Source: Gemmatimonadales bacterium | GTDB taxonomy: Bacteria; Gemmatimonadota; Gemmatimonadetes; Gemmatimonadales; GWC2-71-9 | Reading direction: 5' to 3' | Assembly (NCBI GenBank): GCA_035706765.1 | Contig: DASSUS010000017.1 | Location: 25,698 to 57,697 of the forward strand | DNA length: 32,000 bases | Part shown: positions 1-32,000 of the stretch, in pieces | Layout of the letters: each line of letters opens with the position of its first letter | Numbering within the stretch: position 1 is the first letter of the stretch | Translations under genes and position numbers: made by a program | The notes under the pieces: model-generated | Databases searched by the model: none | Seen by the model: only the letters and a program-made list of their open reading frames with translations | Told to the model about the DNA's origin: nothing

Positions 1-258
1 GCGGCCGTCGGTCGCCGCCATGTAGCCGATCAGGCGGTTCAGCATCTCCCAGATGCCGTAGAGCGAGCGGCCCAACCCGCCGACGAGAATCGGCGTGATG
101 ACGAGCTGGACCGCGGCCTTGACGGTGTAATCGAGCAGCGACGCGACGGCGGTGAGCGAGGCCCGGCGCGTGAGCTGCGCGGGCCGGCGCGTCGGTTTTG
201 CCTGCTCGAGCGGTGTGGGCGTCTCGAGCGGATTCACCGCCGCGGCGTCAGTGGCCAT
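1..258 (-). CDS. Wzx-like polysaccharide/oligosaccharide flippase (MOP superfamily), N-terminal 86 codons; the gene continues beyond the left edge
   Basis: Not in the ORF track because there is no stop in the window. Hand translation from ATG at 258 gives MATDAAAVNPLETPTPLEQAKPTRRPAQLTRRASLTAVASLLDYTVKAAVQLVITPILVGGLGRSLYGIWEMLNRLIGYMAATDGR, open through position 1. A basic N-region is followed by a hydrophobic helix and an LGxxxYGxW pattern like Wzx/MOP N-termini. The ATG overlaps the upstream gene by 11 nt. GC3 is high. Confidence 0.5.
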   Translation of the reverse strand, partial: MATDAAAVNPLETPTPLEQAKPTRRPAQLTRRASLTAVASLLDYTVKAAVQLVITPILVGGLGRSLYGIWEMLNRLIGYMAATDGR

Positions 259-922
259 TGCGGCGCAGCTTCAGCCGCGACATCAGCTCCGCGGTGTTTT
301 CGTCCTGAAGCCCGGTCTCGGTACTGAGTGTGTCGATGTGGAGGTCGCCGACCTGCGCCAGCTCGCCGATCGTGCGCTCGAACGCGCGGCGGAACCCGGC
401 GGAAAAGCCGAAGATTTCGGCATCCGACATCGTCTTCACCATGTGCGGCTTGTCGCGTGTGCGGATGCGATTGGCGAGCGTGATGTCGGTCGCGTCGATG
501 AAGACGACGAGGTCGAGCATCGAGGCCCACTGGTCGATCACGCGCGCGCGCCAGCCGGCGGGCACACGATCGCCGTTGCGGTTGAAGAAGACGTCGAGCC
601 AGCTGAGCGCGAACACCGGCCCTTCGTCGAGCAGGATGACGCGGTGGCGCTGCGCTTCTTCCTCCACCACCTGGCGCAGCGCGCCGAGCCGCACCATTTG
701 CGCGATCTCGGCGGCCTTGAGGGGCGCGCGCTCCATCGTCGCGCCGAGTATCGTGGGCAACAGCGCCATCGCGCTGCGCATCAGCCGGCGCCTGGGCAGT
801 CCCCAGAGCGAAAGCCCGGACTTGATCGAGGCGTCGGCGTCGCTCGCGCCGCGTGCGAGCGTGGTTTTTCCGGCGCCGGCCGGTCCCACCAGCTCGACGA
901 TCACTGCGCGATTCCGGCTCAC
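248..922 (-). CDS. Small P-loop NTPase, kinase-like, family unknown
   Basis: This is the last 224 codons of track ORF 248..1597. GTG at 922 forms a GTGA overlap with the stop (919-921) of the upstream gene. It has Walker A VELVGPAGAGKTT, an acidic strand VILLDEGPVF, and VVFIDATD followed by the basic RIRTRDKPH. The upstream part of the track ORF is Arg/Ala-rich and overlaps the real frame of 919..2367. Confidence 0.7.
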   Translation of the reverse strand: MSRNRAVIVELVGPAGAGKTTLARGASDADASIKSGLSLWGLPRRRLMRSAMALLPTILGATMERAPLKAAEIAQMVRLGALRQVVEEEAQRHRVILLDEGPVFALSWLDVFFNRNGDRVPAGWRARVIDQWASMLDLVVFIDATDITLANRIRTRDKPHMVKTMSDAEIFGFSAGFRRAFERTIGELAQVGDLHIDTLSTETGLQDENTAELMSRLKLRRNGH

Positions 923-2367
923 AGCGTGCTCCAGAGCTCCGATTTGAGCTTCGCGACGACCTGCGGCAGCGGTTGGGCGGCGTCGATGATCCGCGCGCCG
1001 CTCCTGGTCCAATCGGTTTCGGCGGTCTTGCGGGCCCGCTCGCGGACGTAGTCGGCCGGCTCGGACGGCTTGCGGCTGACGGCGGTCTCGGGATCGAGGC
1101 GCAGCAGGAACAGCACATCGGGCGCGCTCATCCGCTCGTAGTAGCGTCGCTCCCACGCCCGCAGCCTGTTCGCGAACGGGGACTGCGCGTCGAGCGCGCG
1201 GCCCTGGAACTCGCTCGGCCCGGCGAGCGCCCACCCTTCGGGCAGGGGATAGCGCTCGCAGATCGCGATGCCGCCGCCGGCGGCAAAGCGGCGCGCGCGC
1301 CGGTAGAGGGCGTAGCGGTCGCGCGCGGTGCAGGCCATCCGCAGCAGCTCGCCGTGCGTGATGACGCGTGAGGAGGCCTGCGCGCGGCGCAGGATTTTCA
1401 GCACTCCGCCGACGACGAGCGTGGCGAGGCTGCGCGTGGGGCGGCCCAGGTGCACGTGCGTAGTGGCGAGCGAGGATTCGAGCCATGCCTCGAGCGCGTC
1501 GGCACAGGTCGATTTCCCGGAACCGTCGCCGCCGAGCAGCGCCACGACCGACCCTCCGCTCGCGAGTCGCTGACCCGTGGGACGGACGCGCCGCCACAGT
1601 CGTTCGGCGATTCCAAACACCGGCGGGCGCCAGGCGTGCGCCGAGAGTGCCTGCGCCAGCAGCGCGCGCGCGGCCAGGCGACGGCGCGGCAGCGCGCCCG
1701 GCTGCAGCGCATCGCGGCAGCGCGAAAACAGCGAGACGCTGACCTCGGGCAAGTGCCGGCGCAGCGCCGCGACGACGACGTCAGGTGAGACCTGCTCTTC
1801 GAGCCGGTCGATTTCGTTCAGGGCACCGATCAGCCACGCCGGAGTCCGGCGCCTGAGCGAGTCGCGCACCATGTGCCGCAGCGACAGACGCACGACGGCG
1901 ACGATCAGCTCGAGCTCGGGCGCGGCGGTCTTGAAGATCGCTCCGCTGCCGCCGCGATGCTGCGCGGACTCGAGCATCGCCTTCTCGAGCGGGAGGCGGT
2001 AATGGGTTCGCCAGGGCAGGCCCACCACGAGCCGCTGATAGACGTGGAGGTGAATCAACAGTCCGGTGCGCTCGTCGAGCCCGAAGAAATGCACGATCCC
2101 CGCGGCCTCTCGGCCGGCCGGTGGCAGCGCCAGCTTGAATCCCAGCCCGTTCACGACGTCCACAAAGTCCGCGTACGACGCGCTGTCGACCAGCAAATCG
2201 ATATCGCCGCGGCCGCTCTCCCAGCGCTCGCGCTTGCCGTGACCCTTCCACTGGCAATACGAGACGCCGCGATTCGCGAGCGTGGACCCGAGTCGCGAGA
2301 CGAGCGGGGCAGGGGAAACCGAACCGCTGCGCGGCGGAGCGGCGGTGGGGAGCAGGCTCAATGACAT
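919..2367 (-). CDS. Fusion protein: N-terminal pol-beta-type nucleotidyltransferase-like domain plus C-terminal thymidylate-kinase-like P-loop kinase domain
   Basis: 482-aa ORF. The N-terminal half has [20 protein letters not shown] (GxG ... DxD) then LLIHLHVY, resembling the uncharacterised NTP_transf_5-type family. The C-terminal half has Walker [16 protein letters not shown] (DRY-like) and [15 protein letters not shown], the layout of dTMP-kinase-like kinases. ATG 2367 overlaps the upstream stop by 10 nt. Confidence 0.75.
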
Positions 2368-3548
2368 GTTCCCGACCCCGTGTCGCTGAACGAGGCGCCG
2401 GCAACGGGGACGAACACCCAGTCGTAGCTGTCGATCTTCAGGGTCAGCTTCAGCACGCCGAACGCAGAGCCGCGCACTTCGCTGTTCGGGTGCACCGCAA
2501 CCGTGGGCAGGCTGGTCCCTTCTCCGCCACCGGTACCGACGATGAACTCGCGGATCCCCTTGGCGTCATCGACGGCGCCGCTCGGCGTCATGGGCTTCAG
2601 CCGCTCGTAATGGTGTGGCTGGGCGTTGAGGACGATCTCCACTCCCGCCGCGTACAGCGCGTCCCACAACGTCTTGCGCTCGCTGTTCGAAATGCCGCCC
2701 GCGGAATTGGACGATTGCCACATCGGCACGTGCCACATGGCGATGGTGCATTTCCGGCTGTTCGCGGCCAGGTCATCGACGAGCCACTGACGCTGTTCCG
2801 AGCCAGGACCGAATTGCACGAACGGCAGGTTGTCGTTGAGAACGATCACGTGCCATTGGCCGACGTCGTAGCTGTACCATCCTTTGCCCCGTTCGCCGAC
2901 CGCGCCCCCGAAGTAGTCGAACGCGCCATCGGCATTGCCCATGTTGTACTCATGGTTGCCGAGGGTGGGATGCGTCCGCGCCTTGAATTGCCCCCAGCTC
3001 GGCGAGTAGCAGTCGTCGTAGTCGGTGTCGGTGCCGTTGGGAAACGCGTTGTCGCCGAGCGTGAAGACGACGGCGTCCGGCTCGGCGGCGATCAGCGCCG
3101 CGGTGCGGTTGTCATTCGAAGAGCTGCAGTCGCCGATGTTACCGGCACCCATGAACACGACACTCGAGGCGGACGGCCGCGCCACCTCGGCGGTGGTCGC
3201 CGCGGGTGGGCTCTTCGCCCCGCGCGCGTCGGTCACCGTCAGCGCGACGTTGTAGTCACCGTCCTGCGCGTAGGTGTGCGAAGGCTTCATGTCGGTCGAG
3301 CTCGCGCCATCGCCGAACGTCCAGCTGAACGTCAAGGCATCGCCGTCCGGATCTGATGAGGCGCTGCCGTCGAAGTTCACCGTGCCCGTGGACGAGCTAT
3401 ACGGGCCACCCACGACGGCCACCGGCGGGCTGTTGGGCGGCGGCGGTGGCGGCGACACCGGCGGTGGGGGAGGCGGTGGATTGACCGTCTCACGGCATGC
3501 GACACCCAGAGCGATGAGCAGGAACACGAATGCTGGACGCGACGTCAC
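2358..3548 (-). CDS. Secreted (lipobox-like Cys) PKD-domain purple-acid-phosphatase-like metallophosphoesterase with partly substituted metal-ligand motifs (paralogue 1)
   Basis: GTG 3548 forms GTGA with the stop of the upstream paralogue and has GGGAGA 5 nt upstream; the track start TTG 3566 is the alternative. Signal peptide [18 protein letters not shown] is followed by a Pro tract and a PKD signature ([24 protein letters not shown]...[14 protein letters not shown]). The motifs read GNIG, GDNAF, GNHE, WHVP and AQPHH. The tail is [15 protein letters not shown]...DTGSGTCH. Confidence 0.85.
3423..3479 (-). repeat. Proline-codon (CCN) low-complexity tract, G-rich on the plus strand
   Basis: Encodes [19 protein letters not shown] immediately after the signal-peptide Cys of paralogue 1. 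Confidence 0.9.
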
Positions 3549-4723
3549 TGCGGTCTCCCGTGACAAGTGCCAGAGCCGGAATCGGTGAATGTGCCGCCGG
3601 CCGAGCGGATGAAACGCCAGTCATAGCCGGCGTTTTTGAGCGTGAGTTTCAGAACGCCCCAGGTGTCGTTGTTGCGCACTTCACTGTTCGAGCCCTCGGG
3701 AATCGGCCCGAACGCGTACAGTCCTTCGCCGCCGCCCGTGCCCACGACGATCTGAGGGATGCCGAAAGCGTTATCGAGCGTGCCGTCGGGCTTCTGGGGC
3801 GCGAAGCGTTGATACGAGTGATCGTGACCGTTGAGCACGAGATCCACGCCGTACTCGTACAGCGCATTCCAGATCGCCGTCACTTCGGGGCGGATCGGAG
3901 CGCGGTCCTTGATTGTTGAGAACCGCGGATGGTGCCACACGGCGAGCGTGCATTGCTCGGTGTGCGCGGCGAGCTCGGCGCGGATCCATTGCTCCTGCGG
4001 CGAGCCGGCTTCGTAATTCACGGGGCGGTCGGTGCCGGTATTGATCACCAGCACGAACCAGCTCCCGGCCGTGAAGCTGTAATAGCCTTTCGTGGGGTCG
4101 CCGGCGGCGGCGCCGAAATAGCCGTAGTAGCCGGCCGCACCCGAGGTGTTGTAGTCGTGATTTCCGGCGACGGGGCGTGTGCGGTACTTCTGCCGGCCCC
4201 ACGCCGGGTCGTAGCAGTTCGCGTACTCCTCGGGCGTGCCGTCGAGATAGGCGTTGTCGCCGAGCGGCATGACGATGCCCGGGATGGTATCGAGCGTCTG
4301 GCCCGTGGCGTCGTCGGAAGTCCGAAGGCAGTCGCCGATGTCGCCCGCGGCGAGGATGACGGGATCGCCGGTCGTGAGGTTGAGCGATGCCGAGCCGTTG
4401 GCGTCGCGCGCGTTCGTCACGCTGACGTCGACGCGGTAGTTCCCGTTGTTCGTGTAGGTGTGCGTCGCGGGAAGCGCGCCCTGCGTGCCGACCGATCCGG
4501 TGGAGCTGTTGCCGTCGCCCCAGTTGATCGAGTAGCTCCAGGGGCCCTGGTTGCTCGAGTCGCTGAACGTCACCGGGAGGGCGAACGTCGCGGCGAGCGG
4601 AACCGAGGGGAGCGTGCCGAGCGTGACATGGAGGTTGCCGCGGGGCTCGTTGGGGCCGCCGCAGGTCACGGTGACCACCAATAGAAAAACTCCGCACATG
4701 CGGACAAGGGTGCGTGCGATCAT
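3545..4723 (-). CDS. Secreted PKD-like-domain purple-acid-phosphatase-type metallophosphoesterase with all catalytic motifs intact (paralogue 2)
   Basis: ATG 4723 forms an ATGA overlap with the stop of the upstream mini-lipoprotein; the 60 upstream codons of track ORF 3545..4903 are rejected. Signal peptide [21 protein letters not shown] is followed by INWGDG...[15 protein letters not shown]. All five PAP motifs are present ([25 protein letters not shown]). The tail is [15 protein letters not shown]...DSGSGTCH. Confidence 0.88.
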
Positions 4724-4959
4724 AGTGATGCGATGGGGCCGGACTGCCAGGGGTAGTCGTGATTGTCGCTCGTGTCCTTCGGCGTCTTTTGCGGACCGGC
4801 CTTGGGAGCGGGAGCGGGTTCTTCGGGTGGCACCGTCTGCGGTTGGACCGCGGGTGAAGGTGCCGCAACGGGACGCTCCGGCTGGCGCGATTCGCGGCCG
4901 CATCCGAGCAACAGCGCTTGCAGCGCTACTGCCAGCATACGACCGTCGAATCTCGCCAT
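4720..4959 (-). CDS. 79-aa proline-rich mini-lipoprotein
   Basis: ATG 4959 is preceded by AGGAGA with a 7-nt spacer. The signal peptide has a good lipobox (MLAVALQALLLGC). The mature part is Pro/Glu/Lys-rich (PERPVAAPSPAVQPQTVPPEEPAPAPKAGPQKTPK). The stop overlaps the next start as ATGA (4720-4723). Confidence 0.65.
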   Translation of the reverse strand: MARFDGRMLAVALQALLLGCGRESRQPERPVAAPSPAVQPQTVPPEEPAPAPKAGPQKTPKDTSDNHDYPWQSGPIASL

Positions 4960-4983
4960 CGGAGCGTCTCCTATGCCGCGTGC

Positions 4984-6303
4984 TTAGTGGCAGGTCGCCG
5001 AACCAGAATCGGTCGGGCCACCGGGAGTCGCGTTGACGAACTCCCAGTCGTAGCTGTTGTCCTTCATCGTGAGCTTCAACACACCCCAGCTGTCGACGAT
5101 CTGCGCTTCACGCAGCGCTGGAGTGGCAGGGCCGCCGGGGTTGTCGAACGACCGGCCGCCGGTTCCGACGATGAACTGACGGAAGCCCGTCGGGTCGGGG
5201 CTCGCGGAACGAACGTCGGCGGGTGCAAACCGGGCGTACAGCTTGTCCTTCGCGCTGATCAGCAGATCGACACCGTACTGCTTCATGGTGCCGGCCATGC
5301 GAACCATGTTGAAGTTCTTGCCTTGCTCACCCAGGCTCGTGGTGTAGAAGCGCCGCTCCCACGAAATCACGGCGATGCACGGCTTCGTGTTCGCCGCGAG
5401 ATCTGTCGCAAGCCATTCAGCCTGTTCGGAAGGAACCTGAATTTCCTGTACGCCCGGTGTCGCGGGATCGCCGTCGGTCACGCCGAACGTCGTCGCCGCG
5501 CCATGCTCCCAATCGGACGTGTTCAGGAAGACGATGTGCCAGCTGCCCTTGTCGAACGAGAACCACCCCTTGTGAGCCGGGCCGGTCCGATCGCCGAGGT
5601 AGCCATATACACCATCAGGTCCGCGGTCGCTGCCGAAGTCACCGGTCCCAATCGCATACCAGGTCCGCGACCGGAACGCATCCCACCCCTTGCCCACGAA
5701 GCAGCTCTGGAACGTGGTTCCCGCGGTCATGTCGGCCAGATTGTTGCCGACAGTGAACGCGATCGCGCTCGTGTCGTTTTTCAGGATGTTATCGACCAGT
5801 GCCGCAGTGGCCTTCGGGCCAGCATCGCTGTTGCACGTCGAGATCTCGCCGGCGCCCACCATCGTGAATCCAGGAACTGTGGTCACACCCGTCGTCGTCG
5901 CCGTCGCGGTCGCGAACGCCGAGCTGGTCGTCGCGTCGAATGCCGAGACGCGATAGGTGTACTGCGTCGACGCCGCGAGCCCGACCGAGTCGACATACGT
6001 CGCGGCGTTCGCGGCCAGGTTCGCGCCGATCTGCGCGAACGTCGTGCACCCGGCGCCGCTGCACCGCTCGACCTTGTAGCCGGTCTCGGTGGTCGCGTTG
6101 TCGGTCCACGCCAGATCGACCCGCGTCTGCGACATCGGCGTCGCGGTCAATCCCGTCGGCGCGGCCAGCGTCGGCGGCGGCGGCGGTGGGGGCGGGGGTG
6201 GGTTGGTCACGGTGTCTTCTTTACAGGCGCCGAAGGCGCCGATCGTGCCGGCGGCGGCGAGCACCAGCGCGGCTCGAACCATGGAGCGGTTAGTGAACCT
6301 CAT
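4984..6303 (-). CDS. Secreted FN3-domain purple-acid-phosphatase-like protein with all metal-ligand motifs degenerate (paralogue 3, predicted pseudoenzyme)
   Basis: ATG 6303 is preceded by AAGGAGAG with a 7-nt spacer. Signal peptide MRFTNRSMVRAALVLAAAGTIGAFGAC is followed by 10 Pro and an FN3-like segment (PTGLTATPMSQTRVDLAWTDNATTETGYKVER...YTYRVSAF). The phosphoesterase core aligns to paralogues 1 and 2 but reads GEIS, GNNLA, GTGD, SWER and AKDK. The tail is VLKLTMKDNSYDWEF...DSGSATCH. Confidence 0.85.
   Translation of the reverse strand: MRFTNRSMVRAALVLAAAGTIGAFGACKEDTVTNPPPPPPPPPPTLAAPTGLTATPMSQTRVDLAWTDNATTETGYKVERCSGAGCTTFAQIGANLAANAATYVDSVGLAASTQYTYRVSAFDATTSSAFATATATTTGVTTVPGFTMVGAGEISTCNSDAGPKATAALVDNILKNDTSAIAFTVGNNLADMTAGTTFQSCFVGKGWDAFRSRTWYAIGTGDFGSDRGPDGVYGYLGDRTGPAHKGWFSFDKGSWHIVFLNTSDWEHGAATTFGVTDGDPATPGVQEIQVPSEQAEWLATDLAANTKPCIAVISWERRFYTTSLGEQGKNFNMVRMAGTMKQYGVDLLISAKDKLYARFAPADVRSASPDPTGFRQFIVGTGGRSFDNPGGPATPALREAQIVDSWGVLKLTMKDNSYDWEFVNATPGGPTDSGSATCH
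6172..6201 (-). repeat. Run of 10 proline codons, G-rich on the plus strand
   Basis: CCA CCC CCG CCC CCA CCG CCG CCG CCG CCG, read on the minus strand directly after CKEDTVTN of paralogue 3. Confidence 0.9.
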
Positions 6304-6372
6304 ACTTCGTCTCTCCTTGAGTGAAAACGTGAATCGCTTGCAAGCACAGGCCGGTGCCGGTACGAGCGGAGA

Positions 6373-6396
6373 CCGTGCCGCCGGCAGTCGGCACGG
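6373..6396 (-). other. GC-rich stem-loop (8-bp perfect stem, 8-nt loop) in the intergenic gap; possible internal terminator or RNA processing/stability element
   Basis: CCGTGCCG (6373-6380) and CGGCACGG (6389-6396) are exact reverse complements. One further pair is possible after a mismatch. No U tract follows on the minus-strand transcript. Confidence 0.3.
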
Positions 6397-6418
6397 CCGC
6401 CCAGAATCCTGAACAGCG

Positions 6419-6496
6419 TCAGTCGCACGAGAGCACCGCGAGTACGGCGCCGAGAATCACGAGGGCGCGCAGCAACAGCATCATGGCAGGTCTCAC
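6419..6496 (-). CDS. Candidate 25-codon hydrophobic micro-ORF (signal-peptide-like, ends Cys-Asp)
   Basis: The sequence GTG AGA CCT GCC ATG ATG CTG ... TGC GAC TGA encodes (M)RPAMMLLLRALVILGAVLAVLSCD. AAGGAG (6502-6507, the last codons of the upstream gene) lies 5 nt upstream of the GTG. Alternative ATG starts are at 6484 and 6481. It is too short to judge by composition. Confidence 0.25.
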   Translation of the reverse strand: MRPAMMLLLRALVILGAVLAVLSCD

Positions 6497-6498
6497 AG

Positions 6499-8775
6499 TC
6501 ACTCCTTGGCGCTGCGAAGCGTCAGCGGCGGTTCCTTGGTGCGGCGGACAGTGTGCCCCAGTGTTTCGATCCCGCGGCGGAGCGTCGCGCCGATCAACGG
6601 CAACGGGTCGTCCCATGCGAAGCCGCTCTTGGCTTCGCACTGAATGACCCACGGGACCCATTGGGCAAAGGACATGCCTGACGCGCGCGCGGCGGAGAGG
6701 TCTTTCCACGGCTTGCACCAGCGGTAGCCGGCGCGCGCGGGCACCATCATGGGGCGTGGCGCCCCGATCAAATCGCCATAAACGAGTGCGGGGAGGTTCA
6801 CGCCTGCGACGGCGCCGAGGTGATGCCAAAGGTTGAAACGCGGATTCACCTCGAGCAGCCGCAGCCGTCCGTCGAGGTCGCGCTTGAAATCGAACTTCGC
6901 CACGCCGCGGAATTGCAGCCGTTTCACCAACGCCCGGCCAAGCGCCAACACGTCCTGCGCATCACTGGTCTCGAGGGCGGTGCTGTCGCCGTAAGCGGGC
7001 GGCAGGGTGCGAATTTTCTTTCCCGCGAACTCGCCGGCGATCGCGCCGCGCTCGTCCACGTAGGCGTGATAGCTCTCGATGCTCGTCTCGGCGCCGGGAA
7101 TCAGCTCCTGCGCGAGCAGCGCGAGATTCGCGGCCATGATGCGCGGCCATAGCTCACGCAGCTCGCGCATGGACTGCACCGAGATCGCCTTGCCCGCGCT
7201 CGCGATCGGTTCCCAGCGCGCCGGAATCCGCACCAGCGGTTTCAGAATCAACGGGAACGGGATCGGGAAATCGTCGCCCGGCTCCGGGTCGCCCGGGTTG
7301 ATCACCCGCGCGGCGGGCACCGGCAAATCGAGTTTGGCGGCGAGCGCCTGAAACCGGGATTTGTCCACGAGCTGCTCGACCAGCTCGGCGTCGGGCACGA
7401 CGAACCGGAACGCCTCGCGCAGCCGTTCCCGATGCCGCGACACCATCAGCAGCGTCCGGTCTTCCTGATAGAACAGGCACGGCGGCTCGGGCTGCGCCTG
7501 ACCGAAGCGGACCAGCGACTCGACCAGCGGCTCCTGGCTGTCCCACGCGTTATGCCACGGGAATACGGCGCGGGTGTGGCGCGAGTAGCGCACCGGCGCG
7601 CCCGGAGGCGCGAGCACCGTGGAGGGAATGCGCGCGCACCCGAGCGCGCGCACGAGGTCGATGTCGCCGAGCACCACGGCCGGGGGGCGGGTGGGGTGCG
7701 CGGGACGTCCCGCCCGCCCGATGAACCCGGTGGCCTGACGCGTGACGAGCGAGGCTCGGCCGCGCAGCGACTGCTGCCACCCGTAGACCCGTTTCGCGAC
7801 CCTGCGCGCCTTCATGAGCCACGGCCGGCGCCCGCGCAGCCAGCGCACTTTCCGCCGATCCGGCTCGGCGCCGAACTTGATCTTGAACTCGCCGCCGCCC
7901 ATGAAGTCGAACGTGGTGCAGCCGAGCTCGATCGCCCGCTGCATCACCGTCCAGGTCATGAGCTCGGTGGGGCGATACCAGCGGTAATGCTGGCGGTGCG
8001 CCCACATCCACAGCAGCAGCTCGGTCCCTTCGACGTAGAAGATCCCCGTGGCGATGTTCACGCGCCCGCCCGGGAGATAGACCGAGATCGCGATGAGGTT
8101 TCCGCTCTGCTTCAGCTTCCGGAAAAACTCGAGCACGCGCTGCTTCCCGAACGGGACCGCGAATCCGCCGCGCCGATAGACTTCCTTCAGCTGGGCGTAG
8201 TGCTCGTCGACGAAGCTCTCATCGTCCTCGAACTTCGTGATGAGCCCGAGCCGCTGCGCGCGCTTCACGTTGCGGCGCGCGCTCATCTTCAGCTGCTTGA
8301 AGGTGCGGGCCTCGTCGTTGGGGTAGAGCGGCGCGCGGAAGGTGAAGACCGGCTCGTCCTCGAAGCCGGCGGCGCGCATCCCCTCCGGATCGAGCCCGAG
8401 GTGCAGCATCTCGATGTGATCGACGTCGTGCTCGCGCTCGAGGTACGACACGACCGACGACGCGAACGCGCCGGTGTCGAACCGGGCGGGATCGTAGGCG
8501 GGACCGAGACTCACGGTCTGCCACCCGGCGAGCGGCGAGCCGAACAGCTTCCAGCGGCCGACGGTGACGAGCAGGCCGGGGAAGCACCCTACGATTCCGG
8601 TCTCGTCCTCGAGCAGCCGATAGAGCGGCTTGCCGCAATTGCAGCTCGCGAGGGTATCGATCCACGCACGCGTGTGCGGCAGGCGGTAGTTGGGAAAGCG
8701 CCGCACGATCGCGTCCCAATTCGCGAGCTCCGTCGCGCTCGCTTCGCGCACGCGCATCGTTGCTGAAGGAGTCAT
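6499..8775 (-). CDS. Fusion protein: N-terminal FemAB-like/GNAT-fold acyl(aminoacyl)transferase domain plus C-terminal ATP-grasp carboxylate-amine ligase domain
   Basis: 758-aa ORF. ATG 8775 has GAGGAC 5 nt upstream and a 1-nt overlap (TGATG) with the upstream stop. Residues ~1-340 show FemAB/CelD-like features (WMWAHRQHYRWYRPTELMTWTVMQRAIELGCTTFDFMGGGEFKIKFGAEP). A basic linker follows. Residues ~370-758 look like a COG3919-style ATP-grasp (DKSRFQALAAKLDLPVP, PLILKP, LAQELIPG, VAKFDFKRDLDGRLRLLEVNPRF). Confidence 0.8.
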   Translation of the reverse strand: MTPSATMRVREASATELANWDAIVRRFPNYRLPHTRAWIDTLASCNCGKPLYRLLEDETGIVGCFPGLLVTVGRWKLFGSPLAGWQTVSLGPAYDPARFDTGAFASSVVSYLEREHDVDHIEMLHLGLDPEGMRAAGFEDEPVFTFRAPLYPNDEARTFKQLKMSARRNVKRAQRLGLITKFEDDESFVDEHYAQLKEVYRRGGFAVPFGKQRVLEFFRKLKQSGNLIAISVYLPGGRVNIATGIFYVEGTELLLWMWAHRQHYRWYRPTELMTWTVMQRAIELGCTTFDFMGGGEFKIKFGAEPDRRKVRWLRGRRPWLMKARRVAKRVYGWQQSLRGRASLVTRQATGFIGRAGRPAHPTRPPAVVLGDIDLVRALGCARIPSTVLAPPGAPVRYSRHTRAVFPWHNAWDSQEPLVESLVRFGQAQPEPPCLFYQEDRTLLMVSRHRERLREAFRFVVPDAELVEQLVDKSRFQALAAKLDLPVPAARVINPGDPEPGDDFPIPFPLILKPLVRIPARWEPIASAGKAISVQSMRELRELWPRIMAANLALLAQELIPGAETSIESYHAYVDERGAIAGEFAGKKIRTLPPAYGDSTALETSDAQDVLALGRALVKRLQFRGVAKFDFKRDLDGRLRLLEVNPRFNLWHHLGAVAGVNLPALVYGDLIGAPRPMMVPARAGYRWCKPWKDLSAARASGMSFAQWVPWVIQCEAKSGFAWDDPLPLIGATLRRGIETLGHTVRRTKEPPLTLRSAKE

Positions 8776-9443
8776 CAGCAGTCCTCAGCGAGCAACCGGC
8801 GTGCCGCGGGCATCTCGGGAGGTTGCTTGAACTTTCGGCGGCCGAGCGCCACGGCGCCGATCGCCAGCGCGGTGCGCGCGATGATCGCGAAGTCCCGGCG
8901 CAGCGACGCGCGCCGGATGTAGACCCGATCGAGCGCGAGCTTCGTCTTGAGCAGCTTGTCGACGTAATGCGTCTCGGGATCGTCGGGGTGCAGCAGCGTC
9001 TCGGCCGATGTGAACTGGTACAGGCTCCCCGGGCTCGCGAGCCCGGGTCGCACGCCGAGCGTTTCGAGATCGGGGGACGAGTAATGCTCGCGCACGATCG
9101 CCGGGTCTTCGGGCCGGGGTCCCACGATCGCCATGTCGCCCCTGAGGACGTTGAAGAGCTGCGGCAGCTCGTCGATCTTCGTCTTGCGCAGGATCCTGCC
9201 GATCGTCGAGATCCGATCGTCCCGATGGCCCGTGATGCGCGGACCTCCGGAGCCTCCATCGACCTTCATCGTCCGCAGTTTCCACATCGTGAATTCGCGC
9301 CCGAGATAGCCGACGCGCCGCGCCCGGTAGAACACTGGACCGGGATCGGTCAGCTTGATGCCGAGTGCGGCGAGGCCGATGATGGGCGCGGTGAGGACGA
9401 GTGCCGCCCCCGCGCAGACGATGTCAAACAGGCGTTTCACCAT
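8775..9443 (-). CDS. Small monotopic phosphoglycosyltransferase (bacterial sugar transferase family, PglC/WbaP-C-terminal type); primes on undecaprenyl phosphate
   Basis: 222 aa. It starts MVKRLFDIVCAGAALVLTAPIIGLAAL (re-entrant helix) and carries PVFYRARRVG, WKLRTM and DELPQLFNVLRGDMAIVGPRP. Confidence 0.9.
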   Translation of the reverse strand: MVKRLFDIVCAGAALVLTAPIIGLAALGIKLTDPGPVFYRARRVGYLGREFTMWKLRTMKVDGGSGGPRITGHRDDRISTIGRILRKTKIDELPQLFNVLRGDMAIVGPRPEDPAIVREHYSSPDLETLGVRPGLASPGSLYQFTSAETLLHPDDPETHYVDKLLKTKLALDRVYIRRASLRRDFAIIARTALAIGAVALGRRKFKQPPEMPAARRLLAEDC

Positions 9444-10101
9444 GATGGAGAGTTCGGCGGACGGTCATGAAGACTTCCGCGGCCTCGAGGCACTGCTGGT
9501 TGCCCCAGGCCAGGGCCCGGTGGCGCAGCGCGTCGAGCGAGCGCGGATGGGGATAGGGACGGAGCTCGCTGGTGTAGCACGCCATCGCCGCGAGCTTGAT
9601 CTCGAGCGTGGCCGAGATGTCGACCCAGGTATCGGCGGTGAAGGTGCGGGGGTACGCCCACTCGGTGCTGCTCGCGGTGTCGAACGCGTACACGGCGCGG
9701 ACCCAGCAGGCGGTCGGCCGGGTCGCGACGAGCGCGGCCTGGAACAGCAAATGGTGATCGCGGTTGATGTCGCCGCCCCACTGGCAGTAGACGACGTGGG
9801 GTTGGACTTCCTTCACGATCGTATCCAGCGGATTGATGATCTCGGTGAGCGGCATCGTGTCGAGCCGCTGATCGGGAAAGCCGAGCGGGCGCACGTCGCG
9901 CACGCCGAGGGTTGCCGCGGCCTTGCGGATGTGCTCGGGTTGGCCGACGCCCTGCTGGCCATAGCGCAGCGACTCGCCCTCGCACACGATGATCGACGTC
10001 ACCTCGTCGCCGGCCCTGGTGTGCAGCGCGACCGTGCCGCCACACCCGAGCAATTCGTCGTCGGGATGCGCGGCAATGACGAGCACTCTGCGCTTACTCA
10101 T
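9424..10101 (-). CDS. PIG-L/LmbE family de-N-acetylase
   Basis: MSKRRVLVIAAHPDDELLGCGGT plus DINRDHH. ATG 10101 has GGAAGGGG 6 nt upstream and overlaps the upstream stop by 8 nt; the track start 10122 is less likely. Confidence 0.85.
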   Translation of the reverse strand: MSKRRVLVIAAHPDDELLGCGGTVALHTRAGDEVTSIIVCEGESLRYGQQGVGQPEHIRKAAATLGVRDVRPLGFPDQRLDTMPLTEIINPLDTIVKEVQPHVVYCQWGGDINRDHHLLFQAALVATRPTACWVRAVYAFDTASSTEWAYPRTFTADTWVDISATLEIKLAAMACYTSELRPYPHPRSLDALRHRALAWGNQQCLEAAEVFMTVRRTLHHGETPV

Positions 10102-11059
10102 GGCATTCCCCTTCCTGCCCATTCCAGCGCTTGCCGGTCCACGGCTGCTCGCTGAGCGCCTGGCCGCGCAGCCGCGTACCGGCTTCGTCTTCCACTTCGA
10201 GCAGCACGACGGCGCCGCTGCCGCACGCCACGAGCTGACCGCAGGCCGACTGCGCCGGACTCACCACCGGTCCCAGCACTTCGCCGGGCTCGCCCACCGG
10301 GCCGCGGTCGGGGGGCAGCGCCGCTTCCCAGATCCACCACTGTTTGCCGTCGAGGGAGCTGAAGGCGCCGGGGTAGGGACGCGTGAGCGCGCGGACGAAG
10401 TCGTAGACCATCCGGGCGGGGCAGGTCCAGGTGATGCGTCCGTCGGCGGGGCGGCGCCGGCGCAGCACCGGCTCGTCGCTGCGTTGCTGCGGGCGGCCGG
10501 GACGCTCGCCCGCGAGCAGCTTCGGCAGCAGCTCGAGCAGCATCTCGCGGTTCGTGGCGGCCACCTGCGCGTACAACGTGGCGCAGGTGTCGTAGGGCCC
10601 GACGGGGAACGAGCGCTGCGCGATGATGTCGCCTTCGTCCACGCCTTCGGCGAGCCACATCAGCGTGTTGCCGCTCTCGCGCTCGCCGCGGATGATGGTC
10701 CAGTTGATCGGCGCGGAGCCGCGATTGTGCGGGAGCAGCGACGCGTGCGCGCCGATCAAGCCCAGCCGCGCCAGCTTCATGACCGGCGGCCGCGCGATCT
10801 GATGCCAGCCGATCACGAAGATCACGTCGGGCGCGAGGTCCGCGAGGATCTGCATCGCCTCGGGCTCGTTGATCCCCGCGATGTAGTGCAGCGGAATCCC
10901 GTACTGGCTGCACACCGGCGCGTAGTCCACGCCGCCGGAGCGCTTGGCGGCGAGCTCGGGCTTCAGCGTCAGCACGGCCGCGATCGGCGCACCGGCGGCA
11001 AGCAACGCCTGCAACGCCGCCAGTCCCTCGGCATGAAACCCGACCCACGCGAATTTCAC
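10094..11059 (-). CDS. Formyltransferase of the FMT/ArnA-N-terminal type; by context a sugar N-formyltransferase
   Basis: GTG 11059 forms GTGA with the upstream stop. It has HASLLPHNRGSAPINW (the HxSLLPxxRG motif), a catalytic-Asp region MWLAEGVDEGDII, and an FMT-like C-terminal domain. It sits next to the DegT aminotransferase. Confidence 0.8.
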   Translation of the reverse strand: MKFAWVGFHAEGLAALQALLAAGAPIAAVLTLKPELAAKRSGGVDYAPVCSQYGIPLHYIAGINEPEAMQILADLAPDVIFVIGWHQIARPPVMKLARLGLIGAHASLLPHNRGSAPINWTIIRGERESGNTLMWLAEGVDEGDIIAQRSFPVGPYDTCATLYAQVAATNREMLLELLPKLLAGERPGRPQQRSDEPVLRRRRPADGRITWTCPARMVYDFVRALTRPYPGAFSSLDGKQWWIWEAALPPDRGPVGEPGEVLGPVVSPAQSACGQLVACGSGAVVLLEVEDEAGTRLRGQALSEQPWTGKRWNGQEGECHE

Positions 11060-12240
11060 CGGCGGTAGGTCTGGACCACGTCCAGCACCGCCTCGATGAC
11101 GTCACCGACATCCTGATCGGTGAGTCCGGGGTGCAACGGAAGACTCAGCATCCGCTCGAAGTTCGTGAACGCCACCGGGTAGTCGCTCGCGATGTACCCG
11201 TATTTCTTCCGGTAAAAGGGGTGGACGTGAATCGGGATGAAATGCACCGACGTCCCGATGTTGCGCTTCGTGAGCTCGTCGATGAACTGATCGCGGCCGA
11301 TGCGCAGCAGCTGGGGACGGATGCGCAGGACGAAGAGGTGCCACGCGTGCTCGACGTACGGGCGCTGCACCGGGGGCTCGAGCGCTTCTTCGGCGCCGAA
11401 CGCCTCCAGGTACGCCTTTACGATCTGCAGGCGCCGCTGATGGAACCGCTCCTGCTTGCGCAGCTGCCACAGTCCGATCGCGGACGCTACGTCGGTGAGG
11501 TTGTACTTGAAGCCCGGGGCCACCACTTCGTAGCGCCAGCTGCCGCCCTGGTCGTAGCGCTTCCAGGCGTCCCGGCTCATCCCGTGCAGCGCCATGATGC
11601 GGGCGCGCTCCAGGAATTCCGGCGGGGCCGTGAGCATTCCGCCTTCTGCCGTCGTGAGGTTCTTGGTGGCGTAGAAGCTGAAGGCCACCGGATTCGGGCT
11701 GGACCCGATCGGCCGGCCGCGGAAGCTCGCGGGCAGCGCGTGCGCCGCGTCTTCGATCAGCGTGAGATTGTGCGCCCGCGCGAGCTCGTCGAGCGCGTCC
11801 CGCTCCACCGGATGGCCGGTGTAATGGACCGGGAGCAAGGCCCGCGTGCGCGGCGTAATCGCCGCTTCGACCTTTTTCGGATCGATGTTCAAGGTGTCCG
11901 GCTCGACGTCGACCAGTACCGGGCGCGCGCCGACGTGCTCGATCACATTCGCCGTCGCCGTGAACGTCATCGGCGTCGTAATGACCTCATCGCCGTGCTC
12001 GAGGTCGAGGCACGCCAGCGCGACGTGCATCGCCGCCGTACACGAGTTCAGCGCCAGCGCTCCTGGAGCGCGCACGAAGGCCGTGAACTCCTCTTCGAAG
12101 CGGCGCGTCTTGGGACCCGTCGTGATCCAGGGTGAGCGAAGCGTGTCCACTACTTCGCGGATCTCTTCCTCTTCCACGAGCGGGGGATTGAACGGCAGGA
12201 AGTCGCGGCGCGTGCTGACGCGCGAGATCGTGTCGGTCAT
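11056..12240 (-). CDS. DegT/DnrJ/EryC1/StrS-family PLP-dependent sugar aminotransferase (PglE/ArnB/WbpE-like)
   Basis: 394 aa with SPWITTGPKTRRFEEEF and the PLP-lysine region FSFYATKNLTTAEGG. ATG 12240 forms ATGA with the upstream stop. Confidence 0.9.
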   Translation of the reverse strand: MTDTISRVSTRRDFLPFNPPLVEEEEIREVVDTLRSPWITTGPKTRRFEEEFTAFVRAPGALALNSCTAAMHVALACLDLEHGDEVITTPMTFTATANVIEHVGARPVLVDVEPDTLNIDPKKVEAAITPRTRALLPVHYTGHPVERDALDELARAHNLTLIEDAAHALPASFRGRPIGSSPNPVAFSFYATKNLTTAEGGMLTAPPEFLERARIMALHGMSRDAWKRYDQGGSWRYEVVAPGFKYNLTDVASAIGLWQLRKQERFHQRRLQIVKAYLEAFGAEEALEPPVQRPYVEHAWHLFVLRIRPQLLRIGRDQFIDELTKRNIGTSVHFIPIHVHPFYRKKYGYIASDYPVAFTNFERMLSLPLHPGLTDQDVGDVIEAVLDVVQTYRR

Positions 12241-14408
12241 TGTACGGTGCCTCCGCCCGCGACGGCCCCATCGGGCGGGATCGTGGGCGTGTTGGGAGCG
12301 AGCAGGGGATCGGGCGCGAGCGTCGGGGCCGGAGTCGGCGCCGGAGGGGTCAGGTCGTTCATCAGCCCGGCGCGCGAGCGGCTGAGCCGCCGGCGCGAGG
12401 CCCCGTTGCCGTTGGTGTGGCGAGCGCGGTGGTTCACCCCGTTGCCGTTCTTGCGCGCGCCATTGCCGGAGTGTGCCACCAGCTCGAGCCGCTCCGGCTG
12501 GTATTCGGTGACGATGGCGGAGAGTGCACGCACCATCGAGCGCTCATCGCCCTGGCCGGTGACGGAGATCAGCGAGCGCAGCTGCCGCGCCAGGGTGGCG
12601 CCGCCCGCTCCATTGCCCGCGACGACGCGGATCTTCTCGATCGACGTCTGCGCGAGCGTTTCGTTCGGCGCGACGAGCTCCTCTTCCAGCTTTTCGCCCG
12701 GCCTGAGGCCGGTGAACACGATCTGGACGTCGTGGTAGGGCACGAGCCCCGACAGGCGGATCAGCTGCTCGGCGAGCTCCAGGATGCGCACCTGCGTTCC
12801 CATCTCGAGTACCGCGATCCGGCCCGCCGCTTCCGGCAGCGCGGCCGCCTCGAGCACGAGCTGCGCGGCCTCCGGAATCGTCATCAGGAAGCGCTTCATC
12901 TCGGGATGCGTGACGGTGACCGGGCCGCCGGCCGCGATCTGTTTCTTGAACAGCGGAACGACGCTGCCGTCCGAGCCGAGCACGTTCCCGAACCGCACCA
13001 CGCGGAAATCGGTGTTCGAGGCGCGCAGCGACGGCAGCTCGCGGACGATGTGCTCCGCGACGCGCTTCGTCGCGCCGAGAATGCTCGACGGATTGACGGC
13101 CTTGTCGGTGGAGATCAGGACGAACTTCCGCGTACCGACGCGCGCCGCCGACTGCGCCAGCCGCAGCGTGCCGACGACGTTGTTCCAGACGCCCTCGATC
13201 ATGTTCCACTCGAGCATCGGCACGTGCTTGTAGGCGGCGGCGTGAAACACGCAGTCGGGCCGATAGGTCTCGAACATCCGGTCGAGCCGGGCGGCGTTCG
13301 TGACGCTCGCGAGGACCGGGACGACGTCGATCGCCGGATGCGCCTCGGAGATCTCGTGACAAATGAAGAACAGCGGGCTCTCCGCGCGGTCGAGCAGCAG
13401 CAGGCGCCGCGGGTGGAACCGCGCGATCTGCCGCACGAGCTCGGAGCCGATCGATCCGCCGGCGCCGGTCACGAGGATCACCTTGCCCGCGAGCTCGGGC
13501 GCGACGTCCTTGAGCTCGAGCTGCACGGGGTCGCGCCCCAGCAGGTCCTCGACCTGGACGTCGCGCACGTGATTGATCTGCGGCTCGTCCGGGGAGAGCA
13601 GGTCGACCTGGGGCGGCAGGATCTTGACCGCGACGCCGGTCTCGGCCGCGCGGGCCACGAGCTTGCGCACCTGTTCGGGGGTGGCCGACGGTGTGGCGAT
13701 CACGATCTGCTGCGCCTGGTGCATGGCGACGAAGCGCCGCAGCTCTTCCGAGCCGCCCAGCACGGAGACGCCGTGCAGCGTGCGGCCATGCTTCGCGACA
13801 TCGTCGTCGACGATGCCGACGACGTTCAGCGGGTGCCGCGGATCATGCTGGAGCTGGCGCAGCAGGCGCTCGCCGGCGACGCCGGCGCCGATGATGATCG
13901 CGGGGCGCCCGCGGCGCCGCTGCCGGCGCGCGAACGGCTCTTCGCGGATCCAGCGCAGCAAGCCGCGTTGATCGCGGCTCGGTCGGCGGAACGGCTCTTC
14001 CTTGATCCAGCGCGCCAGAAACCGAATCCCACCCGCCAGCATGATGAGAATGAACCAGTCCAGGATCGGGACGCCGGCCGGCATCGTGCCGACGCGGCCG
14101 AGGAACAGCAGCAGGCCGATGAACGCGAGCGAGCTGAGCGTCGTCGCGGCGATGAGCTGCCGCAGGTCGCGGACGCCGACGAGGTGCCAGTAACCGCGGA
14201 ACAGCCCGAAGCGATGGAACAGCGCGAGCCGCAGCACGAGGAGATAGGGAAGCGTTTCGGCGTAGGTGCGCAGCTGCTCGGGAGGGATCTGAAAATCGAA
14301 GCGCAACGCATACGCGGCGAAATAGGCGAACGAGACGAGCGCGAGATGTCCGGCAACCGAGACATAGCGCCGATAGGGACGCAGACGTGACAAGGCTTCC
14401 ATCAGCAT
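12237..14408 (-). CDS. Membrane-anchored CapD/PglF/WbpM-type nucleotide-sugar 4,6-dehydratase with an unusual ~78-aa low-complexity C-terminal tail
   Basis: The start is placed at ATG 14408 (MLMEALSRLRPYRRY...). The 19 upstream codons of the track ORF have poor GC3. There are four N-terminal hydrophobic helices and two Rossmann segments (IIIGAGVAGERL; VLVTGAGGSIGSEL). AAAYKHVPMLE and STDKAVNPSSILGATKRVAE are present. Confidence 0.88.
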   Translation of the reverse strand: MLMEALSRLRPYRRYVSVAGHLALVSFAYFAAYALRFDFQIPPEQLRTYAETLPYLLVLRLALFHRFGLFRGYWHLVGVRDLRQLIAATTLSSLAFIGLLLFLGRVGTMPAGVPILDWFILIMLAGGIRFLARWIKEEPFRRPSRDQRGLLRWIREEPFARRQRRRGRPAIIIGAGVAGERLLRQLQHDPRHPLNVVGIVDDDVAKHGRTLHGVSVLGGSEELRRFVAMHQAQQIVIATPSATPEQVRKLVARAAETGVAVKILPPQVDLLSPDEPQINHVRDVQVEDLLGRDPVQLELKDVAPELAGKVILVTGAGGSIGSELVRQIARFHPRRLLLLDRAESPLFFICHEISEAHPAIDVVPVLASVTNAARLDRMFETYRPDCVFHAAAYKHVPMLEWNMIEGVWNNVVGTLRLAQSAARVGTRKFVLISTDKAVNPSSILGATKRVAEHIVRELPSLRASNTDFRVVRFGNVLGSDGSVVPLFKKQIAAGGPVTVTHPEMKRFLMTIPEAAQLVLEAAALPEAAGRIAVLEMGTQVRILELAEQLIRLSGLVPYHDVQIVFTGLRPGEKLEEELVAPNETLAQTSIEKIRVVAGNGAGGATLARQLRSLISVTGQGDERSMVRALSAIVTEYQPERLELVAHSGNGARKNGNGVNHRARHTNGNGASRRRLSRSRAGLMNDLTPPAPTPAPTLAPDPLLAPNTPTIPPDGAVAGGGTVQ
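13933..14014 (-). repeat. In-frame 57-nt-period direct repeat inside the dehydratase gene
   Basis: gaacggctcttcgcggatccagcgc (13933-13957) and gaacggctcttccttgatccagcgc (13990-14014) match at 22 of 25 positions. They encode RWIREEPF and RWIKEEPF in the linker after the TM region. Confidence 0.8.
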
Positions 14409-14663
14409 GGACAAGACGACTCCGCATTGGGCTGTGCCGCCCCGTAATGCACCTTCCATGCTCAACGCGGTCGTGCTTGTGCCCGGCGCCGAACGCCTCA
14501 GGACTCAGCGCGGCGCGCCCGGCAGTTGCTACCGAACAGGGCGCAAGGCCGTGAGCGCTGTGGGGTTAACTGCGTGACGGCGCACGGCACCGAGCTTGCG
14601 TGGCGGAGCTAGACGTCTAGGCGTCGGAACGTCTAGCAGTTCTTGCCCAAGGAGCCACGCGCG
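14409..14663. promoter_or_regulatory. Divergent intergenic control region between the two polysaccharide operons
   Basis: This is the largest non-coding gap in the window and is flanked by outward-facing gene starts (14408 minus, 14664 plus). I could not assign confident -35/-10 hexamers. Confidence 0.6.
14609..14636. promoter_or_regulatory. Candidate operator: 12-bp perfect palindrome CTAGACGTCTAG plus a repeated half-site ACGTCTAG 16 bp downstream
   Basis: CTAGACGTCTAG (14609-14620) is its own reverse complement. ACGTCTAG recurs at 14629-14636. That puts three CTAG tetramers in 28 bp of GC-rich DNA, 28-55 nt upstream of the ATG at 14664. Confidence 0.4.
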
Positions 14664-17069
14664 ATGTCGGGTCACAACGGTGACAACGGTGAAAAAGGCG
14701 GGATTCCGGTCCTTCGCTCGGAGTCAACGAGTCTCGATACCAATCGATTGAAGAGTCTGGCGGCGGCCTCCGCGCCGCCTCCGCCGCCCGCGGAGCAGAG
14801 CGACTGGCAGCGGTATTTCAACTCCGTGATGCGCCACAAGTGGTTGGTGATCGGCGTGACCGCCCTGGGAACGCTCGCGGGCGTCATCGCCACGCGCTTC
14901 CTCGATCCCCGCTATACCGCGAAGGCGATCCTCTGGGTCGACGTCGCGGTCGGTCGAGACCGGGGCGTGCAGTCGGATCAGCTGCTCGATTCGCGCGGCT
15001 GGGTCGAGTTGGTGACGTCCAACGCGGTGCTCGATACGGTCGTCAAACAGCGGCGCCTGTTCGTTACGCCCTTGAGCGCGGCGGACTCGGCCGCGCTGAC
15101 GACGTTCGACGTCGGCGACAAGGTGATCCCCGGCTCCTACCGCCTGATCGTAGACAAGGCAGGCAGGGCGTGGCGCCTCGAGCTGGAAGACGGGACCACG
15201 GTGCAACGCGGGCGCGTCGGCCAGCCGGTGGGGGACAATGCGGGGTTCTACTGGACCCCCAGCGCCGCGGTACTGAAGCCCGGCACGACCATCGCCTTCA
15301 AGGTGCGCGCCGTTCCCGATGCGTCCGCGTCGCTGGCGAACGACCTCAAGGCGCGGCTCGATCCGGCGGGCAACTTCCTGCGTCTTCAATTGAAGGGCAC
15401 GAATCCAGCGGCCACCGCGGCGACGCTCAATGCGGTCACCGCGCGCATCGTGGCCGTGGAAACCGACATGAAGCGCCGGAAATTCCAGGAGCTCGCGACG
15501 GTGCTGGAAGAGCAGTACACGCACGCCCGGGACGCGCTCACGCAGGCCGAGGAGGCGGTGCGGTCGTTCCGGCAACGCACCTGGAATCGTCCCCTGGTGA
15601 CCCAGACGCCGGGCGGTGGCCTGGCGGTCGAGGGGAGTGGAGTGGCGCGCCAGCTGGGGGAGGAAAACGATCAGCGGCGGCGCGACCGCGCCATGCTCGA
15701 CCAGCTCGCCGCCCGCTCGGCGACGGGCAGTGTGTCGGTCGAAATGTGGAACAGCATCCCCGCGGTCCAGAAGTCGCCGATCATGCAGAGTGCGTTACAG
15801 GATCTCGGGAAGAAGCAGGCCGACCTGCGGGCGCTGCGGCTGCAGTACACGGACGAGGCCGCCCCGGTGAAGCAGCTGCAAAACGATCTCGCGATGCTGG
15901 AGCATCAGCAGATTCCGTCGCTCGCGCGCATGCTGGCGCGCGACCTCGGCGAAGTCGTCGCGATCACGAAGCCGCGCGCCGACACGGCGCTGGGCGAGCT
16001 GCGGGCCGCACCCAACCTCGCGCTGGAGCAGGAGCGACTCGTGCGCGAACAGCGCATGGCCGAGGAGCAGTTCACGCAGATAGACAAGGAATACGAGACC
16101 GCCAAGCTGGGCCTGATCAGCGCGCTTCCGGACGTACGCGTGCTCGATCCGGCCGTGGAGCCGCGGCGGCCCGCCAGTGACTACGGTCCCCTGCTCATTC
16201 TGCTGGCGATGATGGCGAGCTTCGGCGTGGCGGTGCTCGGCGTGACGGTGCGGGACCGGATGGATCCCAAAGTCCGCTATCCCGAGCAGATCACCGGCCG
16301 GATGCAGCTGCAGATCCTGGGTGCCGTGCCGCACGTGAGCTGGCGCCTCGGAGCCAATGGCGACGGCCCGGCCCAGGTCATCGAAGCGCTGCGCGGCTTG
16401 CGCCTGCGCGTGCTCCATGCGCACTCGGGCGAAGGACCCCTGGCGCTCACGATCACGAGCCCCGGCATCGGGGACGGCAAATCGTTCGTGTCGTTGAACC
16501 TCGCGCTCTCGTTCGCCGACGCCGGCTATCGCACGCTGCTGGTGGACGGCGACACGCGCCGCGGCGTGCAGCACAAGGCGCTCAAAACGCCGTCGACGCC
16601 GGGCCTGACCGACGTCGTCGCGGGCCGGGTGCCGCTCGATCAGGCGCTGCGGCAGACCTCGTATCCAGGGCTGTCGTTCCTGAGCTCGGGGACTCGCATG
16701 CAGCGCGCCCCGGAGCGCCTGCTGTCGCAGAACATGCGCGACCTCATGGCGAAGCTGCGCTCGATGTATGACGTGGTGATTATGGATAGCCCGCCGCTCG
16801 GAGCGGGCGCGGATCCGCTGGTGCTGGGCACGCTGACCGAGAACCTCATGCTCGTGCTGCGCACCGGCCAGTCGGACATCAATCTGGCGTCCACGAAGCT
16901 CGAAGTGCTCAACGCGCTGCCGGTGCGAGTCATCGGCGCGGTGCTGAACGACGTGCGCTCGAGCGGCGTGTATCGCTACTACATGTACTCCTCGGCGGAA
17001 TACGAGCTGGTGGATGATGAAGGCCCGACCAGAGAGGCGCTGCCGAGCATCCTGGGAGGTCGGACATGA
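14664..17069 (+). CDS. Polysaccharide co-polymerase (Wzz-domain) fused to a BY-type tyrosine autokinase (Wzc/GumC/EpsB-like)
   Basis: ATG 14664 has AAGGAG (14649-14654) 9 nt upstream; the track start 14643 is a TTG. TM1 is WLVIGVTALGTLAGVIATRF, followed by a long coiled periplasmic region and TM2 LLILLAMMASFGVAVLGVTV. Walker A is SPGIGDGKS, Walker A-prime is LLVDGDTRRG, and Walker B is VVIMDSPPL. The C-terminal Tyr cluster is VYRYYMYSSAEY. Confidence 0.9.
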   Translation: MSGHNGDNGEKGGIPVLRSESTSLDTNRLKSLAAASAPPPPPAEQSDWQRYFNSVMRHKWLVIGVTALGTLAGVIATRFLDPRYTAKAILWVDVAVGRDRGVQSDQLLDSRGWVELVTSNAVLDTVVKQRRLFVTPLSAADSAALTTFDVGDKVIPGSYRLIVDKAGRAWRLELEDGTTVQRGRVGQPVGDNAGFYWTPSAAVLKPGTTIAFKVRAVPDASASLANDLKARLDPAGNFLRLQLKGTNPAATAATLNAVTARIVAVETDMKRRKFQELATVLEEQYTHARDALTQAEEAVRSFRQRTWNRPLVTQTPGGGLAVEGSGVARQLGEENDQRRRDRAMLDQLAARSATGSVSVEMWNSIPAVQKSPIMQSALQDLGKKQADLRALRLQYTDEAAPVKQLQNDLAMLEHQQIPSLARMLARDLGEVVAITKPRADTALGELRAAPNLALEQERLVREQRMAEEQFTQIDKEYETAKLGLISALPDVRVLDPAVEPRRPASDYGPLLILLAMMASFGVAVLGVTVRDRMDPKVRYPEQITGRMQLQILGAVPHVSWRLGANGDGPAQVIEALRGLRLRVLHAHSGEGPLALTITSPGIGDGKSFVSLNLALSFADAGYRTLLVDGDTRRGVQHKALKTPSTPGLTDVVAGRVPLDQALRQTSYPGLSFLSSGTRMQRAPERLLSQNMRDLMAKLRSMYDVVIMDSPPLGAGADPLVLGTLTENLMLVLRTGQSDINLASTKLEVLNALPVRVIGAVLNDVRSSGVYRYYMYSSAEYELVDDEGPTREALPSILGGRT

Positions 17070-17791
17070 GCAAGGCGTGGGTGATGGTAGGCGGGCTCTG
17101 GGCGCTGCTGTTGAGCTCCGGATCGCTGGCAGCGCAGGATCCGCGAAAGGTCGCCGATCGGCCGCTCGCGACCCGCGAAGAGCTGCAGGCCGCACTCGAG
17201 CAGGCCGGTTCGTCGGACGTCGCGGTCCGGATTAAGTCCCGTCTGAACGATGGAGATTTTCACCGCGGCGACCGAATCGCTCTTATGGTTCAGGCGGAAT
17301 CCACGCTGACCGATACGTTTACAGTTGGCAACGGTCCCGAGCTGATGTTGCCGCCGCCCACGACGGGATCGATGTCGCTCAAGGGCGTGCTGCGCTCGGA
17401 GCTGCAGTCGAAGCTCGAAGAGTACGTCGGCCGCTTCCGCAACAATCCCGTGGTGCGCGCGCAGCCGCTGCTGCGGATCTCGGTGCAGGGCGAAGTCACC
17501 AGGGCGGGGATCTATGCGGTCCCGGCGGATGCCCAGCTGGCCGACGCGTTGATGGCGGCGGGCGGGACGACCCAGTTCGCCAAGCCGAACAAGGTCACGA
17601 TCGAGCGCAACGGCAAGAAATACTGGGAGGGCTCGGCGTTCGACACCGACCTGGACGTGCTCGGATTGCGCGACGGTGATCAGATCGTAGTCGACTCGAA
17701 GCGCCCGGGCGGAACGGACAATCTGCGGGTGGCTGCGCTGCTGATCAGCATCGCGGGCGGGCTGTACGGACTGAGCAGGGCCATCAAATAG
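17066..17791 (+). CDS. Wza-like outer-membrane polysaccharide export protein (Poly_export plus SLBB-like), short form
   Basis: ATGA overlap with the upstream gene. Signal peptide is MSKAWVMVGGLWALLLSSGSLAAQ. GDRIALMV...LTDTFTV, ISVQGEVTRAGIYAVPADAQLADALMAAGG and DGDQIVV are present. The C-terminal hydrophobic helix is VAALLISIAGGLYGL. Confidence 0.8.
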   Translation: MSKAWVMVGGLWALLLSSGSLAAQDPRKVADRPLATREELQAALEQAGSSDVAVRIKSRLNDGDFHRGDRIALMVQAESTLTDTFTVGNGPELMLPPPTTGSMSLKGVLRSELQSKLEEYVGRFRNNPVVRAQPLLRISVQGEVTRAGIYAVPADAQLADALMAAGGTTQFAKPNKVTIERNGKKYWEGSAFDTDLDVLGLRDGDQIVVDSKRPGGTDNLRVAALLISIAGGLYGLSRAIK

Positions 17792-17798
17792 GAGCACC

Positions 17799-19667
17799 AT
17801 GGCTGTCAGCATCACGCGTGGCATCACGCGACGCCTCCCGATTGGTGCAGAAATTACGTCGGGGGGCGTTCACTTTCGGGTGTGGGCACCCAAACGCAAC
17901 CGGGTAGAGGTCGAGTCCGGCGGGGAGCTCGTGGAGCTGGACCGCGAGCCGGCCGGCTACTTCTCGGGGTTCGTTTCGGGTCTTGGGGCGGGAAGCCTGT
18001 ATCGATACCGGCTCGACGGCGGCAAGAGTTTTGCCGATCCCGCCTCGCGCTTTCAGCCTTCCGGGCCGCACGACGCGTCACAGATCGTCGATCCCTCCCG
18101 CTTCCGCTGGACCGATCACGCCTGGCCGGGTATCGCCTCGTCACGCCAGGTCGTGTACGAGCTGCACATCGGGACGTTTACAGAGGAAGGCACGTACGCC
18201 GCGGCCGCCGAGCGACTCGAGAGCCTCGTGGACGTGGGGGTCAGCGTCGTCGAGGTCATGCCCGTTGCGGAGTTCGCCGGCGAATTCGGTTGGGGGTACG
18301 ACGGCGTCCACTGGTTCGCTCCGTATCACTGCTACGGGTCGTGTGACGACCTGCGGGCGTTCGTAAACCGCGCGCACGAGCTCAAGCTCGGTGTGATTCT
18401 CGACGTGGTCTACAATCACTTTGGTCCCGTCGGCAATTACATCAACGAGTTTTCCGATTCGTTCTTCAGCAAAAAGCATCACACCGACTGGGGCGACGCG
18501 ATCAACTACGACGACGAGGGCGCCGAAGGCGTCCGTGAGTTCGTCGTCAGCAACGTGCAGCATTGGATCGCCGAGTACCACTTCGACGGCCTGCGGCTCG
18601 ATGCGACGCACTCGATCTTCGACGACTCGCCCCGGCACATTCTCCAGGATATCGGGACCGCGGCGCGCGAAGCGGCGGGGAAGCGGTCGGTCGTCATCAT
18701 GGCGGAGACGGAGACGCAGGATTCACGGATCGTGCGTTCCGTCGAGCAGGGTGGGCACGGGCTGGACCACATCTGGTGCGACGATTTTCACCACCTCGCG
18801 CTCGTGGCCGCGACGGGGAAGCGGGAAGGCTACTACACCGATTACTGCGGCAGCGCTCAGGAGTTTGTCTCGGCCATCAAATACGGCCCGCTGTATCAGG
18901 GGCAGTTCTACTCCTGGCAGAAGCAACGGCGCGGCTGGCCCGCCTACGACGTGCCGCGCTGGCGCATGGTCCACTGCCTGGAAAACCACGATCAGGTGGC
19001 CAACTCGCGCGATGGCAGGCGGCTGCATCAGCTGACGAGTCCCGGCCGGTATCGCGCGCTGACGGCGTTGCTCCTGCTCGCCCCGCAGACGCCGTTGCTC
19101 TTTCAGGGCGAAGAATTCGGTTCCAGCGCCCCCTTCCTCTATTTCGCCGATCATGATCCGGAGCTGCGCAAGCTCGTGTGCAAAGGCCGGGCGGAGTTTC
19201 TGGCGCAATTTCTATCCGTCGCGGAGGATGAGCCGGACGTCGTCGCGGACCCGGGCGATCCGGCGACGTTCGAGCGCTCGCGCCTCGATTGGTCGGAGCG
19301 GGAACGCCATGCCGGGCACCTCGCGCTGCACAAGGATCTGATCGAGCTCCGGAAGCGCGATCCCGTTCTGTCGACCGATCGGCGCGAGCTCGACGGCGCG
19401 GTGCTGGGTGCGCAGGCGTTCGTGCTTCGGTTCTTCGCGCTCGGCGCGGATCGGCTGCTGCTGGTGAACCTTGGGGCCGACATCGTGCTGGACACCGTAC
19501 CCGAACCCCTCCTTGCGCCACCGGATCGCGACCGCGGGTGGACGCGCCTCTGGCACAGCAACCAGCTGCGCTATGGCGGGCGCGGCGCTCCAGTTCCCGA
19601 AACGGAAGTAGGCTCGTGGCGGATTCCGGCAGAGTCAACGACCCTCCTCGCCCCGTCAGGCGCCTAG
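17799..19667 (+). CDS. treZ: Malto-oligosyltrehalose trehalohydrolase (GH13)
   Basis: 622 aa with VHFRVWAP, YRYRLDG, FADPASRFQPSGPH, VVYELHIGTFTEEGT, WGYDGV, LDVVYNHFGPVGNY and FDGLRLDATH. AGGAG overlaps the upstream stop, 4 nt before the ATG. Confidence 0.85.
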   Translation: MAVSITRGITRRLPIGAEITSGGVHFRVWAPKRNRVEVESGGELVELDREPAGYFSGFVSGLGAGSLYRYRLDGGKSFADPASRFQPSGPHDASQIVDPSRFRWTDHAWPGIASSRQVVYELHIGTFTEEGTYAAAAERLESLVDVGVSVVEVMPVAEFAGEFGWGYDGVHWFAPYHCYGSCDDLRAFVNRAHELKLGVILDVVYNHFGPVGNYINEFSDSFFSKKHHTDWGDAINYDDEGAEGVREFVVSNVQHWIAEYHFDGLRLDATHSIFDDSPRHILQDIGTAAREAAGKRSVVIMAETETQDSRIVRSVEQGGHGLDHIWCDDFHHLALVAATGKREGYYTDYCGSAQEFVSAIKYGPLYQGQFYSWQKQRRGWPAYDVPRWRMVHCLENHDQVANSRDGRRLHQLTSPGRYRALTALLLLAPQTPLLFQGEEFGSSAPFLYFADHDPELRKLVCKGRAEFLAQFLSVAEDEPDVVADPGDPATFERSRLDWSERERHAGHLALHKDLIELRKRDPVLSTDRRELDGAVLGAQAFVLRFFALGADRLLLVNLGADIVLDTVPEPLLAPPDRDRGWTRLWHSNQLRYGGRGAPVPETEVGSWRIPAESTTLLAPSGA

Positions 19668-21712
19668 AGCGCCCGCCCAGCCCGCCGCAGCTCCCCGTCT
19701 ACCACCTCACCCCCGAGGAGCGGCGGGACTTGCGCGCGCTCGTCGAGCACGAGTGGATCGTCACCAACGGTGTAGGAGGCTATAGCTCGTCGACCGTGGC
19801 GGGTATCGTCAGCCGCCGCTATCACGGCCTCCTCGTGGCGGCGCTCCCCAACCCGCTCGGCCGCGTGATCATGCTCAACGCGCTGCTCGATTCGGCGGAA
19901 GATGTCACCGGACGCCGCGCGCTGCTGTCGCTCGAGCCCGGTGAGTCGGCCGCGTCGGCGCCGATCGCGAAGCTGGTGGAGTTTTGCCTCGACGGCGGGC
20001 TCCCGATGTGGCGCTACGCGGTCGGATCGACCACGATCGAGAAGCGGGTGTTCATGCCGTACCGCCAGAACACGGTCGTGGTGCTGTATCGGGTGAGCGG
20101 TGAGGAGCCGGTCACGTTGCACCTGACTCCCGCGGTGCATTTCCGAAACTATGAGAGGCCGGTTTCCGAGCTCCAGAACGAGCACTACGCCTTCTCGGAG
20201 CAGGGGAAAAGCTTCCGGTTGTCGGCGCCCGACTTGCCGCCGCTCAATATCGAGATCGAAGGCTCGTACCGGTTCATCGAGGACCCCCGGCGCCGCGAGC
20301 AGATCGGCTACGCGGTCGAGGAGGCGCGCGGCTATGAGTTCCGCGGCACGCTCTGGTCTCCGGGGACGTTCGTCATGCGCATGTCGCCCGGTTCGACGAT
20401 GGCGTTGACCGCCTCGACCGAGCCCGCGGCGGTTCTGGAGTCGATCACGGCCGAGGAGGCGCTCGGGCTCGAAGTCGAGCGCAAGCGCCGCCTGATCGAA
20501 TCGGCGCCGCCGGCCGCGCGCTCGGGGGCCGCGGCGCAGCTCGTGATCGCCGCCGATCAGTTCATCATCCGGCCCGTTGGACGCGTGCGCGACACGGTTC
20601 GGGCTGAGGCCCTGGGTGACGAGCTGCGCACGATCATCGCCGGATACCACTGGTTCACCGACTGGGGGCGGGACACGATGATCAGTCTCGAAGGCCTGAC
20701 CCTGGCGACTGGGCGCCACCGCGAGGCGGGGTTCATTCTTCGCACATTCGCGCAGTATGTGCGCGACGGACTCATTCCGAACCTGTTTCCCGACGGCAGC
20801 GACGAAGGGCTGTATCACACGGCCGATGCGACGCTCTGGTTCTTTCACGCGCTCGAGCGCTACGGCGAGCATACGGGATATTGGCTGCTGGTCGACCAGA
20901 TGCTCCCGGTGTTGCGCGCGATCGCGGAGGCGCATCTGCGCGGAACGCGGTTCGGAATCGGCGTCGATCCGGAGGATGGTCTGCTGCGCCAGGGGGCCGA
21001 AGGGTACCAGCTCACCTGGATGGATGCGAAGGTGGACGGGTGGGTCGTCACGCCGCGCCGGGGCAAAGCGGTCGAGATCAACGCCCTGTGGTACAACGCG
21101 CTGTCGCTCTTGTCGCGCTGGGAATGCGATTTCGGCGATCAGGCCAACTCGCGCAGGTACGCGGAGGCGGCGGAGCGCGCCCGTGAGTCGTTCAATCGGA
21201 AGTTCTGGATCGACGACGGCGAATACCTCTACGACGTGATCGACGGTCCGTACGGGAACGATGCGGCGTTTCGTCCCAATCAGATCCTCGCGATCTCCTT
21301 GCCGCATCCGGTGCTCGACAGAGATCGTTGGGCGCAGGTGGTGCAGGGGGTGGGCGCGCGCCTGCTCACCCCGGTGGGATTACGCTCGCTGGCGCCTGGT
21401 CACCCCGACTACAAGCCACGCTACTTCGGCGATCTGCGCACGCGCGACGCCGCCTATCACCAGGGGACGGTGTGGGCGTGGCTCATCGGCCCCTGGATCG
21501 ATGCCTGGCTGAAAGTCCACCCGGACGATTACGCCGGTGCGCGCGGGTTTCTGCGCGGCCTGATCGCCCACCTCTCCGAATTCGGCGTGGGTTCGATCGC
21601 CGAGATCTTCGACGCGGAGGATCCCTACACTCCGCGCGGCTGCATCGCGCAGGCGTGGAGCGTCGCTGAGACCCTCCGCTGTCTCCTCAAGACCGAGAAC
21701 GGTGCGGTCTAA
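19616..21712 (+). CDS. Amylo-alpha-1,6-glucosidase-type glycogen debranching enzyme (archaeal-type GDE)
   Basis: HEWIVTNGVGGYSSSTVAGIVSRRYHGLLVAAL, IIAGYHWFTDWGRDTMISLEGL, QLTWMDAKV, RPNQILAISL and an (alpha/alpha)6-like C-terminal half. The start is uncertain. GTG 19616 gives a 52-nt overlap with treZ. TTG 19730 has GAGGAG 9 nt upstream. The track start 19289 is rejected. Confidence 0.8.
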   Translation: MADSGRVNDPPRPVRRLERPPSPPQLPVYHLTPEERRDLRALVEHEWIVTNGVGGYSSSTVAGIVSRRYHGLLVAALPNPLGRVIMLNALLDSAEDVTGRRALLSLEPGESAASAPIAKLVEFCLDGGLPMWRYAVGSTTIEKRVFMPYRQNTVVVLYRVSGEEPVTLHLTPAVHFRNYERPVSELQNEHYAFSEQGKSFRLSAPDLPPLNIEIEGSYRFIEDPRRREQIGYAVEEARGYEFRGTLWSPGTFVMRMSPGSTMALTASTEPAAVLESITAEEALGLEVERKRRLIESAPPAARSGAAAQLVIAADQFIIRPVGRVRDTVRAEALGDELRTIIAGYHWFTDWGRDTMISLEGLTLATGRHREAGFILRTFAQYVRDGLIPNLFPDGSDEGLYHTADATLWFFHALERYGEHTGYWLLVDQMLPVLRAIAEAHLRGTRFGIGVDPEDGLLRQGAEGYQLTWMDAKVDGWVVTPRRGKAVEINALWYNALSLLSRWECDFGDQANSRRYAEAAERARESFNRKFWIDDGEYLYDVIDGPYGNDAAFRPNQILAISLPHPVLDRDRWAQVVQGVGARLLTPVGLRSLAPGHPDYKPRYFGDLRTRDAAYHQGTVWAWLIGPWIDAWLKVHPDDYAGARGFLRGLIAHLSEFGVGSIAEIFDAEDPYTPRGCIAQAWSVAETLRCLLKTENGAV

Positions 21713-21770
21713 AGCTCCGACACGCATAAATCGGATTAGCGCCCGCGAATCGTCTATTGTAGGTTCGCAC

Positions 21771-22163
21771 ATGTCGAGCGGCGTTCACAGCGATCCGGAG
21801 CAATGGAGTGATCCACGCCATCGTCTGGGCATCCACTCCGAAGAACAGGCGATGCGGTTCCTCCAAAGCCAGGGCTGGGAAATCGTCGCGCACCGGTTTC
21901 GCGCGGGCCGGATCGAGCTCGACGTCGTCGCGCGGCGCGGCCGCCTCGTTTCCTTTATAGAGGTAAAGGCTCGGCGCGGGGCGGCGTTTGGGAGCCCGCT
22001 CGAGGCGGTCACGGCCCGCAAGCGTCGGGAAATCGTGAAGGCGGCCCGGGTTTGGATGGACCGTTACGGCCAGCCCGGCGACGTGTATCGCTTTGATTGT
22101 ATCGCGATAACTGGCAGTGAGTTGGAGCATCTCGAGGACGCGTTTCGTCCCGGATGGCGGTGA
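21771..22163 (+). CDS. yraN: YraN-family (UPF0102) predicted endonuclease
   Basis: 130 aa from ATG 21771: [50 protein letters not shown]...[13 protein letters not shown]. The upstream codons of the track ORF have low GC3. Confidence 0.75.
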
Positions 22164-22170
22164 CCGTGGT

Positions 22171-22186
22171 TTCGGTATATATTCGG
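22171..22186 (+). promoter_or_regulatory. Putative recA promoter -10 element (TATATA/TATATT) bracketed by direct repeats TTCGG
   Basis: The sequence is TTCGG TATATA TTCGG, 27 nt upstream of the recA ATG and immediately after the yraN stop. It is the only AT-rich hexamer in this gap. Confidence 0.35.
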
Positions 22187-22212
22187 GCCTCAGCCAAGGA
22201 GGCTCGCCACCC

Positions 22213-23301
22213 ATGTCGAGGTCAATCATGGCAGAATCGCAGCCTGTAAAGCTCACCGACGACCGGCGCAAAGCGCTCAACCTCGCCATCACCCAGATCG
22301 AAAAGACGTGCGGTAAGGGGTCCATCATGCGGATGGGCGCCGACACACCGCAGGTGCGGGTTGGGGCGATTTCGACCGGCGCCATCAACCTCGACGCGGC
22401 GATCGGGATCGGTGGAATCCCGCGCGGCCGGGTGACCGAGATTTACGGTCCCGAATCGAGCGGCAAGACCACGCTCGCGCTTCACGTCGTGGCGCGGGCG
22501 CAGAAAGAGGGCGGCGCGGCTGCCTACATCGATGCCGAGCACGCGCTCGACGTCGAATATGCCAAGAAGCTGGGCGTCGATATCGAGAATCTGCTCGTCT
22601 CCCAGCCCGACACCGGGGAGCAGGGGCTCGAGATCTGCGAGATTCTGGTGCGGTCGGGCGCCGTCGACGTGGTGGTGGTCGATTCCGTCGCCGCGCTCGT
22701 GCCCAAGGCCGAAATCGAAGGCGAGATGGGCGACTCGCTCCCCGGGCTCCAGGCGCGCCTGATGAGCCAGGCGTTGCGCAAGCTCGCCGGCGCGATCAAC
22801 CGCTCGCGCACCTCCGTGATCTTCATCAATCAGCTGCGCGAGAAGATCGGGATCATGTTCGGCAATCCCGAGACCACCAGCGGCGGCCGGGCCCTGAAGT
22901 TCTACTCGTCGGTGCGGCTCGACATGCGCCGCATCGGGCCCGTGAAAGATCGCGAGATGGTGATCGGCAACCACGTGCGCGTGAAGGTGGTGAAGAACAA
23001 GGTGGCGCCGCCGTTCCGGCAGGCGGAGTTCGACATCATGTTCGACGAAGGCATCAGCCACGAATCGCTGCTCGTGGACATTGCCGCCGAAGCGGGAATC
23101 ATCGAGAAGTCCGGGGCCTGGTACTCTTACGGAAAAGAACGGATCGGGCAGGGCCGTGAGAACGCCAAGCTCTACCTGAAGGACCACCCCGATATGTCGG
23201 CGGAGGTCGAGGCGCGTGTGAGAGAACACCTCGGCGTGAAGTCCGGCGGGGCGGCTGGCCCCGGCGGTGGTGAAGAAGAAGCGGCCTCGAGCGACGAGTG
23301 A
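22213..23301 (+). CDS. recA: Recombinase RecA
   Basis: ATG 22213 has AAGGAGG (22196-22202) 10 nt upstream; ATG 22228 is the alternative. [22 protein letters not shown], Walker [20 protein letters not shown] and [21 protein letters not shown] are present, with an acidic C-terminal tail. Confidence 0.97.
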
Positions 23302-23918
23302 TTCTCACAGGACTCGCCCCCGATCCGCGACGGCCGGACTACTGCCTGGTCGATGTGGATCGGGGGCGGTTTGCGTCTCTCCCCGCGGCGGCGCTCGCCG
23401 ATCTGGGACTGCGGGTCGGTTGGGAAATTCCGCCCCTCGTTTTTGAGCGGTTGCAGGAGCTGGCGGACATCGAGGCGGCGCATCGCGCCGCGCTCCGGGC
23501 GCTGGCGCGCCGCGCGCACGCCCGAAACGACCTGCGGCGCCGGCTATTGCAGAAGCAGCATCCGCCGCGCGCGGTGGATGTGGCGCTGGACCGACTCAGC
23601 GCGGCGAACCTGCTCGACGATGCGCGTTTTGCCTTCGATTACGCCGCCGCCAAGGCTCGGCGCGGTCGCGGGCCTGCCCGGCTTGCGCGCGATCTCCAGG
23701 CGCAGGGCATCGATCGGCGAGTGGCGGAGGAAGCGGTGCGGCAGTCGCTGGCGAGCGAAGGAGTCGATCCGGCGCAGACTGTGAAGGCATTGGTAGAGAA
23801 GCGCGCTAAACAATTGGCCGGTTTGCCGCCGCTCGTGAAAAAGCGGCGCCTGGTGGCGTTCCTGGCCCGGCGAGGATTTCAGAGCTCGGACATCAGAACG
23901 GCCTTTGAGGGCTTGTGA
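23298..23918 (+). CDS. recX: RecA regulator RecX
   Basis: GTG 23298 forms GTGA with the recA stop. The 206-aa helical-repeat protein ([22 protein letters not shown]..., [34 protein letters not shown]) sits in the classic recA-recX-alaS arrangement. Confidence 0.85.
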
Positions 23919-23925
23919 TGGTTTT

Positions 23926-23956
23926 GCCCCGCGGCCGTGCCGCGGGGCTCCTTTAA
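23926..23956 (+). terminator. Intrinsic terminator after recX
   Basis: GCCCCGCGG (23926-23934), loop CCGTG, and CCGCGGGGC (23940-23948) form a perfect 9-bp GC stem, followed by TCCTTTAA. Confidence 0.75.
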
Positions 23957-23991
23957 CTCTCAGCCTGTCTTTCAGTTGCACCTCCCCGCGC

Positions 23992-23997
23992 TATATT
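23992..23997 (+). promoter_or_regulatory. Putative alaS -10 hexamer TATATT, 7 nt upstream of the ATG
   Basis: The sequence is TATATT CCCCGCC ATG. No purine-rich Shine-Dalgarno lies between the hexamer and the start. A weak -35 candidate CTTTCA lies 17 nt upstream. Confidence 0.35.
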
Positions 23998-24004
23998 CCC
24001 CGCC

Positions 24005-26607
<2,603 letters not shown>

Positions 26608-26611
<4 letters not shown>

Positions 26612-26874
26612 AGCGCGCAGAGGTCCTGGCGTGGCTCGACACGCGGCGCCCCGCGCCGCCGGCGAGCTTGCGCGAGCGGTTACGGGGGGCGGTGCACGAC
26701 GCGCCCGACGGGCTTGCTGCCCACCTGGCGCAGCACGGTCGCGAGCTGCTCGAACGCGTGGCGGCGCGCCCCGGCGGCGGCCGCGAGCTCGCGCTCGATC
26801 TGCTCGCCGCGGACGCCTTCGCCACGTACGCGTTCGAGGCGCAGGCTGAAGCTGGAAAGGGGGCGTCCGAATGA
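26608..26874 (+). CDS. 88-aa hypothetical protein (Ala/Arg/Leu-rich, helical-looking)
   Basis: GTG 26608 forms GTGA with the alaS stop, and its own stop forms ATGA with the next gene. GC3 is high throughout. I recognise no motif. Confidence 0.55.
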
Positions 26875-27608
26875 AACTCGATGGTGCCGGCTTGCTCGTG
26901 CTCGTCGATCCGGTGCGCACCGGGGCCGACGACGCGGCGCGGATCGGTCGGGAAGCCAAAGCCGCGGGCGTGCGCGGCCTGCTGATCGGCTCCTCGTTCG
27001 ACGGCGCGGCCCAGACGCACGACGTGGCGCGCGCGCTCCGGCAGAATGCGCCCGGTGTGCCGGTCGCGCTGTTTCCGGGCTCGGCCATGCAGCTCACCGA
27101 CCAGGTCGATCTGGTGCTGTTTCTCTCGCTCGTATCCGGTCGCAATCCCCAGTATCTGATCGAGGAACACGTCCGGGCCGTTCCGTTCCTTCAGCAGCAT
27201 CCGGTGGAGACGCTCTCGACCGCATACATCCTGATCGACGGTGGGCGCGTCACCAGCGTCGAATCGGTGAGCCAGACCCGGCCCCTGCCGGCCGACAAGC
27301 CCGAGCTGGCCGCGGCGCACGCCACGGCGGCGGCGCTCATCGGCATGCAGGCGGTCTACCTCGACGCCGGGAGCGGGGCCGAGCGCCCCGTGTCGACCGA
27401 GATCATCCGGGCCTGCCGCGCCGCCGCGCCCAGGCGCCCGCTGTTCGTGGGCGGCGGCATTCGCACGCCTGCCCAGGCGCGCGCCGCTCGTCAGGCGGGA
27501 GCGGACTTCATCGTCATCGGCACCGTCGTCGAGGAAGGCCCGCAGGGCGAGCTCGGCAAACGGGGAGGACTCGGCGGGCTCGGCGCGTTCGTCGAGGCGG
27601 CGCGGTGA
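26871..27608 (+). CDS. GGGPS/PcrB-family (poly)prenylglyceryl-phosphate synthase
   Basis: 245 aa with VDPVR...GLLIGSS, VALFPGSAMQL, DLVLFLSLVSGRNPQYLI, AVYLDAGSGAERPV, LFVGGGIRTPAQA and GADFIVIGT. This is the TIM-barrel layout of PcrB/GGGP synthases. Confidence 0.75.
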   Translation: MKLDGAGLLVLVDPVRTGADDAARIGREAKAAGVRGLLIGSSFDGAAQTHDVARALRQNAPGVPVALFPGSAMQLTDQVDLVLFLSLVSGRNPQYLIEEHVRAVPFLQQHPVETLSTAYILIDGGRVTSVESVSQTRPLPADKPELAAAHATAAALIGMQAVYLDAGSGAERPVSTEIIRACRAAAPRRPLFVGGGIRTPAQARAARQAGADFIVIGTVVEEGPQGELGKRGGLGGLGAFVEAAR

Positions 27609-28177
27609 GCGCAGAACAGATTCGCGAGCGGCTCGACGATCTCGCGACGCTCGCGGGCCAGGTCGCGGCGCAGCAGACCGACGCGATCGGCGCCATCGTC
27701 GATCGCTACGAGGCGACGCTGCGCGGTGGCGGGACGCTGTTCTTCGCCGGCAACGGCGGCAGCGCCGCCGATGCGCAGCATATCGCGACCGAGTATGTGG
27801 TCCGATACCAGACCAATCGGCCCGCGATGCGCGCCGTCGCGCTCACGACCGACACGTCGCTGCTCACCGCGTGCGCGAATGACATGGGCTTCGACGAGAT
27901 CTTCGCGCGCCAGGTCGAAGCGCTCGCCGAGCCGGGCGACTTGCTGGTGCTGCACTCCACCTCCGGCGAGAGTCCCAACGTGATTCGGGCCGCGCAGTCG
28001 GCGCGGGCCCGGGGCGTGAGCGTCGTCGCCCTGCTCGGCCGGAGCGGCGGGCAGCTGAAGGACCTCGTGGACGTCGCGCTCGTGATTCCGTCCGACGACA
28101 CGGCGCGGATCCAGGAGCTGCACCTCGCGATCGAGCACATCATCTGTGACATCGTCGAAGATCGGTTGAAGGGTTAG
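27605..28177 (+). CDS. gmhA: SIS-domain D-sedoheptulose-7-phosphate isomerase (GmhA/DiaA family)
   Basis: This is the last 190 codons of track ORF 26714..28177. GTG 27605 forms GTGA with the upstream stop. FFAGNGGSAADAQHIATE, LHSTSGESPNVIRA and IQELHLAIEHIICDIVE are present. Confidence 0.8.
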   Translation: MSAEQIRERLDDLATLAGQVAAQQTDAIGAIVDRYEATLRGGGTLFFAGNGGSAADAQHIATEYVVRYQTNRPAMRAVALTTDTSLLTACANDMGFDEIFARQVEALAEPGDLLVLHSTSGESPNVIRAAQSARARGVSVVALLGRSGGQLKDLVDVALVIPSDDTARIQELHLAIEHIICDIVEDRLKG

Positions 28178-28194
28178 CGGAGAGTGGTGCGGCC

Positions 28195-28923
28195 ATGATC
28201 GATCTCACCGGGAAGAGAGCGTTCGTCACCGGCGGCGGGCGCGGCATCGGGCGCGCGACGGCGGTGCTGCTGGCGCGCGCGGGAGCGAAGGTGGCGGTGG
28301 GCTACCGCGCCCGCAAACCCGCCGCGGAACCGCACATCGTGGCGGCCGTGCGCGGCGATCTCGGCACCGCGACCGGCGCCAAGAAGGCGGTGGCCGAGGC
28401 GCTGCGCGCTTTGGGCGGCGGGCTCGACATCCTCGTGGTGAACCACGGCGTGTGGCCCGCCGATGACACGCCGGTCGCCGAGCTGAGCGACGAACGGTGG
28501 GAGTCGACGCGTCGCGCCAACCTGGACGGCGTCATCTACGTCTGCCGGGCGGCGATCCCCGACATACCGGCCGGCGGCACGATCGTGCTCGTGTCGTCCA
28601 CCGCGGGCCAGCGCGGCGAAGCGTTTCACGCCGACTACGCCGCGACCAAGGGTGCGGTCATCTCCTTCACCAAGTCGCTCGCCGTCGAGCTCGCGCCCAG
28701 GATCACCGTGAATTGCGTCGCGCCGGGTTGGGTCGATACCGAAATGTCGGCCAAGCCGTATCTCGGCGAAGGCCGCGCCCGGATCGAGAAAACGATTCCC
28801 CTTGGCCGGGTCGCGACCGCCGAAGATGTCGCCGGACCGATTCTGTTCATGTGCTCGCCCCTGGCACGTCACATCACGGGTGAGATCCTGAACGTCAACG
28901 GCGGCAGCGTTCTGTGCGGGTGA
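28195..28923 (+). CDS. Short-chain dehydrogenase/reductase (FabG-like)
   Basis: GKRAFVTGGGRGIGRA, VNHGV, SSTAGQRG, YAATKGA and NCVAPGWVDTEM are present. GGAGAG lies upstream of the ATG. Confidence 0.85.
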   Translation: MIDLTGKRAFVTGGGRGIGRATAVLLARAGAKVAVGYRARKPAAEPHIVAAVRGDLGTATGAKKAVAEALRALGGGLDILVVNHGVWPADDTPVAELSDERWESTRRANLDGVIYVCRAAIPDIPAGGTIVLVSSTAGQRGEAFHADYAATKGAVISFTKSLAVELAPRITVNCVAPGWVDTEMSAKPYLGEGRARIEKTIPLGRVATAEDVAGPILFMCSPLARHITGEILNVNGGSVLCG

Positions 28924-28932
28924 CGCCGTAGC

Positions 28933-29310
28933 ATGATCCTCGGGCTCGGTCTCGACGTCGTGGAAACGGCGGAGCTGGGACGCACTCTCGCGAAACAGGG
29001 CGAGCGGTTCGAGCAACGGGTGTTCACGGCGGCCGAAATCGCGGCAAGTGCGGGTCGCGTCGACCGCGAGCAGGCGTTGGCGGCGCGATTTGCCGCGAAG
29101 GAGGCGTGCCTCAAAGCCCTGGGCACCGGGGTCAGTGAGGGCCTGTCGTTACAACAGGTGGAGGTGAGCAGCGCGGACGGCGGCTCGCCGTCGATCAATC
29201 TGAGCGGCGCGGCGGCCGACCGCGCTCGCGCGCGCGGGGTGCGCGCGATCCACGTGTCGCTCTCGCACCAGCCGGGACTCGCTGCCGCCGTCGTGATCCT
29301 CGAAGGCTGA
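28933..29310 (+). CDS. acpS: Holo-[acyl-carrier-protein] synthase
   Basis: 125 aa with MILGLGLDVVE, RFAAKEACLKALG and HVSLSH. Confidence 0.85.
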   Translation: MILGLGLDVVETAELGRTLAKQGERFEQRVFTAAEIAASAGRVDREQALAARFAAKEACLKALGTGVSEGLSLQQVEVSSADGGSPSINLSGAAADRARARGVRAIHVSLSHQPGLAAAVVILEG

Positions 29311-29312
29311 CG

Positions 29313-30455
29313 ATGGCGTTTCCCGCCACGCTTCCCATTCCCGATGAAGTGCTCCGCATCGCCCGGCGGCTCGAGGATGCGGGGTTTGAGACGTGGTGCG
29401 TGGGCGGCGCGATTCGCGACAACCTGCTCGGCGTCGAGAACCACGATTTCGATTTGACCACCGCCGCGCCGCCCGCTGAGGTCCAAAAGCTCTTCAAGCG
29501 CACCGTGCCGGTAGGGATCGAGCATGGCACGGTCGCGGTCCTCGATAGCACCGGCAAGCCCCATGAGGTGACCACATTCCGCAAGGACATTCAGACCGAC
29601 GGCCGTCACGCGGTCGTCGAGTTCGGGGTGTCGCTCATGGACGATTTGGCGCGGCGTGATTTCACGATCAACGCCATCGCCTACCATCCGGTCCGGCATG
29701 AGTGGCGCGACCCGTTCCAGGGCGCGCAGGATCTCGAGAAGAAGCTGATCCGCTCGGTGGGTGATCCGAACTGGCGCTTTCAGGAAGACTATCTGCGTAT
29801 CCTGCGCGCGCTCCGGTTCAGCGCGCGGTTCGAGTTTCGCATTCATCCGCGCACGCTCGAGGCGGCCAAGGCCAATGTGCAGGGGCTCGCGCAACTCTCC
29901 GCCGAGCGCGTGCGGGAAGAGTGGTTCAAGGGAATCCAGACGGCGAAGAAGGTCTCGAAGCTCGTGGCGCTCTGGAAAGACATCGGGGCGAAGCGCATCT
30001 GGCTGCCCGAGCTGGGCGATGCCGCGGGCGTCGACAAGCTGCCGCGCGATCCCGTCCTGCTCACCGCGTACATCGCCAAGGATCCCGCCTCGCTGCTCAC
30101 GCGGCTCAAGGCGTCCAATCGCGACATCGAGCGCGGCCGGGCGATCGGCAAGTGGCGCGAGAACTATCCGGATCCCAAAGACGCCGCTCGCGTGCGGCGC
30201 TGGATGTCCGAAGTCGGCGAGTATGTGGACGACCTGCTCGTCGGCGCGTCCGACGCGCTTCGCAAAGCGGTCGCCGCGATTCGCGCCGCGAATCCTCCGC
30301 TCGCGCTCAAGGACCTGGCGGTGAAAGGCGACGACTTGATCGCGGCCGGCGTGCGCCCGGGGCCGGACGTGGGGGAAGCCCTGGCGCGACTGCTCGACGA
30401 GGTCCTGGAAGATCCCGGGCGCAACACGCGGGACTACCTGCTCTCGCGTGTCTAA
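29313..30455 (+). CDS. Class II tRNA nucleotidyltransferase/poly(A) polymerase family protein (CCA- or A-adding enzyme; no HD domain seen)
   Basis: CVGGAIRDNLLG, DFDLTT, RRDFTINAIAY and QEDYLRILRALRFSARF are present. Confidence 0.8.
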   Translation: MAFPATLPIPDEVLRIARRLEDAGFETWCVGGAIRDNLLGVENHDFDLTTAAPPAEVQKLFKRTVPVGIEHGTVAVLDSTGKPHEVTTFRKDIQTDGRHAVVEFGVSLMDDLARRDFTINAIAYHPVRHEWRDPFQGAQDLEKKLIRSVGDPNWRFQEDYLRILRALRFSARFEFRIHPRTLEAAKANVQGLAQLSAERVREEWFKGIQTAKKVSKLVALWKDIGAKRIWLPELGDAAGVDKLPRDPVLLTAYIAKDPASLLTRLKASNRDIERGRAIGKWRENYPDPKDAARVRRWMSEVGEYVDDLLVGASDALRKAVAAIRAANPPLALKDLAVKGDDLIAAGVRPGPDVGEALARLLDEVLEDPGRNTRDYLLSRV

Positions 30456-31167
30456 CGCTCTGCTGTACGCGCTCGTCGCGGCGGCCGGAAACGTGCTCGG
30501 CGCGCTCGCCGTTACGCGCCGCGCGGTGCGGCAGCTGCGTGTCATCGAGCTGCTGGTGGCGTTCGGGGCGGGGTTCATGCTGTCGGTCGCGATCGTCGAG
30601 CTGCTGCCCGCGGCGCTCACTCGCAGCGGCGATCTGGCGGCGGCCCTGGTGCTCGCCGGCTACCTCGCCGTGCACCTCACGCAGCATACGGTGACGCCGC
30701 ATTTCCATTTTGGCGAAGAGACGCACGCGGTGAGCTCGGTGGCGGGCACGTCGGCGCTGGTGGGACTGCTGCTCCACACCTTCTTCGACGGGGTCGCGAT
30801 CGCGAGCGCGTTCCTGGTCCGGCCCGGGCTGGGAATCCTCGTTTTCATCGCGATTTTCCTGCACAAATTTCCAGAGGGTGTGACGATCGCCAGCCTCGTG
30901 GTGGCGGGCGGCCGTTCGCCGCGCCGGGCGGTGGGCGCGGCCACCCTGCTTGGTTTGGCGACGCTCGCCGGTGTCGCCCTGACGGACGCCGTCGGCTTTC
31001 TCGTCATTCACGGCCTCGCGCTCTCGGCGGGTGTCACGATCTACGTCGCCGCGTCGAACCTGGTACCGGAGTTTCAGGGTAAGAAGGGATGGACGCTGCC
31101 CGCCGCCTTCTTTGCAGGAGCCGCGGTGTTTTATTTCACGAAAACACTGCTGGATGGAGTGTCGTGA
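30448..31167 (+). CDS. ZIP-family divalent metal transporter (ZupT-like)
   Basis: GTG 30448 overlaps the upstream stop by 8 nt. The protein is polytopic and hydrophobic, with HTFFDGVAIA and FLHKFPEGVTIA. Confidence 0.8.
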   Translation: MSNALLYALVAAAGNVLGALAVTRRAVRQLRVIELLVAFGAGFMLSVAIVELLPAALTRSGDLAAALVLAGYLAVHLTQHTVTPHFHFGEETHAVSSVAGTSALVGLLLHTFFDGVAIASAFLVRPGLGILVFIAIFLHKFPEGVTIASLVVAGGRSPRRAVGAATLLGLATLAGVALTDAVGFLVIHGLALSAGVTIYVAASNLVPEFQGKKGWTLPAAFFAGAAVFYFTKTLLDGVS

Positions 31168-32000
31168 CGGAGCCTACGCTGTTCCAGGGGTCGACCGAGC
31201 CGCTCGCCGCGCGCATGCGGCCGAAGAACCTCGAGCAATTCCTCGGACAAGAGCACCTGCTGGGCCCCGGCAAGGCGCTGGGCGAGCTGATCCGCCGCGG
31301 CGAGCTGGGGTCGTGCATCTTCTGGGGCCCGCCGGGCTCCGGCAAGACCACGCTCGCCAGGATCATCGCGAACTACACCGACCGGCACTTCGAGCCGTTT
31401 TCCGCCGTGACAGAGGGCGTGGGGCGAGTCCGCGAGATCATCAAGGAAGCGGAGGAGCGGCTCAAGTACCACGGGCAGGGGACGATTCTGTTTTGCGACG
31501 AGATCCACCGCTTCAACAAGTCACAGCAGGACGCGTTTCTCCCCTGGGTCGAGAACGGCATCATCACGCTGATCGGGGCGACGACGGAGAATCCCAGCTT
31601 CGAGCTGACCGGCGCGTTGCTGTCGCGCTGTCGCGTGTTCGTGCTCGAGCCGCTGAGCGACGAGCACATCCGGACGGTGATCCAGCGGGCACTCGCCGGA
31701 AGCGGGACGGGGGACGAGGGACGAGTGCTGGCGGACGAGGCGATTGACCTGCTCGTCGTACACGCCCAAGGCGACGCGCGGCGCGCACTGAATACGCTCG
31801 AAGCCGTCTTGAAGCACATCACCGCGTCCGCCGCCCCGCGTCCCGCCTCACCCGACGTTATTCGCCAGGTGCTCGAGAAGCCGCTCCCCATGTACGACAA
31901 GGCCGGCGAGCAGCACTTCAACCTGATCTCGGCGCTGCACAAGGCGGTACGGGGGTCTGATCCTGACGGCGCGCTCTACTGGCTCGCGCGCATGCTGGCG
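31164..32000 (+). CDS. rarA: Replication-associated recombination protein A (AAA+ RarA/MgsA), N-terminal 279 codons; continues beyond the right edge
   Basis: Not in the ORF track because there is no stop in the window. GTG 31164 forms GTGA with the ZIP stop. Hand translation gives LAARMRPKNLEQFLGQEHLLGPG, Walker A WGPPGSGKTT, ILFCDEIHRFNKSQQDAFLPWVENG, LIGATTENPSFEL, GDARRALNTLE and HFNLISALHKAVRGSDPDGALYWLARML. Confidence 0.9.
   Translation, partial: MTEPTLFQGSTEPLAARMRPKNLEQFLGQEHLLGPGKALGELIRRGELGSCIFWGPPGSGKTTLARIIANYTDRHFEPFSAVTEGVGRVREIIKEAEERLKYHGQGTILFCDEIHRFNKSQQDAFLPWVENGIITLIGATTENPSFELTGALLSRCRVFVLEPLSDEHIRTVIQRALAGSGTGDEGRVLADEAIDLLVVHAQGDARRALNTLEAVLKHITASAAPRPASPDVIRQVLEKPLPMYDKAGEQHFNLISALHKAVRGSDPDGALYWLARMLA

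Follow-up and report, generated by a model that had tools for sequence, protein, structure and literature searches.

Most bacterial capsules, O-antigens and exopolysaccharides are made by Wzx/Wzy pathways, and the core machinery of these pathways is considered well inventoried. The window, by which we mean the whole analysed stretch of 32,000 nucleotides of Gemmatimonadales DNA, carries at its edge the beginning of a Wzx flippase gene, which is preceded in the operon by two genes for kinase-like proteins, here referred to as A and B. What do such proteins contribute to the formation of a surface polysaccharide? In the following, we argue that they probably represent an undescribed accessory step of polysaccharide export. 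The relevant genes are:

1..258, minus strand: 5' end of a Wzx (MOP-family) flippase gene, which leaves the window and whose ATG at 258 overlaps the stop of B (sequence, related loci)
248..922, minus strand: gene B, 224 aa from GTG 922, a stand-alone P-loop protein with a predicted NMP-kinase fold (ORF, homologues, AF2, Foldseek, hhalign)
919..2367, minus strand: gene A, 482 aa from ATG 2367, a fusion of an NTP_transf_5-like and a thymidylate-kinase-like domain (ORF, sequence, homologues, AF2)
2358-3566, 3545-4903 and 4984-6303 (together 2358..6303), minus strand: three tandem PKD/fn3–metallophosphoesterase genes (Pfam, hydropathy)

Overlapping stop and start codons chain the last metallophosphoesterase gene to A, A to B and B to Wzx. 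The start of A overlaps the stop of the metallophosphoesterase gene upstream (ATGTCATTGA; TGA 2358-2360, minus strand), its own stop (TGA 919-921) overlaps the GTG start of B at 922-920 (GTGA, minus strand), and the stop region of B overlaps the start of the following gene (ATGGCCACTGA; ATG 258-256, minus strand). The N-terminus of the Wzx protein in the window is 59-69% identical to the starts of full-length Wzx genes that lie downstream of B in related loci. For A, an alternative start at TTG 2361 yields the 480-aa product found in the databases (P0001). For B, the database entry is a 218-aa version begun at GTG 904 (P0121); we prefer GTG 922 because it has a GGAG 6 nt upstream and because 224-aa homologues cover 100% of the query in the alignment. 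Judged by their homologues (494 for A and 351 for B, at 46% to 90% identity) and by motifs that are invariant in the homologue alignments, A and B are real genes, and chance ORFs are excluded. A preliminary description of this locus, made from the letters alone, had reported both ORFs, their motifs and their overlapping start and stop codons, and all of these were recovered in the sequence, including the GHG… and VVFIDATDITLANRIRTRDK motifs. Its view that the two genes are translationally coupled into a glycan operon agrees with the overlaps as well as with the annotation of the neighbouring genes.

These neighbours encode a PglF-like dehydratase, a DegT aminotransferase, a formyltransferase, a PIG-L deacetylase, a phosphoglycosyl transferase (PGT), a FemAB+ATP-grasp protein and a divergent Wzc/Wza pair. 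By hydropathy, the three metallophosphoesterases have hydrophobic, lipobox-like N-termini. A and B contain no hydrophobic segment that reaches a Kyte-Doolittle value of 1.6, the threshold used to call such segments, so both are probably soluble, cytoplasmic proteins. In NCBIfam, no family was matched above its cut-off by A, B or the three phosphoesterases.

The domains and motifs of A are distributed as follows:

1582..2310, minus strand: N-terminal domain (aa ~20-262), a putative divergent PF14907 / pol-beta-type nucleotidyltransferase (NTase)-like domain (Pfam, conservation, AF2)
2188..2208, minus strand: GDIDLLV, the putative metal-binding DxD strand of the N-terminal domain (sequence, conservation)
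922..1572, minus strand: C-terminal domain (aa ~266-482), a thymidylate-kinase-like P-loop phosphotransferase (Foldseek, profile, Pfam)
1507..1533, minus strand: P-loop GGDGSGKST (aa 279-287), of the thymidylate kinase (TMK) type GxDGxGK[ST]T (sequence, conservation)
1249..1257, minus strand: E371-R372-Y373, the counterpart of the TMK DRY motif, with R372 99% conserved (conservation, TMK alignment)

For the C-terminal domain, the earlier assignment as dTMP-kinase-like is borne out by Foldseek, Pfam and profile alignment alike. When the AF2 model of A (pLDDT 88.4) was compared with the PDB, TMKs made up all of the top 50 listed matches (TMt up to 0.71, E 2e-7), and the family profile of the kinase domain aligns end to end and collinearly with residues 3-193 of the Thermus TMK. 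Among 137 representatives clustered at 50% identity, on which all conservation figures for A are based, the P-loop residues 279, D281, G282, G284 and K285 are 97-100% conserved. The arginines that contact the NMP phosphate in TMKs are likewise recognizable, since D350-R351 (96% and 99%) and E371-R372-Y373 align with the ADR and SDRY motifs of the Thermus enzyme, and a lid is present in addition. The domain accordingly has the fold (Foldseek TMt 0.6-0.7), the GxDGxGK[ST]T P-loop, the 'ADR' and 'DRY' arginines and the lid in common with thymidylate kinase (Tmk; PF02223/TIGR00041), but it differs from this enzyme in several respects. Its scores stay under the curated thresholds (22.7 bits for PF02223, which requires 27, and 17.1 bits for TIGR00041, which requires 83.25), it is fused to an N-terminal domain of 260 aa, it has a longer helical insert after strand 2, and its gene lies within a polysaccharide operon beside a flippase. 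Moreover, no residue is conserved at the position of the thymine-stacking Phe, which falls in a variable column of the HMMER alignment of the A family (M344 in the window; M/Y/S/C/H/A/F/T in relatives); T347, near this column, is invariant. Some members of the family pass the PF02223 threshold (P0390 with 31.9 and P0379 with 33.8, plus many precomputed matches). A housekeeping role in the conversion of dTMP to dTDP, which would belong to a stand-alone gene of about 210 aa, is argued against by the fusion architecture and the glycan operon.

The N-terminal domain is more divergent. According to the AF2 secondary structure, it consists of an alpha/beta core, which bears G42, G54-D55-I-D57, D98 and H106/H108, and of a helical bundle behind this core. 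The K41-G42-H-G44 loop precedes G54-D55-I-D57-L-L-V on strand 56-60, which corresponds to the arrangement in NTases, where a G[GS]-type loop is separated by 9-13 residues from [DE]h[DE]h on a strand; D98 (94%), the candidate third acidic residue, closes strand 91-98, and H106 (91%) lies on the strand after it. GDIDLLV is invariant in the alignment of A homologues and 97-98% conserved across the family, W40, K41, D55 and D57 are 95-98% conserved, and D55, D57 and D98 are each retained in at least 94% of the 137 representatives. The domain in the window matches PF14907 (NTP_transf_5) with 15.8 bits, below the Pfam cut-off of 31.2, and PF14907 is the one family matched by 23 of 30 diverse N-domains, with a best E of 2e-7 but in every case below the cut-off. 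Full-length Foldseek searches against PDB and BFVD were silent on this domain, with kinases as all 50 listed matches in each, and its profile found no meaningful match among PDB sequences. In an hhalign comparison with the GT4-fused PF14907 domain of a related locus (L070), the DxD strands came to lie in register at a non-significant probability of 1.4%. To judge from these sub-threshold matches, the N-terminal domain of A is a divergent relative of PF14907 in which the G…GDxD…D set is intact at the sequence level; together with the conserved GDxD motif, they agree with the NTase-like character ascribed to it in the preliminary description. That A in the window reaches the curated Pfam cut-off neither for PF14907 nor for PF02223 speaks against the role that we favour below.

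For B, three motifs stand out:

863..886, minus strand: Walker A GPAGAGKT (aa 13-20; sequence, alignment)
617..628, minus strand: D99-E100-G101-P102 (sequence alignment)
443..469, minus strand: lid-like RIRTRDKPH, with R152 and R156 invariant across phyla (alignment)

D99 and G101 are likewise invariant across phyla, and E100 is conserved within Gemmatimonadota only. The AF2 model (pLDDT 81.9) matches adenylate kinase, TMK and deoxynucleoside kinase in Foldseek (E 1e-5, TM about 0.5), which assigns B, at the level of the model, to the NMP-kinase fold. It shares the fold, the Walker A motif and the Arg-rich lid with adenylate and deoxynucleoside kinases, and its D-x-G-P strand resembles the LDGFP motif of adenylate kinase. 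Unlike these enzymes, it lacks a family-level sequence match, possesses a long helical insert found otherwise only in the kinase domain of A, and always occurs in glycan loci, adjoining A, Wzx or Wzy. In hhalign, B and the C-terminal domain of A align with a probability of 94% (E 1e-7, 18% identity), whereas BLASTP aligned only their P-loops, so that the relationship emerged only with diverse profiles. By profile comparison, B is a distant paralogue of the kinase half of A. The earlier suggestion that it may be a duplicate of this half holds in so far as the two are related and share the same order of elements, but a recent duplication is ruled out.

How widespread is this pair? The A–B family comprises more than 1,300 clusters at 50% identity (E below 1e-30) from at least eight phyla, none of its members is characterised, and its database names are "hypothetical" or "thymidylate kinase". 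No description emerged from literature searches that addressed the architecture itself, the occurrence of PF14907 in polysaccharide loci or a combination of PEP-CTERM with thymidylate kinase. Across 40 species-level loci, B lies directly downstream of A in 18; a Wzx gene adjoins in 17 and is found within 5 kb in 27. Conversely, B is missing from 18 of the 40 A loci, and in about one third of them no flippase lies within 5 kb; in this form, the module is thus not obligatory. The preliminary description had proposed a partnership with the trio of PAP-like phosphoesterases. Such metallophosphoesterases do co-occur in eight of the 40 loci, with three more cut at contig edges (8-11/40), but these loci belong mostly to Gemmatimonadota, Acidobacteriota and Chloroflexota, and the partnership is partial and confined to some lineages. 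A–B is tied more strongly and broadly to the Wzx flippase and to Wzy than to the phosphoesterases, a link that the preliminary description had missed.

The glycan-gene synteny of A and B is kept in at least six phyla. One locus with this conserved neighbourhood is L001; in Methylobacter marinus A45 (WP_020159490.1), the order is PGT-A-B…Wzx-Wzy, and on plasmid pTAD1 of Chelatococcus daeguensis TAD1 (WP_071924605.1 and WP_145979828.1), it is BY-kinase-A-B-flippase. Ensifer adhaerens and Tolypothrix tenuis PCC 7101 are further culturable carriers. In several cases, the genes are even fused. A is joined to B in P0302, P0375, P0387, P0273 and a 696-aa protein of Aeromicrobium sp. Root495 (WP_156464734.1), Wzx is joined to A in P0256 and P0331, and Wzx, A and B form one polypeptide in P0270 and in a single 1,270-aa ORF of another Gemmatimonadales locus (L010), in which all motifs are intact.

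With somewhat less than even confidence, we propose that A and B form a conserved cytoplasmic accessory module of Wzx/Wzy pathways, which would perform a phosphorylation and the transfer of a nucleotidyl or phospho-substituent before flipping. Its site would be the cytoplasmic face of the membrane, and its target either the undecaprenyl-diphosphate-linked repeat unit itself or a substituent meant for this unit. The kinase-type domains of A and B would add or extend a phosphate with ATP as the donor, and the NTase-like domain of A would then add a nucleotidyl or phospho-linked substituent, via the phosphorylated group or a nucleotide-activated donor. With this modification, the work on the cytoplasmic side would be complete and the unit ready for flipping by Wzx. 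Where lipoprotein metallophosphoesterases are encoded just upstream, as in Gemmatimonadota and some other phyla, these would subsequently process the phosphoester after its export. A more elaborate reading, which we consider quite unlikely, makes A and B physical, nucleotide-using subunits of the machinery for flipping and polymerisation that label the lipid-linked unit with a transient 'export tag' of phospho- or nucleotidyl type; the attached Wzx would read this tag as a gate, and the PAP-like lipoprotein phosphoesterases would erase it outside (tag-flip-untag, or an ATP/NTP-gated MOP flippase).

A precedent for the combined action of a kinase and an NTase is the pair PsmK and PsmN, the latter of which we take to belong to PF14907. 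In the biosynthesis of a lasso peptide, PsmN, described as an uncharacterised NTase, adds a hexose to a phosphate installed by PsmK, and it requires its DxD motif (D134/D136) to do so (PMC6993621). The N-terminal domain of A likewise has a DxD-bearing alpha/beta core followed by a helical region and is paired with a kinase. It differs in its sub-threshold match to PF14907, in its partner, which is of the TMK type rather than the HprK type of PsmK, and in its location in a Wzx/Wzy glycan locus instead of a RiPP cluster. Further precedents are the phosphonate gene clusters cited below and the related operon of L070, the 77%-identical relative in which the genes beyond Wzx were viewed: it encodes, besides the GT4::PF14907 fusion, a second B paralogue adjoining Wzy. 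The confinement of the phosphoesterase link to some lineages counts against the favoured role. So do the A loci that lack B or a nearby flippase, the structure and profile searches that did not place the N-terminal domain among NTases, and the differing sugar pathways of the loci, with which regulation, nucleotide handling or another generic function would agree equally well.

A further comparison leads to a different explanation, which we consider unlikely. The pneumococcal lic locus encodes the choline kinase LicA, the cytidylyltransferase LicC, the flippase TacF and the LicD transferases, and by analogy, A and B might prepare a soluble donor: B and/or the kinase domain of A would phosphorylate a small alcohol or phosph(on)ate (X→X-P or X-P→X-PP), the NTase domain would convert it to NDP-X, and a separate transferase would put P-X on the glycan; Wzx may then accept decorated units only, like TacF. 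The linkage of a kinase, a nucleotidyltransferase and a MOP-family flippase in a single surface-glycan locus does mirror this licA/licC/tacF logic, and the acceptor-phosphate arginines are kept in the kinase domain of A. TacF is described as monitoring phosphocholine content (PMC13385700), and in a family of phosphonate gene clusters, Ppm is flanked by a thymidylate kinase and a PF14907 gene (10.1101/2021.04.07.438883). The resemblance is one of logic only, as no LicA/LicC-type Pfam or NCBIfam match was found for A, B or their neighbours and the folds are unrelated (LicA is protein-kinase-like, LicC GlmU-like). The window, L001, L024, L069 and L070 showed neither LicD, Stealth or another phospho-substituent transferase nor genes that would import or synthesise a small substituent; a choline transporter is likewise absent here, and the fusion of a soluble-precursor pathway to a flippase polypeptide would be unexpected. 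A third explanation is a regulatory module without catalytic function or with ATPase activity, in which A and B would dock as nucleotide-binding subunits on the cytoplasmic face of Wzx (and Wzy) and gate flipping and polymerisation or couple them to nucleotide status, leaving the glycan unmodified. Fusions to the flippase C-terminus are in its favour. The MOP flippase MviN of M. tuberculosis, which has a cytoplasmic kinase-like regulatory domain, sets an example for this, in many loci a B-type gene immediately precedes Wzx or Wzy, A and B co-occur with unrelated sugar pathways, and PGAP names B an 'AAA family ATPase'. We nevertheless regard this explanation as unlikely: ADR, [DE]RY, the lid, the NTase DxD and D98 are 94-99% conserved in the 137 representatives, beyond the needs of nucleotide binding alone, and MOP flippases have no known requirement for ATP.

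Two further explanations relate the TMK-like domains to nucleotide metabolism proper. They might recycle nucleotides by phosphorylating the UMP/NMP released by the PGT, or the NDPs released by glycosyltransferases, and thereby pull reversible priming forward. The TMK-type P-loop with its acidic residue (GxDGxGK) and the NMP-phosphate arginines are compatible with such an activity, in L024 and L032 A directly follows a PGT gene, and one predicted protein (P0269) joins a PGT fragment to A. We consider this very improbable, since it leaves the NTase-like domain and the second kinase paralogue unexplained, housekeeping NMP kinases already cover this job, the base-stacking Phe column is variable, and A and B prefer the vicinity of Wzx/Wzy to that of the PGT. 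Finally, it is scarcely conceivable that A and B are unrelated passengers of the operon, that is, a housekeeping dTMP kinase or an MNT/kinase-type toxin-antitoxin or defence pair. This notion draws on the automated names 'thymidylate kinase' and 'dTMP kinase' and on the occurrence of NTase and kinase pairs in conflict systems. The housekeeping variant was rejected on account of the sub-threshold scores (17 bits against 83 for TIGR00041), the fusion, the unconserved Phe column and the glycan synteny in at least six phyla. The defence variant was rejected on the basis of this conserved operon and of PADLOC, which returned no significant match for A, only weak P-loop matches for B and no defence assignment. 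The preliminary description would have been contradicted by a toxin-antitoxin function, by a lack of linkage to glycan loci or by loss of the catalytic residues; we found no defence or toxin-antitoxin match, a strong glycan-locus linkage and conserved catalytic residues.

A large family, unnamed or misnamed "thymidylate kinase", thus recurs next to the flippase gene, and some of its members are fused to the flippase itself. Its systematic mis-annotation as dTMP kinase deserves to be flagged, and A and B point to a cytoplasmic step, be it decoration, activation or a gate, that has escaped recognition in the way many soil and aquatic phyla make their polysaccharides. This offers a testable role in glycan chemistry for the PF14907 nucleotidyltransferases, which are uncharacterised, and it suggests that environmental exopolysaccharides may often carry phosphate-linked substituents that are trimmed outside the cell. 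As culturable carriers of A and B exist, the role is open to direct testing.

This analysis chiefly adds a large family, so far unnamed, that is associated with flippases and includes Rosetta-stone fusions; the 482-aa protein A and the 224-aa P-loop protein B of the window belong to it. Their genes are among the last of a polysaccharide operon on the minus strand, which encodes, in this order, a PglF-like 4,6-dehydratase, a DegT aminotransferase, a formyltransferase, a PIG-L deacetylase, a phosphoglycosyl transferase (PGT), a 758-aa fusion protein suggestive of aminoacyl or peptide decoration of an amino sugar, three metallophosphoesterases, A, B and the flippase Wzx; genes for a Wzc-like tyrosine kinase and an SLBB (Wza-like) protein are transcribed divergently from it.

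Genes from the 758-aa fusion to B
6499-8775, minus strand: FemAB/GNAT (Acetyltransf_6) + ATP-grasp fusion, 758 aa
2358-6303, minus strand: three tandem paralogous PKD/fn3–metallophosphoesterases with lipobox-like N-termini, upstream of A
919-2367, minus strand: gene A, ORF of 482 aa; N-terminal domain at residues about 20-262 (alpha/beta core, then helices, in the AlphaFold2 model), thymidylate-kinase-like C-terminal domain at residues about 266-482
248-922, minus strand: gene B, 224 aa, GTG start overlapping the stop of A (GTGA)

A and B are coupled translationally to their neighbors in the operon. The start of A, which may be ATG 2367 (10-nt overlap) or TTG 2361 (TTGA overlap), falls where the preceding metallophosphoesterase gene stops (ATGTCATTGA); the TTG gives the 480-aa form used in the database. 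For B, the candidates are GTG 922, whose overlap with the stop of A had already been noted in the preliminary description and is confirmed by the sequence, and GTG 904, which yields the 218-aa database form. Since a GGAG lies 6 nt 5' of GTG 922 and 224-aa homologs match B over its full length, we favor the former. The stop of B in turn overlaps ATG 258 of a gene that continues beyond the window edge and that related loci identify as the Wzx flippase. Both ORFs are real genes; their homologs (A, n = 494; B, n = 351) come mostly from Gemmatimonadales metagenome-assembled genomes and frequently carry consecutive locus tags.

The preliminary description had read A as a nucleotidyltransferase–kinase fusion and B as a second P-loop protein; all motifs it quoted are present, and this domain reading holds up well against the thymidylate kinase (TMK) matches, the PF14907 relation and the fold of B. 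The AlphaFold2 model of A, built from a 36-sequence alignment, shows two domains with confidence (pLDDT 88.4, pTM 0.83). In two Foldseek searches with full-length A, the best 50 matches each fall on the kinase half; in the search of the PDB, every one of these 50 is a TMK (E 2e-7, TM ≤0.71 on the target). The family profile of this half is collinear with residues 3-193 of Thermus TMK. In the 137 representatives that remain after clustering at 50% identity, conservation is 96-100% for the P-loop G279-x-D281-G-x-G-K285, for D350-R351 (aligned with the TMK ‘ADR’), for R372 (the counterpart of ‘DRY’, here ERY or DRY) and for R432 and R444 of the lid region. In TMKs, arginines of the ADR, DRY and lid type grip the phosphate of the acceptor nucleotide. 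The alignment column of the thymine-stacking Phe is variable in the A family, and the window protein reaches the curated cut-off of neither PF02223 nor TIGR00041. On account of this combination, we read the domain as a predicted active phosphotransferase other than a dTMP kinase, the acceptor of which probably carries a phosphate.

In the N-terminal domain, W40-K41-G42, G54-D55-x-D57-L-L, D98 and H106 are each conserved in 91-98% of the same representatives. Its sole Pfam relative is PF14907 (NTP_transf_5), which is matched by 23 of 30 diverse family members, all of them, like the window protein, under the cut-off; a profile search against PDB sequences gave no match. The domain is best described as NTase-like, a putative divergent relative of PF14907.

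B (AlphaFold2 pLDDT 81.9) adopts, according to its model and Foldseek, an adenylate-kinase/TMK/deoxynucleoside-kinase fold. It had been proposed as a possible duplicate of the kinase half of A, and a relationship does emerge, but a distant one: BLASTP aligns the P-loop alone, whereas the alignment of profiles made from phylogenetically diverse members spans 146 columns (probability 94%, E 1.4e-7, 18% identity). Both also share the order of their elements: the P-loop comes first, strand 2 leads into a G-x-P-x-R turn, and a long helical insert, an hhhh[DE]x[YG]P strand and a D-hhhh…R lid follow. Profile alignment and element order together argue that B is a distant paralog of this half. Across phyla, B retains G18-K19, D99, G101, R152 and R156 and lacks the DRY arginine; the Glu of its ‘LDEGP’ motif is conserved in Gemmatimonadota only.

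Among 1.84 billion cluster representatives, the A profile matches 3,766 clusters at E <1e-3 and 1,341 at E <1e-30, nearly all over the whole two-domain architecture. Scanning one genome per species yielded 40 loci with full-length A, from Gemmatimonadota, Acidobacteriota, Chloroflexota, Planctomycetota, Bacteroidota, Actinomycetota (Modestobacter, Blastococcus, Aeromicrobium), Gammaproteobacteria (Methylobacter marinus A45), Alphaproteobacteria (Pararhizobium) and Cyanobacteria (Nostoc); Ensifer members were found in a separate exact-sequence cluster look-up and a Chelatococcus locus in a plasmid search. B lies immediately 3' of A in 18 of the 40 loci and anywhere within the locus in 22, and a MOP-family flippase gene adjoins A or A-B in 17 and lies within 5 kb in 27. 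This synteny with Wzx and Wzy crosses phyla: Methylobacter marinus has the order PGT-A-B-…-Wzx-Wzy, and B-type genes directly precede Wzy in four loci (L009, L010, L038, L041). On Chelatococcus daeguensis pTAD1, a tyrosine kinase is followed by A (‘hypothetical protein’), B (‘AAA family ATPase’) and an ‘oligosaccharide flippase’, adjoining XrtA/PEP-CTERM-type FemAB and deacetylase genes.

L070, a contig whose A is 77% identical, probably displays what lies past the window edge: Wzx, an AsnB-type amidotransferase, a second B paralog (8280-9050, 256 aa, 52% identical to B) immediately 5' of Wzy, a 755-aa GT4 glycosyltransferase::PF14907 fusion (10263-12530; PF14907 at 36.1 bits, over the cut-off), a CapK-like ligase and a GT2. 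Five further loci (L003, L004, L010, L012, L019) have a second PF14907 domain.

The association extends to gene fusions. A and B are fused in several clusters (721-832 aa) and in a 696-aa RefSeq protein of Aeromicrobium sp. Root495, Wzx and A in two clusters, and all three in one (P0270, 1,230 aa). An independent Gemmatimonadales genome (L010, 157-3969, plus strand) encodes a single uninterrupted 1,270-aa Wzx+A+B ORF with a flippase of the Polysacc_synt_3 type, in which about a dozen hydrophobic segments precede A and B, and these retain every catalytic-type motif. As it is 87% identical to P0270 and comes from a second assembly, the tri-fusion is no assembly artefact, and it locates A and B at the cytoplasmic face of the flippase.

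We tentatively propose that A and B act at this cytoplasmic face before Wzx flips the repeat unit, their target being either the lipid-linked unit itself or a substituent that will be added to it. The kinase-type domains would install a phosphate or lengthen an existing one, the NTase-like domain would attach a nucleotidyl or phospho-linked group, Wzx would flip the product, and the metallophosphoesterases, where present, would process the exported phosphoester; our caution applies to this scheme as a whole. The earlier proposal, that A and B activate or phosphorylate a sugar or substituent and so complement the phosphoesterases, is plausible in its functional outline. Its stress on the phosphoesterases holds in part: metallophosphoesterases like those of the window recur in 8 of the 40 loci, with 3 more cut at contig ends, mainly in Gemmatimonadota, Acidobacteriota and Chloroflexota.

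Synthesis of a soluble NDP-X donor by the same kinase and NTase-like domains appears unlikely to us. Fusion to Wzx and proximity to Wzy could also be read as marks of a subunit that regulates or gates flippase or polymerase in a nucleotide-dependent way, a reading we consider doubtful beside the conserved catalytic-type residues. Local UMP/NMP recycling that pulls the priming reaction seems improbable, and a housekeeping Tmk or a defence/toxin-antitoxin pair very improbable, although homologs are named ‘thymidylate kinase’ or ‘dTMP kinase’ as well as ‘hypothetical protein’ and ‘nucleoside/nucleotide kinase family protein’.

The proposed cytoplasmic decoration follows a known kind of kinase/NTase logic. 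Full-text literature searches gave no description of the A–B architecture. In the pneumococcal lic locus, the kinase and nucleotidyltransferase roles fall to LicA and LicC. One report presents TacF as the ‘gatekeeper’ MOP flippase of this locus (PMC13385700). During biosynthesis of the lasso peptide pseudomycoidin, the peptide receives a phosphate from the kinase PsmK, and PsmN, an uncharacterised NTase, is required via its DxD for hexose addition onto this phosphate (PMC6993621); in a phosphonate gene-cluster family, a thymidylate kinase and a PF14907 protein flank PEP mutase (10.1101/2021.04.07.438883). A and B share the logic of these systems, not family membership.

Several minor observations concern related loci and the remaining window. 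A second divergent copy of A (25-30% identity, full- or part-length) occurs in L009, L026, L036, L041 and L042, with the order Wzx-A…AsnB-A-B-Wzy in L041. In L006 (Gemmatimonadales), the metallophosphoesterase array comprises at least six tandem copies with extra PKD repeats (1245-9868). The 758-aa fusion, which shows synteny with A in Gemmatimonadota, weakly matches the FemAB family associated with XrtA/PEP-CTERM. Elsewhere in the window, two long overlapping ORFs on opposite strands (19289-21712; 807 aa, plus; 547 aa, minus, without Pfam match) lie between an alpha-amylase-family gene and recA, and a PcrB-family (prenyl-glyceryl-phosphate synthase-like) gene is found downstream of alaS (26871-27608, plus strand).

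Follow-up and report, generated by a model that had tools for sequence, protein, structure and literature searches.

The window, i.e. the whole stretch of 32,000 nucleotides analyzed, includes three minus-strand genes for putative lipoproteins resembling purple acid phosphatases (PAPs), named here P3, P2 and P1, embedded in a polysaccharide operon. The genes and features of the region are the following:

1 to 258, minus strand: N-terminal part of a polytopic membrane protein, cut off by the window edge, presumed Wzx-type flippase
248 to 922, minus strand: P-loop (nucleoside/nucleotide-kinase-like) protein, 224 aa, with weak AAA_16, AAA_18 and AAA_33 matches
919 to 2367, minus strand: NTase-kinase, a predicted cytoplasmic NTase (NTP_transf_5-like, GxGDIDLLV) fused to a thymidylate-kinase-like P-loop domain
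2358 to 3548, minus strand: P1, with leader ending LGVAC, Pro tether of 7+6+2, PKD module, PAP-type domain and C-terminus ending DTGSGTCH
3545 to 4723, minus strand: P2, with leader ending VTVTC, PKD module and canonical PAP-type metallophosphoesterase (motifs GDIGD, GDNAY, GNHD, WHHP and GHDH)
4720 to 4959, minus strand: small lipoprotein sLP, 79 aa, with lipobox LLLGC, disordered Pro-rich linker and C-terminal motif (Y/F)PWQS(G/S)PIAxL
4984 to 6303, minus strand: P3, with leader ending AFGAC, run of 10 Pro, FN3 module, PAP-fold domain without any of the seven metal ligands and C-terminus ending DSGSATCH
6419 to 6499, minus strand: relic of another small lipoprotein gene, ending in MRPAMMLLLRALVILGAVLAVLSCD before the stop (intergenic alignment and ORFs)
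6499 to 8775, minus strand: FemAB/GNAT-like and ATP-grasp fusion, 758 aa (Pfam Acetyltransf_6, FemAB, ATPgrasp_Ter)
8775 to 14465, minus strand: precursor and initiation gene block (Pfam), with the five genes that follow
8775 to 9443, minus strand: PglC-type phosphoglycosyl transferase (Pfam)
9424 to 10122, minus strand: PIG-L deacetylase (Pfam)
10094 to 11059, minus strand: formyltransferase (Pfam)
11056 to 12240, minus strand: DegT aminotransferase (Pfam)
12237 to 14465, minus strand: PglF-like 4,6-dehydratase (Pfam)
14643 to 17791, plus strand: divergent export genes (Pfam), namely the next two
14643 to 17069, plus strand: Wzc-like PCP/BY-kinase (Pfam)
17066 to 17791, plus strand: SLBB-domain Wza-like protein (Pfam)

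An ORF check found P3, P2 and P1 at the coordinates that a sequence-only reading of the window had given for three minus-strand paralogues, and the NCBI gene call for P2 was identical (392 aa, 100% identity and coverage). In BLAST comparisons P2 and P1 shared 41% identity (E 2e-84), P3 and P2 31% (E 2e-34), and P3 and P1 30% (E 1e-38); by these similarities, far above chance, the three are true paralogues. Also the architecture described in that reading was largely recovered. Pfam placed PKD_4 in P2 (1.5e-10) and P1 (1.3e-23) and fn3 in P3 (E 1e-6) as its sole match, the Pro tethers of P3 and P1 were present, that of P2 being the shortest of the trio, and the Cys ending each signal peptide, a putative lipobox Cys, was invariant in 9/9 orthologues. 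The nearly identical C-terminal motifs were there as well, except that in P2 the sequence GRPQ follows TCH. The four Cys columns were invariant across the trio, and among 397 homologous domains both members of the first pair were present in 371 and absent in 21, with only five split; such joint retention or loss would be expected of a disulfide. The lipobox leaders together with the co-varying Cys pairs point to an extracytoplasmic location of the trio.

The PAP-type core claimed for all three proteins was found in each as a fold, but the Metallophos profile was matched in Pfam by P2 (4e-10) and P1 (3e-7) and not by P3. In P2 Metallophos_C stayed below the cutoff (6e-4), and a phmmer search against PDB matched P2 with the wheat, pig, rat, human and kidney-bean PAPs. 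The PAP fold of P3 is derived solely from a structure model and Foldseek. The AF2 model (pLDDT 89.9) had the plant PAPs 3zk4 (E 3e-16), 1kbp and 1xzw as its top matches, and mammalian PAPs (TM-score about 0.7, target-normalised) and PhoD (2yeq) were also matched, the identity to PDB PAPs being 12-17% in the structural alignments. When a natural two-domain fusion was modelled with AF2, the domains were good (pLDDT 86) and the pTM was 0.47, so that the interdomain packing was not confident; a physical complex of P1, P2 and P3 is not supported by the modelling.

The best structural matches of the P3 model, the plant-type high-molecular-weight PAPs of the ACP7 group (1kbp kidney-bean, 1xzw sweet-potato, 6gja wheat PAP phytase, 3zk4 lupin PPD1), likewise begin with a beta-sandwich, continue with a metallophosphoesterase core and close with a beta region at the C-terminus; their five motifs and seven ligands, among them the Tyr of GDxxY, are all present in P2. 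Unlike the plant proteins, the members of the trio are predicted lipoproteins of bacteria that carry PKD or FN3 modules, poly-Pro tethers, two family-specific predicted disulfide pairs and a terminal TCH, and they form a fixed set with graded ligand loss inside a polysaccharide operon.

The sole paralogue with all seven PAP metal ligands was P2 (D-D-Y-N-H-H-H), while P1 keeps 4/7 in an altered set (N-D-F-N-H-Q-H) and P3 has 0/7 (E-N-A-T-E-K-K). The P2 type was common to 82 single-domain homologues, the P1 type was identical in 65, and the P3 type, as E-N-A-N-E-K-K and near variants, occurred in about 90; E-N-x-x-E-K-K-like signatures also predominated in the ligand columns of the best 120 matches of the P3 search. 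The P1 orthologues of loci L001, L009, L010 and L011 had N-D-F-N-H-Q-H and that of L004 N-D-F-N-H-H-H, and the three classes stood in identical gene order at every syntenic locus checked. In these alignments the three ligand states are discrete classes that recur across hundreds of homologues. Judged by its ligands, the trio would include at most one phosphoesterase, perhaps two: P3 is a predicted noncatalytic pseudoenzyme that has kept the fold, and P1 may still be active, which makes the claim of one catalytic subunit uncertain.

Catalytically dead proteins with the metallophosphoesterase fold include Vps29 of the retromer and the B-subunits of DNA polymerases alpha, delta and epsilon. Like these, P3 has kept the fold, lost every metal ligand and persisted as a conserved orthologous family, and its role is therefore probably binding, not hydrolysis. 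It differs from them in being bacterial, apparently extracytoplasmic and lipid-anchored, in standing beside an active-type paralogue, and in its conserved replacement residues E, N, K and K. The parallel could be extended to the whole trio, P2 included, all members then being mainly lectin-like or scaffold lipoproteins whose task at the envelope is to anchor or organise either the export machinery or an anionic polymer. The conserved ligand loss of P3 and P1, the FN3 and PKD modules, the long poly-Pro spacers, the tethered, peptide-like sLP and the unexplained retention of Gram-negative capsules (PMC12220298) would fit such a role. We nevertheless consider it very unlikely: the seven ligands of P2 and the His of GNH(D/E) were retained in every orthologue, which argues that catalysis is under selection.

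The genes had been read as chained by ATGA and GTGA overlaps. The GTGA overlap was read directly at the P2/P1 junction, but the ATGA (4720-4723) is formed by the stop of sLP and the start of P2, and P3 and P2 do not overlap. The intervening sLP, a fourth conserved lipoprotein that the sequence-only reading did not include, had no Pfam match; its orthologues were found in L001, L003, L009, L010, L011 and L089-L095, and in L004 it is frameshifted. The 10-nt overlap of the P1 stop with the NTase-kinase start (ATGTCATTGA) was present as described and was retained in L001, L004, L009, L010 and L011, and the NTase-kinase and P-loop genes are in turn joined by a GTGA overlap. No promoter-like or terminator-like signals were found above chance.

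The Pfam matches of the NTase-kinase orthologues (NTP_transf_5 in 8/8, Thymidylate_kin in 7/8) were all under the gathering cutoffs. Kinase-type matches were weak or faint both in the thymidylate-kinase-like domain of this protein and in the P-loop gene of 224-226 aa (faint AAA_33 in L004), of which orthologues were present in all long syntenic loci. The FemAB/ATP-grasp protein matched NCBIfam TIGR03019 (PEP-CTERM-associated FemAB) under the cutoff. The flippase assignment was inferred, because the membrane protein at 1-258 had no Pfam match; its orthologue has 523 aa and about ten hydrophobic segments by translation and hydropathy.

The order P3, sLP, P2, P1, NTase-kinase was kept in all 13 independent Gemmatimonadales loci with P3-type genes (the window, L001, L004, L009-L011 and L089-L095), as far as the contigs, whose ends limit the comparison, extend. 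All hosts are uncultured MAGs of soil Gemmatimonadales. The module is flanked in the eight long loci by the PglF, DegT, formyltransferase, PIG-L, PglC and FemAB-ATP-grasp genes on one side and the P-loop gene on the other, beyond which a flippase and Wzy_C were called in L001 and L004; in the window the flippase start is at the left edge. The view of the trio as integral operon members is thus borne out by synteny with glycan genes. The wider PAP-like family, with at least 7,988 proteins at E<=1e-5 among 8,000 candidates scored, is not generally glycan-linked. Distant homologues stood mostly in unrelated contexts, the 117 ORFs flanking them being heterogeneous (LigT 5, ATP-sulfurylase 4, CotH 4), as did the paralogues P0072 and P0054, one of which is about 2 kb from a faint match to the phosphate-selective porin Porin_O_P.

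The size of the family outside glycan clusters, the porin neighbour, the JGI name 'acid phosphatase type 7' of some members and the phytase activity known from PAP-like enzymes of soil metagenomes (PMC6355987) could be taken to mean that the trio are phosphate-scavenging acid phosphatases, merely resident in or co-expressed with the glycan operon and without a role in assembly. Secreted scavenging metallophosphatases of the PhoD type have a related fold, and the paralogues outside the cluster may well be scavengers. The trio, unlike those enzymes, is locked in a glycan operon, with position and overlaps strictly kept in 13/13 loci down to 44-49% P3 identity, and the two copies without canonical ligands are still maintained as intact orthologues. 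As, in addition, some homologues are fused to CBM96 modules and the window has no pst, pho or other Pho-type genes, scavenging by the trio appears quite unlikely.

A few of the distant homologues, in other phyla, were found beside PglC, Wzc, Wza or NTP_transf_5 genes. In L040 (Actinomycetes) a PAP-like gene is clustered with Bac_transf, GT, DegT, Wzy_C, Polysacc_synt_2, NTP_transf_5 and flippase genes; in L084 and L074 fusions join PAP-like domains with CBM96 carbohydrate-binding modules, and Bac_transf, NTP_transf_5 and sulfotransferase genes are nearby; and in L098 and L105 PAP-like genes adjoin Wzc and Wza. In L031 and L143, where no PglC gene is visible, an NTase-kinase homologue closes an array of PAP-like domains.

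The recurrent proximity to PglC-type phosphoglycosyl transferase and Wzc/Wza genes in several lineages would also suit a step at the lipid carrier, in which P2 cleaves the reducing-end diphosphate and frees the polymer from undecaprenyl-PP for Wzc/Wza export, or dephosphorylates released Und-PP, while the polymer or carrier is held by P1 and P3. Lupin PPD1 (3zk4), structurally the family's best match, is presumably a PAP that cleaves the pyrophosphate and phosphodiester bonds of diphosphonucleotides, and the catalytically intact P2, having the shortest tether, would be nearest to the membrane. The known Und-PP phosphatases (BacA, PAP2), however, are integral membrane proteins, such a gene is missing from most Wzx/Wzy clusters, and neither the arrays of L031 and L143 nor the conserved way in which the module is coupled to the NTase-kinase and P-loop genes would be explained. 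A carrier step is therefore unlikely, even though a review gives as unknown how Gram-positive bacteria free Wzy-type polymer as EPS and how Gram-negative bacteria retain CPS (PMC12220298), a gap in polymer release that such a step could fill.

The reading that we favour, tentatively and at somewhat less than an even chance, is that P3, sLP, P2 and P1 are four lipoproteins of one module with coupled translation. Tethered to the envelope outside the cytoplasm, the module would serve specifically the heteropolysaccharide pathway, of Wzx/Wzy/Wzc/Wza type, that the surrounding operon encodes. P2 would be the catalytic subunit, a binuclear-metal PAP-type hydrolase; P1, with its stably altered and less anionic ligand set, would therefore bind different metals or be inactive; and the former metal pocket of P3, with conserved Glu, Asn and Lys-Lys, would most plausibly bind an anionic or phosphorylated glycan group without cleaving it. 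The NTase-kinase and P-loop proteins, encoded in the same chain of overlapping genes, are predicted to install such a group on the glycan in the cytoplasm, and after flipping the module would most likely remove a phosphate ester (or nucleotidyl-phosphate) from the lipid-linked repeat unit or the nascent polymer. The sequence-only reading had named a phosphodiester-containing glycan, a phospho-substituent and the lipid-PP carrier as candidate substrates. A trio with a single ligand-complete member at a fixed place in the operon suggests that phosphate is handled outside the cytoplasm in a step not described so far.

Phosphorylation and dephosphorylation are coupled to export in the case of streptomycin-6-phosphate and the extracellular phosphatase StrK, and the periplasmic phosphatases LpxE and LpxF act on lipid A. 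The favoured module would share their logic, a cytoplasmic kinase being encoded together with an extracytoplasmic phosphatase, but it belongs to other enzyme families, and phosphorylation of the glycan is here only a proposal. Surface or periplasmic phosphoesterases had been read as foreign to the established glycan assembly schemes, yet phosphoesterases as such do have precedents in glycan operons: Wzb (LMW-PTP) and CpsB (PHP) of EPS/CPS clusters (PMC12220298) and the Ser/Thr phosphatase PssZ, encoded in a polysaccharide cluster of Rhizobium (PMC6071215), influence polymer production. These are cytoplasmic protein phosphatases acting on kinases or regulators, whereas the leaders of the trio are of the lipoprotein type and its Cys pairs of the disulfide type, and the cytoplasmic Wzc kinase domain would therefore be out of its reach.

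Some loci include additional genes of the same kinds. A further gene of 216 aa with faint AAA_18/AAA_33 matches was found in L001 and L002, and a second NTP_transf_5 gene in L004. In L001, L011 and L004 the relic gene at 6419-6499 has an intact counterpart (73-100 aa), whose end (GGTFSDSGTGTCH) resembles that of the PAP paralogues.

The window comes from a MAG of an uncultured Gemmatimonadales bacterium. A single chain of minus-strand genes started at position 14465 and continued as far as the window's left edge. It contained the three purple acid phosphatase (PAP)-like paralogues P3, P2 and P1, a small lipoprotein gene (sLP) and the following neighbours:

Genes of the minus-strand chain
12237-14465, minus strand, PglF-like dehydratase
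11056-12240, minus strand, DegT aminotransferase
10094-11059, minus strand, formyltransferase
9424-10122, minus strand, PIG-L deacetylase
8775-9443, minus strand, PglC-type Bac_transf
6499-8775, minus strand, FemAB/GNAT and ATP-grasp fusion of 758 aa (best NCBIfam match TIGR03019, below cutoff)
4984-6303, minus strand, P3
4720-4959, minus strand, sLP, 79 aa
3545-4723, minus strand, P2
2358-3548, minus strand, P1
919-2367, minus strand, NTase-kinase
248-922, minus strand, P-loop protein
1-258, minus strand, polytopic membrane protein, start only

According to Pfam, the window includes Bac_transf, a Wzc-like protein (Wzz and AAA_31) and a Wza-like SLBB protein. At its edge is the start of an approximately 10-TM protein, just beyond which Wzy_C and GT4 genes are present in the homologous loci L001 and L004. 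By these components the locus is a Wzx/Wzy-dependent polysaccharide cluster, the 10-TM protein, which had no Pfam match, being its putative flippase. The Wzc-like and Wza-like genes are on the plus strand, divergent from the other end of the chain, and past them were alpha-glucan genes and housekeeping genes (recA, recX, alaS). Downstream of the Wza-like gene are an alpha-amylase-family gene and then a gene of glycogen-debranching type (GDE_N/GDE_C) (17799-21712, plus strand). Since the longest ORFs of the two overlap (17799-19667 and 19289-21712), the true start of the second is probably downstream of its longest-ORF start. TIGR03019, the best match of the FemAB/ATP-grasp fusion, is the PEP-CTERM/XrtA-associated FemAB family, and the orthologous clusters of the fusion also have CapK-like and AsnB-like genes. 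Together, the FemAB/ATP-grasp and CapK-/AsnB-like genes suggest an aminoacylated or amidated amino-sugar polymer. P2 was 100% identical to the NCBI entry 'MAG TPA: PKD domain-containing protein [Gemmatimonadales bacterium]' from a 57.7-kb contig.

The gene-neighbourhood check named by the sequence-only reading bore out its proposal that the trio belongs to the glycan operon, as every recovered P3-type locus was syntenic. An exact-sequence look-up with the P3 and P2 of the window itself matched no record, and the wider context is that of orthologues. Homologous loci were obtained by exact-protein look-up (L001 and L004; L002 and L003 apparently represent the L001 locus from other samples), from GTDB representative genomes (L009-L011) and from JGI metagenomes (L089-L095). 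These gave 13 independent P3-type loci including the window, with P3 identity ranging from 69% down to 44%, and within contig limits the order P3, sLP, P2, P1, NTase-kinase was kept in all 13. In eight long loci the whole order was kept, starting at PglF (at DegT in L009, which is shorter) and reaching the P-loop gene, and in L001 and L004 the called genes continue with a membrane protein of 523 and 536 aa, respectively, Wzy_C and GT4. For many P2, P1 and P3 matches the longest contigs were of equal size (e.g. 7928, 6051, 9493, 12390, 15728 and 48870), which points indirectly to their lying together on many further contigs. In a more distant Gemmatimonadales cluster, L050, three PAP-like genes likewise occurred among these neighbours, arranged slightly differently. 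The scan for sigma-70-like promoters and terminators found nothing above chance and has no bearing either way on independent transcription, and the Rfam scan gave no match. The 32-kb window contained no pst or pho genes, Pho boxes being undefined in Gemmatimonadota. Plain phosphate scavenging is considered an unlikely role of the trio.

The gene junctions were read directly. The overlaps between P2 and P1 (GTGA), between P1 and the NTase-kinase gene (10 nt, ATGTCATTGA) and between the NTase-kinase and P-loop genes (GTGA) were all seen. The claimed direct chaining of the three paralogues held for P2 and P1 and failed for P3, since it is the sLP stop codon that overlaps the P2 start (ATGA); by this overlap sLP would be translationally coupled to P2. 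The 10-nt overlap, at 2358-2367 on the minus strand, is dual-coding, so that the codons for the conserved ..C-H-stop end of P1 also specify Met-Ser-Leu, with which the NTase-kinase begins, and it was kept in L001, L004, L009, L010 and L011. The sLP gene, which had been omitted from the sequence-only reading, is a fourth member of the module. After the lipobox (LLLGC) its product has a disordered, Pro-rich linker and, at the C-terminus, the conserved motif (Y/F)PWQS(G/S)PIAxL. The gene was present in L001, L003, L009, L010, L011 and L089-L095 and frameshifted in L004. It matched no Pfam family; one of the PAP-fold proteins could have its product as a tethered peptide that acts as ligand or inhibitor.

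The paralogy of the three genes was supported by pairwise identities of 41% between P2 and P1 (E 2e-84), 31% between P3 and P2 (2e-34) and 30% between P3 and P1 (1e-38). Pfam found PKD_4, Metallophos and a sub-threshold Metallophos_C match in P2, PKD_4 and Metallophos in P1, and fn3 alone in P3. The PF00149 scores of P2 (40.9 bits) and P1 (31.4 bits) both pass the cutoff of 21.5, and the NCBIfam search assigned none of the three to a family. Placement of all three cores in the metallophosphoesterase fold by profile search thus succeeded for P2 and P1, whereas P3 was placed only by its AF2 model (pLDDT 89.9) and Foldseek. The model matched PAP structures at E values of 3e-16 to 1e-10, including plant 3zk4 (3e-16), 1xzw and 1kbp, and in addition mammalian PAPs (target-normalised TM-score about 0.7) and PhoD.

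The Pro tethers, the ..TCH ends and the four conserved Cys columns were all present as claimed. Both members of the first Cys pair occurred in 371 of 397 homologous domains and both were absent in 21; with only five domains split, the pair behaves as predicted for a disulfide. The leaders were likewise confirmed to be of lipoprotein type, with a basic n-region, a hydrophobic core and a lipobox, and the leader Cys was invariant in nine of nine orthologues. The lipobox ends were ..FGAC in P3, ..VTC/AAC in P2, ..VAC/LGC/LAC in P1 and LLGC in sLP. By the lipobox criterion all four are classed as bacterial lipoproteins, which would be lipidated and sorted as such.

PAPs are defined by seven invariant metal ligands (D, D, Y, N, H, H, H) distributed over the motifs GDxG, GDxxY, GNH(D/E), xxxH and GHxH. 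The ligand columns were read after aligning the cores on the five metallophosphoesterase motifs, with the established ligands of kidney-bean PAP (D135, D164, Y167, N201, H286, H323 and H325) as the reference for the positions.

Metallophosphoesterase motifs and PAP ligands of the three paralogues
P2: GDIGD / GDNAY / GNHD / WHHP / GHDH; ligands kept 7/7
P1: GNIGD / GDNAF / GNHE / WHVP / AQPH; ligands kept 4/7 (D to N, Y to F, H to Q); signature N-D-F-N-H-Q-H
P3: GEIST / GNNLA / GTGD / SWER / AKDK; ligands kept 0/7; signature E-N-A-T-E-K-K

The three cores are thus not equivalent, a difference that the sequence-only reading missed. By the seven-ligand criterion P2 can be filed as a PAP-type enzyme on its sequence, and P1 and P3, which lack the canonical set, are PAP-fold paralogues but not PAPs. 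The earlier observation of the trio is confirmed and its interpretation partly supported: operon membership holds, and the description as three phosphoesterases fails. Three discrete signatures were also found in the single-domain proteins among the 339 retrieved homologues (D-D-Y-N-H-H-H in 82, N-D-F-N-H-Q-H in 65, and E-N-A-N-E-K-K with close variants in about 90), and the same three ligand states occurred in the same gene order in the five syntenic loci read (L001, L004, L009, L010, L011). Judged by these sequences, the differences are therefore not random decay. E-N-x-x-E-K-K-type signatures predominated in the 120 best matches of the P3 search, the P3 orthologues of the five loci each had zero to one of the seven canonical residues, and the P3 ORF was intact in all of them, down to 44% identity. 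Since the ligand loss is conserved in intact orthologues and AF2 and Foldseek indicate a PAP fold, P3 is predicted to be a PAP-fold pseudoenzyme in which the residues that took the place of the ligands (Glu, Asn, Lys-Lys) are conserved in their turn. In P1 the Fe(III) site has lost its Asp and its tyrosinate, so the altered metal site is possibly divalent-only. Inactive proteins of the metallophosphoesterase fold include Vps29 and the polymerase B-subunits.

In the mechanism proposed here, P1, P2 and P3 would be tethered outside the cytoplasm, P2 would be the hydrolase of the module, and P3 would bind without cleaving, its Lys-Lys/Glu pocket being suited to an anionic group. A purely structural or lectin role, a reading to which both the complete site of P2 and the altered sites of P1 and P3 are relevant, is considered very unlikely. 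Most parsimoniously, the module would hydrolyse a group that contains phosphate and is carried by the lipid-linked unit after flipping or by the growing polymer. We tentatively favour a group that the co-translated NTase-kinase and P-loop proteins would install. No feature is more conserved than the pairing with these genes, which is seen again in L031 and L143, where no PglC genes are visible and an NTase-kinase homologue closes a long array of PAP-like domains. Profile and PDB searches with the NTase-kinase gave only sub-threshold matches to NTP_transf_5, thymidylate kinase and P-loop proteins. Cleavage at the Und-PP end, leading to polymer release or carrier recycling, is rather unlikely, and it is still unclear how Wzy-type polymers are finished, released from the lipid carrier or retained at the surface (PMC12220298).

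A more elaborate scheme, to which we give a low probability, is a previously unrecognised periplasmic step of the Wzx/Wzy pathway carried out by P2 under the guidance of P1 and P3, as pseudoenzymes that would bind phosphate or glycan, and of the tethered peptide lipoprotein sLP. Here P2 would either strip a phosphate or nucleotidyl 'protecting or export' group, installed by the NTase-kinase, from the lipid-linked repeat unit, or cut the finished polymer from undecaprenyl-PP; if true, the latter option would be the missing release step of secreted Wzy-type polymers. A stable complex of P1, P2 and P3 would be attractive, and modelling gave it no support: in the AF2 model of the natural two-domain fusion P0072 the domains were well folded, with a pTM of 0.47 that speaks neither for nor against a complex.

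The phosphatases known from polysaccharide loci, Wzb and CpsB (PMC12220298) and PssZ (PMC6071215), are cytoplasmic, whereas the trio is, judging from the leaders, extracytoplasmic. A role as Wzc phosphatase analogous to Wzb or CpsB was rejected, since the lipoprotein leaders and disulfide-type Cys pairs place the trio across the membrane from the Wzc kinase domain. Literature searches for PAP-like proteins in glycan clusters, Gemmatimonadota EPS loci and metallophosphoesterase pseudoenzymes found no paper under these terms, and no report of extracytoplasmic PAP-type lipoproteins as conserved Wzx/Wzy operon members or of such a graded trio. The beta-sandwich-plus-core architecture partly resembles that of plant high-molecular-weight PAPs, but the sandwich is here of PKD or fn3 type and not PF16656. 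PF14008, the PAP C-terminal region, was matched by P2 only (20.8 bits against a cutoff of 23), and full-length P3 aligned to plant PAPs in Foldseek, the domains being oriented differently (rmsd about 13 Å).

Joined by gene overlaps to cytoplasmic NTase/kinase genes, the conserved module, a predicted extracytoplasmic phosphoesterase, is a candidate new processing step. In addition, the locus offers a natural case of an enzyme kept next to two paralogues whose active sites have been lost to stable, graded extents (seven, four and zero of seven ligands), which could serve studies of the origin of pseudoenzymes and of their binding partners. In soil Gemmatimonadales the labels 'acid phosphatase type 7' and 'PKD domain-containing protein' hide three functionally different classes, and counting all of them as phosphatases would overestimate the phosphorus-cycling potential in metagenomes.

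The wider family comprised at least 7,988 proteins at E ≤ 1e-5 among the 8,000 candidates scored. A family-wide link to glycans was rejected, because the Pfam census of 117 ORFs flanking distant, P2-like homologues from many phyla (flanks of L012-L088) was heterogeneous, including five LigT/2H phosphoesterases, four ATP-sulfurylases with a PUA_2 domain and four CotH kinases. These neighbours suggest other, non-glycan roles in nucleotide or sulfur metabolism. P0072 and P0054, which are longer paralogues, were in unrelated contexts, one with a faint Porin_O_P match about 2 kb away. Polysaccharide contexts did recur in other lineages. In an Actinomycetes MAG (L040) a PAP-like gene was clustered with Bac_transf, GT, DegT, Wzy_C, Polysacc_synt_2, an NTP_transf_5 homologue and a flippase, and in L098 and L105 PAP-like genes adjoin Wzc and Wza. 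In Acidimicrobiales/Caldilineaceae (L084, 7784-10894; L074, 8261-10876) the PAP-like domain formed fusions with CBM96 carbohydrate-binding modules, and genes for Bac_transf, NTP_transf_5 and a sulfotransferase were nearby; the L084 fusion also has Big_9/cadherin repeats. In L040 (3065-5878) a separate protein with five PKD domains and CBM96 belongs to the cluster of the PAP-like gene. By domain content, the CBM96 fusions and association hint at glycan substrates.

Natural fusions of two to three PAP-like domains were found in 59 homologues, in most of which a degenerate domain is joined to one of canonical or P1 type. They look like fusions of adjacent genes, since the interdomain linker corresponds to the N-terminal part of a P1-like protein, with its Pro-rich stretch and PKD domain. 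In Gemmatimonadota and Acidobacteriota, giant ORFs or arrays were present that comprise between 2 and 12 PAP-like domains (L005/L006:4852-10031, L031:1632-9108, L042:560-5002, L143:737-16529). Each domain ends in ..DSGSGTCH, some arrays are followed by an NTase-kinase homologue, and canonical ligand sets occur together with degenerate ones, e.g. N-D-Y-D-H-H-A, D-D-Y-N-H-H-H, D-D-F-N-H-Q-H and N-D-L-H-H-H-R. When full-length P3 was searched against the representative library, giant multi-FN3 proteins dominated the top 150 matches, in which P0125 and P0197 were the only full-length relatives.

Just after the FemAB/ATP-grasp gene, at 6304-6499 on the minus strand, is the relic of a small lipoprotein gene, of which the leader MRPAMMLLLRALVILGAVLAVLSCD* survives alone together with an out-of-frame remnant '..PTAGGTVSARTGTGLCL'. 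Its counterparts encode 73-100 aa in L001 (8253-8474), L011 (9746-9967) and L004 (8190-8492) and 27 aa in L009 and L010, and the intact ones end like the PAP paralogues in ..GGTFSDSGTGTCH (..AAGGTFSDSGTGTCH in L004). The relic may derive from a mini-protein or be the remains of a fourth PAP paralogue. In L010 an insertion of about 2.6 kb with lower GC (51-60% against 65-70% in the flanks) separates P3 and sLP. It carries an opposite-strand gene (L010:11499-13322, minus strand) for a 607-aa lipoprotein with a weak right-handed beta-helix match, possibly a glycan depolymerase acquired by transfer.

Follow-up and report, generated by a model that had tools for sequence, protein, structure and literature searches.

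In a 32,000-nucleotide stretch of DNA from a Gemmatimonadales bacterium (here called the window), the gene for P3, a paralogue of an intact purple acid phosphatase (PAP)-like lipoprotein, is uninterrupted and under selection, and its product has the PAP fold with every metal ligand replaced. This had been the central claim of a preliminary description of the locus, and hhalign, Foldseek, alignments, and dN/dS all bore it out. Because Gemmatimonadales soil bacteria conserve P3 beside its intact sister in a polysaccharide export cluster, it is most likely a noncatalytic helper and not a broken gene. The reading that we favor, and consider reasonably probable, is that P3 is a pseudo-phosphatase kept as a noncatalytic binding or partner subunit. 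The metallophosphoesterase fold already has known members that are catalytically dead, namely, VPS29 and the polymerase B subunits. Our full-text literature searches found no description of a dead PAP-clade protein or PAP pseudoenzyme in bacteria and nothing relevant on an EPS-linked metallophosphoesterase lipoprotein; the lipocone paper holds generic phosphoesterase neighborhoods only.

The P3 gene and its domain layout

The P3 reading frame runs without interruption for 439 codons and follows a strong Shine-Dalgarno sequence, both as first described. The gene and its parts were assigned as follows.

4984 to 6303, minus strand: P3 gene, pseudo-phosphatase lipoprotein, 439 amino acids plus TAA stop (open reading frame check)
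6311 to 6318, minus strand: Shine-Dalgarno sequence AAGGAGAG, 7 nucleotides 5' of the ATG at 6303 (direct sequence read)
6223 to 6303, minus strand: putative signal peptide and lipobox (MRFTNRSMVRAALVLAAAGTIGAFGAC; Cys27), giving a predicted mature P3 of residues 28 to 439 (pattern only)
6163 to 6222, minus strand: Pro-rich linker, 20 residues (translation)
5920 to 6162, minus strand: fibronectin type III (FN3) domain, residues 48 to 128 (Pfam PF00041, E 1.1e-6)
4987 to 5868, minus strand: PAP-fold domain without metal ligands, residues 146 to 439 (hhalign, profile search, Foldseek)
5434 to 5517, minus strand: P3-specific insertion between motifs III and IV, residues 263 to 290 (gap in the P2 and P1 alignment)

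By pattern, P3 begins with the basic n-region, hydrophobic region, and lipobox Cys of a bacterial lipoprotein, and these regions, including the GAFGAC lipobox, are near-invariant among orthologues. The linker that follows had low to moderate pLDDT in the AF2 model (42 for block 21 to 30 and 75 for block 31 to 40). The FN3 domain scored 29.1 bits against a PF00041 cutoff of 25 and was also matched in the PDB, both by sequence and by fold. The insertion adds 18 residues relative to P2 and P1 and was modeled with lower pLDDT (82 and 74). Pfam returned fn3 only for P3, PKD, Metallophos, and Metallophos_C for P2, and PKD and Metallophos for P1; therefore, the proposed swap of the accessory module from PKD to FN3 is real. 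The exact P3 sequence was absent from the protein collection that we searched.

Homology and fold

In a three-way MAFFT alignment, P3 was 27% identical to P2 and 32% identical to P1. When the P3 family was aligned with the P2 family, hhalign gave a probability of 100% (E 5.7e-62, 32% identity over 294 columns), leaving no doubt that P3 is homologous to the family of its intact paralogue. The AF2 model of P3 had a pLDDT of 89.5 and a pTM of 0.71. Its best Foldseek matches in the PDB were PAPs (E down to 7.6e-17), with ranks 1 to 32 occupied by 31 PAPs and PhoD. A P3-family profile was required to reach PAPs in the PDB by sequence (6gja, E 9.6e-7), since a single-sequence search with P3 returned FN3 proteins only. 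P3 had no NCBIfam match and no match to Pfam Metallophos (PF00149) even at an E value of ≤1, and the precomputed Pfam annotations of the listed P3 orthologues showed fn3 only or nothing, with no Metallophos. Thus, P3 belongs to the PAP/calcineurin-like metallophosphoesterase superfamily by its two-sheet beta-sandwich fold and by sequence homology but not by the PF00149 gathering score.

The former active site

All seven PAP ligands are substituted in P3. The two Asp ligands are replaced by E153 and N187, Tyr by A190, Asn by T220, and the three His by W315, K352, and K354, so that P3 has 0/7 of the active-PAP set (D, D, Y, N, H, H, H), which in active enzymes lies in the motifs GDxG/GDxxY/GNH(D/E)/VxxH/GHxH. 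These residues fall in five former motifs.

5836 to 5850, minus strand: former motif I, GEIST, with E153 in place of the Asp ligand (MAFFT, hhalign, L-INS-i)
5734 to 5748, minus strand: former motif II, GNNLA, with N187 for the bridging Asp and A190 for Tyr (MAFFT, hhalign, L-INS-i)
5638 to 5649, minus strand: former motif III, GTGD, with T220 for Asn, G221 for the catalytic His, and D222 kept (MAFFT, hhalign)
5353 to 5367, minus strand: former motif IV, ISWER, with W315 for the ligand His, E316 for the second His, and R317 for Pro (hhalign, L-INS-i)
5242 to 5253, minus strand: former motif V, AKDK, with K352 and K354 for two His and D353 kept (MAFFT, hhalign, L-INS-i)

The motif readings of the preliminary description, GEIS(T)/GNNLA/GTGD/SWER/AKDK against GDIG/GDNAY/GNHD/VWHH/GHDH, were reproduced by three-way MAFFT. 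For motif IV, the absence of His held but the register SWER did not, because the profile alignments pair VWHHP with ISWER, a shift of one residue. Both hhalign and L-INS-i (173 sequences) run ungapped from Cys309 and place W315 opposite the ligand His and E316 opposite the second His. A ligand set that is intact but shifted is ruled out: the profile alignments move only motif IV, by that one residue, and the sole conserved His in the P3 domain, H256, lies outside the ligand positions. The replacement of every ligand thus withstood the check for a shifted alignment. The segments earlier said to be retained are present (QFIVGTGG, YGVDLL, WGVLKLTMKDNSYDWEF, and the C-terminal SATCH), and the four Cys columns correspond to the invariant residues C157, C201, C309, and C438.

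Selection and conservation of the substitutes

More than 110 P3 orthologues, all from Gemmatimonadales metagenomes, share 43 to 90% identity with P3 and keep the frame intact. The dN/dS ratio (NG86, dS 0.37 to 0.58) was 0.16 to 0.20 for P3 and 0.12 to 0.17 for its PAP domain, comparable to the live paralogue P2 (0.165 to 0.23) and indicative of purifying selection; P1 gave 0.12 to 0.18 (NG86). P3 is therefore a homologue that lacks the catalytic residues and is under purifying selection across orthologues, as a pseudoenzyme should be.

Conservation was scored over 110 aligned orthologues. E153 (98%), W315 (92%), E316 (80%), R317 (99%), K352 (79%), D353 (99%), and K354 (82%) are widely kept, D222 is invariant, and five pocket residues (E153, D222, R317, R318, and D353) are 98 to 100% conserved. 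At position 187, 83% of the orthologues have N and 14% have D; position 190 is A in 59%, with the Tyr-equivalent position being Ala, Thr, Ser, Gly, or Asn across the family, and position 220, T in the window, is N in 52%. Among the PAP ligands, then, the family consensus retains only this Asn and, occasionally, the bridging Asp. The 15 motif residues had a conservation of 0.83 compared with a domain mean of 0.59 (permutation p=1e-4), and the alignment of 173 sequences revealed 13 conserved family-specific switches in the PAP-like domain, most of them at or beside the five motifs. An acidic residue stands at the E316 site in all sequences that have K352 (87/87) but in only 7/23 of those without it (Fisher 3.5e-14), a covariation that fits a Lys-Glu salt bridge in the old metal site. 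Because the substitutes are conserved and E316 covaries with K352, the pocket appears to have been rebuilt and not to be decaying. The preliminary description had proposed that selection acts on the fold and spares catalysis; purifying selection is borne out, but the statement is too simple, as conservation of the replacement residues exceeds the mean of the domain. Judged from the alignment and from their positions at C-terminal strand ends, the substitutes probably cluster in space. Conservation of K352 and K354 reaches only about 80%, whereas the matching His residues are 100% conserved in P2, whose ligands overall are 98 to 100% conserved, and a structural or binding role thus fits better than catalysis. 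Read from these alignments, the old active site of P3 is rebuilt and still constrained, less strictly than a true catalytic center.

A rebuilt pocket could also have gained a new chemistry. P3 would then catalyze a metal-independent reaction on the polysaccharide of its cluster (for example, cleavage, trimming, or transfer of an anionic sugar), using carboxylates (E153, D222, E316, and D353), basic residues (R317, R318, K352, K354, and R384), and aromatic residues (W315 and Y320). Carbohydrate-active sites typically contain Trp, Tyr, and carboxylates, extracellular enzymes that act on carbohydrates commonly bear FN3 domains, and the P3 gene lies inside a Wzx/Wzy polysaccharide operon. The above-background conservation of the pocket, with five residues at 98 to 100%, is what such an enzyme would show, and it would also fit a tight ligand-binding site. 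However, K352, K354, and E316 vary in about 20% of the orthologues and covary as a salt bridge would, unlike a catalytic triad. The best 50 Foldseek matches of the P3 model in the PDB included no nonphosphatase structural neighbor, and we know of no enzyme of another class that uses the PAP fold in such a way. We consider a new enzyme unlikely, though worth keeping in mind, and continue with P3 as a noncatalytic subunit.

The operon and its relatives

P3 is followed on the same strand by three genes.

4720 to 4959, minus strand: LP79, a 79-amino-acid Pro-rich lipoprotein gene between P3 and P2, Shine-Dalgarno AGGAGA (open reading frame)
3545 to 4723, minus strand: P2, intact PAP-like lipoprotein, 392 amino acids, PKD and Metallophos, 7/7 ligands (Pfam)
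2358 to 3548, minus strand: P1, partial-ligand paralogue, 396 amino acids from the GTG at 3548, PKD and Metallophos (alignment, Pfam)

The LP79 stop overlaps the P2 start (ATGA) and the P2 stop overlaps the P1 start (GTGA); judging by these overlaps, the P3-LP79-P2-P1 genes are translationally coupled. LP79 is conserved in loci L001 to L006. P2 also matches PAPs in the PDB, and its sequence recurs unchanged (100% identity) in P0121, a MAG protein from Gemmatimonadales at NCBI; the P2 of the window has an atypical Thr at lipobox position -1. P1 has the signature N-D-F-N-H-Q-H (4/7 ligands), which was invariant in 9/9 loci examined. The preliminary description had missed P1 as a conserved partial-ligand variant. 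A small neighboring paralogue relic in the window is broken.

The P3-P2-P1 order is invariant in the window and eight further loci, which amount to 8 independent genomes or contigs, not 9, because L008 duplicates L001. The full gene set occurs on 20 or more contigs. Every locus with P3, including those at identities as low as 47%, has P3-(LP79)-P2-P1 flanked by a FemAB/ATP-grasp gene and by U482/AAA/Wzx, and the lipoprotein operon is embedded in a Wzx/Wzy polysaccharide cluster. The downstream P-loop proteins U482 and AAA224 had weak thymidylate-kinase and AAA_18 matches only in Pfam, and PDB searches with both, aimed at the substrate of the pathway, gave nothing useful. L036, a related cluster from Gemmatimonadales, shares these polysaccharide genes and carries three paralogues of the PAP family, none of them of the P3 type, so P3 is an add-on and not a core part. 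Among 78 other loci from many phyla, L036 was the only one with the same cluster genes, and a general EPS linkage of the wider PAP-like family was rejected. When the window was compared with L003, a 750-nucleotide block of the P3 PAP domain (5101 to 5850) was only 82 to 85% identical while P2 and P1 were mostly 91 to 100% identical, implying that P3 alleles can be swapped independently of their supposed partners.

Live and dead domains are also joined within single proteins. In 19/31 multicopy relatives, one 7/7 domain is accompanied by one to three degenerate domains, and several two-domain relatives join a P2-type to a P1-type domain in operon order; P0162 and P0245 are examples of fused proteins. 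These recurrent fusions of one live and n dead domains show that dead domains of the clade usually act beside a live one. None of the relatives examined carried a P3-type (E-N-A-W-K-K) domain in a fusion protein. The idea that P3 may be a partner of P2 gains indirect support from the invariant gene order, the start/stop overlaps, and the relatives in which a live domain is fused to dead ones.

The same data bear on whether P3 works alone, as a lectin-like protein, a phosphate or anion reader, or a polymer anchor that does not associate with P2 or P1, its adjacency to them reflecting tandem duplication and coregulation. Tandem paralogues are adjacent by origin, and the independent allele exchange seen against L003, the lack of P3 in L036, and the lack of P3-type domains fused to live ones are all in keeping with a stand-alone binder. 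Against such a protein stand the persistence of gene order and coupling to 47% identity and the recurrent live/dead fusions in relatives, which speak for association. We therefore regard a stand-alone P3 as rather doubtful and retain P3 as a binding or partner subunit.

Comparison with known systems

P3 was compared with PAPs from kidney bean (1KBP/4DHL), sweet potato (1XZW), lupin (PPD1, 3ZK4), wheat (phytase, 6GJA), and mammals (1UTE/1WAR). It has the same fold (Foldseek E 7.6e-17 to 1e-11; TM 0.67 to 0.72 normalized to the mammalian PAPs) and, like the plant enzymes, an N-terminal Ig-like beta-sandwich domain ahead of the catalytic-type domain. The seven PAP metal ligands are invariant (PMC2267794), whereas P3 has none of them and no Pfam Metallophos match. 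It also differs from PAPs in being bacterial and, by prediction, lipid anchored and in its 18-residue insertion between motifs III and IV. With P2 and its large bacterial family, P3 shares the four Cys columns, GTGG, the WGVLKLT...YDW...F block, the C-terminal G(S/T)xxCH, the operon, and the lipoprotein organization; it differs from P2 in ligands (0/7 versus 7/7), accessory domain (FN3 versus PKD), and the 13 family-specific switches.

Reportedly, Aravind and Koonin described in 1998 inactivated calcineurin-like phosphoesterase domains in the small (B) subunits of archaeo-eukaryotic DNA polymerases. Like P3, these B subunits have lost the metal ligands, and they are conserved, essential noncatalytic subunits that partner a catalytic protein. 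Unlike P3, they belong to another clade of the superfamily, are intracellular, and have a polymerase, not a live paralogue, as partner. VPS29, a retromer subunit, has the metallophosphoesterase fold with no active phosphatase and serves as a rigid protein interaction scaffold (PMC3101248). We propose it as a functional analogy for P3; VPS29 is eukaryotic and cytosolic, has no detectable sequence relationship to P3, and lost its activity independently. It was not among the best 50 Foldseek matches or the sequence matches of P3.

PhoD, an extracytoplasmic sister group of the PAPs, has a wholly retooled set of divalent-metal ligands; it keeps a Tyr/Cys-ligated Fe3+, binds two Ca2+ through Asp and Asn (PMC4223295), and is thought to act on a phosphate-containing cell wall polymer. 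P3 could by analogy still be a metallophosphoesterase, with hard metals such as Ca2+ or Mg2+ held by E153, N187, D222, E316, and D353. Four to five O-donor residues do remain at or beside the ligand positions, and PhoD (2yeq, E 3e-13) is a structural neighbor of the P3 model. PhoD also shows that such retooling occurs, and what had been predicted from its sequence about the loss or change of metal ligands turned out to be wrong once a structure became available (PMC4223295). However, P3 orthologues have no Tyr where PhoD retains its Tyr-ligated Fe3+, and the site is filled by Trp, two Lys, and two Arg, the basic residues being expected to repel cations. P3 does not have the PhoD-type ligands, and neither the Metallophos nor the PhoD family matched it in Pfam at an E value of ≤1. 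An altered-metal enzyme is thus improbable. That P3 is a functionless decaying duplicate and future pseudogene, as the loss of all catalytic residues and the broken paralogue relic nearby might suggest, can be practically dismissed, because the selection data contradict it: more than 110 orthologues, down to 43% identity, have kept the reading frame intact, dN/dS equals that of the live paralogue, the substitutes are conserved, and the Shine-Dalgarno sequence is strong.

Proposed role of P3

We propose that P3 is an envelope lipoprotein whose signal peptide and lipobox are followed by a Pro-rich linker, FN3, and lastly the PAP-fold domain, in which a conserved, largely self-neutralizing charged and aromatic network (E153, N187, D222, W315, E316, R317, R318, K352, D353, K354, and R384) would have replaced the binuclear metal site. 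Such a protein is most likely unable to bind an Fe/Zn-type metal pair or to hydrolyze phosphate esters. Purifying selection would retain it as a noncatalytic module, made from the same operon as LP79, the intact P2, and the partial-ligand P1 and probably working with them at an extracytoplasmic stage of a Wzx/Wzy-type polysaccharide pathway. There, P3 may be the subunit that binds a substrate or glycan, or it may be a structural partner for the live enzyme.

A more specific and decidedly speculative version, to which we assign little probability, is that P3-LP79-P2-P1 forms a dedicated envelope machine of the Wzx/Wzy pathway. A live PAP would be accompanied by graded dead copies (P1 with 4/7 ligands and P3 with 0/7), whose rebuilt, metal-free Lys/Arg/Glu/Trp pockets would hold a phosphate-bearing or anionic glycan, or a polyprenyl-pyrophosphate end, for the live subunit. 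If so, the machine could account for the periplasmic step that trims the polymer or releases it from its lipid carrier. In this view, the grammar of one live and n dead domains is also hard-wired into giant multidomain proteins of soil bacteria.

The P3 family suits further study. It has more than 110 orthologues, and its operon supplies the live P2 and the partial-ligand P1 as built-in controls; together with the rebuilt pocket and the live/dead fusions, these make a clean study system. With it, one could learn how dead enzyme domains function next to live ones at the bacterial envelope and which part a PAP-type phosphoesterase plays in a Wzx/Wzy polysaccharide pathway. In source pipelines, proteins of the P2 family (PKD plus PAP-like) go by the label "acid phosphatase type 7" or by "PKD domain-containing protein." Some pipelines also give members of the P3 family the label "acid phosphatase type 7," and such genes can inflate phosphatase counts in surveys of soil phosphorus cycling.

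Gene structure and metal-ligand positions of P3

Paralogue 3 (P3) had been described as an intact open reading frame with every purple acid phosphatase (PAP) metal-ligand motif replaced. The frame indeed runs for 439 codons without interruption, preceded by the Shine-Dalgarno sequence AAGGAGAG 7 nt upstream of its ATG. Its only Pfam domain is FN3 (residues 48 to 128, above the gathering score); Pfam Metallophos gave no match even at an E value of ≤1, and NCBIfam gave none. Since Pfam gives PKD in both P2, the motif-intact paralogue, and P1, the partial-ligand paralogue, the proposed swap of the accessory module from PKD to FN3 is borne out. The N terminus opens with a basic n-region followed by a hydrophobic stretch; its GAFGAC lipobox hardly varies among orthologues.

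P3 and neighboring features in the window
248-922, minus strand: conserved 224-aa AAA_18-like P-loop protein (AAA224), overlapping the 482-aa gene
919-2367, minus strand: conserved 482-aa protein (U482), directly downstream of P1 and overlapping it
2358-3548, minus strand: P1, PKD and Metallophos by Pfam
3545-4723, minus strand: P2, PKD and Metallophos (plus Metallophos_C) by Pfam
4720-4959, minus strand: LP79, 79-aa Pro-rich lipoprotein gene between P3 and P2
4984-6303, minus strand: P3
5434-5517, minus strand: P3-specific insertion region (residues 263-290) between former motifs III and IV
14643-21712, plus strand (divergent): Wzc-like tyrosine kinase/co-polymerase (808 aa) and Wza-like SLBB export protein (241 aa)
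24005-26611: alanyl-tRNA synthetase, beyond glycogen-debranching genes

P3 shares 27% identity with P2 and 32% with P1, and an alignment of the three spans the whole C-terminal 290 residues. It reproduced the motif readings of the preliminary description and the segments said to be retained, namely, QFIVGTGG, YGVDLL, WGVLKLTMKDNSYDWEF, four invariant Cys columns, and the C-terminal SATCH. We then mapped the ligands by comparing a profile of 110 full-length P3 orthologues with one of 63 P2 orthologues (probability, 100%; E value, 5.7e-62; 294 columns) and by aligning all 173 sequences with L-INS-i. The replacement of the motifs stood, but the register of motif IV did not: because both profile alignments are ungapped from Cys309, VWHHP pairs with ISWER, and the earlier reading of SWER was off by one residue. 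This shift changes nothing material. The sole conserved His of the PAP-like domain of P3, H256, is not at a ligand position, which disposes of a ligand set that is present but displaced.

P3 residues at PAP motif positions, with conservation among P3 orthologues in parentheses
Motif I, ligand Asp: E153 (98%)
Motif II, bridging Asp: N187 (83%, Asp in a further 14%)
Motif II, ligand Tyr: A190
Motif III, ligand Asn: T220
Motif III, catalytic His, not a ligand: G221
Motif IV, ligand His: W315 (92%)
Motif IV, second His: E316 (80%)
Motif V, first ligand His: K352 (79%)
Motif V, second ligand His: K354 (82%)
Other residues: D222 (100%), R317 (99%), R318 (100%), D353 (99%), R384 (95%)

Motifs II to V of P2 match rat and wheat PAPs residue for residue, and its motif I was placed via the Pfam Metallophos match, which is full length. 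The set of seven ligands is invariant in PAPs (PMC2267794). P3 fails the seven-ligand test that defines an active PAP and lies below the Pfam family threshold.

Fold and former active site

An AF2 model of P3 from the 110-sequence alignment was confident (mean pLDDT, 89.5; pTM, 0.71). In it, all five former motifs lie at or just past the C-terminal ends of beta-strands, the placement that ligands have in metallophosphoesterases. In a Foldseek search of the PDB, ranks 1 to 32 were PAPs except for PhoD at rank 27, with FN3 domains coming after the PAPs. The matches included lupin PPD1, wheat phytase, and the kidney bean, sweet potato, human, pig, and rat enzymes (E values, 7.6e-17 to 1e-11; TM scores, 0.67 to 0.72 normalized to the mammalian enzymes), and the P3 family sequence profile matched the solved PAP 6gja (E value, 9.6e-7). 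In sequence and modeled fold, P3 is a member of the PAP clade, in line with the claim that the fold is kept. The insertion, in which P3 has 18 residues more than P2 and P1, opens with a conserved W-E-H-G and is modeled with lower confidence (pLDDT, 74 to 82); its position loosely recalls the loop covering the active site of mammalian PAPs.

The 15 P3 motif residues have a mean conservation of 0.83, versus 0.59 for the domain (permutation P = 1e-4), and the seven ligand-equivalent positions have a mean of 0.78 (P = 0.035); the true ligands in the P2 family are 98 to 100% conserved. Thirteen columns of the PAP-like domain are conserved in each of the two families but with a different residue, most of them at or beside the five motifs. 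Residue 316 is acidic in 87/87 sequences with K352 and in 7/23 without it (Fisher P = 3.5e-14, uncorrected for phylogeny), and one sub-clade has its aromatic residue at position 352 instead of 315. The old active site is therefore rebuilt, not abandoned. We read this as a charge-balanced Lys/Arg-Glu/Asp network that, together with an aromatic residue, may fill the space of the two metal ions. The pattern had been taken to indicate selection for the fold but not for catalysis; the second half agrees with a pocket looser than a catalytic center, yet the substitutes for the motifs are themselves conserved.

Distribution and selection

A homology search with P3 gave 480 matches, among them more than 110 full-length orthologues with 43 to 90% identity. 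Those with a source name all come from Gemmatimonadales metagenome bins, and their precomputed Pfam content is fn3 or nothing in every case. Among 185,579 species-representative genomes there were only two true orthologues, both Gemmatimonadales/Gemmatimonadetes; the other 78 loci hold ordinary domain-level relatives from many phyla.

dN/dS (Nei-Gojobori, unsaturated pairs among the window and the compared loci L003 and L004)
P3, whole: 0.16-0.20
P3, PAP-like domain: 0.12-0.17
P2: 0.165-0.23
P1: 0.12-0.18
U482, neighboring gene: 0.09-0.155

By these values, constraint on the dead P3 equals that on the live P2, and the proposed selection for the P3 fold is upheld. Between the window and its closest relative, L003, a contiguous 750-nt block of the P3 PAP domain (5101-5850) is only 82 to 85% identical in nucleotides, with a dS of 0.58, versus 0.08 in the FN3 part and 0.11 to 0.15 in neighboring genes. 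Its flanks (about 7.5 kb) are mostly 91 to 100% identical, with three isolated 150-nt dips to 85 to 89%. The block looks like an imported recombination tract, so that recombination of P3 alleles is independent of P2 and P1.

Operon and polysaccharide cluster

The order P3-(LP79)-P2-P1 is identical in nine loci, eight of them independent (L008 duplicates L001). LP79 has its own Shine-Dalgarno sequence 24 nt past the P3 stop, and its stop overlaps the P2 start (ATGA). It has an LLLGC lipobox and a conserved C-terminal YPWQSGPIA(S/A)L and is conserved in L001 to L006, although gene callers overlooked it in two. The raw P2 frame (3545-4903, minus strand) has 60 codons ahead of ATG 4723, overlapping LP79 in another frame; this extension is spurious because a 392-aa NCBI protein from a Gemmatimonadales MAG is 100% identical from Met61. 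The window is 67% GC with long spurious frames in most frames, and length alone is therefore no evidence. P1 starts at GTG 3548, which overlaps the P2 stop (GTGA), and not at the TTG at 3566. P1 and the P2 family consensus also have lipoboxes, and an oxidizing, extracytoplasmic location would fit the four shared Cys columns.

Across the nine loci, P2 is always DDYNHHH (7/7) and P1 always N-D-F-N-H-Q-H (4/7), with the motif I Asp changed to Asn, Tyr to Phe, and the first motif V His to Gln. This invariance makes P1 a second stable, partly degenerate paralogue, which the preliminary description had not flagged.

Upstream on the same strand are genes for a PglF-like dehydratase, a DegT aminotransferase, a formyltransferase, a PIG-L deacetylase, an initiating sugar transferase, and a FemAB/ATP-grasp protein. 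Past the Wzc- and Wza-like genes come alpha-amylase-family and glycogen-debranching genes, and orthologous contigs go on with Wzx, Wzy_C, AsnB, and GT4 genes. P3-(LP79)-P2-P1 is a coupled lipoprotein operon within a polysaccharide cluster. U482 has a weak thymidylate-kinase-like P-loop at its C terminus and an N-terminal half without assignment, and Pfam and PDB searches gave nothing informative for it or AAA224; the two might phosphorylate a sugar or polymer on which the PAP-like proteins act later. The wider PAP-like family is not generally tied to such clusters. The only other locus with one, L036 (Gemmatimonadales MAG, DASWHL010000115.1), has no P3-type gene in the same cluster and has three PAP-like paralogues (signatures DDYNHHSHH, NDYNHHHHH, and NDFNHHVQH), one of them upstream of the FemAB/ATP-grasp gene.

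In L001, L004, and L005, a 73- to 76-aa lipoprotein gene lies directly upstream of P3; its C terminus (..AAGGTxSxSGTGxCL) resembles that of the PAP-like domain, and the gene may be what is left of a fourth paralogue. It has no call in L003, and the window copy (6304-6502, minus strand) is broken by an in-frame TGA past ..AVLSCD (frame 6419-6496), with an internal deletion and the original stop lost.

Fusions of live and dead domains

With the P3 domain as the query, an exhaustive HMMER search gave 5,027 representative proteins (E value, ≤1e-3). The best 150 include 31 multi-copy proteins, of which 19 have exactly one 7/7 domain and one to three degenerate ones, e.g., 0/7, 0/7, and 7/7 in P0245 and 4/7, 5/7 (P1-like), 7/7, and 3/7 in P0241. 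PKD or Big_2 arrays separate the domains. Giant proteins of this kind from metagenome contigs (P0241-P0268 and P0126-P0240) have 600 to 2,700 aa and two to four PAP-like domains. Among P2 relatives, P2-type and P1-type domains are fused in operon order in P0140, P0151, P0158, P0162, and P0190, and the P1 signature recurs as the C-terminal half of two-domain fusions. By the Rosetta-stone argument, a dead domain of the clade normally acts next to a live one. No fusion with a P3-type signature was seen among the multi-copy proteins and P2 relatives examined; for P3 itself, we infer a probable partnership with a live domain.

Role of P3

P3 is very probably dead as a PAP-type metallo-phosphatase, a conclusion much firmer than that of its partnership. 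The most likely reading, somewhat favored over the rest together, is that P3 is a pseudo-phosphatase kept as a noncatalytic binding or structural subunit, which would act with P2 (catalytic) and P1 at an extracytoplasmic stage of the polysaccharide pathway. Against this model, the L036 cluster does without P3, and its alleles recombine independently of those of P2 and P1. The pocket is constrained, yet looser than a catalytic center, and a structural plug or binding site fits it better than catalysis does. New chemistry, for which five near-invariant residues are a candidate basis, is less likely, and a neofunctionalized, metal-independent enzyme acting on the glycan is unlikely. We give slightly less credence to a stand-alone binding protein whose adjacency to P2 and P1 comes merely from tandem origin. 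That P3 is a metallo-enzyme with a PhoD-like alternative set of hard-metal ligands is improbable: PhoD is a precedent for such re-tooling, and predictions of it from sequence were once wrong (PMC4223295), but its Tyr-Fe site is absent from P3, and cation binding is disfavored by two Lys and two Arg in the pocket. That the gene is decaying is scarcely credible, being contradicted by the selection data.

The proposed role resembles that of the DNA-polymerase B subunits, whose phosphoesterase domains are inactivated, as Aravind and Koonin reportedly found in 1998. VPS29 likewise uses the metallophosphatase fold as a scaffold (PMC3101248). P3 belongs to neither family. In the literature searched, neither a bacterial PAP-clade pseudoenzyme nor a P3-LP79-P2-P1 operon was described. 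We rate P3 as a pseudo-enzyme lineage that is independent and well conserved, has a rebuilt pocket, and belongs to a graded set of live, half, and dead paralogues. The system is unusually clean. The pseudo-enzyme concept is familiar; the domain grammar of "one live + n dead" appears to be undescribed. In soil phosphatase surveys, mis-annotation as "acid phosphatase type 7" matters in practice.

Follow-up and report, generated by a model that had tools for sequence, protein, structure and literature searches.

A conserved fusion of a FemABX-like tandem-GNAT domain to an ATP-grasp ligase, predicted to N-acylate an amino sugar in a Gemmatimonadales polysaccharide operon

In a 32,000-nucleotide stretch of a Gemmatimonadales genome (contig DASSUS010000017.1; hereinafter the window), the last gene of a six-gene amino-sugar operon encodes a 758-residue protein that unites a FemABX-like tandem-GNAT domain with an ATP-grasp ligase domain in one polypeptide. 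We propose, with a probability of roughly 0.55, that this protein is a bifunctional amide-bond-forming enzyme that acts in the cytoplasm to N-acylate, in two steps, an unmasked amine of a bacillosamine-type priming sugar with an aminoacyl, dipeptidyl or acyl-aminoacyl group, a reading that includes as its setting the biosynthesis of a Wzx/Wzy-type surface polysaccharide of this soil bacterium. For the fusion protein itself we infer the glycan-amine acceptor, the aminoacyl-tRNA donor, the order of the steps and the choice of amine. An initial annotation, made from the letters of the window alone, had likewise suggested that aminoacyl or peptidyl groups decorate the amino sugar or its lipid-linked intermediate, and we retain this as a proposal. 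The features on which the argument draws are collected in Table 1.

Table 1. Positions of the fusion gene, its parts and its neighbors in the window, with the evidence for each assignment.
Feature	Position	Strand	Evidence
Fusion gene, 758 aa, FemABX-like tandem GNAT + ATP-grasp ligase	6499..8775	minus	ORF, Pfam/NCBIfam domains, homologues, AF2
Predicted FemABX-type tandem-GNAT domain, N-terminal, aa 1-353	7717..8775	minus	AF2, Foldseek, PDB profile search
F297-K298, candidate equivalent of FemX Lys305 / DhpH-C Phe328-Lys329	7882..7887	minus	Invariance, motif position
Basic beta-strand (aa 304-315) + long helix (aa 318-353)	7717..7866	minus	Predicted secondary structure, charge, conservation
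True inter-domain linker, about aa 354-364	7684..7716	minus	pLDDT, unconserved columns
ATP-grasp carboxylate-amine ligase domain, aa 365-758 (394 residues; predicted)	6499..7683	minus	PF15632, PDB profile search, Foldseek
Predicted ATP-grasp catalytic core K627-x-D629 ... E642-x-N644-x-R646, Mg/phosphate site	6838..6897	minus	Invariance, DdlB alignment
PglC-type phosphoglycosyl transferase, small monotopic, 222 aa	8775..9443	minus	Bac_transf E 6.4e-51
PIG-L/LmbE-family de-N-acetylase, 232 aa, cytoplasmic	9424..10122	minus	PF02585 2e-23; best NCBIfam BshB1
ArnA-like sugar N-formyltransferase, 321 aa	10094..11059	minus	Formyl_trans_N + Formyl_trans_C
DegT/ArnB/PglE-type sugar 4-aminotransferase, 394 aa	11056..12240	minus	PF01041 5.8e-115; best NCBIfam ArnB, PseC
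PglF/CapD-type membrane-associated UDP-GlcNAc 4,6-dehydratase	12237..14465	minus	Polysacc_synt_2 5.8e-105; PseB/FnlA-like NCBIfam
Wzc-like co-polymerase/tyrosine kinase	14643-17069	plus, divergent	Wzz, GNVR, AAA_31, SLBB matches (with Wza gene)
Wza-like exporter	17066-17791	plus, divergent	Wzz, GNVR, AAA_31, SLBB matches (with Wzc gene)

The ORF begins with an ATG, and the plus-strand reading of the same interval is riddled with stops. Both strings quoted in the initial annotation were located in the ORF, FDFMGGGEFKIKFGAEP at aa 288-304 and RRKVRWLRGRRPWLMKARRVAKR at aa 307-329, and its call of two domains, one FemAB-like and the other ATP-grasp, is backed by profile, structure-prediction and fold-search evidence, the AF2 model of the full protein having a pLDDT of 88. 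A database search recovered the same fusion in at least 120 full-length, co-linear homologues (120 of the 120 listed), which are 53-88% identical to the window protein and nearly all 740-790 aa long with both domains. The fusion ORF encodes a genuine, widely conserved protein, and its architecture recurs outside this genome, in a large family with fused, split and reverse-ordered members. That it is an assembly or frameshift artefact joining two genes, a reading to which the split, adjacent forms of both domains in other lineages might lend some color, is vanishingly improbable: more than 100 independent metagenome or genome sequences carry the protein uninterrupted at the above length with near-100% coverage, both domains lie in a single ORF in 25 species-level genomes, and the junction (aa 304-365) shows conservation and, apart from about 10 residues, is modelled with confidence. 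The conserved single-ORF homologues effectively refute this reading. Neither a signal peptide nor a TM segment was found in the fusion protein, which is predicted to be cytoplasmic. Its homologues go by the name 'GNAT family N-acetyltransferase' in databases, and several are called D-aspartate ligase (Aslfm) by JGI, as source annotation only. The initial annotation knew of no characterised enzyme with this fusion, and our literature search for one with this two-domain architecture also found none.

The N-terminal domain is predicted to be a two-lobed tandem GNAT of FemX-like topology (pLDDT 91 and pTM 0.87 when modelled alone). The Pfam matches of the fusion protein all exceed their gathering scores; Acetyltransf_6 (PF13480) covers aa 165-296 (E 9.5e-15; 55.4 bits vs 22) and FemAB (PF02388), which spans just 56 residues, covers aa 238-293 (28.5 bits vs 24). 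Both families had been named initially, and no unrelated fold was assigned to this half of the protein. The PEP-CTERM FemAB family TIGR03019, named along with them, fared differently: it aligns over aa 18-307 (E 1.9e-16), yet its 60 bits are far below the equivalog cutoff of 260, and membership was rejected. In Foldseek searches, ranks 1-11 are exclusively aminoacyl-tRNA-dependent transferases (Sbb17/Sba18, FemX, FemA and FmhB; TM 0.60-0.77). The best three matches are Sbb17/Sba18 entries, two of them bound to the amino sugar streptothrisamine. Tandem GNATs using acyl-CoA (2wpw, VipF and histidine acetyltransferase) start only at rank 12, with TM falling from about 0.7 to 0.35-0.55. Every match of the PDB profile search with E<=0.1 is a Fem-type transferase, with Sba18 the best (2.4e-5), and the tenth match, a pilin with E=1, is at chance level.

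Two conserved elements of this domain bear on its donor. Neither F297 nor K298 varies across 52 homologues, and K298 is likewise constant in 26 diverse N-domain sequences that include stand-alone and alphaproteobacterial versions; the pair directly follows a DxxG motif, which aligns with FemX and at which the profile alignments end. In Fem-type enzymes the catalytic lysine is preceded by an aromatic residue, as in FemX Lys305 and DhpH-C Phe328-Lys329 (PMC12945691), and F297-K298 is a candidate counterpart of this Phe-Lys pair by motif position. No Q/R-x-x-G-x-G/A motif for pyrophosphate binding occurs in the beta4-alpha3 loop (aa 260-267, HRQHYRWY) of the second GNAT lobe; the sole match to this pattern in the protein, RRGGFA (aa 201-206), lies away from the loop and aligns with an R-x-G segment of FemX. 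The donor is most probably aminoacyl-tRNA. We consider it unlikely that the domain instead uses acyl-CoA or another non-tRNA donor, such that the ATP-grasp domain would first attach an amino acid to the amine of the sugar and the GNAT domain would then N-acylate that amino acid. Such an order would mirror mycothiol synthesis, in which the deacetylase MshB is followed by the ligase MshC and the tandem-GNAT acetyltransferase MshD, and the PIG-L protein of the operon indeed has the bacillithiol and mycothiol deacetylases as its best NCBIfam matches. Pfam describes PF13480 as a GNAT acetyltransferase, as the database name also has it, acyl-CoA enzymes do appear among the fold matches from rank 12 on, and, according to the authors of the HfsK study, similarity to FemX cannot predict the donor (PMC5362036). 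Against this stand the uniformly aminoacyl-tRNA-dependent leading fold and profile matches with the drop in TM beyond them, the loop devoid of the pyrophosphate-binding motif, and the conserved Phe-Lys motif together with a basic helix.

This helix belongs to what had been described as a very basic linker, which is actually a conserved strand plus a long helix of the Fem-like domain, present also in stand-alone N-domain homologues, where its net charge is again positive. Across all 52 homologues, aa 304-353 carry a net charge of +4 to +13, and R324 and G339 are invariant. The basic helix of FemX binds tRNA (PMC12945691), and the Arg-rich C-terminus of HfsK mediates c-di-GMP and membrane binding (PMC5362036); by analogy, the strand-helix is a candidate element for binding the tRNA acceptor stem, the membrane or c-di-GMP. 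The true linker follows it, with pLDDT <50 at aa 356-360, no predicted secondary structure and unconserved columns.

In the C-terminal domain, ATPgrasp_Ter (PF15632) matches aa 554-684 with 33.2 bits vs a cutoff of 29.1, and NCBIfam ATP-grasp models align over aa 418-667. The PDB profile search retrieved 2pn1 (7.6e-13) and DdlB (4.9e-12), followed by VanA and cyanophycin synthetase, and Foldseek recovered PurK, biotin carboxylase, the L-amino-acid ligases 3vot and 4wd3, and 2pn1 (E 1e-13 to 1e-14). Eight residues of the ATP/Mg-binding set, namely the lysines K472 and K512, the hinge residue Q556, and K627, D629, E642, N644 and R646, never vary among 52 fused and 34 mixed homologues. They line up with the matching motifs of the D-Ala-D-Ala ligase DdlB, K627-x-D629 ... 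E642-x-N644 with its R-x-D ... E-x-N. This domain has the ATP-grasp fold and is predicted to be a competent ligase with all its ATP/Mg residues intact.

The operon runs from the PglF-like gene through those for the ArnB/PglE-like aminotransferase, the N-formyltransferase, PIG-L and PglC to the fusion, with successive overlaps of 4, 4, 29, 20 and 1 nt. The TGA stop of pglC and the ATG of the fusion gene share one base (cTGATGa); the two are therefore translationally coupled, as all six genes are predicted to be. Profile matches of the neighbors agree with the initial placement of the fusion in an amino-sugar and priming-transferase operon, and it does lie next to a priming glycosyltransferase (PglC-type, Bac_transf), although this gene overlaps it by 1 nt rather than ending 1 nt upstream. 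The PglC-type protein has an N-terminal hydrophobic helix, and the PIG-L protein has neither a signal peptide nor a TM segment. The N-formyltransferase, which matches the ArnA formyltransferase domain (8e-47) and Fmt (5e-29) in the PDB and PRK06988 and ArnA in NCBIfam, is the true gene at a site where a 337-aa ORF in another frame (10098-11111) proved spurious. This gene and PIG-L were absent from the initial annotation and bear on the mechanism. The divergent Wzc/Wza pair is kept beside the operon in relatives. The window contains neither a tRNA gene nor an aaRS paralogue dedicated to the pathway, alaS (24005-26611) being part of an ordinary recA-recX-alaS housekeeping group, and this counts against our proposal.

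The same neighborhoods bear on a quite improbable alternative, modelled on Cj1438C, in which the ATP-grasp domain would amidate a uronic-acid carboxylate of the glycan with a small, maybe phosphorylated amine, to be trimmed later by a phosphoesterase, while the FemX-like domain would aminoacylate the remaining amine. The ATP-grasp domain of Cj1438C amidates GlcA in the growing capsule, with the phosphatase Cj1435 acting later, and Metallophos genes recur near the module under study: they are fused to PglC in two loci (L002 and L085), found downstream in the window, and placed as a metallophosphoesterase gene straight after the ATP-grasp gene in at least 14 alphaproteobacterial loci. The wider loci also encode amidotransferases of the AsnB-like kind, which often accompany glycans that contain uronamides. 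However, no TupA-like (Cj1438C-type) Pfam match was found in the C-terminal domain, PF15632 being the sole ATP-grasp family at E<=0.01; neither the window nor the inspected +/-10 kb of relatives showed a UDP-sugar dehydrogenase; and the immediate partners of the fusion are amino-sugar enzymes and de-N-acylases. Moreover, the Metallophos proteins of the window have lipoprotein signal peptides, marking them as extracytoplasmic, and have no detectable relatedness to the alphaproteobacterial ones.

Comparative genomics situates the fusion among polysaccharide genes in its own order. The gene order PglF-PglE-FT-(PIG-L)-PglC-fusion (type A) occurs in loci of 20 Gemmatimonadales species, by Wzc/Wza, Wzx and Wzy. 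PIG-L is present in 16 of these loci and missing from the other four, and therefore an unmasked 2-amine is not a universal acceptor. A paralogue of the fusion directly follows and overlaps a gene for a NodB-type deacetylase, which lacks a signal peptide or TM segment and is non-homologous to PIG-L; thus, two unrelated de-N-acylases have been recruited to the same enzyme. Beyond this order the family spans Gemmatimonadota, Acidobacteriota and Alphaproteobacteria, and its two domains constitute a Rosetta-stone pair, occurring fused in N-C or C-N order and split but adjacent. In a further form, an LPG-synthase-like aminoacyl-tRNA transferase and a second ATP-grasp lie between the two domains, and acidobacterial loci combine ATP-grasp/Fem in reverse order, an MprF-like aminoacyl-tRNA transferase and a second ATP-grasp. 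The alphaproteobacterial relatives, with ATP-grasp domains 55-59% identical and a divergent PF13480 domain, form a GNAT/ATP-grasp/metallophosphoesterase cassette that has no genes for glycan assembly close by, the neighbors including TctC, glyoxalase and UbiD, or trehalose genes and a 5'-nucleotidase in Azospirillum; therefore, the module is not intrinsically tied to polysaccharide loci. These homologues outside glycan loci would accord with a role in making a small peptide-like metabolite or modifying proteins, the operon position being incidental, and a 2009 survey by Iyer et al. reportedly described neighborhoods of ATP-grasp and GNAT-type peptide ligases in metabolite synthesis. We hold such a role to be less probable still for the window protein, given the overlap of its ATG with the PglC stop in a six-gene coupled operon, the order maintained in 20 species with proteins 53-88% identical, and the paralogue too being flanked by GT2/deacetylase genes on one side and AsnB/GT4 genes on the other.

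Under the preferred reading of N-acylation of the priming sugar, the PglF-like dehydratase and ArnB/PglE-like aminotransferase would convert UDP-GlcNAc to UDP-2-acetamido-4-amino-2,4,6-trideoxyhexose, a bacillosamine-type sugar, one amine of which would be capped by the ArnA-like formyltransferase. PglC would then transfer the sugar-phosphate to undecaprenyl phosphate, and the PIG-L hydrolase, if present, would free an amine via de-N-acetylation or de-N-formylation. On this amine the fusion protein would set a two-unit N-acyl substituent prior to flipping: its ATP-grasp domain would turn the free carboxylate of an amino acid or small acid into an acyl-phosphate and join it to an amine, and its FemX-like domain would add an aminoacyl residue, most probably from aminoacyl-tRNA, to yield a dipeptidyl or acyl-aminoacyl amino sugar. 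The 4-amine is probably already occupied through the formyltransferase, which counts against this reading. As a distinctly more tentative extension, Gemmatimonadota, and Acidobacteriota with their split forms, might build a surface polysaccharide bearing a peptide, through ATP-grasp steps that alternate with Fem-type steps dependent on aminoacyl-tRNA. If so, a short peptide stem on an unmasked amino sugar would be to the exopolysaccharide what the stem and cross-bridge are to peptidoglycan, and the acidobacterial loci would represent extended versions of such an assembly line. In a more radical variant, the Fem-like domain may work without tRNA, taking an acyl-phosphate or peptide from the fused ATP-grasp domain.

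Several known systems resemble this conserved but uncharacterised two-domain enzyme in part. Among NCBIfam models, TIGR03019 of XrtA/PEP-CTERM systems aligns best with the N-terminal domain and comprises Fem-like proteins of EPS loci, but the fusion falls outside it on score, and the window showed neither an exosortase nor PEP-CTERM components. The C. jejuni capsule enzyme Cj1438 is likewise a multidomain protein, with an ATP-grasp that forms a glycan amide ahead of a phosphatase step; however, its C-terminal TupA-like ATP-grasp is of another family, uses the glycan's own uronic-acid carboxylate and is fused to a GT2 rather than a GNAT domain. In the Arn (L-Ara4N) pathway, ArnB, the ArnA formyltransferase domain, ArnC and ArnD act in aminotransfer, N-formylation, transfer to undecaprenyl phosphate and de-N-acylation, and all four gene types are found in our operon, the best solved relatives of its formyltransferase and the best NCBIfam model of its aminotransferase being ArnA and ArnB. 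Yet the NCBIfam scores of both are below equivalog cutoffs, so they are analogues or paralogues and not Arn enzymes, and here a 6-deoxy-HexNAc derivative would be made via a PglF-type dehydratase, PglC-type transfer and PIG-L in place of ArnD. Neisseria PglB2, an ATP-grasp fused to a priming transferase that makes glyceramido-bacillosamine (PMC11130364), similarly couples an ATP-grasp to a PglC-type transferase in a bacillosamine pathway leading to an N-acyl trideoxyhexose. There the ATP-grasp sits on the transferase, replacing an acetyltransferase domain, whereas here it is on the Fem-like domain and the coupling is through adjacent genes overlapping by 1 nt in a dehydratase/aminotransferase pathway. 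FemX of Weissella viridescens and FemA and FmhB of S. aureus have the tandem-GNAT fold (TM 0.60-0.76) in common with the fusion, which is above the Pfam FemAB threshold and whose conserved aromatic-Lys motif and basic helix are candidate counterparts of theirs; but they are only 12-14% identical to it and serve peptidoglycan synthesis, while the fusion is encoded in a polysaccharide operon of Gram-negative type, has an ATP-grasp partner and presumably accepts on a sugar amine, not a stem-peptide Lys side chain. HfsK of the Caulobacter crescentus holdfast EPS is by description a FemX-like tandem GNAT, proposed to acylate deacetylase-exposed amines (PMC5362036), which is tied genetically to EPS and needs its Arg-rich C-terminal element for membrane association; it is single-domain, with no ATP-grasp partner described. 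Finally, Sba18/Sbb17 (Orf11-type; 9wqy, 9wqw and 9wqx), which transfer glycine from Gly-tRNA to an amino-sugar amine in streptothricin-type antibiotics (PMC12945691), are stand-alone proteins of about 310 aa from Streptomyces secondary metabolism, 18-20% identical to the fusion and without its long C-terminal helix or ATP-grasp partner domain, but they are its best profile and fold matches (TMt 0.77), and their chemistry is that proposed here.

The gene is a single ORF of 758 aa with an ATG start on the minus strand (window 6499..8775); the plus-strand reading of this interval is interrupted by stops and was dropped. Both peptide strings quoted in the initial annotation were recovered in its product, at aa 288-304 and aa 307-329, and the Pfam searches that it proposed place all three expected domains above their gathering scores: Acetyltransf_6 (PF13480) at aa 165-296 (E 9.5e-15), FemAB (PF02388) at aa 238-293 (28.5 bits vs 24) and ATPgrasp_Ter (PF15632) at aa 554-684 (33.2 bits vs 29.1). 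Among NCBIfam models, TIGR03019 (PEP-CTERM FemAB) aligns over aa 18-307 and several ATP-grasp models over aa 418-667; judged by its profile scores the fusion lies outside TIGR03019 (60 bits vs a cutoff of 260) and likewise outside the TupA-like ATP-grasp family. A homologue search of 5.8 billion proteins gave 220 matches, the best 120 of which are co-linear with the fusion at 53-88% identity, nearly all of them being 740-790 aa long. According to a precomputed domain table, about nine in ten of these 120 carry both Pfam domains, and the remaining one in ten or so either lack only the ATP-grasp record, yet show ~99% query cover, or are fragments. Homologue names, where given, read 'GNAT family N-acetyltransferase [Gemmatimonadales]' or, in JGI, 'D-aspartate ligase' or 'ATP-grasp carboligase / CelD-BcsL acetyltransferase'. 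Across an alignment of 52 homologues mean column identity is 62%, with both halves strongly conserved, and a single unbroken ORF holds both domains in 25 of 80 species-representative loci (Gemmatimonadota, 25/25). The co-linearity of the best 120 homologues and these 25 single-ORF loci rule out the assembly or frameshift artefact considered at the outset. The protein has neither signal peptide nor hydrophobic segment and is therefore predicted to be cytoplasmic.

The full-length AlphaFold2 model (mean pLDDT 88, pTM 0.63) points to two well-folded domains of uncertain mutual orientation, and when aa 1-360 are modelled on their own, pLDDT rises to 91 and pTM to 0.87. As modelled, aa 1-353 are a tandem GNAT. 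In a Foldseek comparison of the N-domain model with the PDB, ranks 1-11 (TM 0.60-0.77) are all aminoacyl-tRNA-dependent transferases, namely Sbb17, Sba18, FemX of W. viridescens, and S. aureus FemA and FmhB, and two of the three Sbb17/Sba18 entries have the amino sugar streptothrisamine bound; below rank 11 the matches drop to acyl-CoA tandem GNATs and MprF domains (TM 0.35-0.55). Likewise, a sequence profile built from 26 diverse N-domains and searched against the PDB retrieved solely Fem-type/Sba18-type enzymes at E 0.1 or better (Sba18 2.4e-5, Sbb17 1.7e-4, FemX 0.02-0.07, FmhB 0.025, FemA 0.1), the sole other match being a pilin at E=1. Modelled fold and profile together assign the N-domain to the FemABX-type superfamily. 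Phe-Lys at positions 297-298 (F297-K298) is invariant in the 52-homologue alignment, K298 also in the 26 diverse N-domains, and the pair sits after a DxxG motif that aligns with FemX. Lys305 in FemX and Phe328-Lys329 in DhpH-C are essential (reviewed in PMC12945691). The PDB profile and fragment alignments end at the DxxG motif, short of FemX Lys305, and K298 is, from its motif position, a likely candidate for the counterpart of that lysine.

The segment first described as a very basic linker is instead a beta-strand (aa 304-315) and, after it, a helix of 36 residues (aa 318-353). Two of its positions, R324 and G339, do not vary in the alignment, seven more (K309, R311, W312, R316, Q334, Q335 and R338) are nearly invariant, and its net charge is +4 to +13 in all 52 homologues. 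Since this strand-helix is conserved and is found in stand-alone N-domain proteins too, it is part of the Fem-like domain; the real linker lies at ~aa 354-364, where the model drops below pLDDT 50 and the sequence is no longer conserved. The architecture and context proposed in the initial annotation are borne out, but its linker is not. In FemX a positively charged helix is proposed to grip the tRNA acceptor stem (PMC12945691), and the Arg-rich C-terminus of HfsK mediates membrane association and c-di-GMP binding (PMC5362036); by analogy, either a tRNA acceptor-stem role or a membrane/c-di-GMP role is possible for the basic helix of the fusion.

The C-terminal part, aa 365-758, is assigned to the ATP-grasp superfamily by modelled fold and profile. 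Among solved structures, its profile comes closest to 2pn1 (7.6e-13) and D-Ala-D-Ala ligase B (4.9e-12), followed by carbamoyl-phosphate synthetase, VanA and cyanophycin synthetase, and its fold to PurK, biotin carboxylases and the L-amino-acid ligases 3vot and RizA. K472, K512, Q556, K627-x-D629, E642-x-N644 and R646 are invariant and, when aligned, coincide with DdlB's phosphate and Mg motifs. On the evidence of their conserved residues, both domains look catalytically competent.

The fusion closes a run of six minus-strand genes, with overlaps of 4, 4, 29, 20 and 1 nt between successive genes. The initial annotation correctly placed a PglC-type transferase next door, but the fusion does not start 1 nt downstream of it: the genes overlap by one base, which the PglC TGA and the fusion ATG share. 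The annotation also missed two operon members, the formyltransferase and the deacetylase, as well as how widely the family is distributed. An alternative 337-aa ORF with an ATG start (10098-11111, minus strand) has no family match, and the real gene there is the formyltransferase in another frame. An Fmt-like role for this enzyme, formylating aminoacyl-tRNA, was rejected because the ArnA sugar formyltransferase domain fits better (163 vs 105 bits), and is kept as a speculation. Neither tRNA genes nor Rfam families were detected in the window, nor a T-box or tRNA-like element beside the fusion, and simple scans for promoters and terminators at the operon ends found none. The alaS gene (24005-26611) was ruled out as a dedicated tRNA-charging partner, being a member of an ordinary recA-recX-alaS group.

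Coordinates of features in the window and in related loci (L numbers denote related loci compared with the window)
Feature	Position	Strand	Remarks
P-loop proteins of unknown function	919-2367 and 248-1597	-	weak Thymidylate_kin/AAA matches
fn3 and PKD-Metallophos lipoproteins, exported	2358-6303	-	after fusion gene
Fusion	6499-8775	-	last gene of six
PglC-type phosphoglycosyl transferase, 222 aa	8775-9443	-	upstream of fusion
PIG-L/LmbE de-N-acetylase	9424-10122	-	
N-formyltransferase, 321 aa, GTG start	10094-11059	-	ArnA formyltransferase domain 8e-47, Fmt 5e-29
DegT-family aminotransferase	11056-12240	-	best NCBIfam models ArnB, PseC
PglF/CapD-type 4,6-dehydratase	12237-14465	-	
Wzc- and Wza-like genes	14643-17791		divergent from operon
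recA-recX-alaS housekeeping group	22117-26611	+	
Larger assembly, Acidobacteriota	L041 8672-13396		
Larger assembly, Gemmatimonadales	L039 7439-12314		
Azospirillum cassette	L087 8014-11305		plasmid NZ_CP029830, 189-192 kb
Craurococcus roseus cassette	L045 9758-14512		PIG-L gene adjoining

Downstream of the fusion sit the exported fn3 and PKD-Metallophos lipoproteins and a P-loop protein, and in relatives the operon runs on to Wzx, Wzy, AsnB-like amidotransferases and glycosyltransferases. The P-loop genes are retained, ahead of Wzx and Wzy, in nearly all loci of the window's own gene order (type A), and their homologue in the related locus L002 has a weak NTP_transf_5 match. Beginning 3 nt past the fusion stop, a 25-codon ORF (6419-6496, minus strand), (V/M)RPAMMLLLRALVILGAVLAVLSCD and a stop, resembles a lipoprotein signal peptide that has a lipobox (LSC) and just one residue after it; a near-identical peptide, MRPAMMLLLRALVILGAVLAVISC plus 1-4 residues, lies 3' of the fusion in four relatives (L004, L006, L007, L017). 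The fusion gene is separated from the fn3 lipoprotein gene by a GC-rich hairpin without a U-tail at 6373-6396 (minus strand), CCGTGCCG-actgccgg-CGGCACGG, and this stretch is kept in relatives as a recurring 'VPAAGGTVS..TG.G.CL' pseudo-translation. The hairpin could serve as a terminator lacking a U-tail or as a site of processing.

The type-A order, PglF-PglE-formyltransferase-(PIG-L)-PglC-fusion, recurs in 20 species-level Gemmatimonadales loci, with PIG-L in 16 of the 20. A paralogue (type B), which sometimes shares a genome with type A, sits in the order GT2 / NodB-type deacetylase / fusion / AsnB / GT4 / AsnB, the deacetylase gene overlapping the fusion start. Two unrelated de-N-acylase families, PIG-L in type A and NodB in type B, have thus been brought in immediately upstream of one and the same enzyme. 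The two domains are encoded by separate adjacent genes in Acidobacteriota (Pyrinomonadaceae) and some Gemmatimonadales (13 loci, and 2 more with an insert). In two loci (L041 and L042) a reverse-order ATP-grasp/Fem-like protein of 836 aa is followed by an LPG_synthase_C-like protein, LPG_synthase_C being another aa-tRNA-dependent GNAT family (MprF-like), and by a second ATP-grasp, and in L039 one ORF joins ATP-grasp, GT4 and Fem-like domains ahead of an ATP-grasp gene. An exhaustive search of representatives recovered both domain orders and many stand-alone domains, with 8300 matches at E <1e-3 and 485 at <1e-30.

In Alphaproteobacteria a ~830-aa fusion is present in 26 of the 80 loci. Its ATP-grasp domain is 55-59% identical to that of the window, and its PF13480 domain is divergent (~18% identity), yet matches Pfam at E 3e-28. 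A metallophosphoesterase gene lies directly 3' in at least 14 of the alphaproteobacterial loci. We rejected Metallophos as a universal partner, since the Gemmatimonadales PKD-Metallophos proteins are exported lipoproteins with no tblastn relation to the cytoplasmic alphaproteobacterial enzyme. Two relatives carry Metallophos fused to PglC (L002 8355-10001, 548 aa; L085 5730-10010, 1426 aa), the latter with PKD repeats. Azospirillum ramasamyi has a GNAT / ATP-grasp / metallophosphoesterase cassette with no glycan-assembly genes nearby, and replicons of A. brasilense, A. lipoferum and A. oryzae encode the ATP-grasp at 53-56% identity. Craurococcus roseus, like Azospirillum a cultured alphaproteobacterium, also has the cassette away from any glycan locus, here with a PIG-L gene beside it. 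A treZ-treY pair lies ~4 kb from the A. ramasamyi cassette (L087 1-3952), and in the window a TreZ malto-oligosyltrehalose trehalohydrolase gene (17799-19667, plus strand; 611 bits, above cutoff) directly follows Wzc/Wza; the presence of treZ near both loci is probably a coincidence.

Aminoacyl or peptidyl decoration, as proposed in the initial annotation, is a plausible chemistry for the fusion. Its ATP-grasp domain would form an amide bond through an acyl-phosphate made from a free carboxylate, and its Fem-type domain would form one from an ester donor, classically aminoacyl-tRNA. The predicted cytoplasmic site, the translational coupling to PglC, the upstream amino-sugar enzymes and the repeated de-N-acylase pairing together suggest that an amine on the priming bacillosamine-type sugar, or on its Und-PP-linked form, is N-acylated in the cytoplasm before flipping. 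In the most economical product, one sugar nitrogen would carry a formamido group and the second a dipeptidyl or acyl-aminoacyl group. This model is weakened by the absence of PIG-L from 4 of the 20 type-A loci, by the formyltransferase, which probably fills the 4-amine, and by the location of the alphaproteobacterial cassette outside glycan loci. Precedents exist for its parts: in Neisseria PglB2 an ATP-grasp is coupled to a priming transferase and the product is glyceramido-bacillosamine (PMC11130364), Sba18/Orf11 aminoacylates an amino sugar from Gly-tRNA (PMC12945691), and for the FemX-like HfsK the proposed role is acylation of amines that the deacetylase HfsH exposes in holdfast EPS (PMC5362036). 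As Cj1438C shows, an ATP-grasp domain can instead amidate a uronic acid of the glycan, after which a phosphatase acts (PMC11800379).

Our literature searches found no description of the fusion or of a function for it. Iyer et al. (2009) reportedly surveyed amidoligase neighbourhoods of ATP-grasp and GNAT proteins in general. The architecture and the operon are uncharacterised. The chemistry of each component is already known, and so is the idea of decorating bacillosamine-type sugars with N-acyl groups. Exopolysaccharide loci commonly encode Fem-like (PF13480) proteins, such as HfsK and the PEP-CTERM 'FemAB', and to our knowledge no donor or product has ever been established for them. The fusion family ties such a domain to an ATP-grasp amide ligase, through fusion in both orders and through adjacency; this linkage, along with the repeated de-N-acylase adjacency, points to the building of amides or peptides on unmasked sugar amines, and offers a concrete hypothesis for the Fem-like proteins of these loci that can be tested in vitro. 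If true, Gemmatimonadota and Acidobacteriota, both abundant soil phyla, would aminoacylate or peptidylate their surface glycans using charged tRNA. Cultured Azospirillum, with its related GNAT/ATP-grasp/phosphoesterase cassette, is a possible experimental entry point. The operon can be likened to the Arn pathway, in which amination and formylation are followed by transfer to lipid and then by de-N-acylation. It also resembles the logic of mycothiol and bacillithiol synthesis, in which a deacetylase, an ATP-dependent amino-acid ligase and a tandem GNAT are combined.
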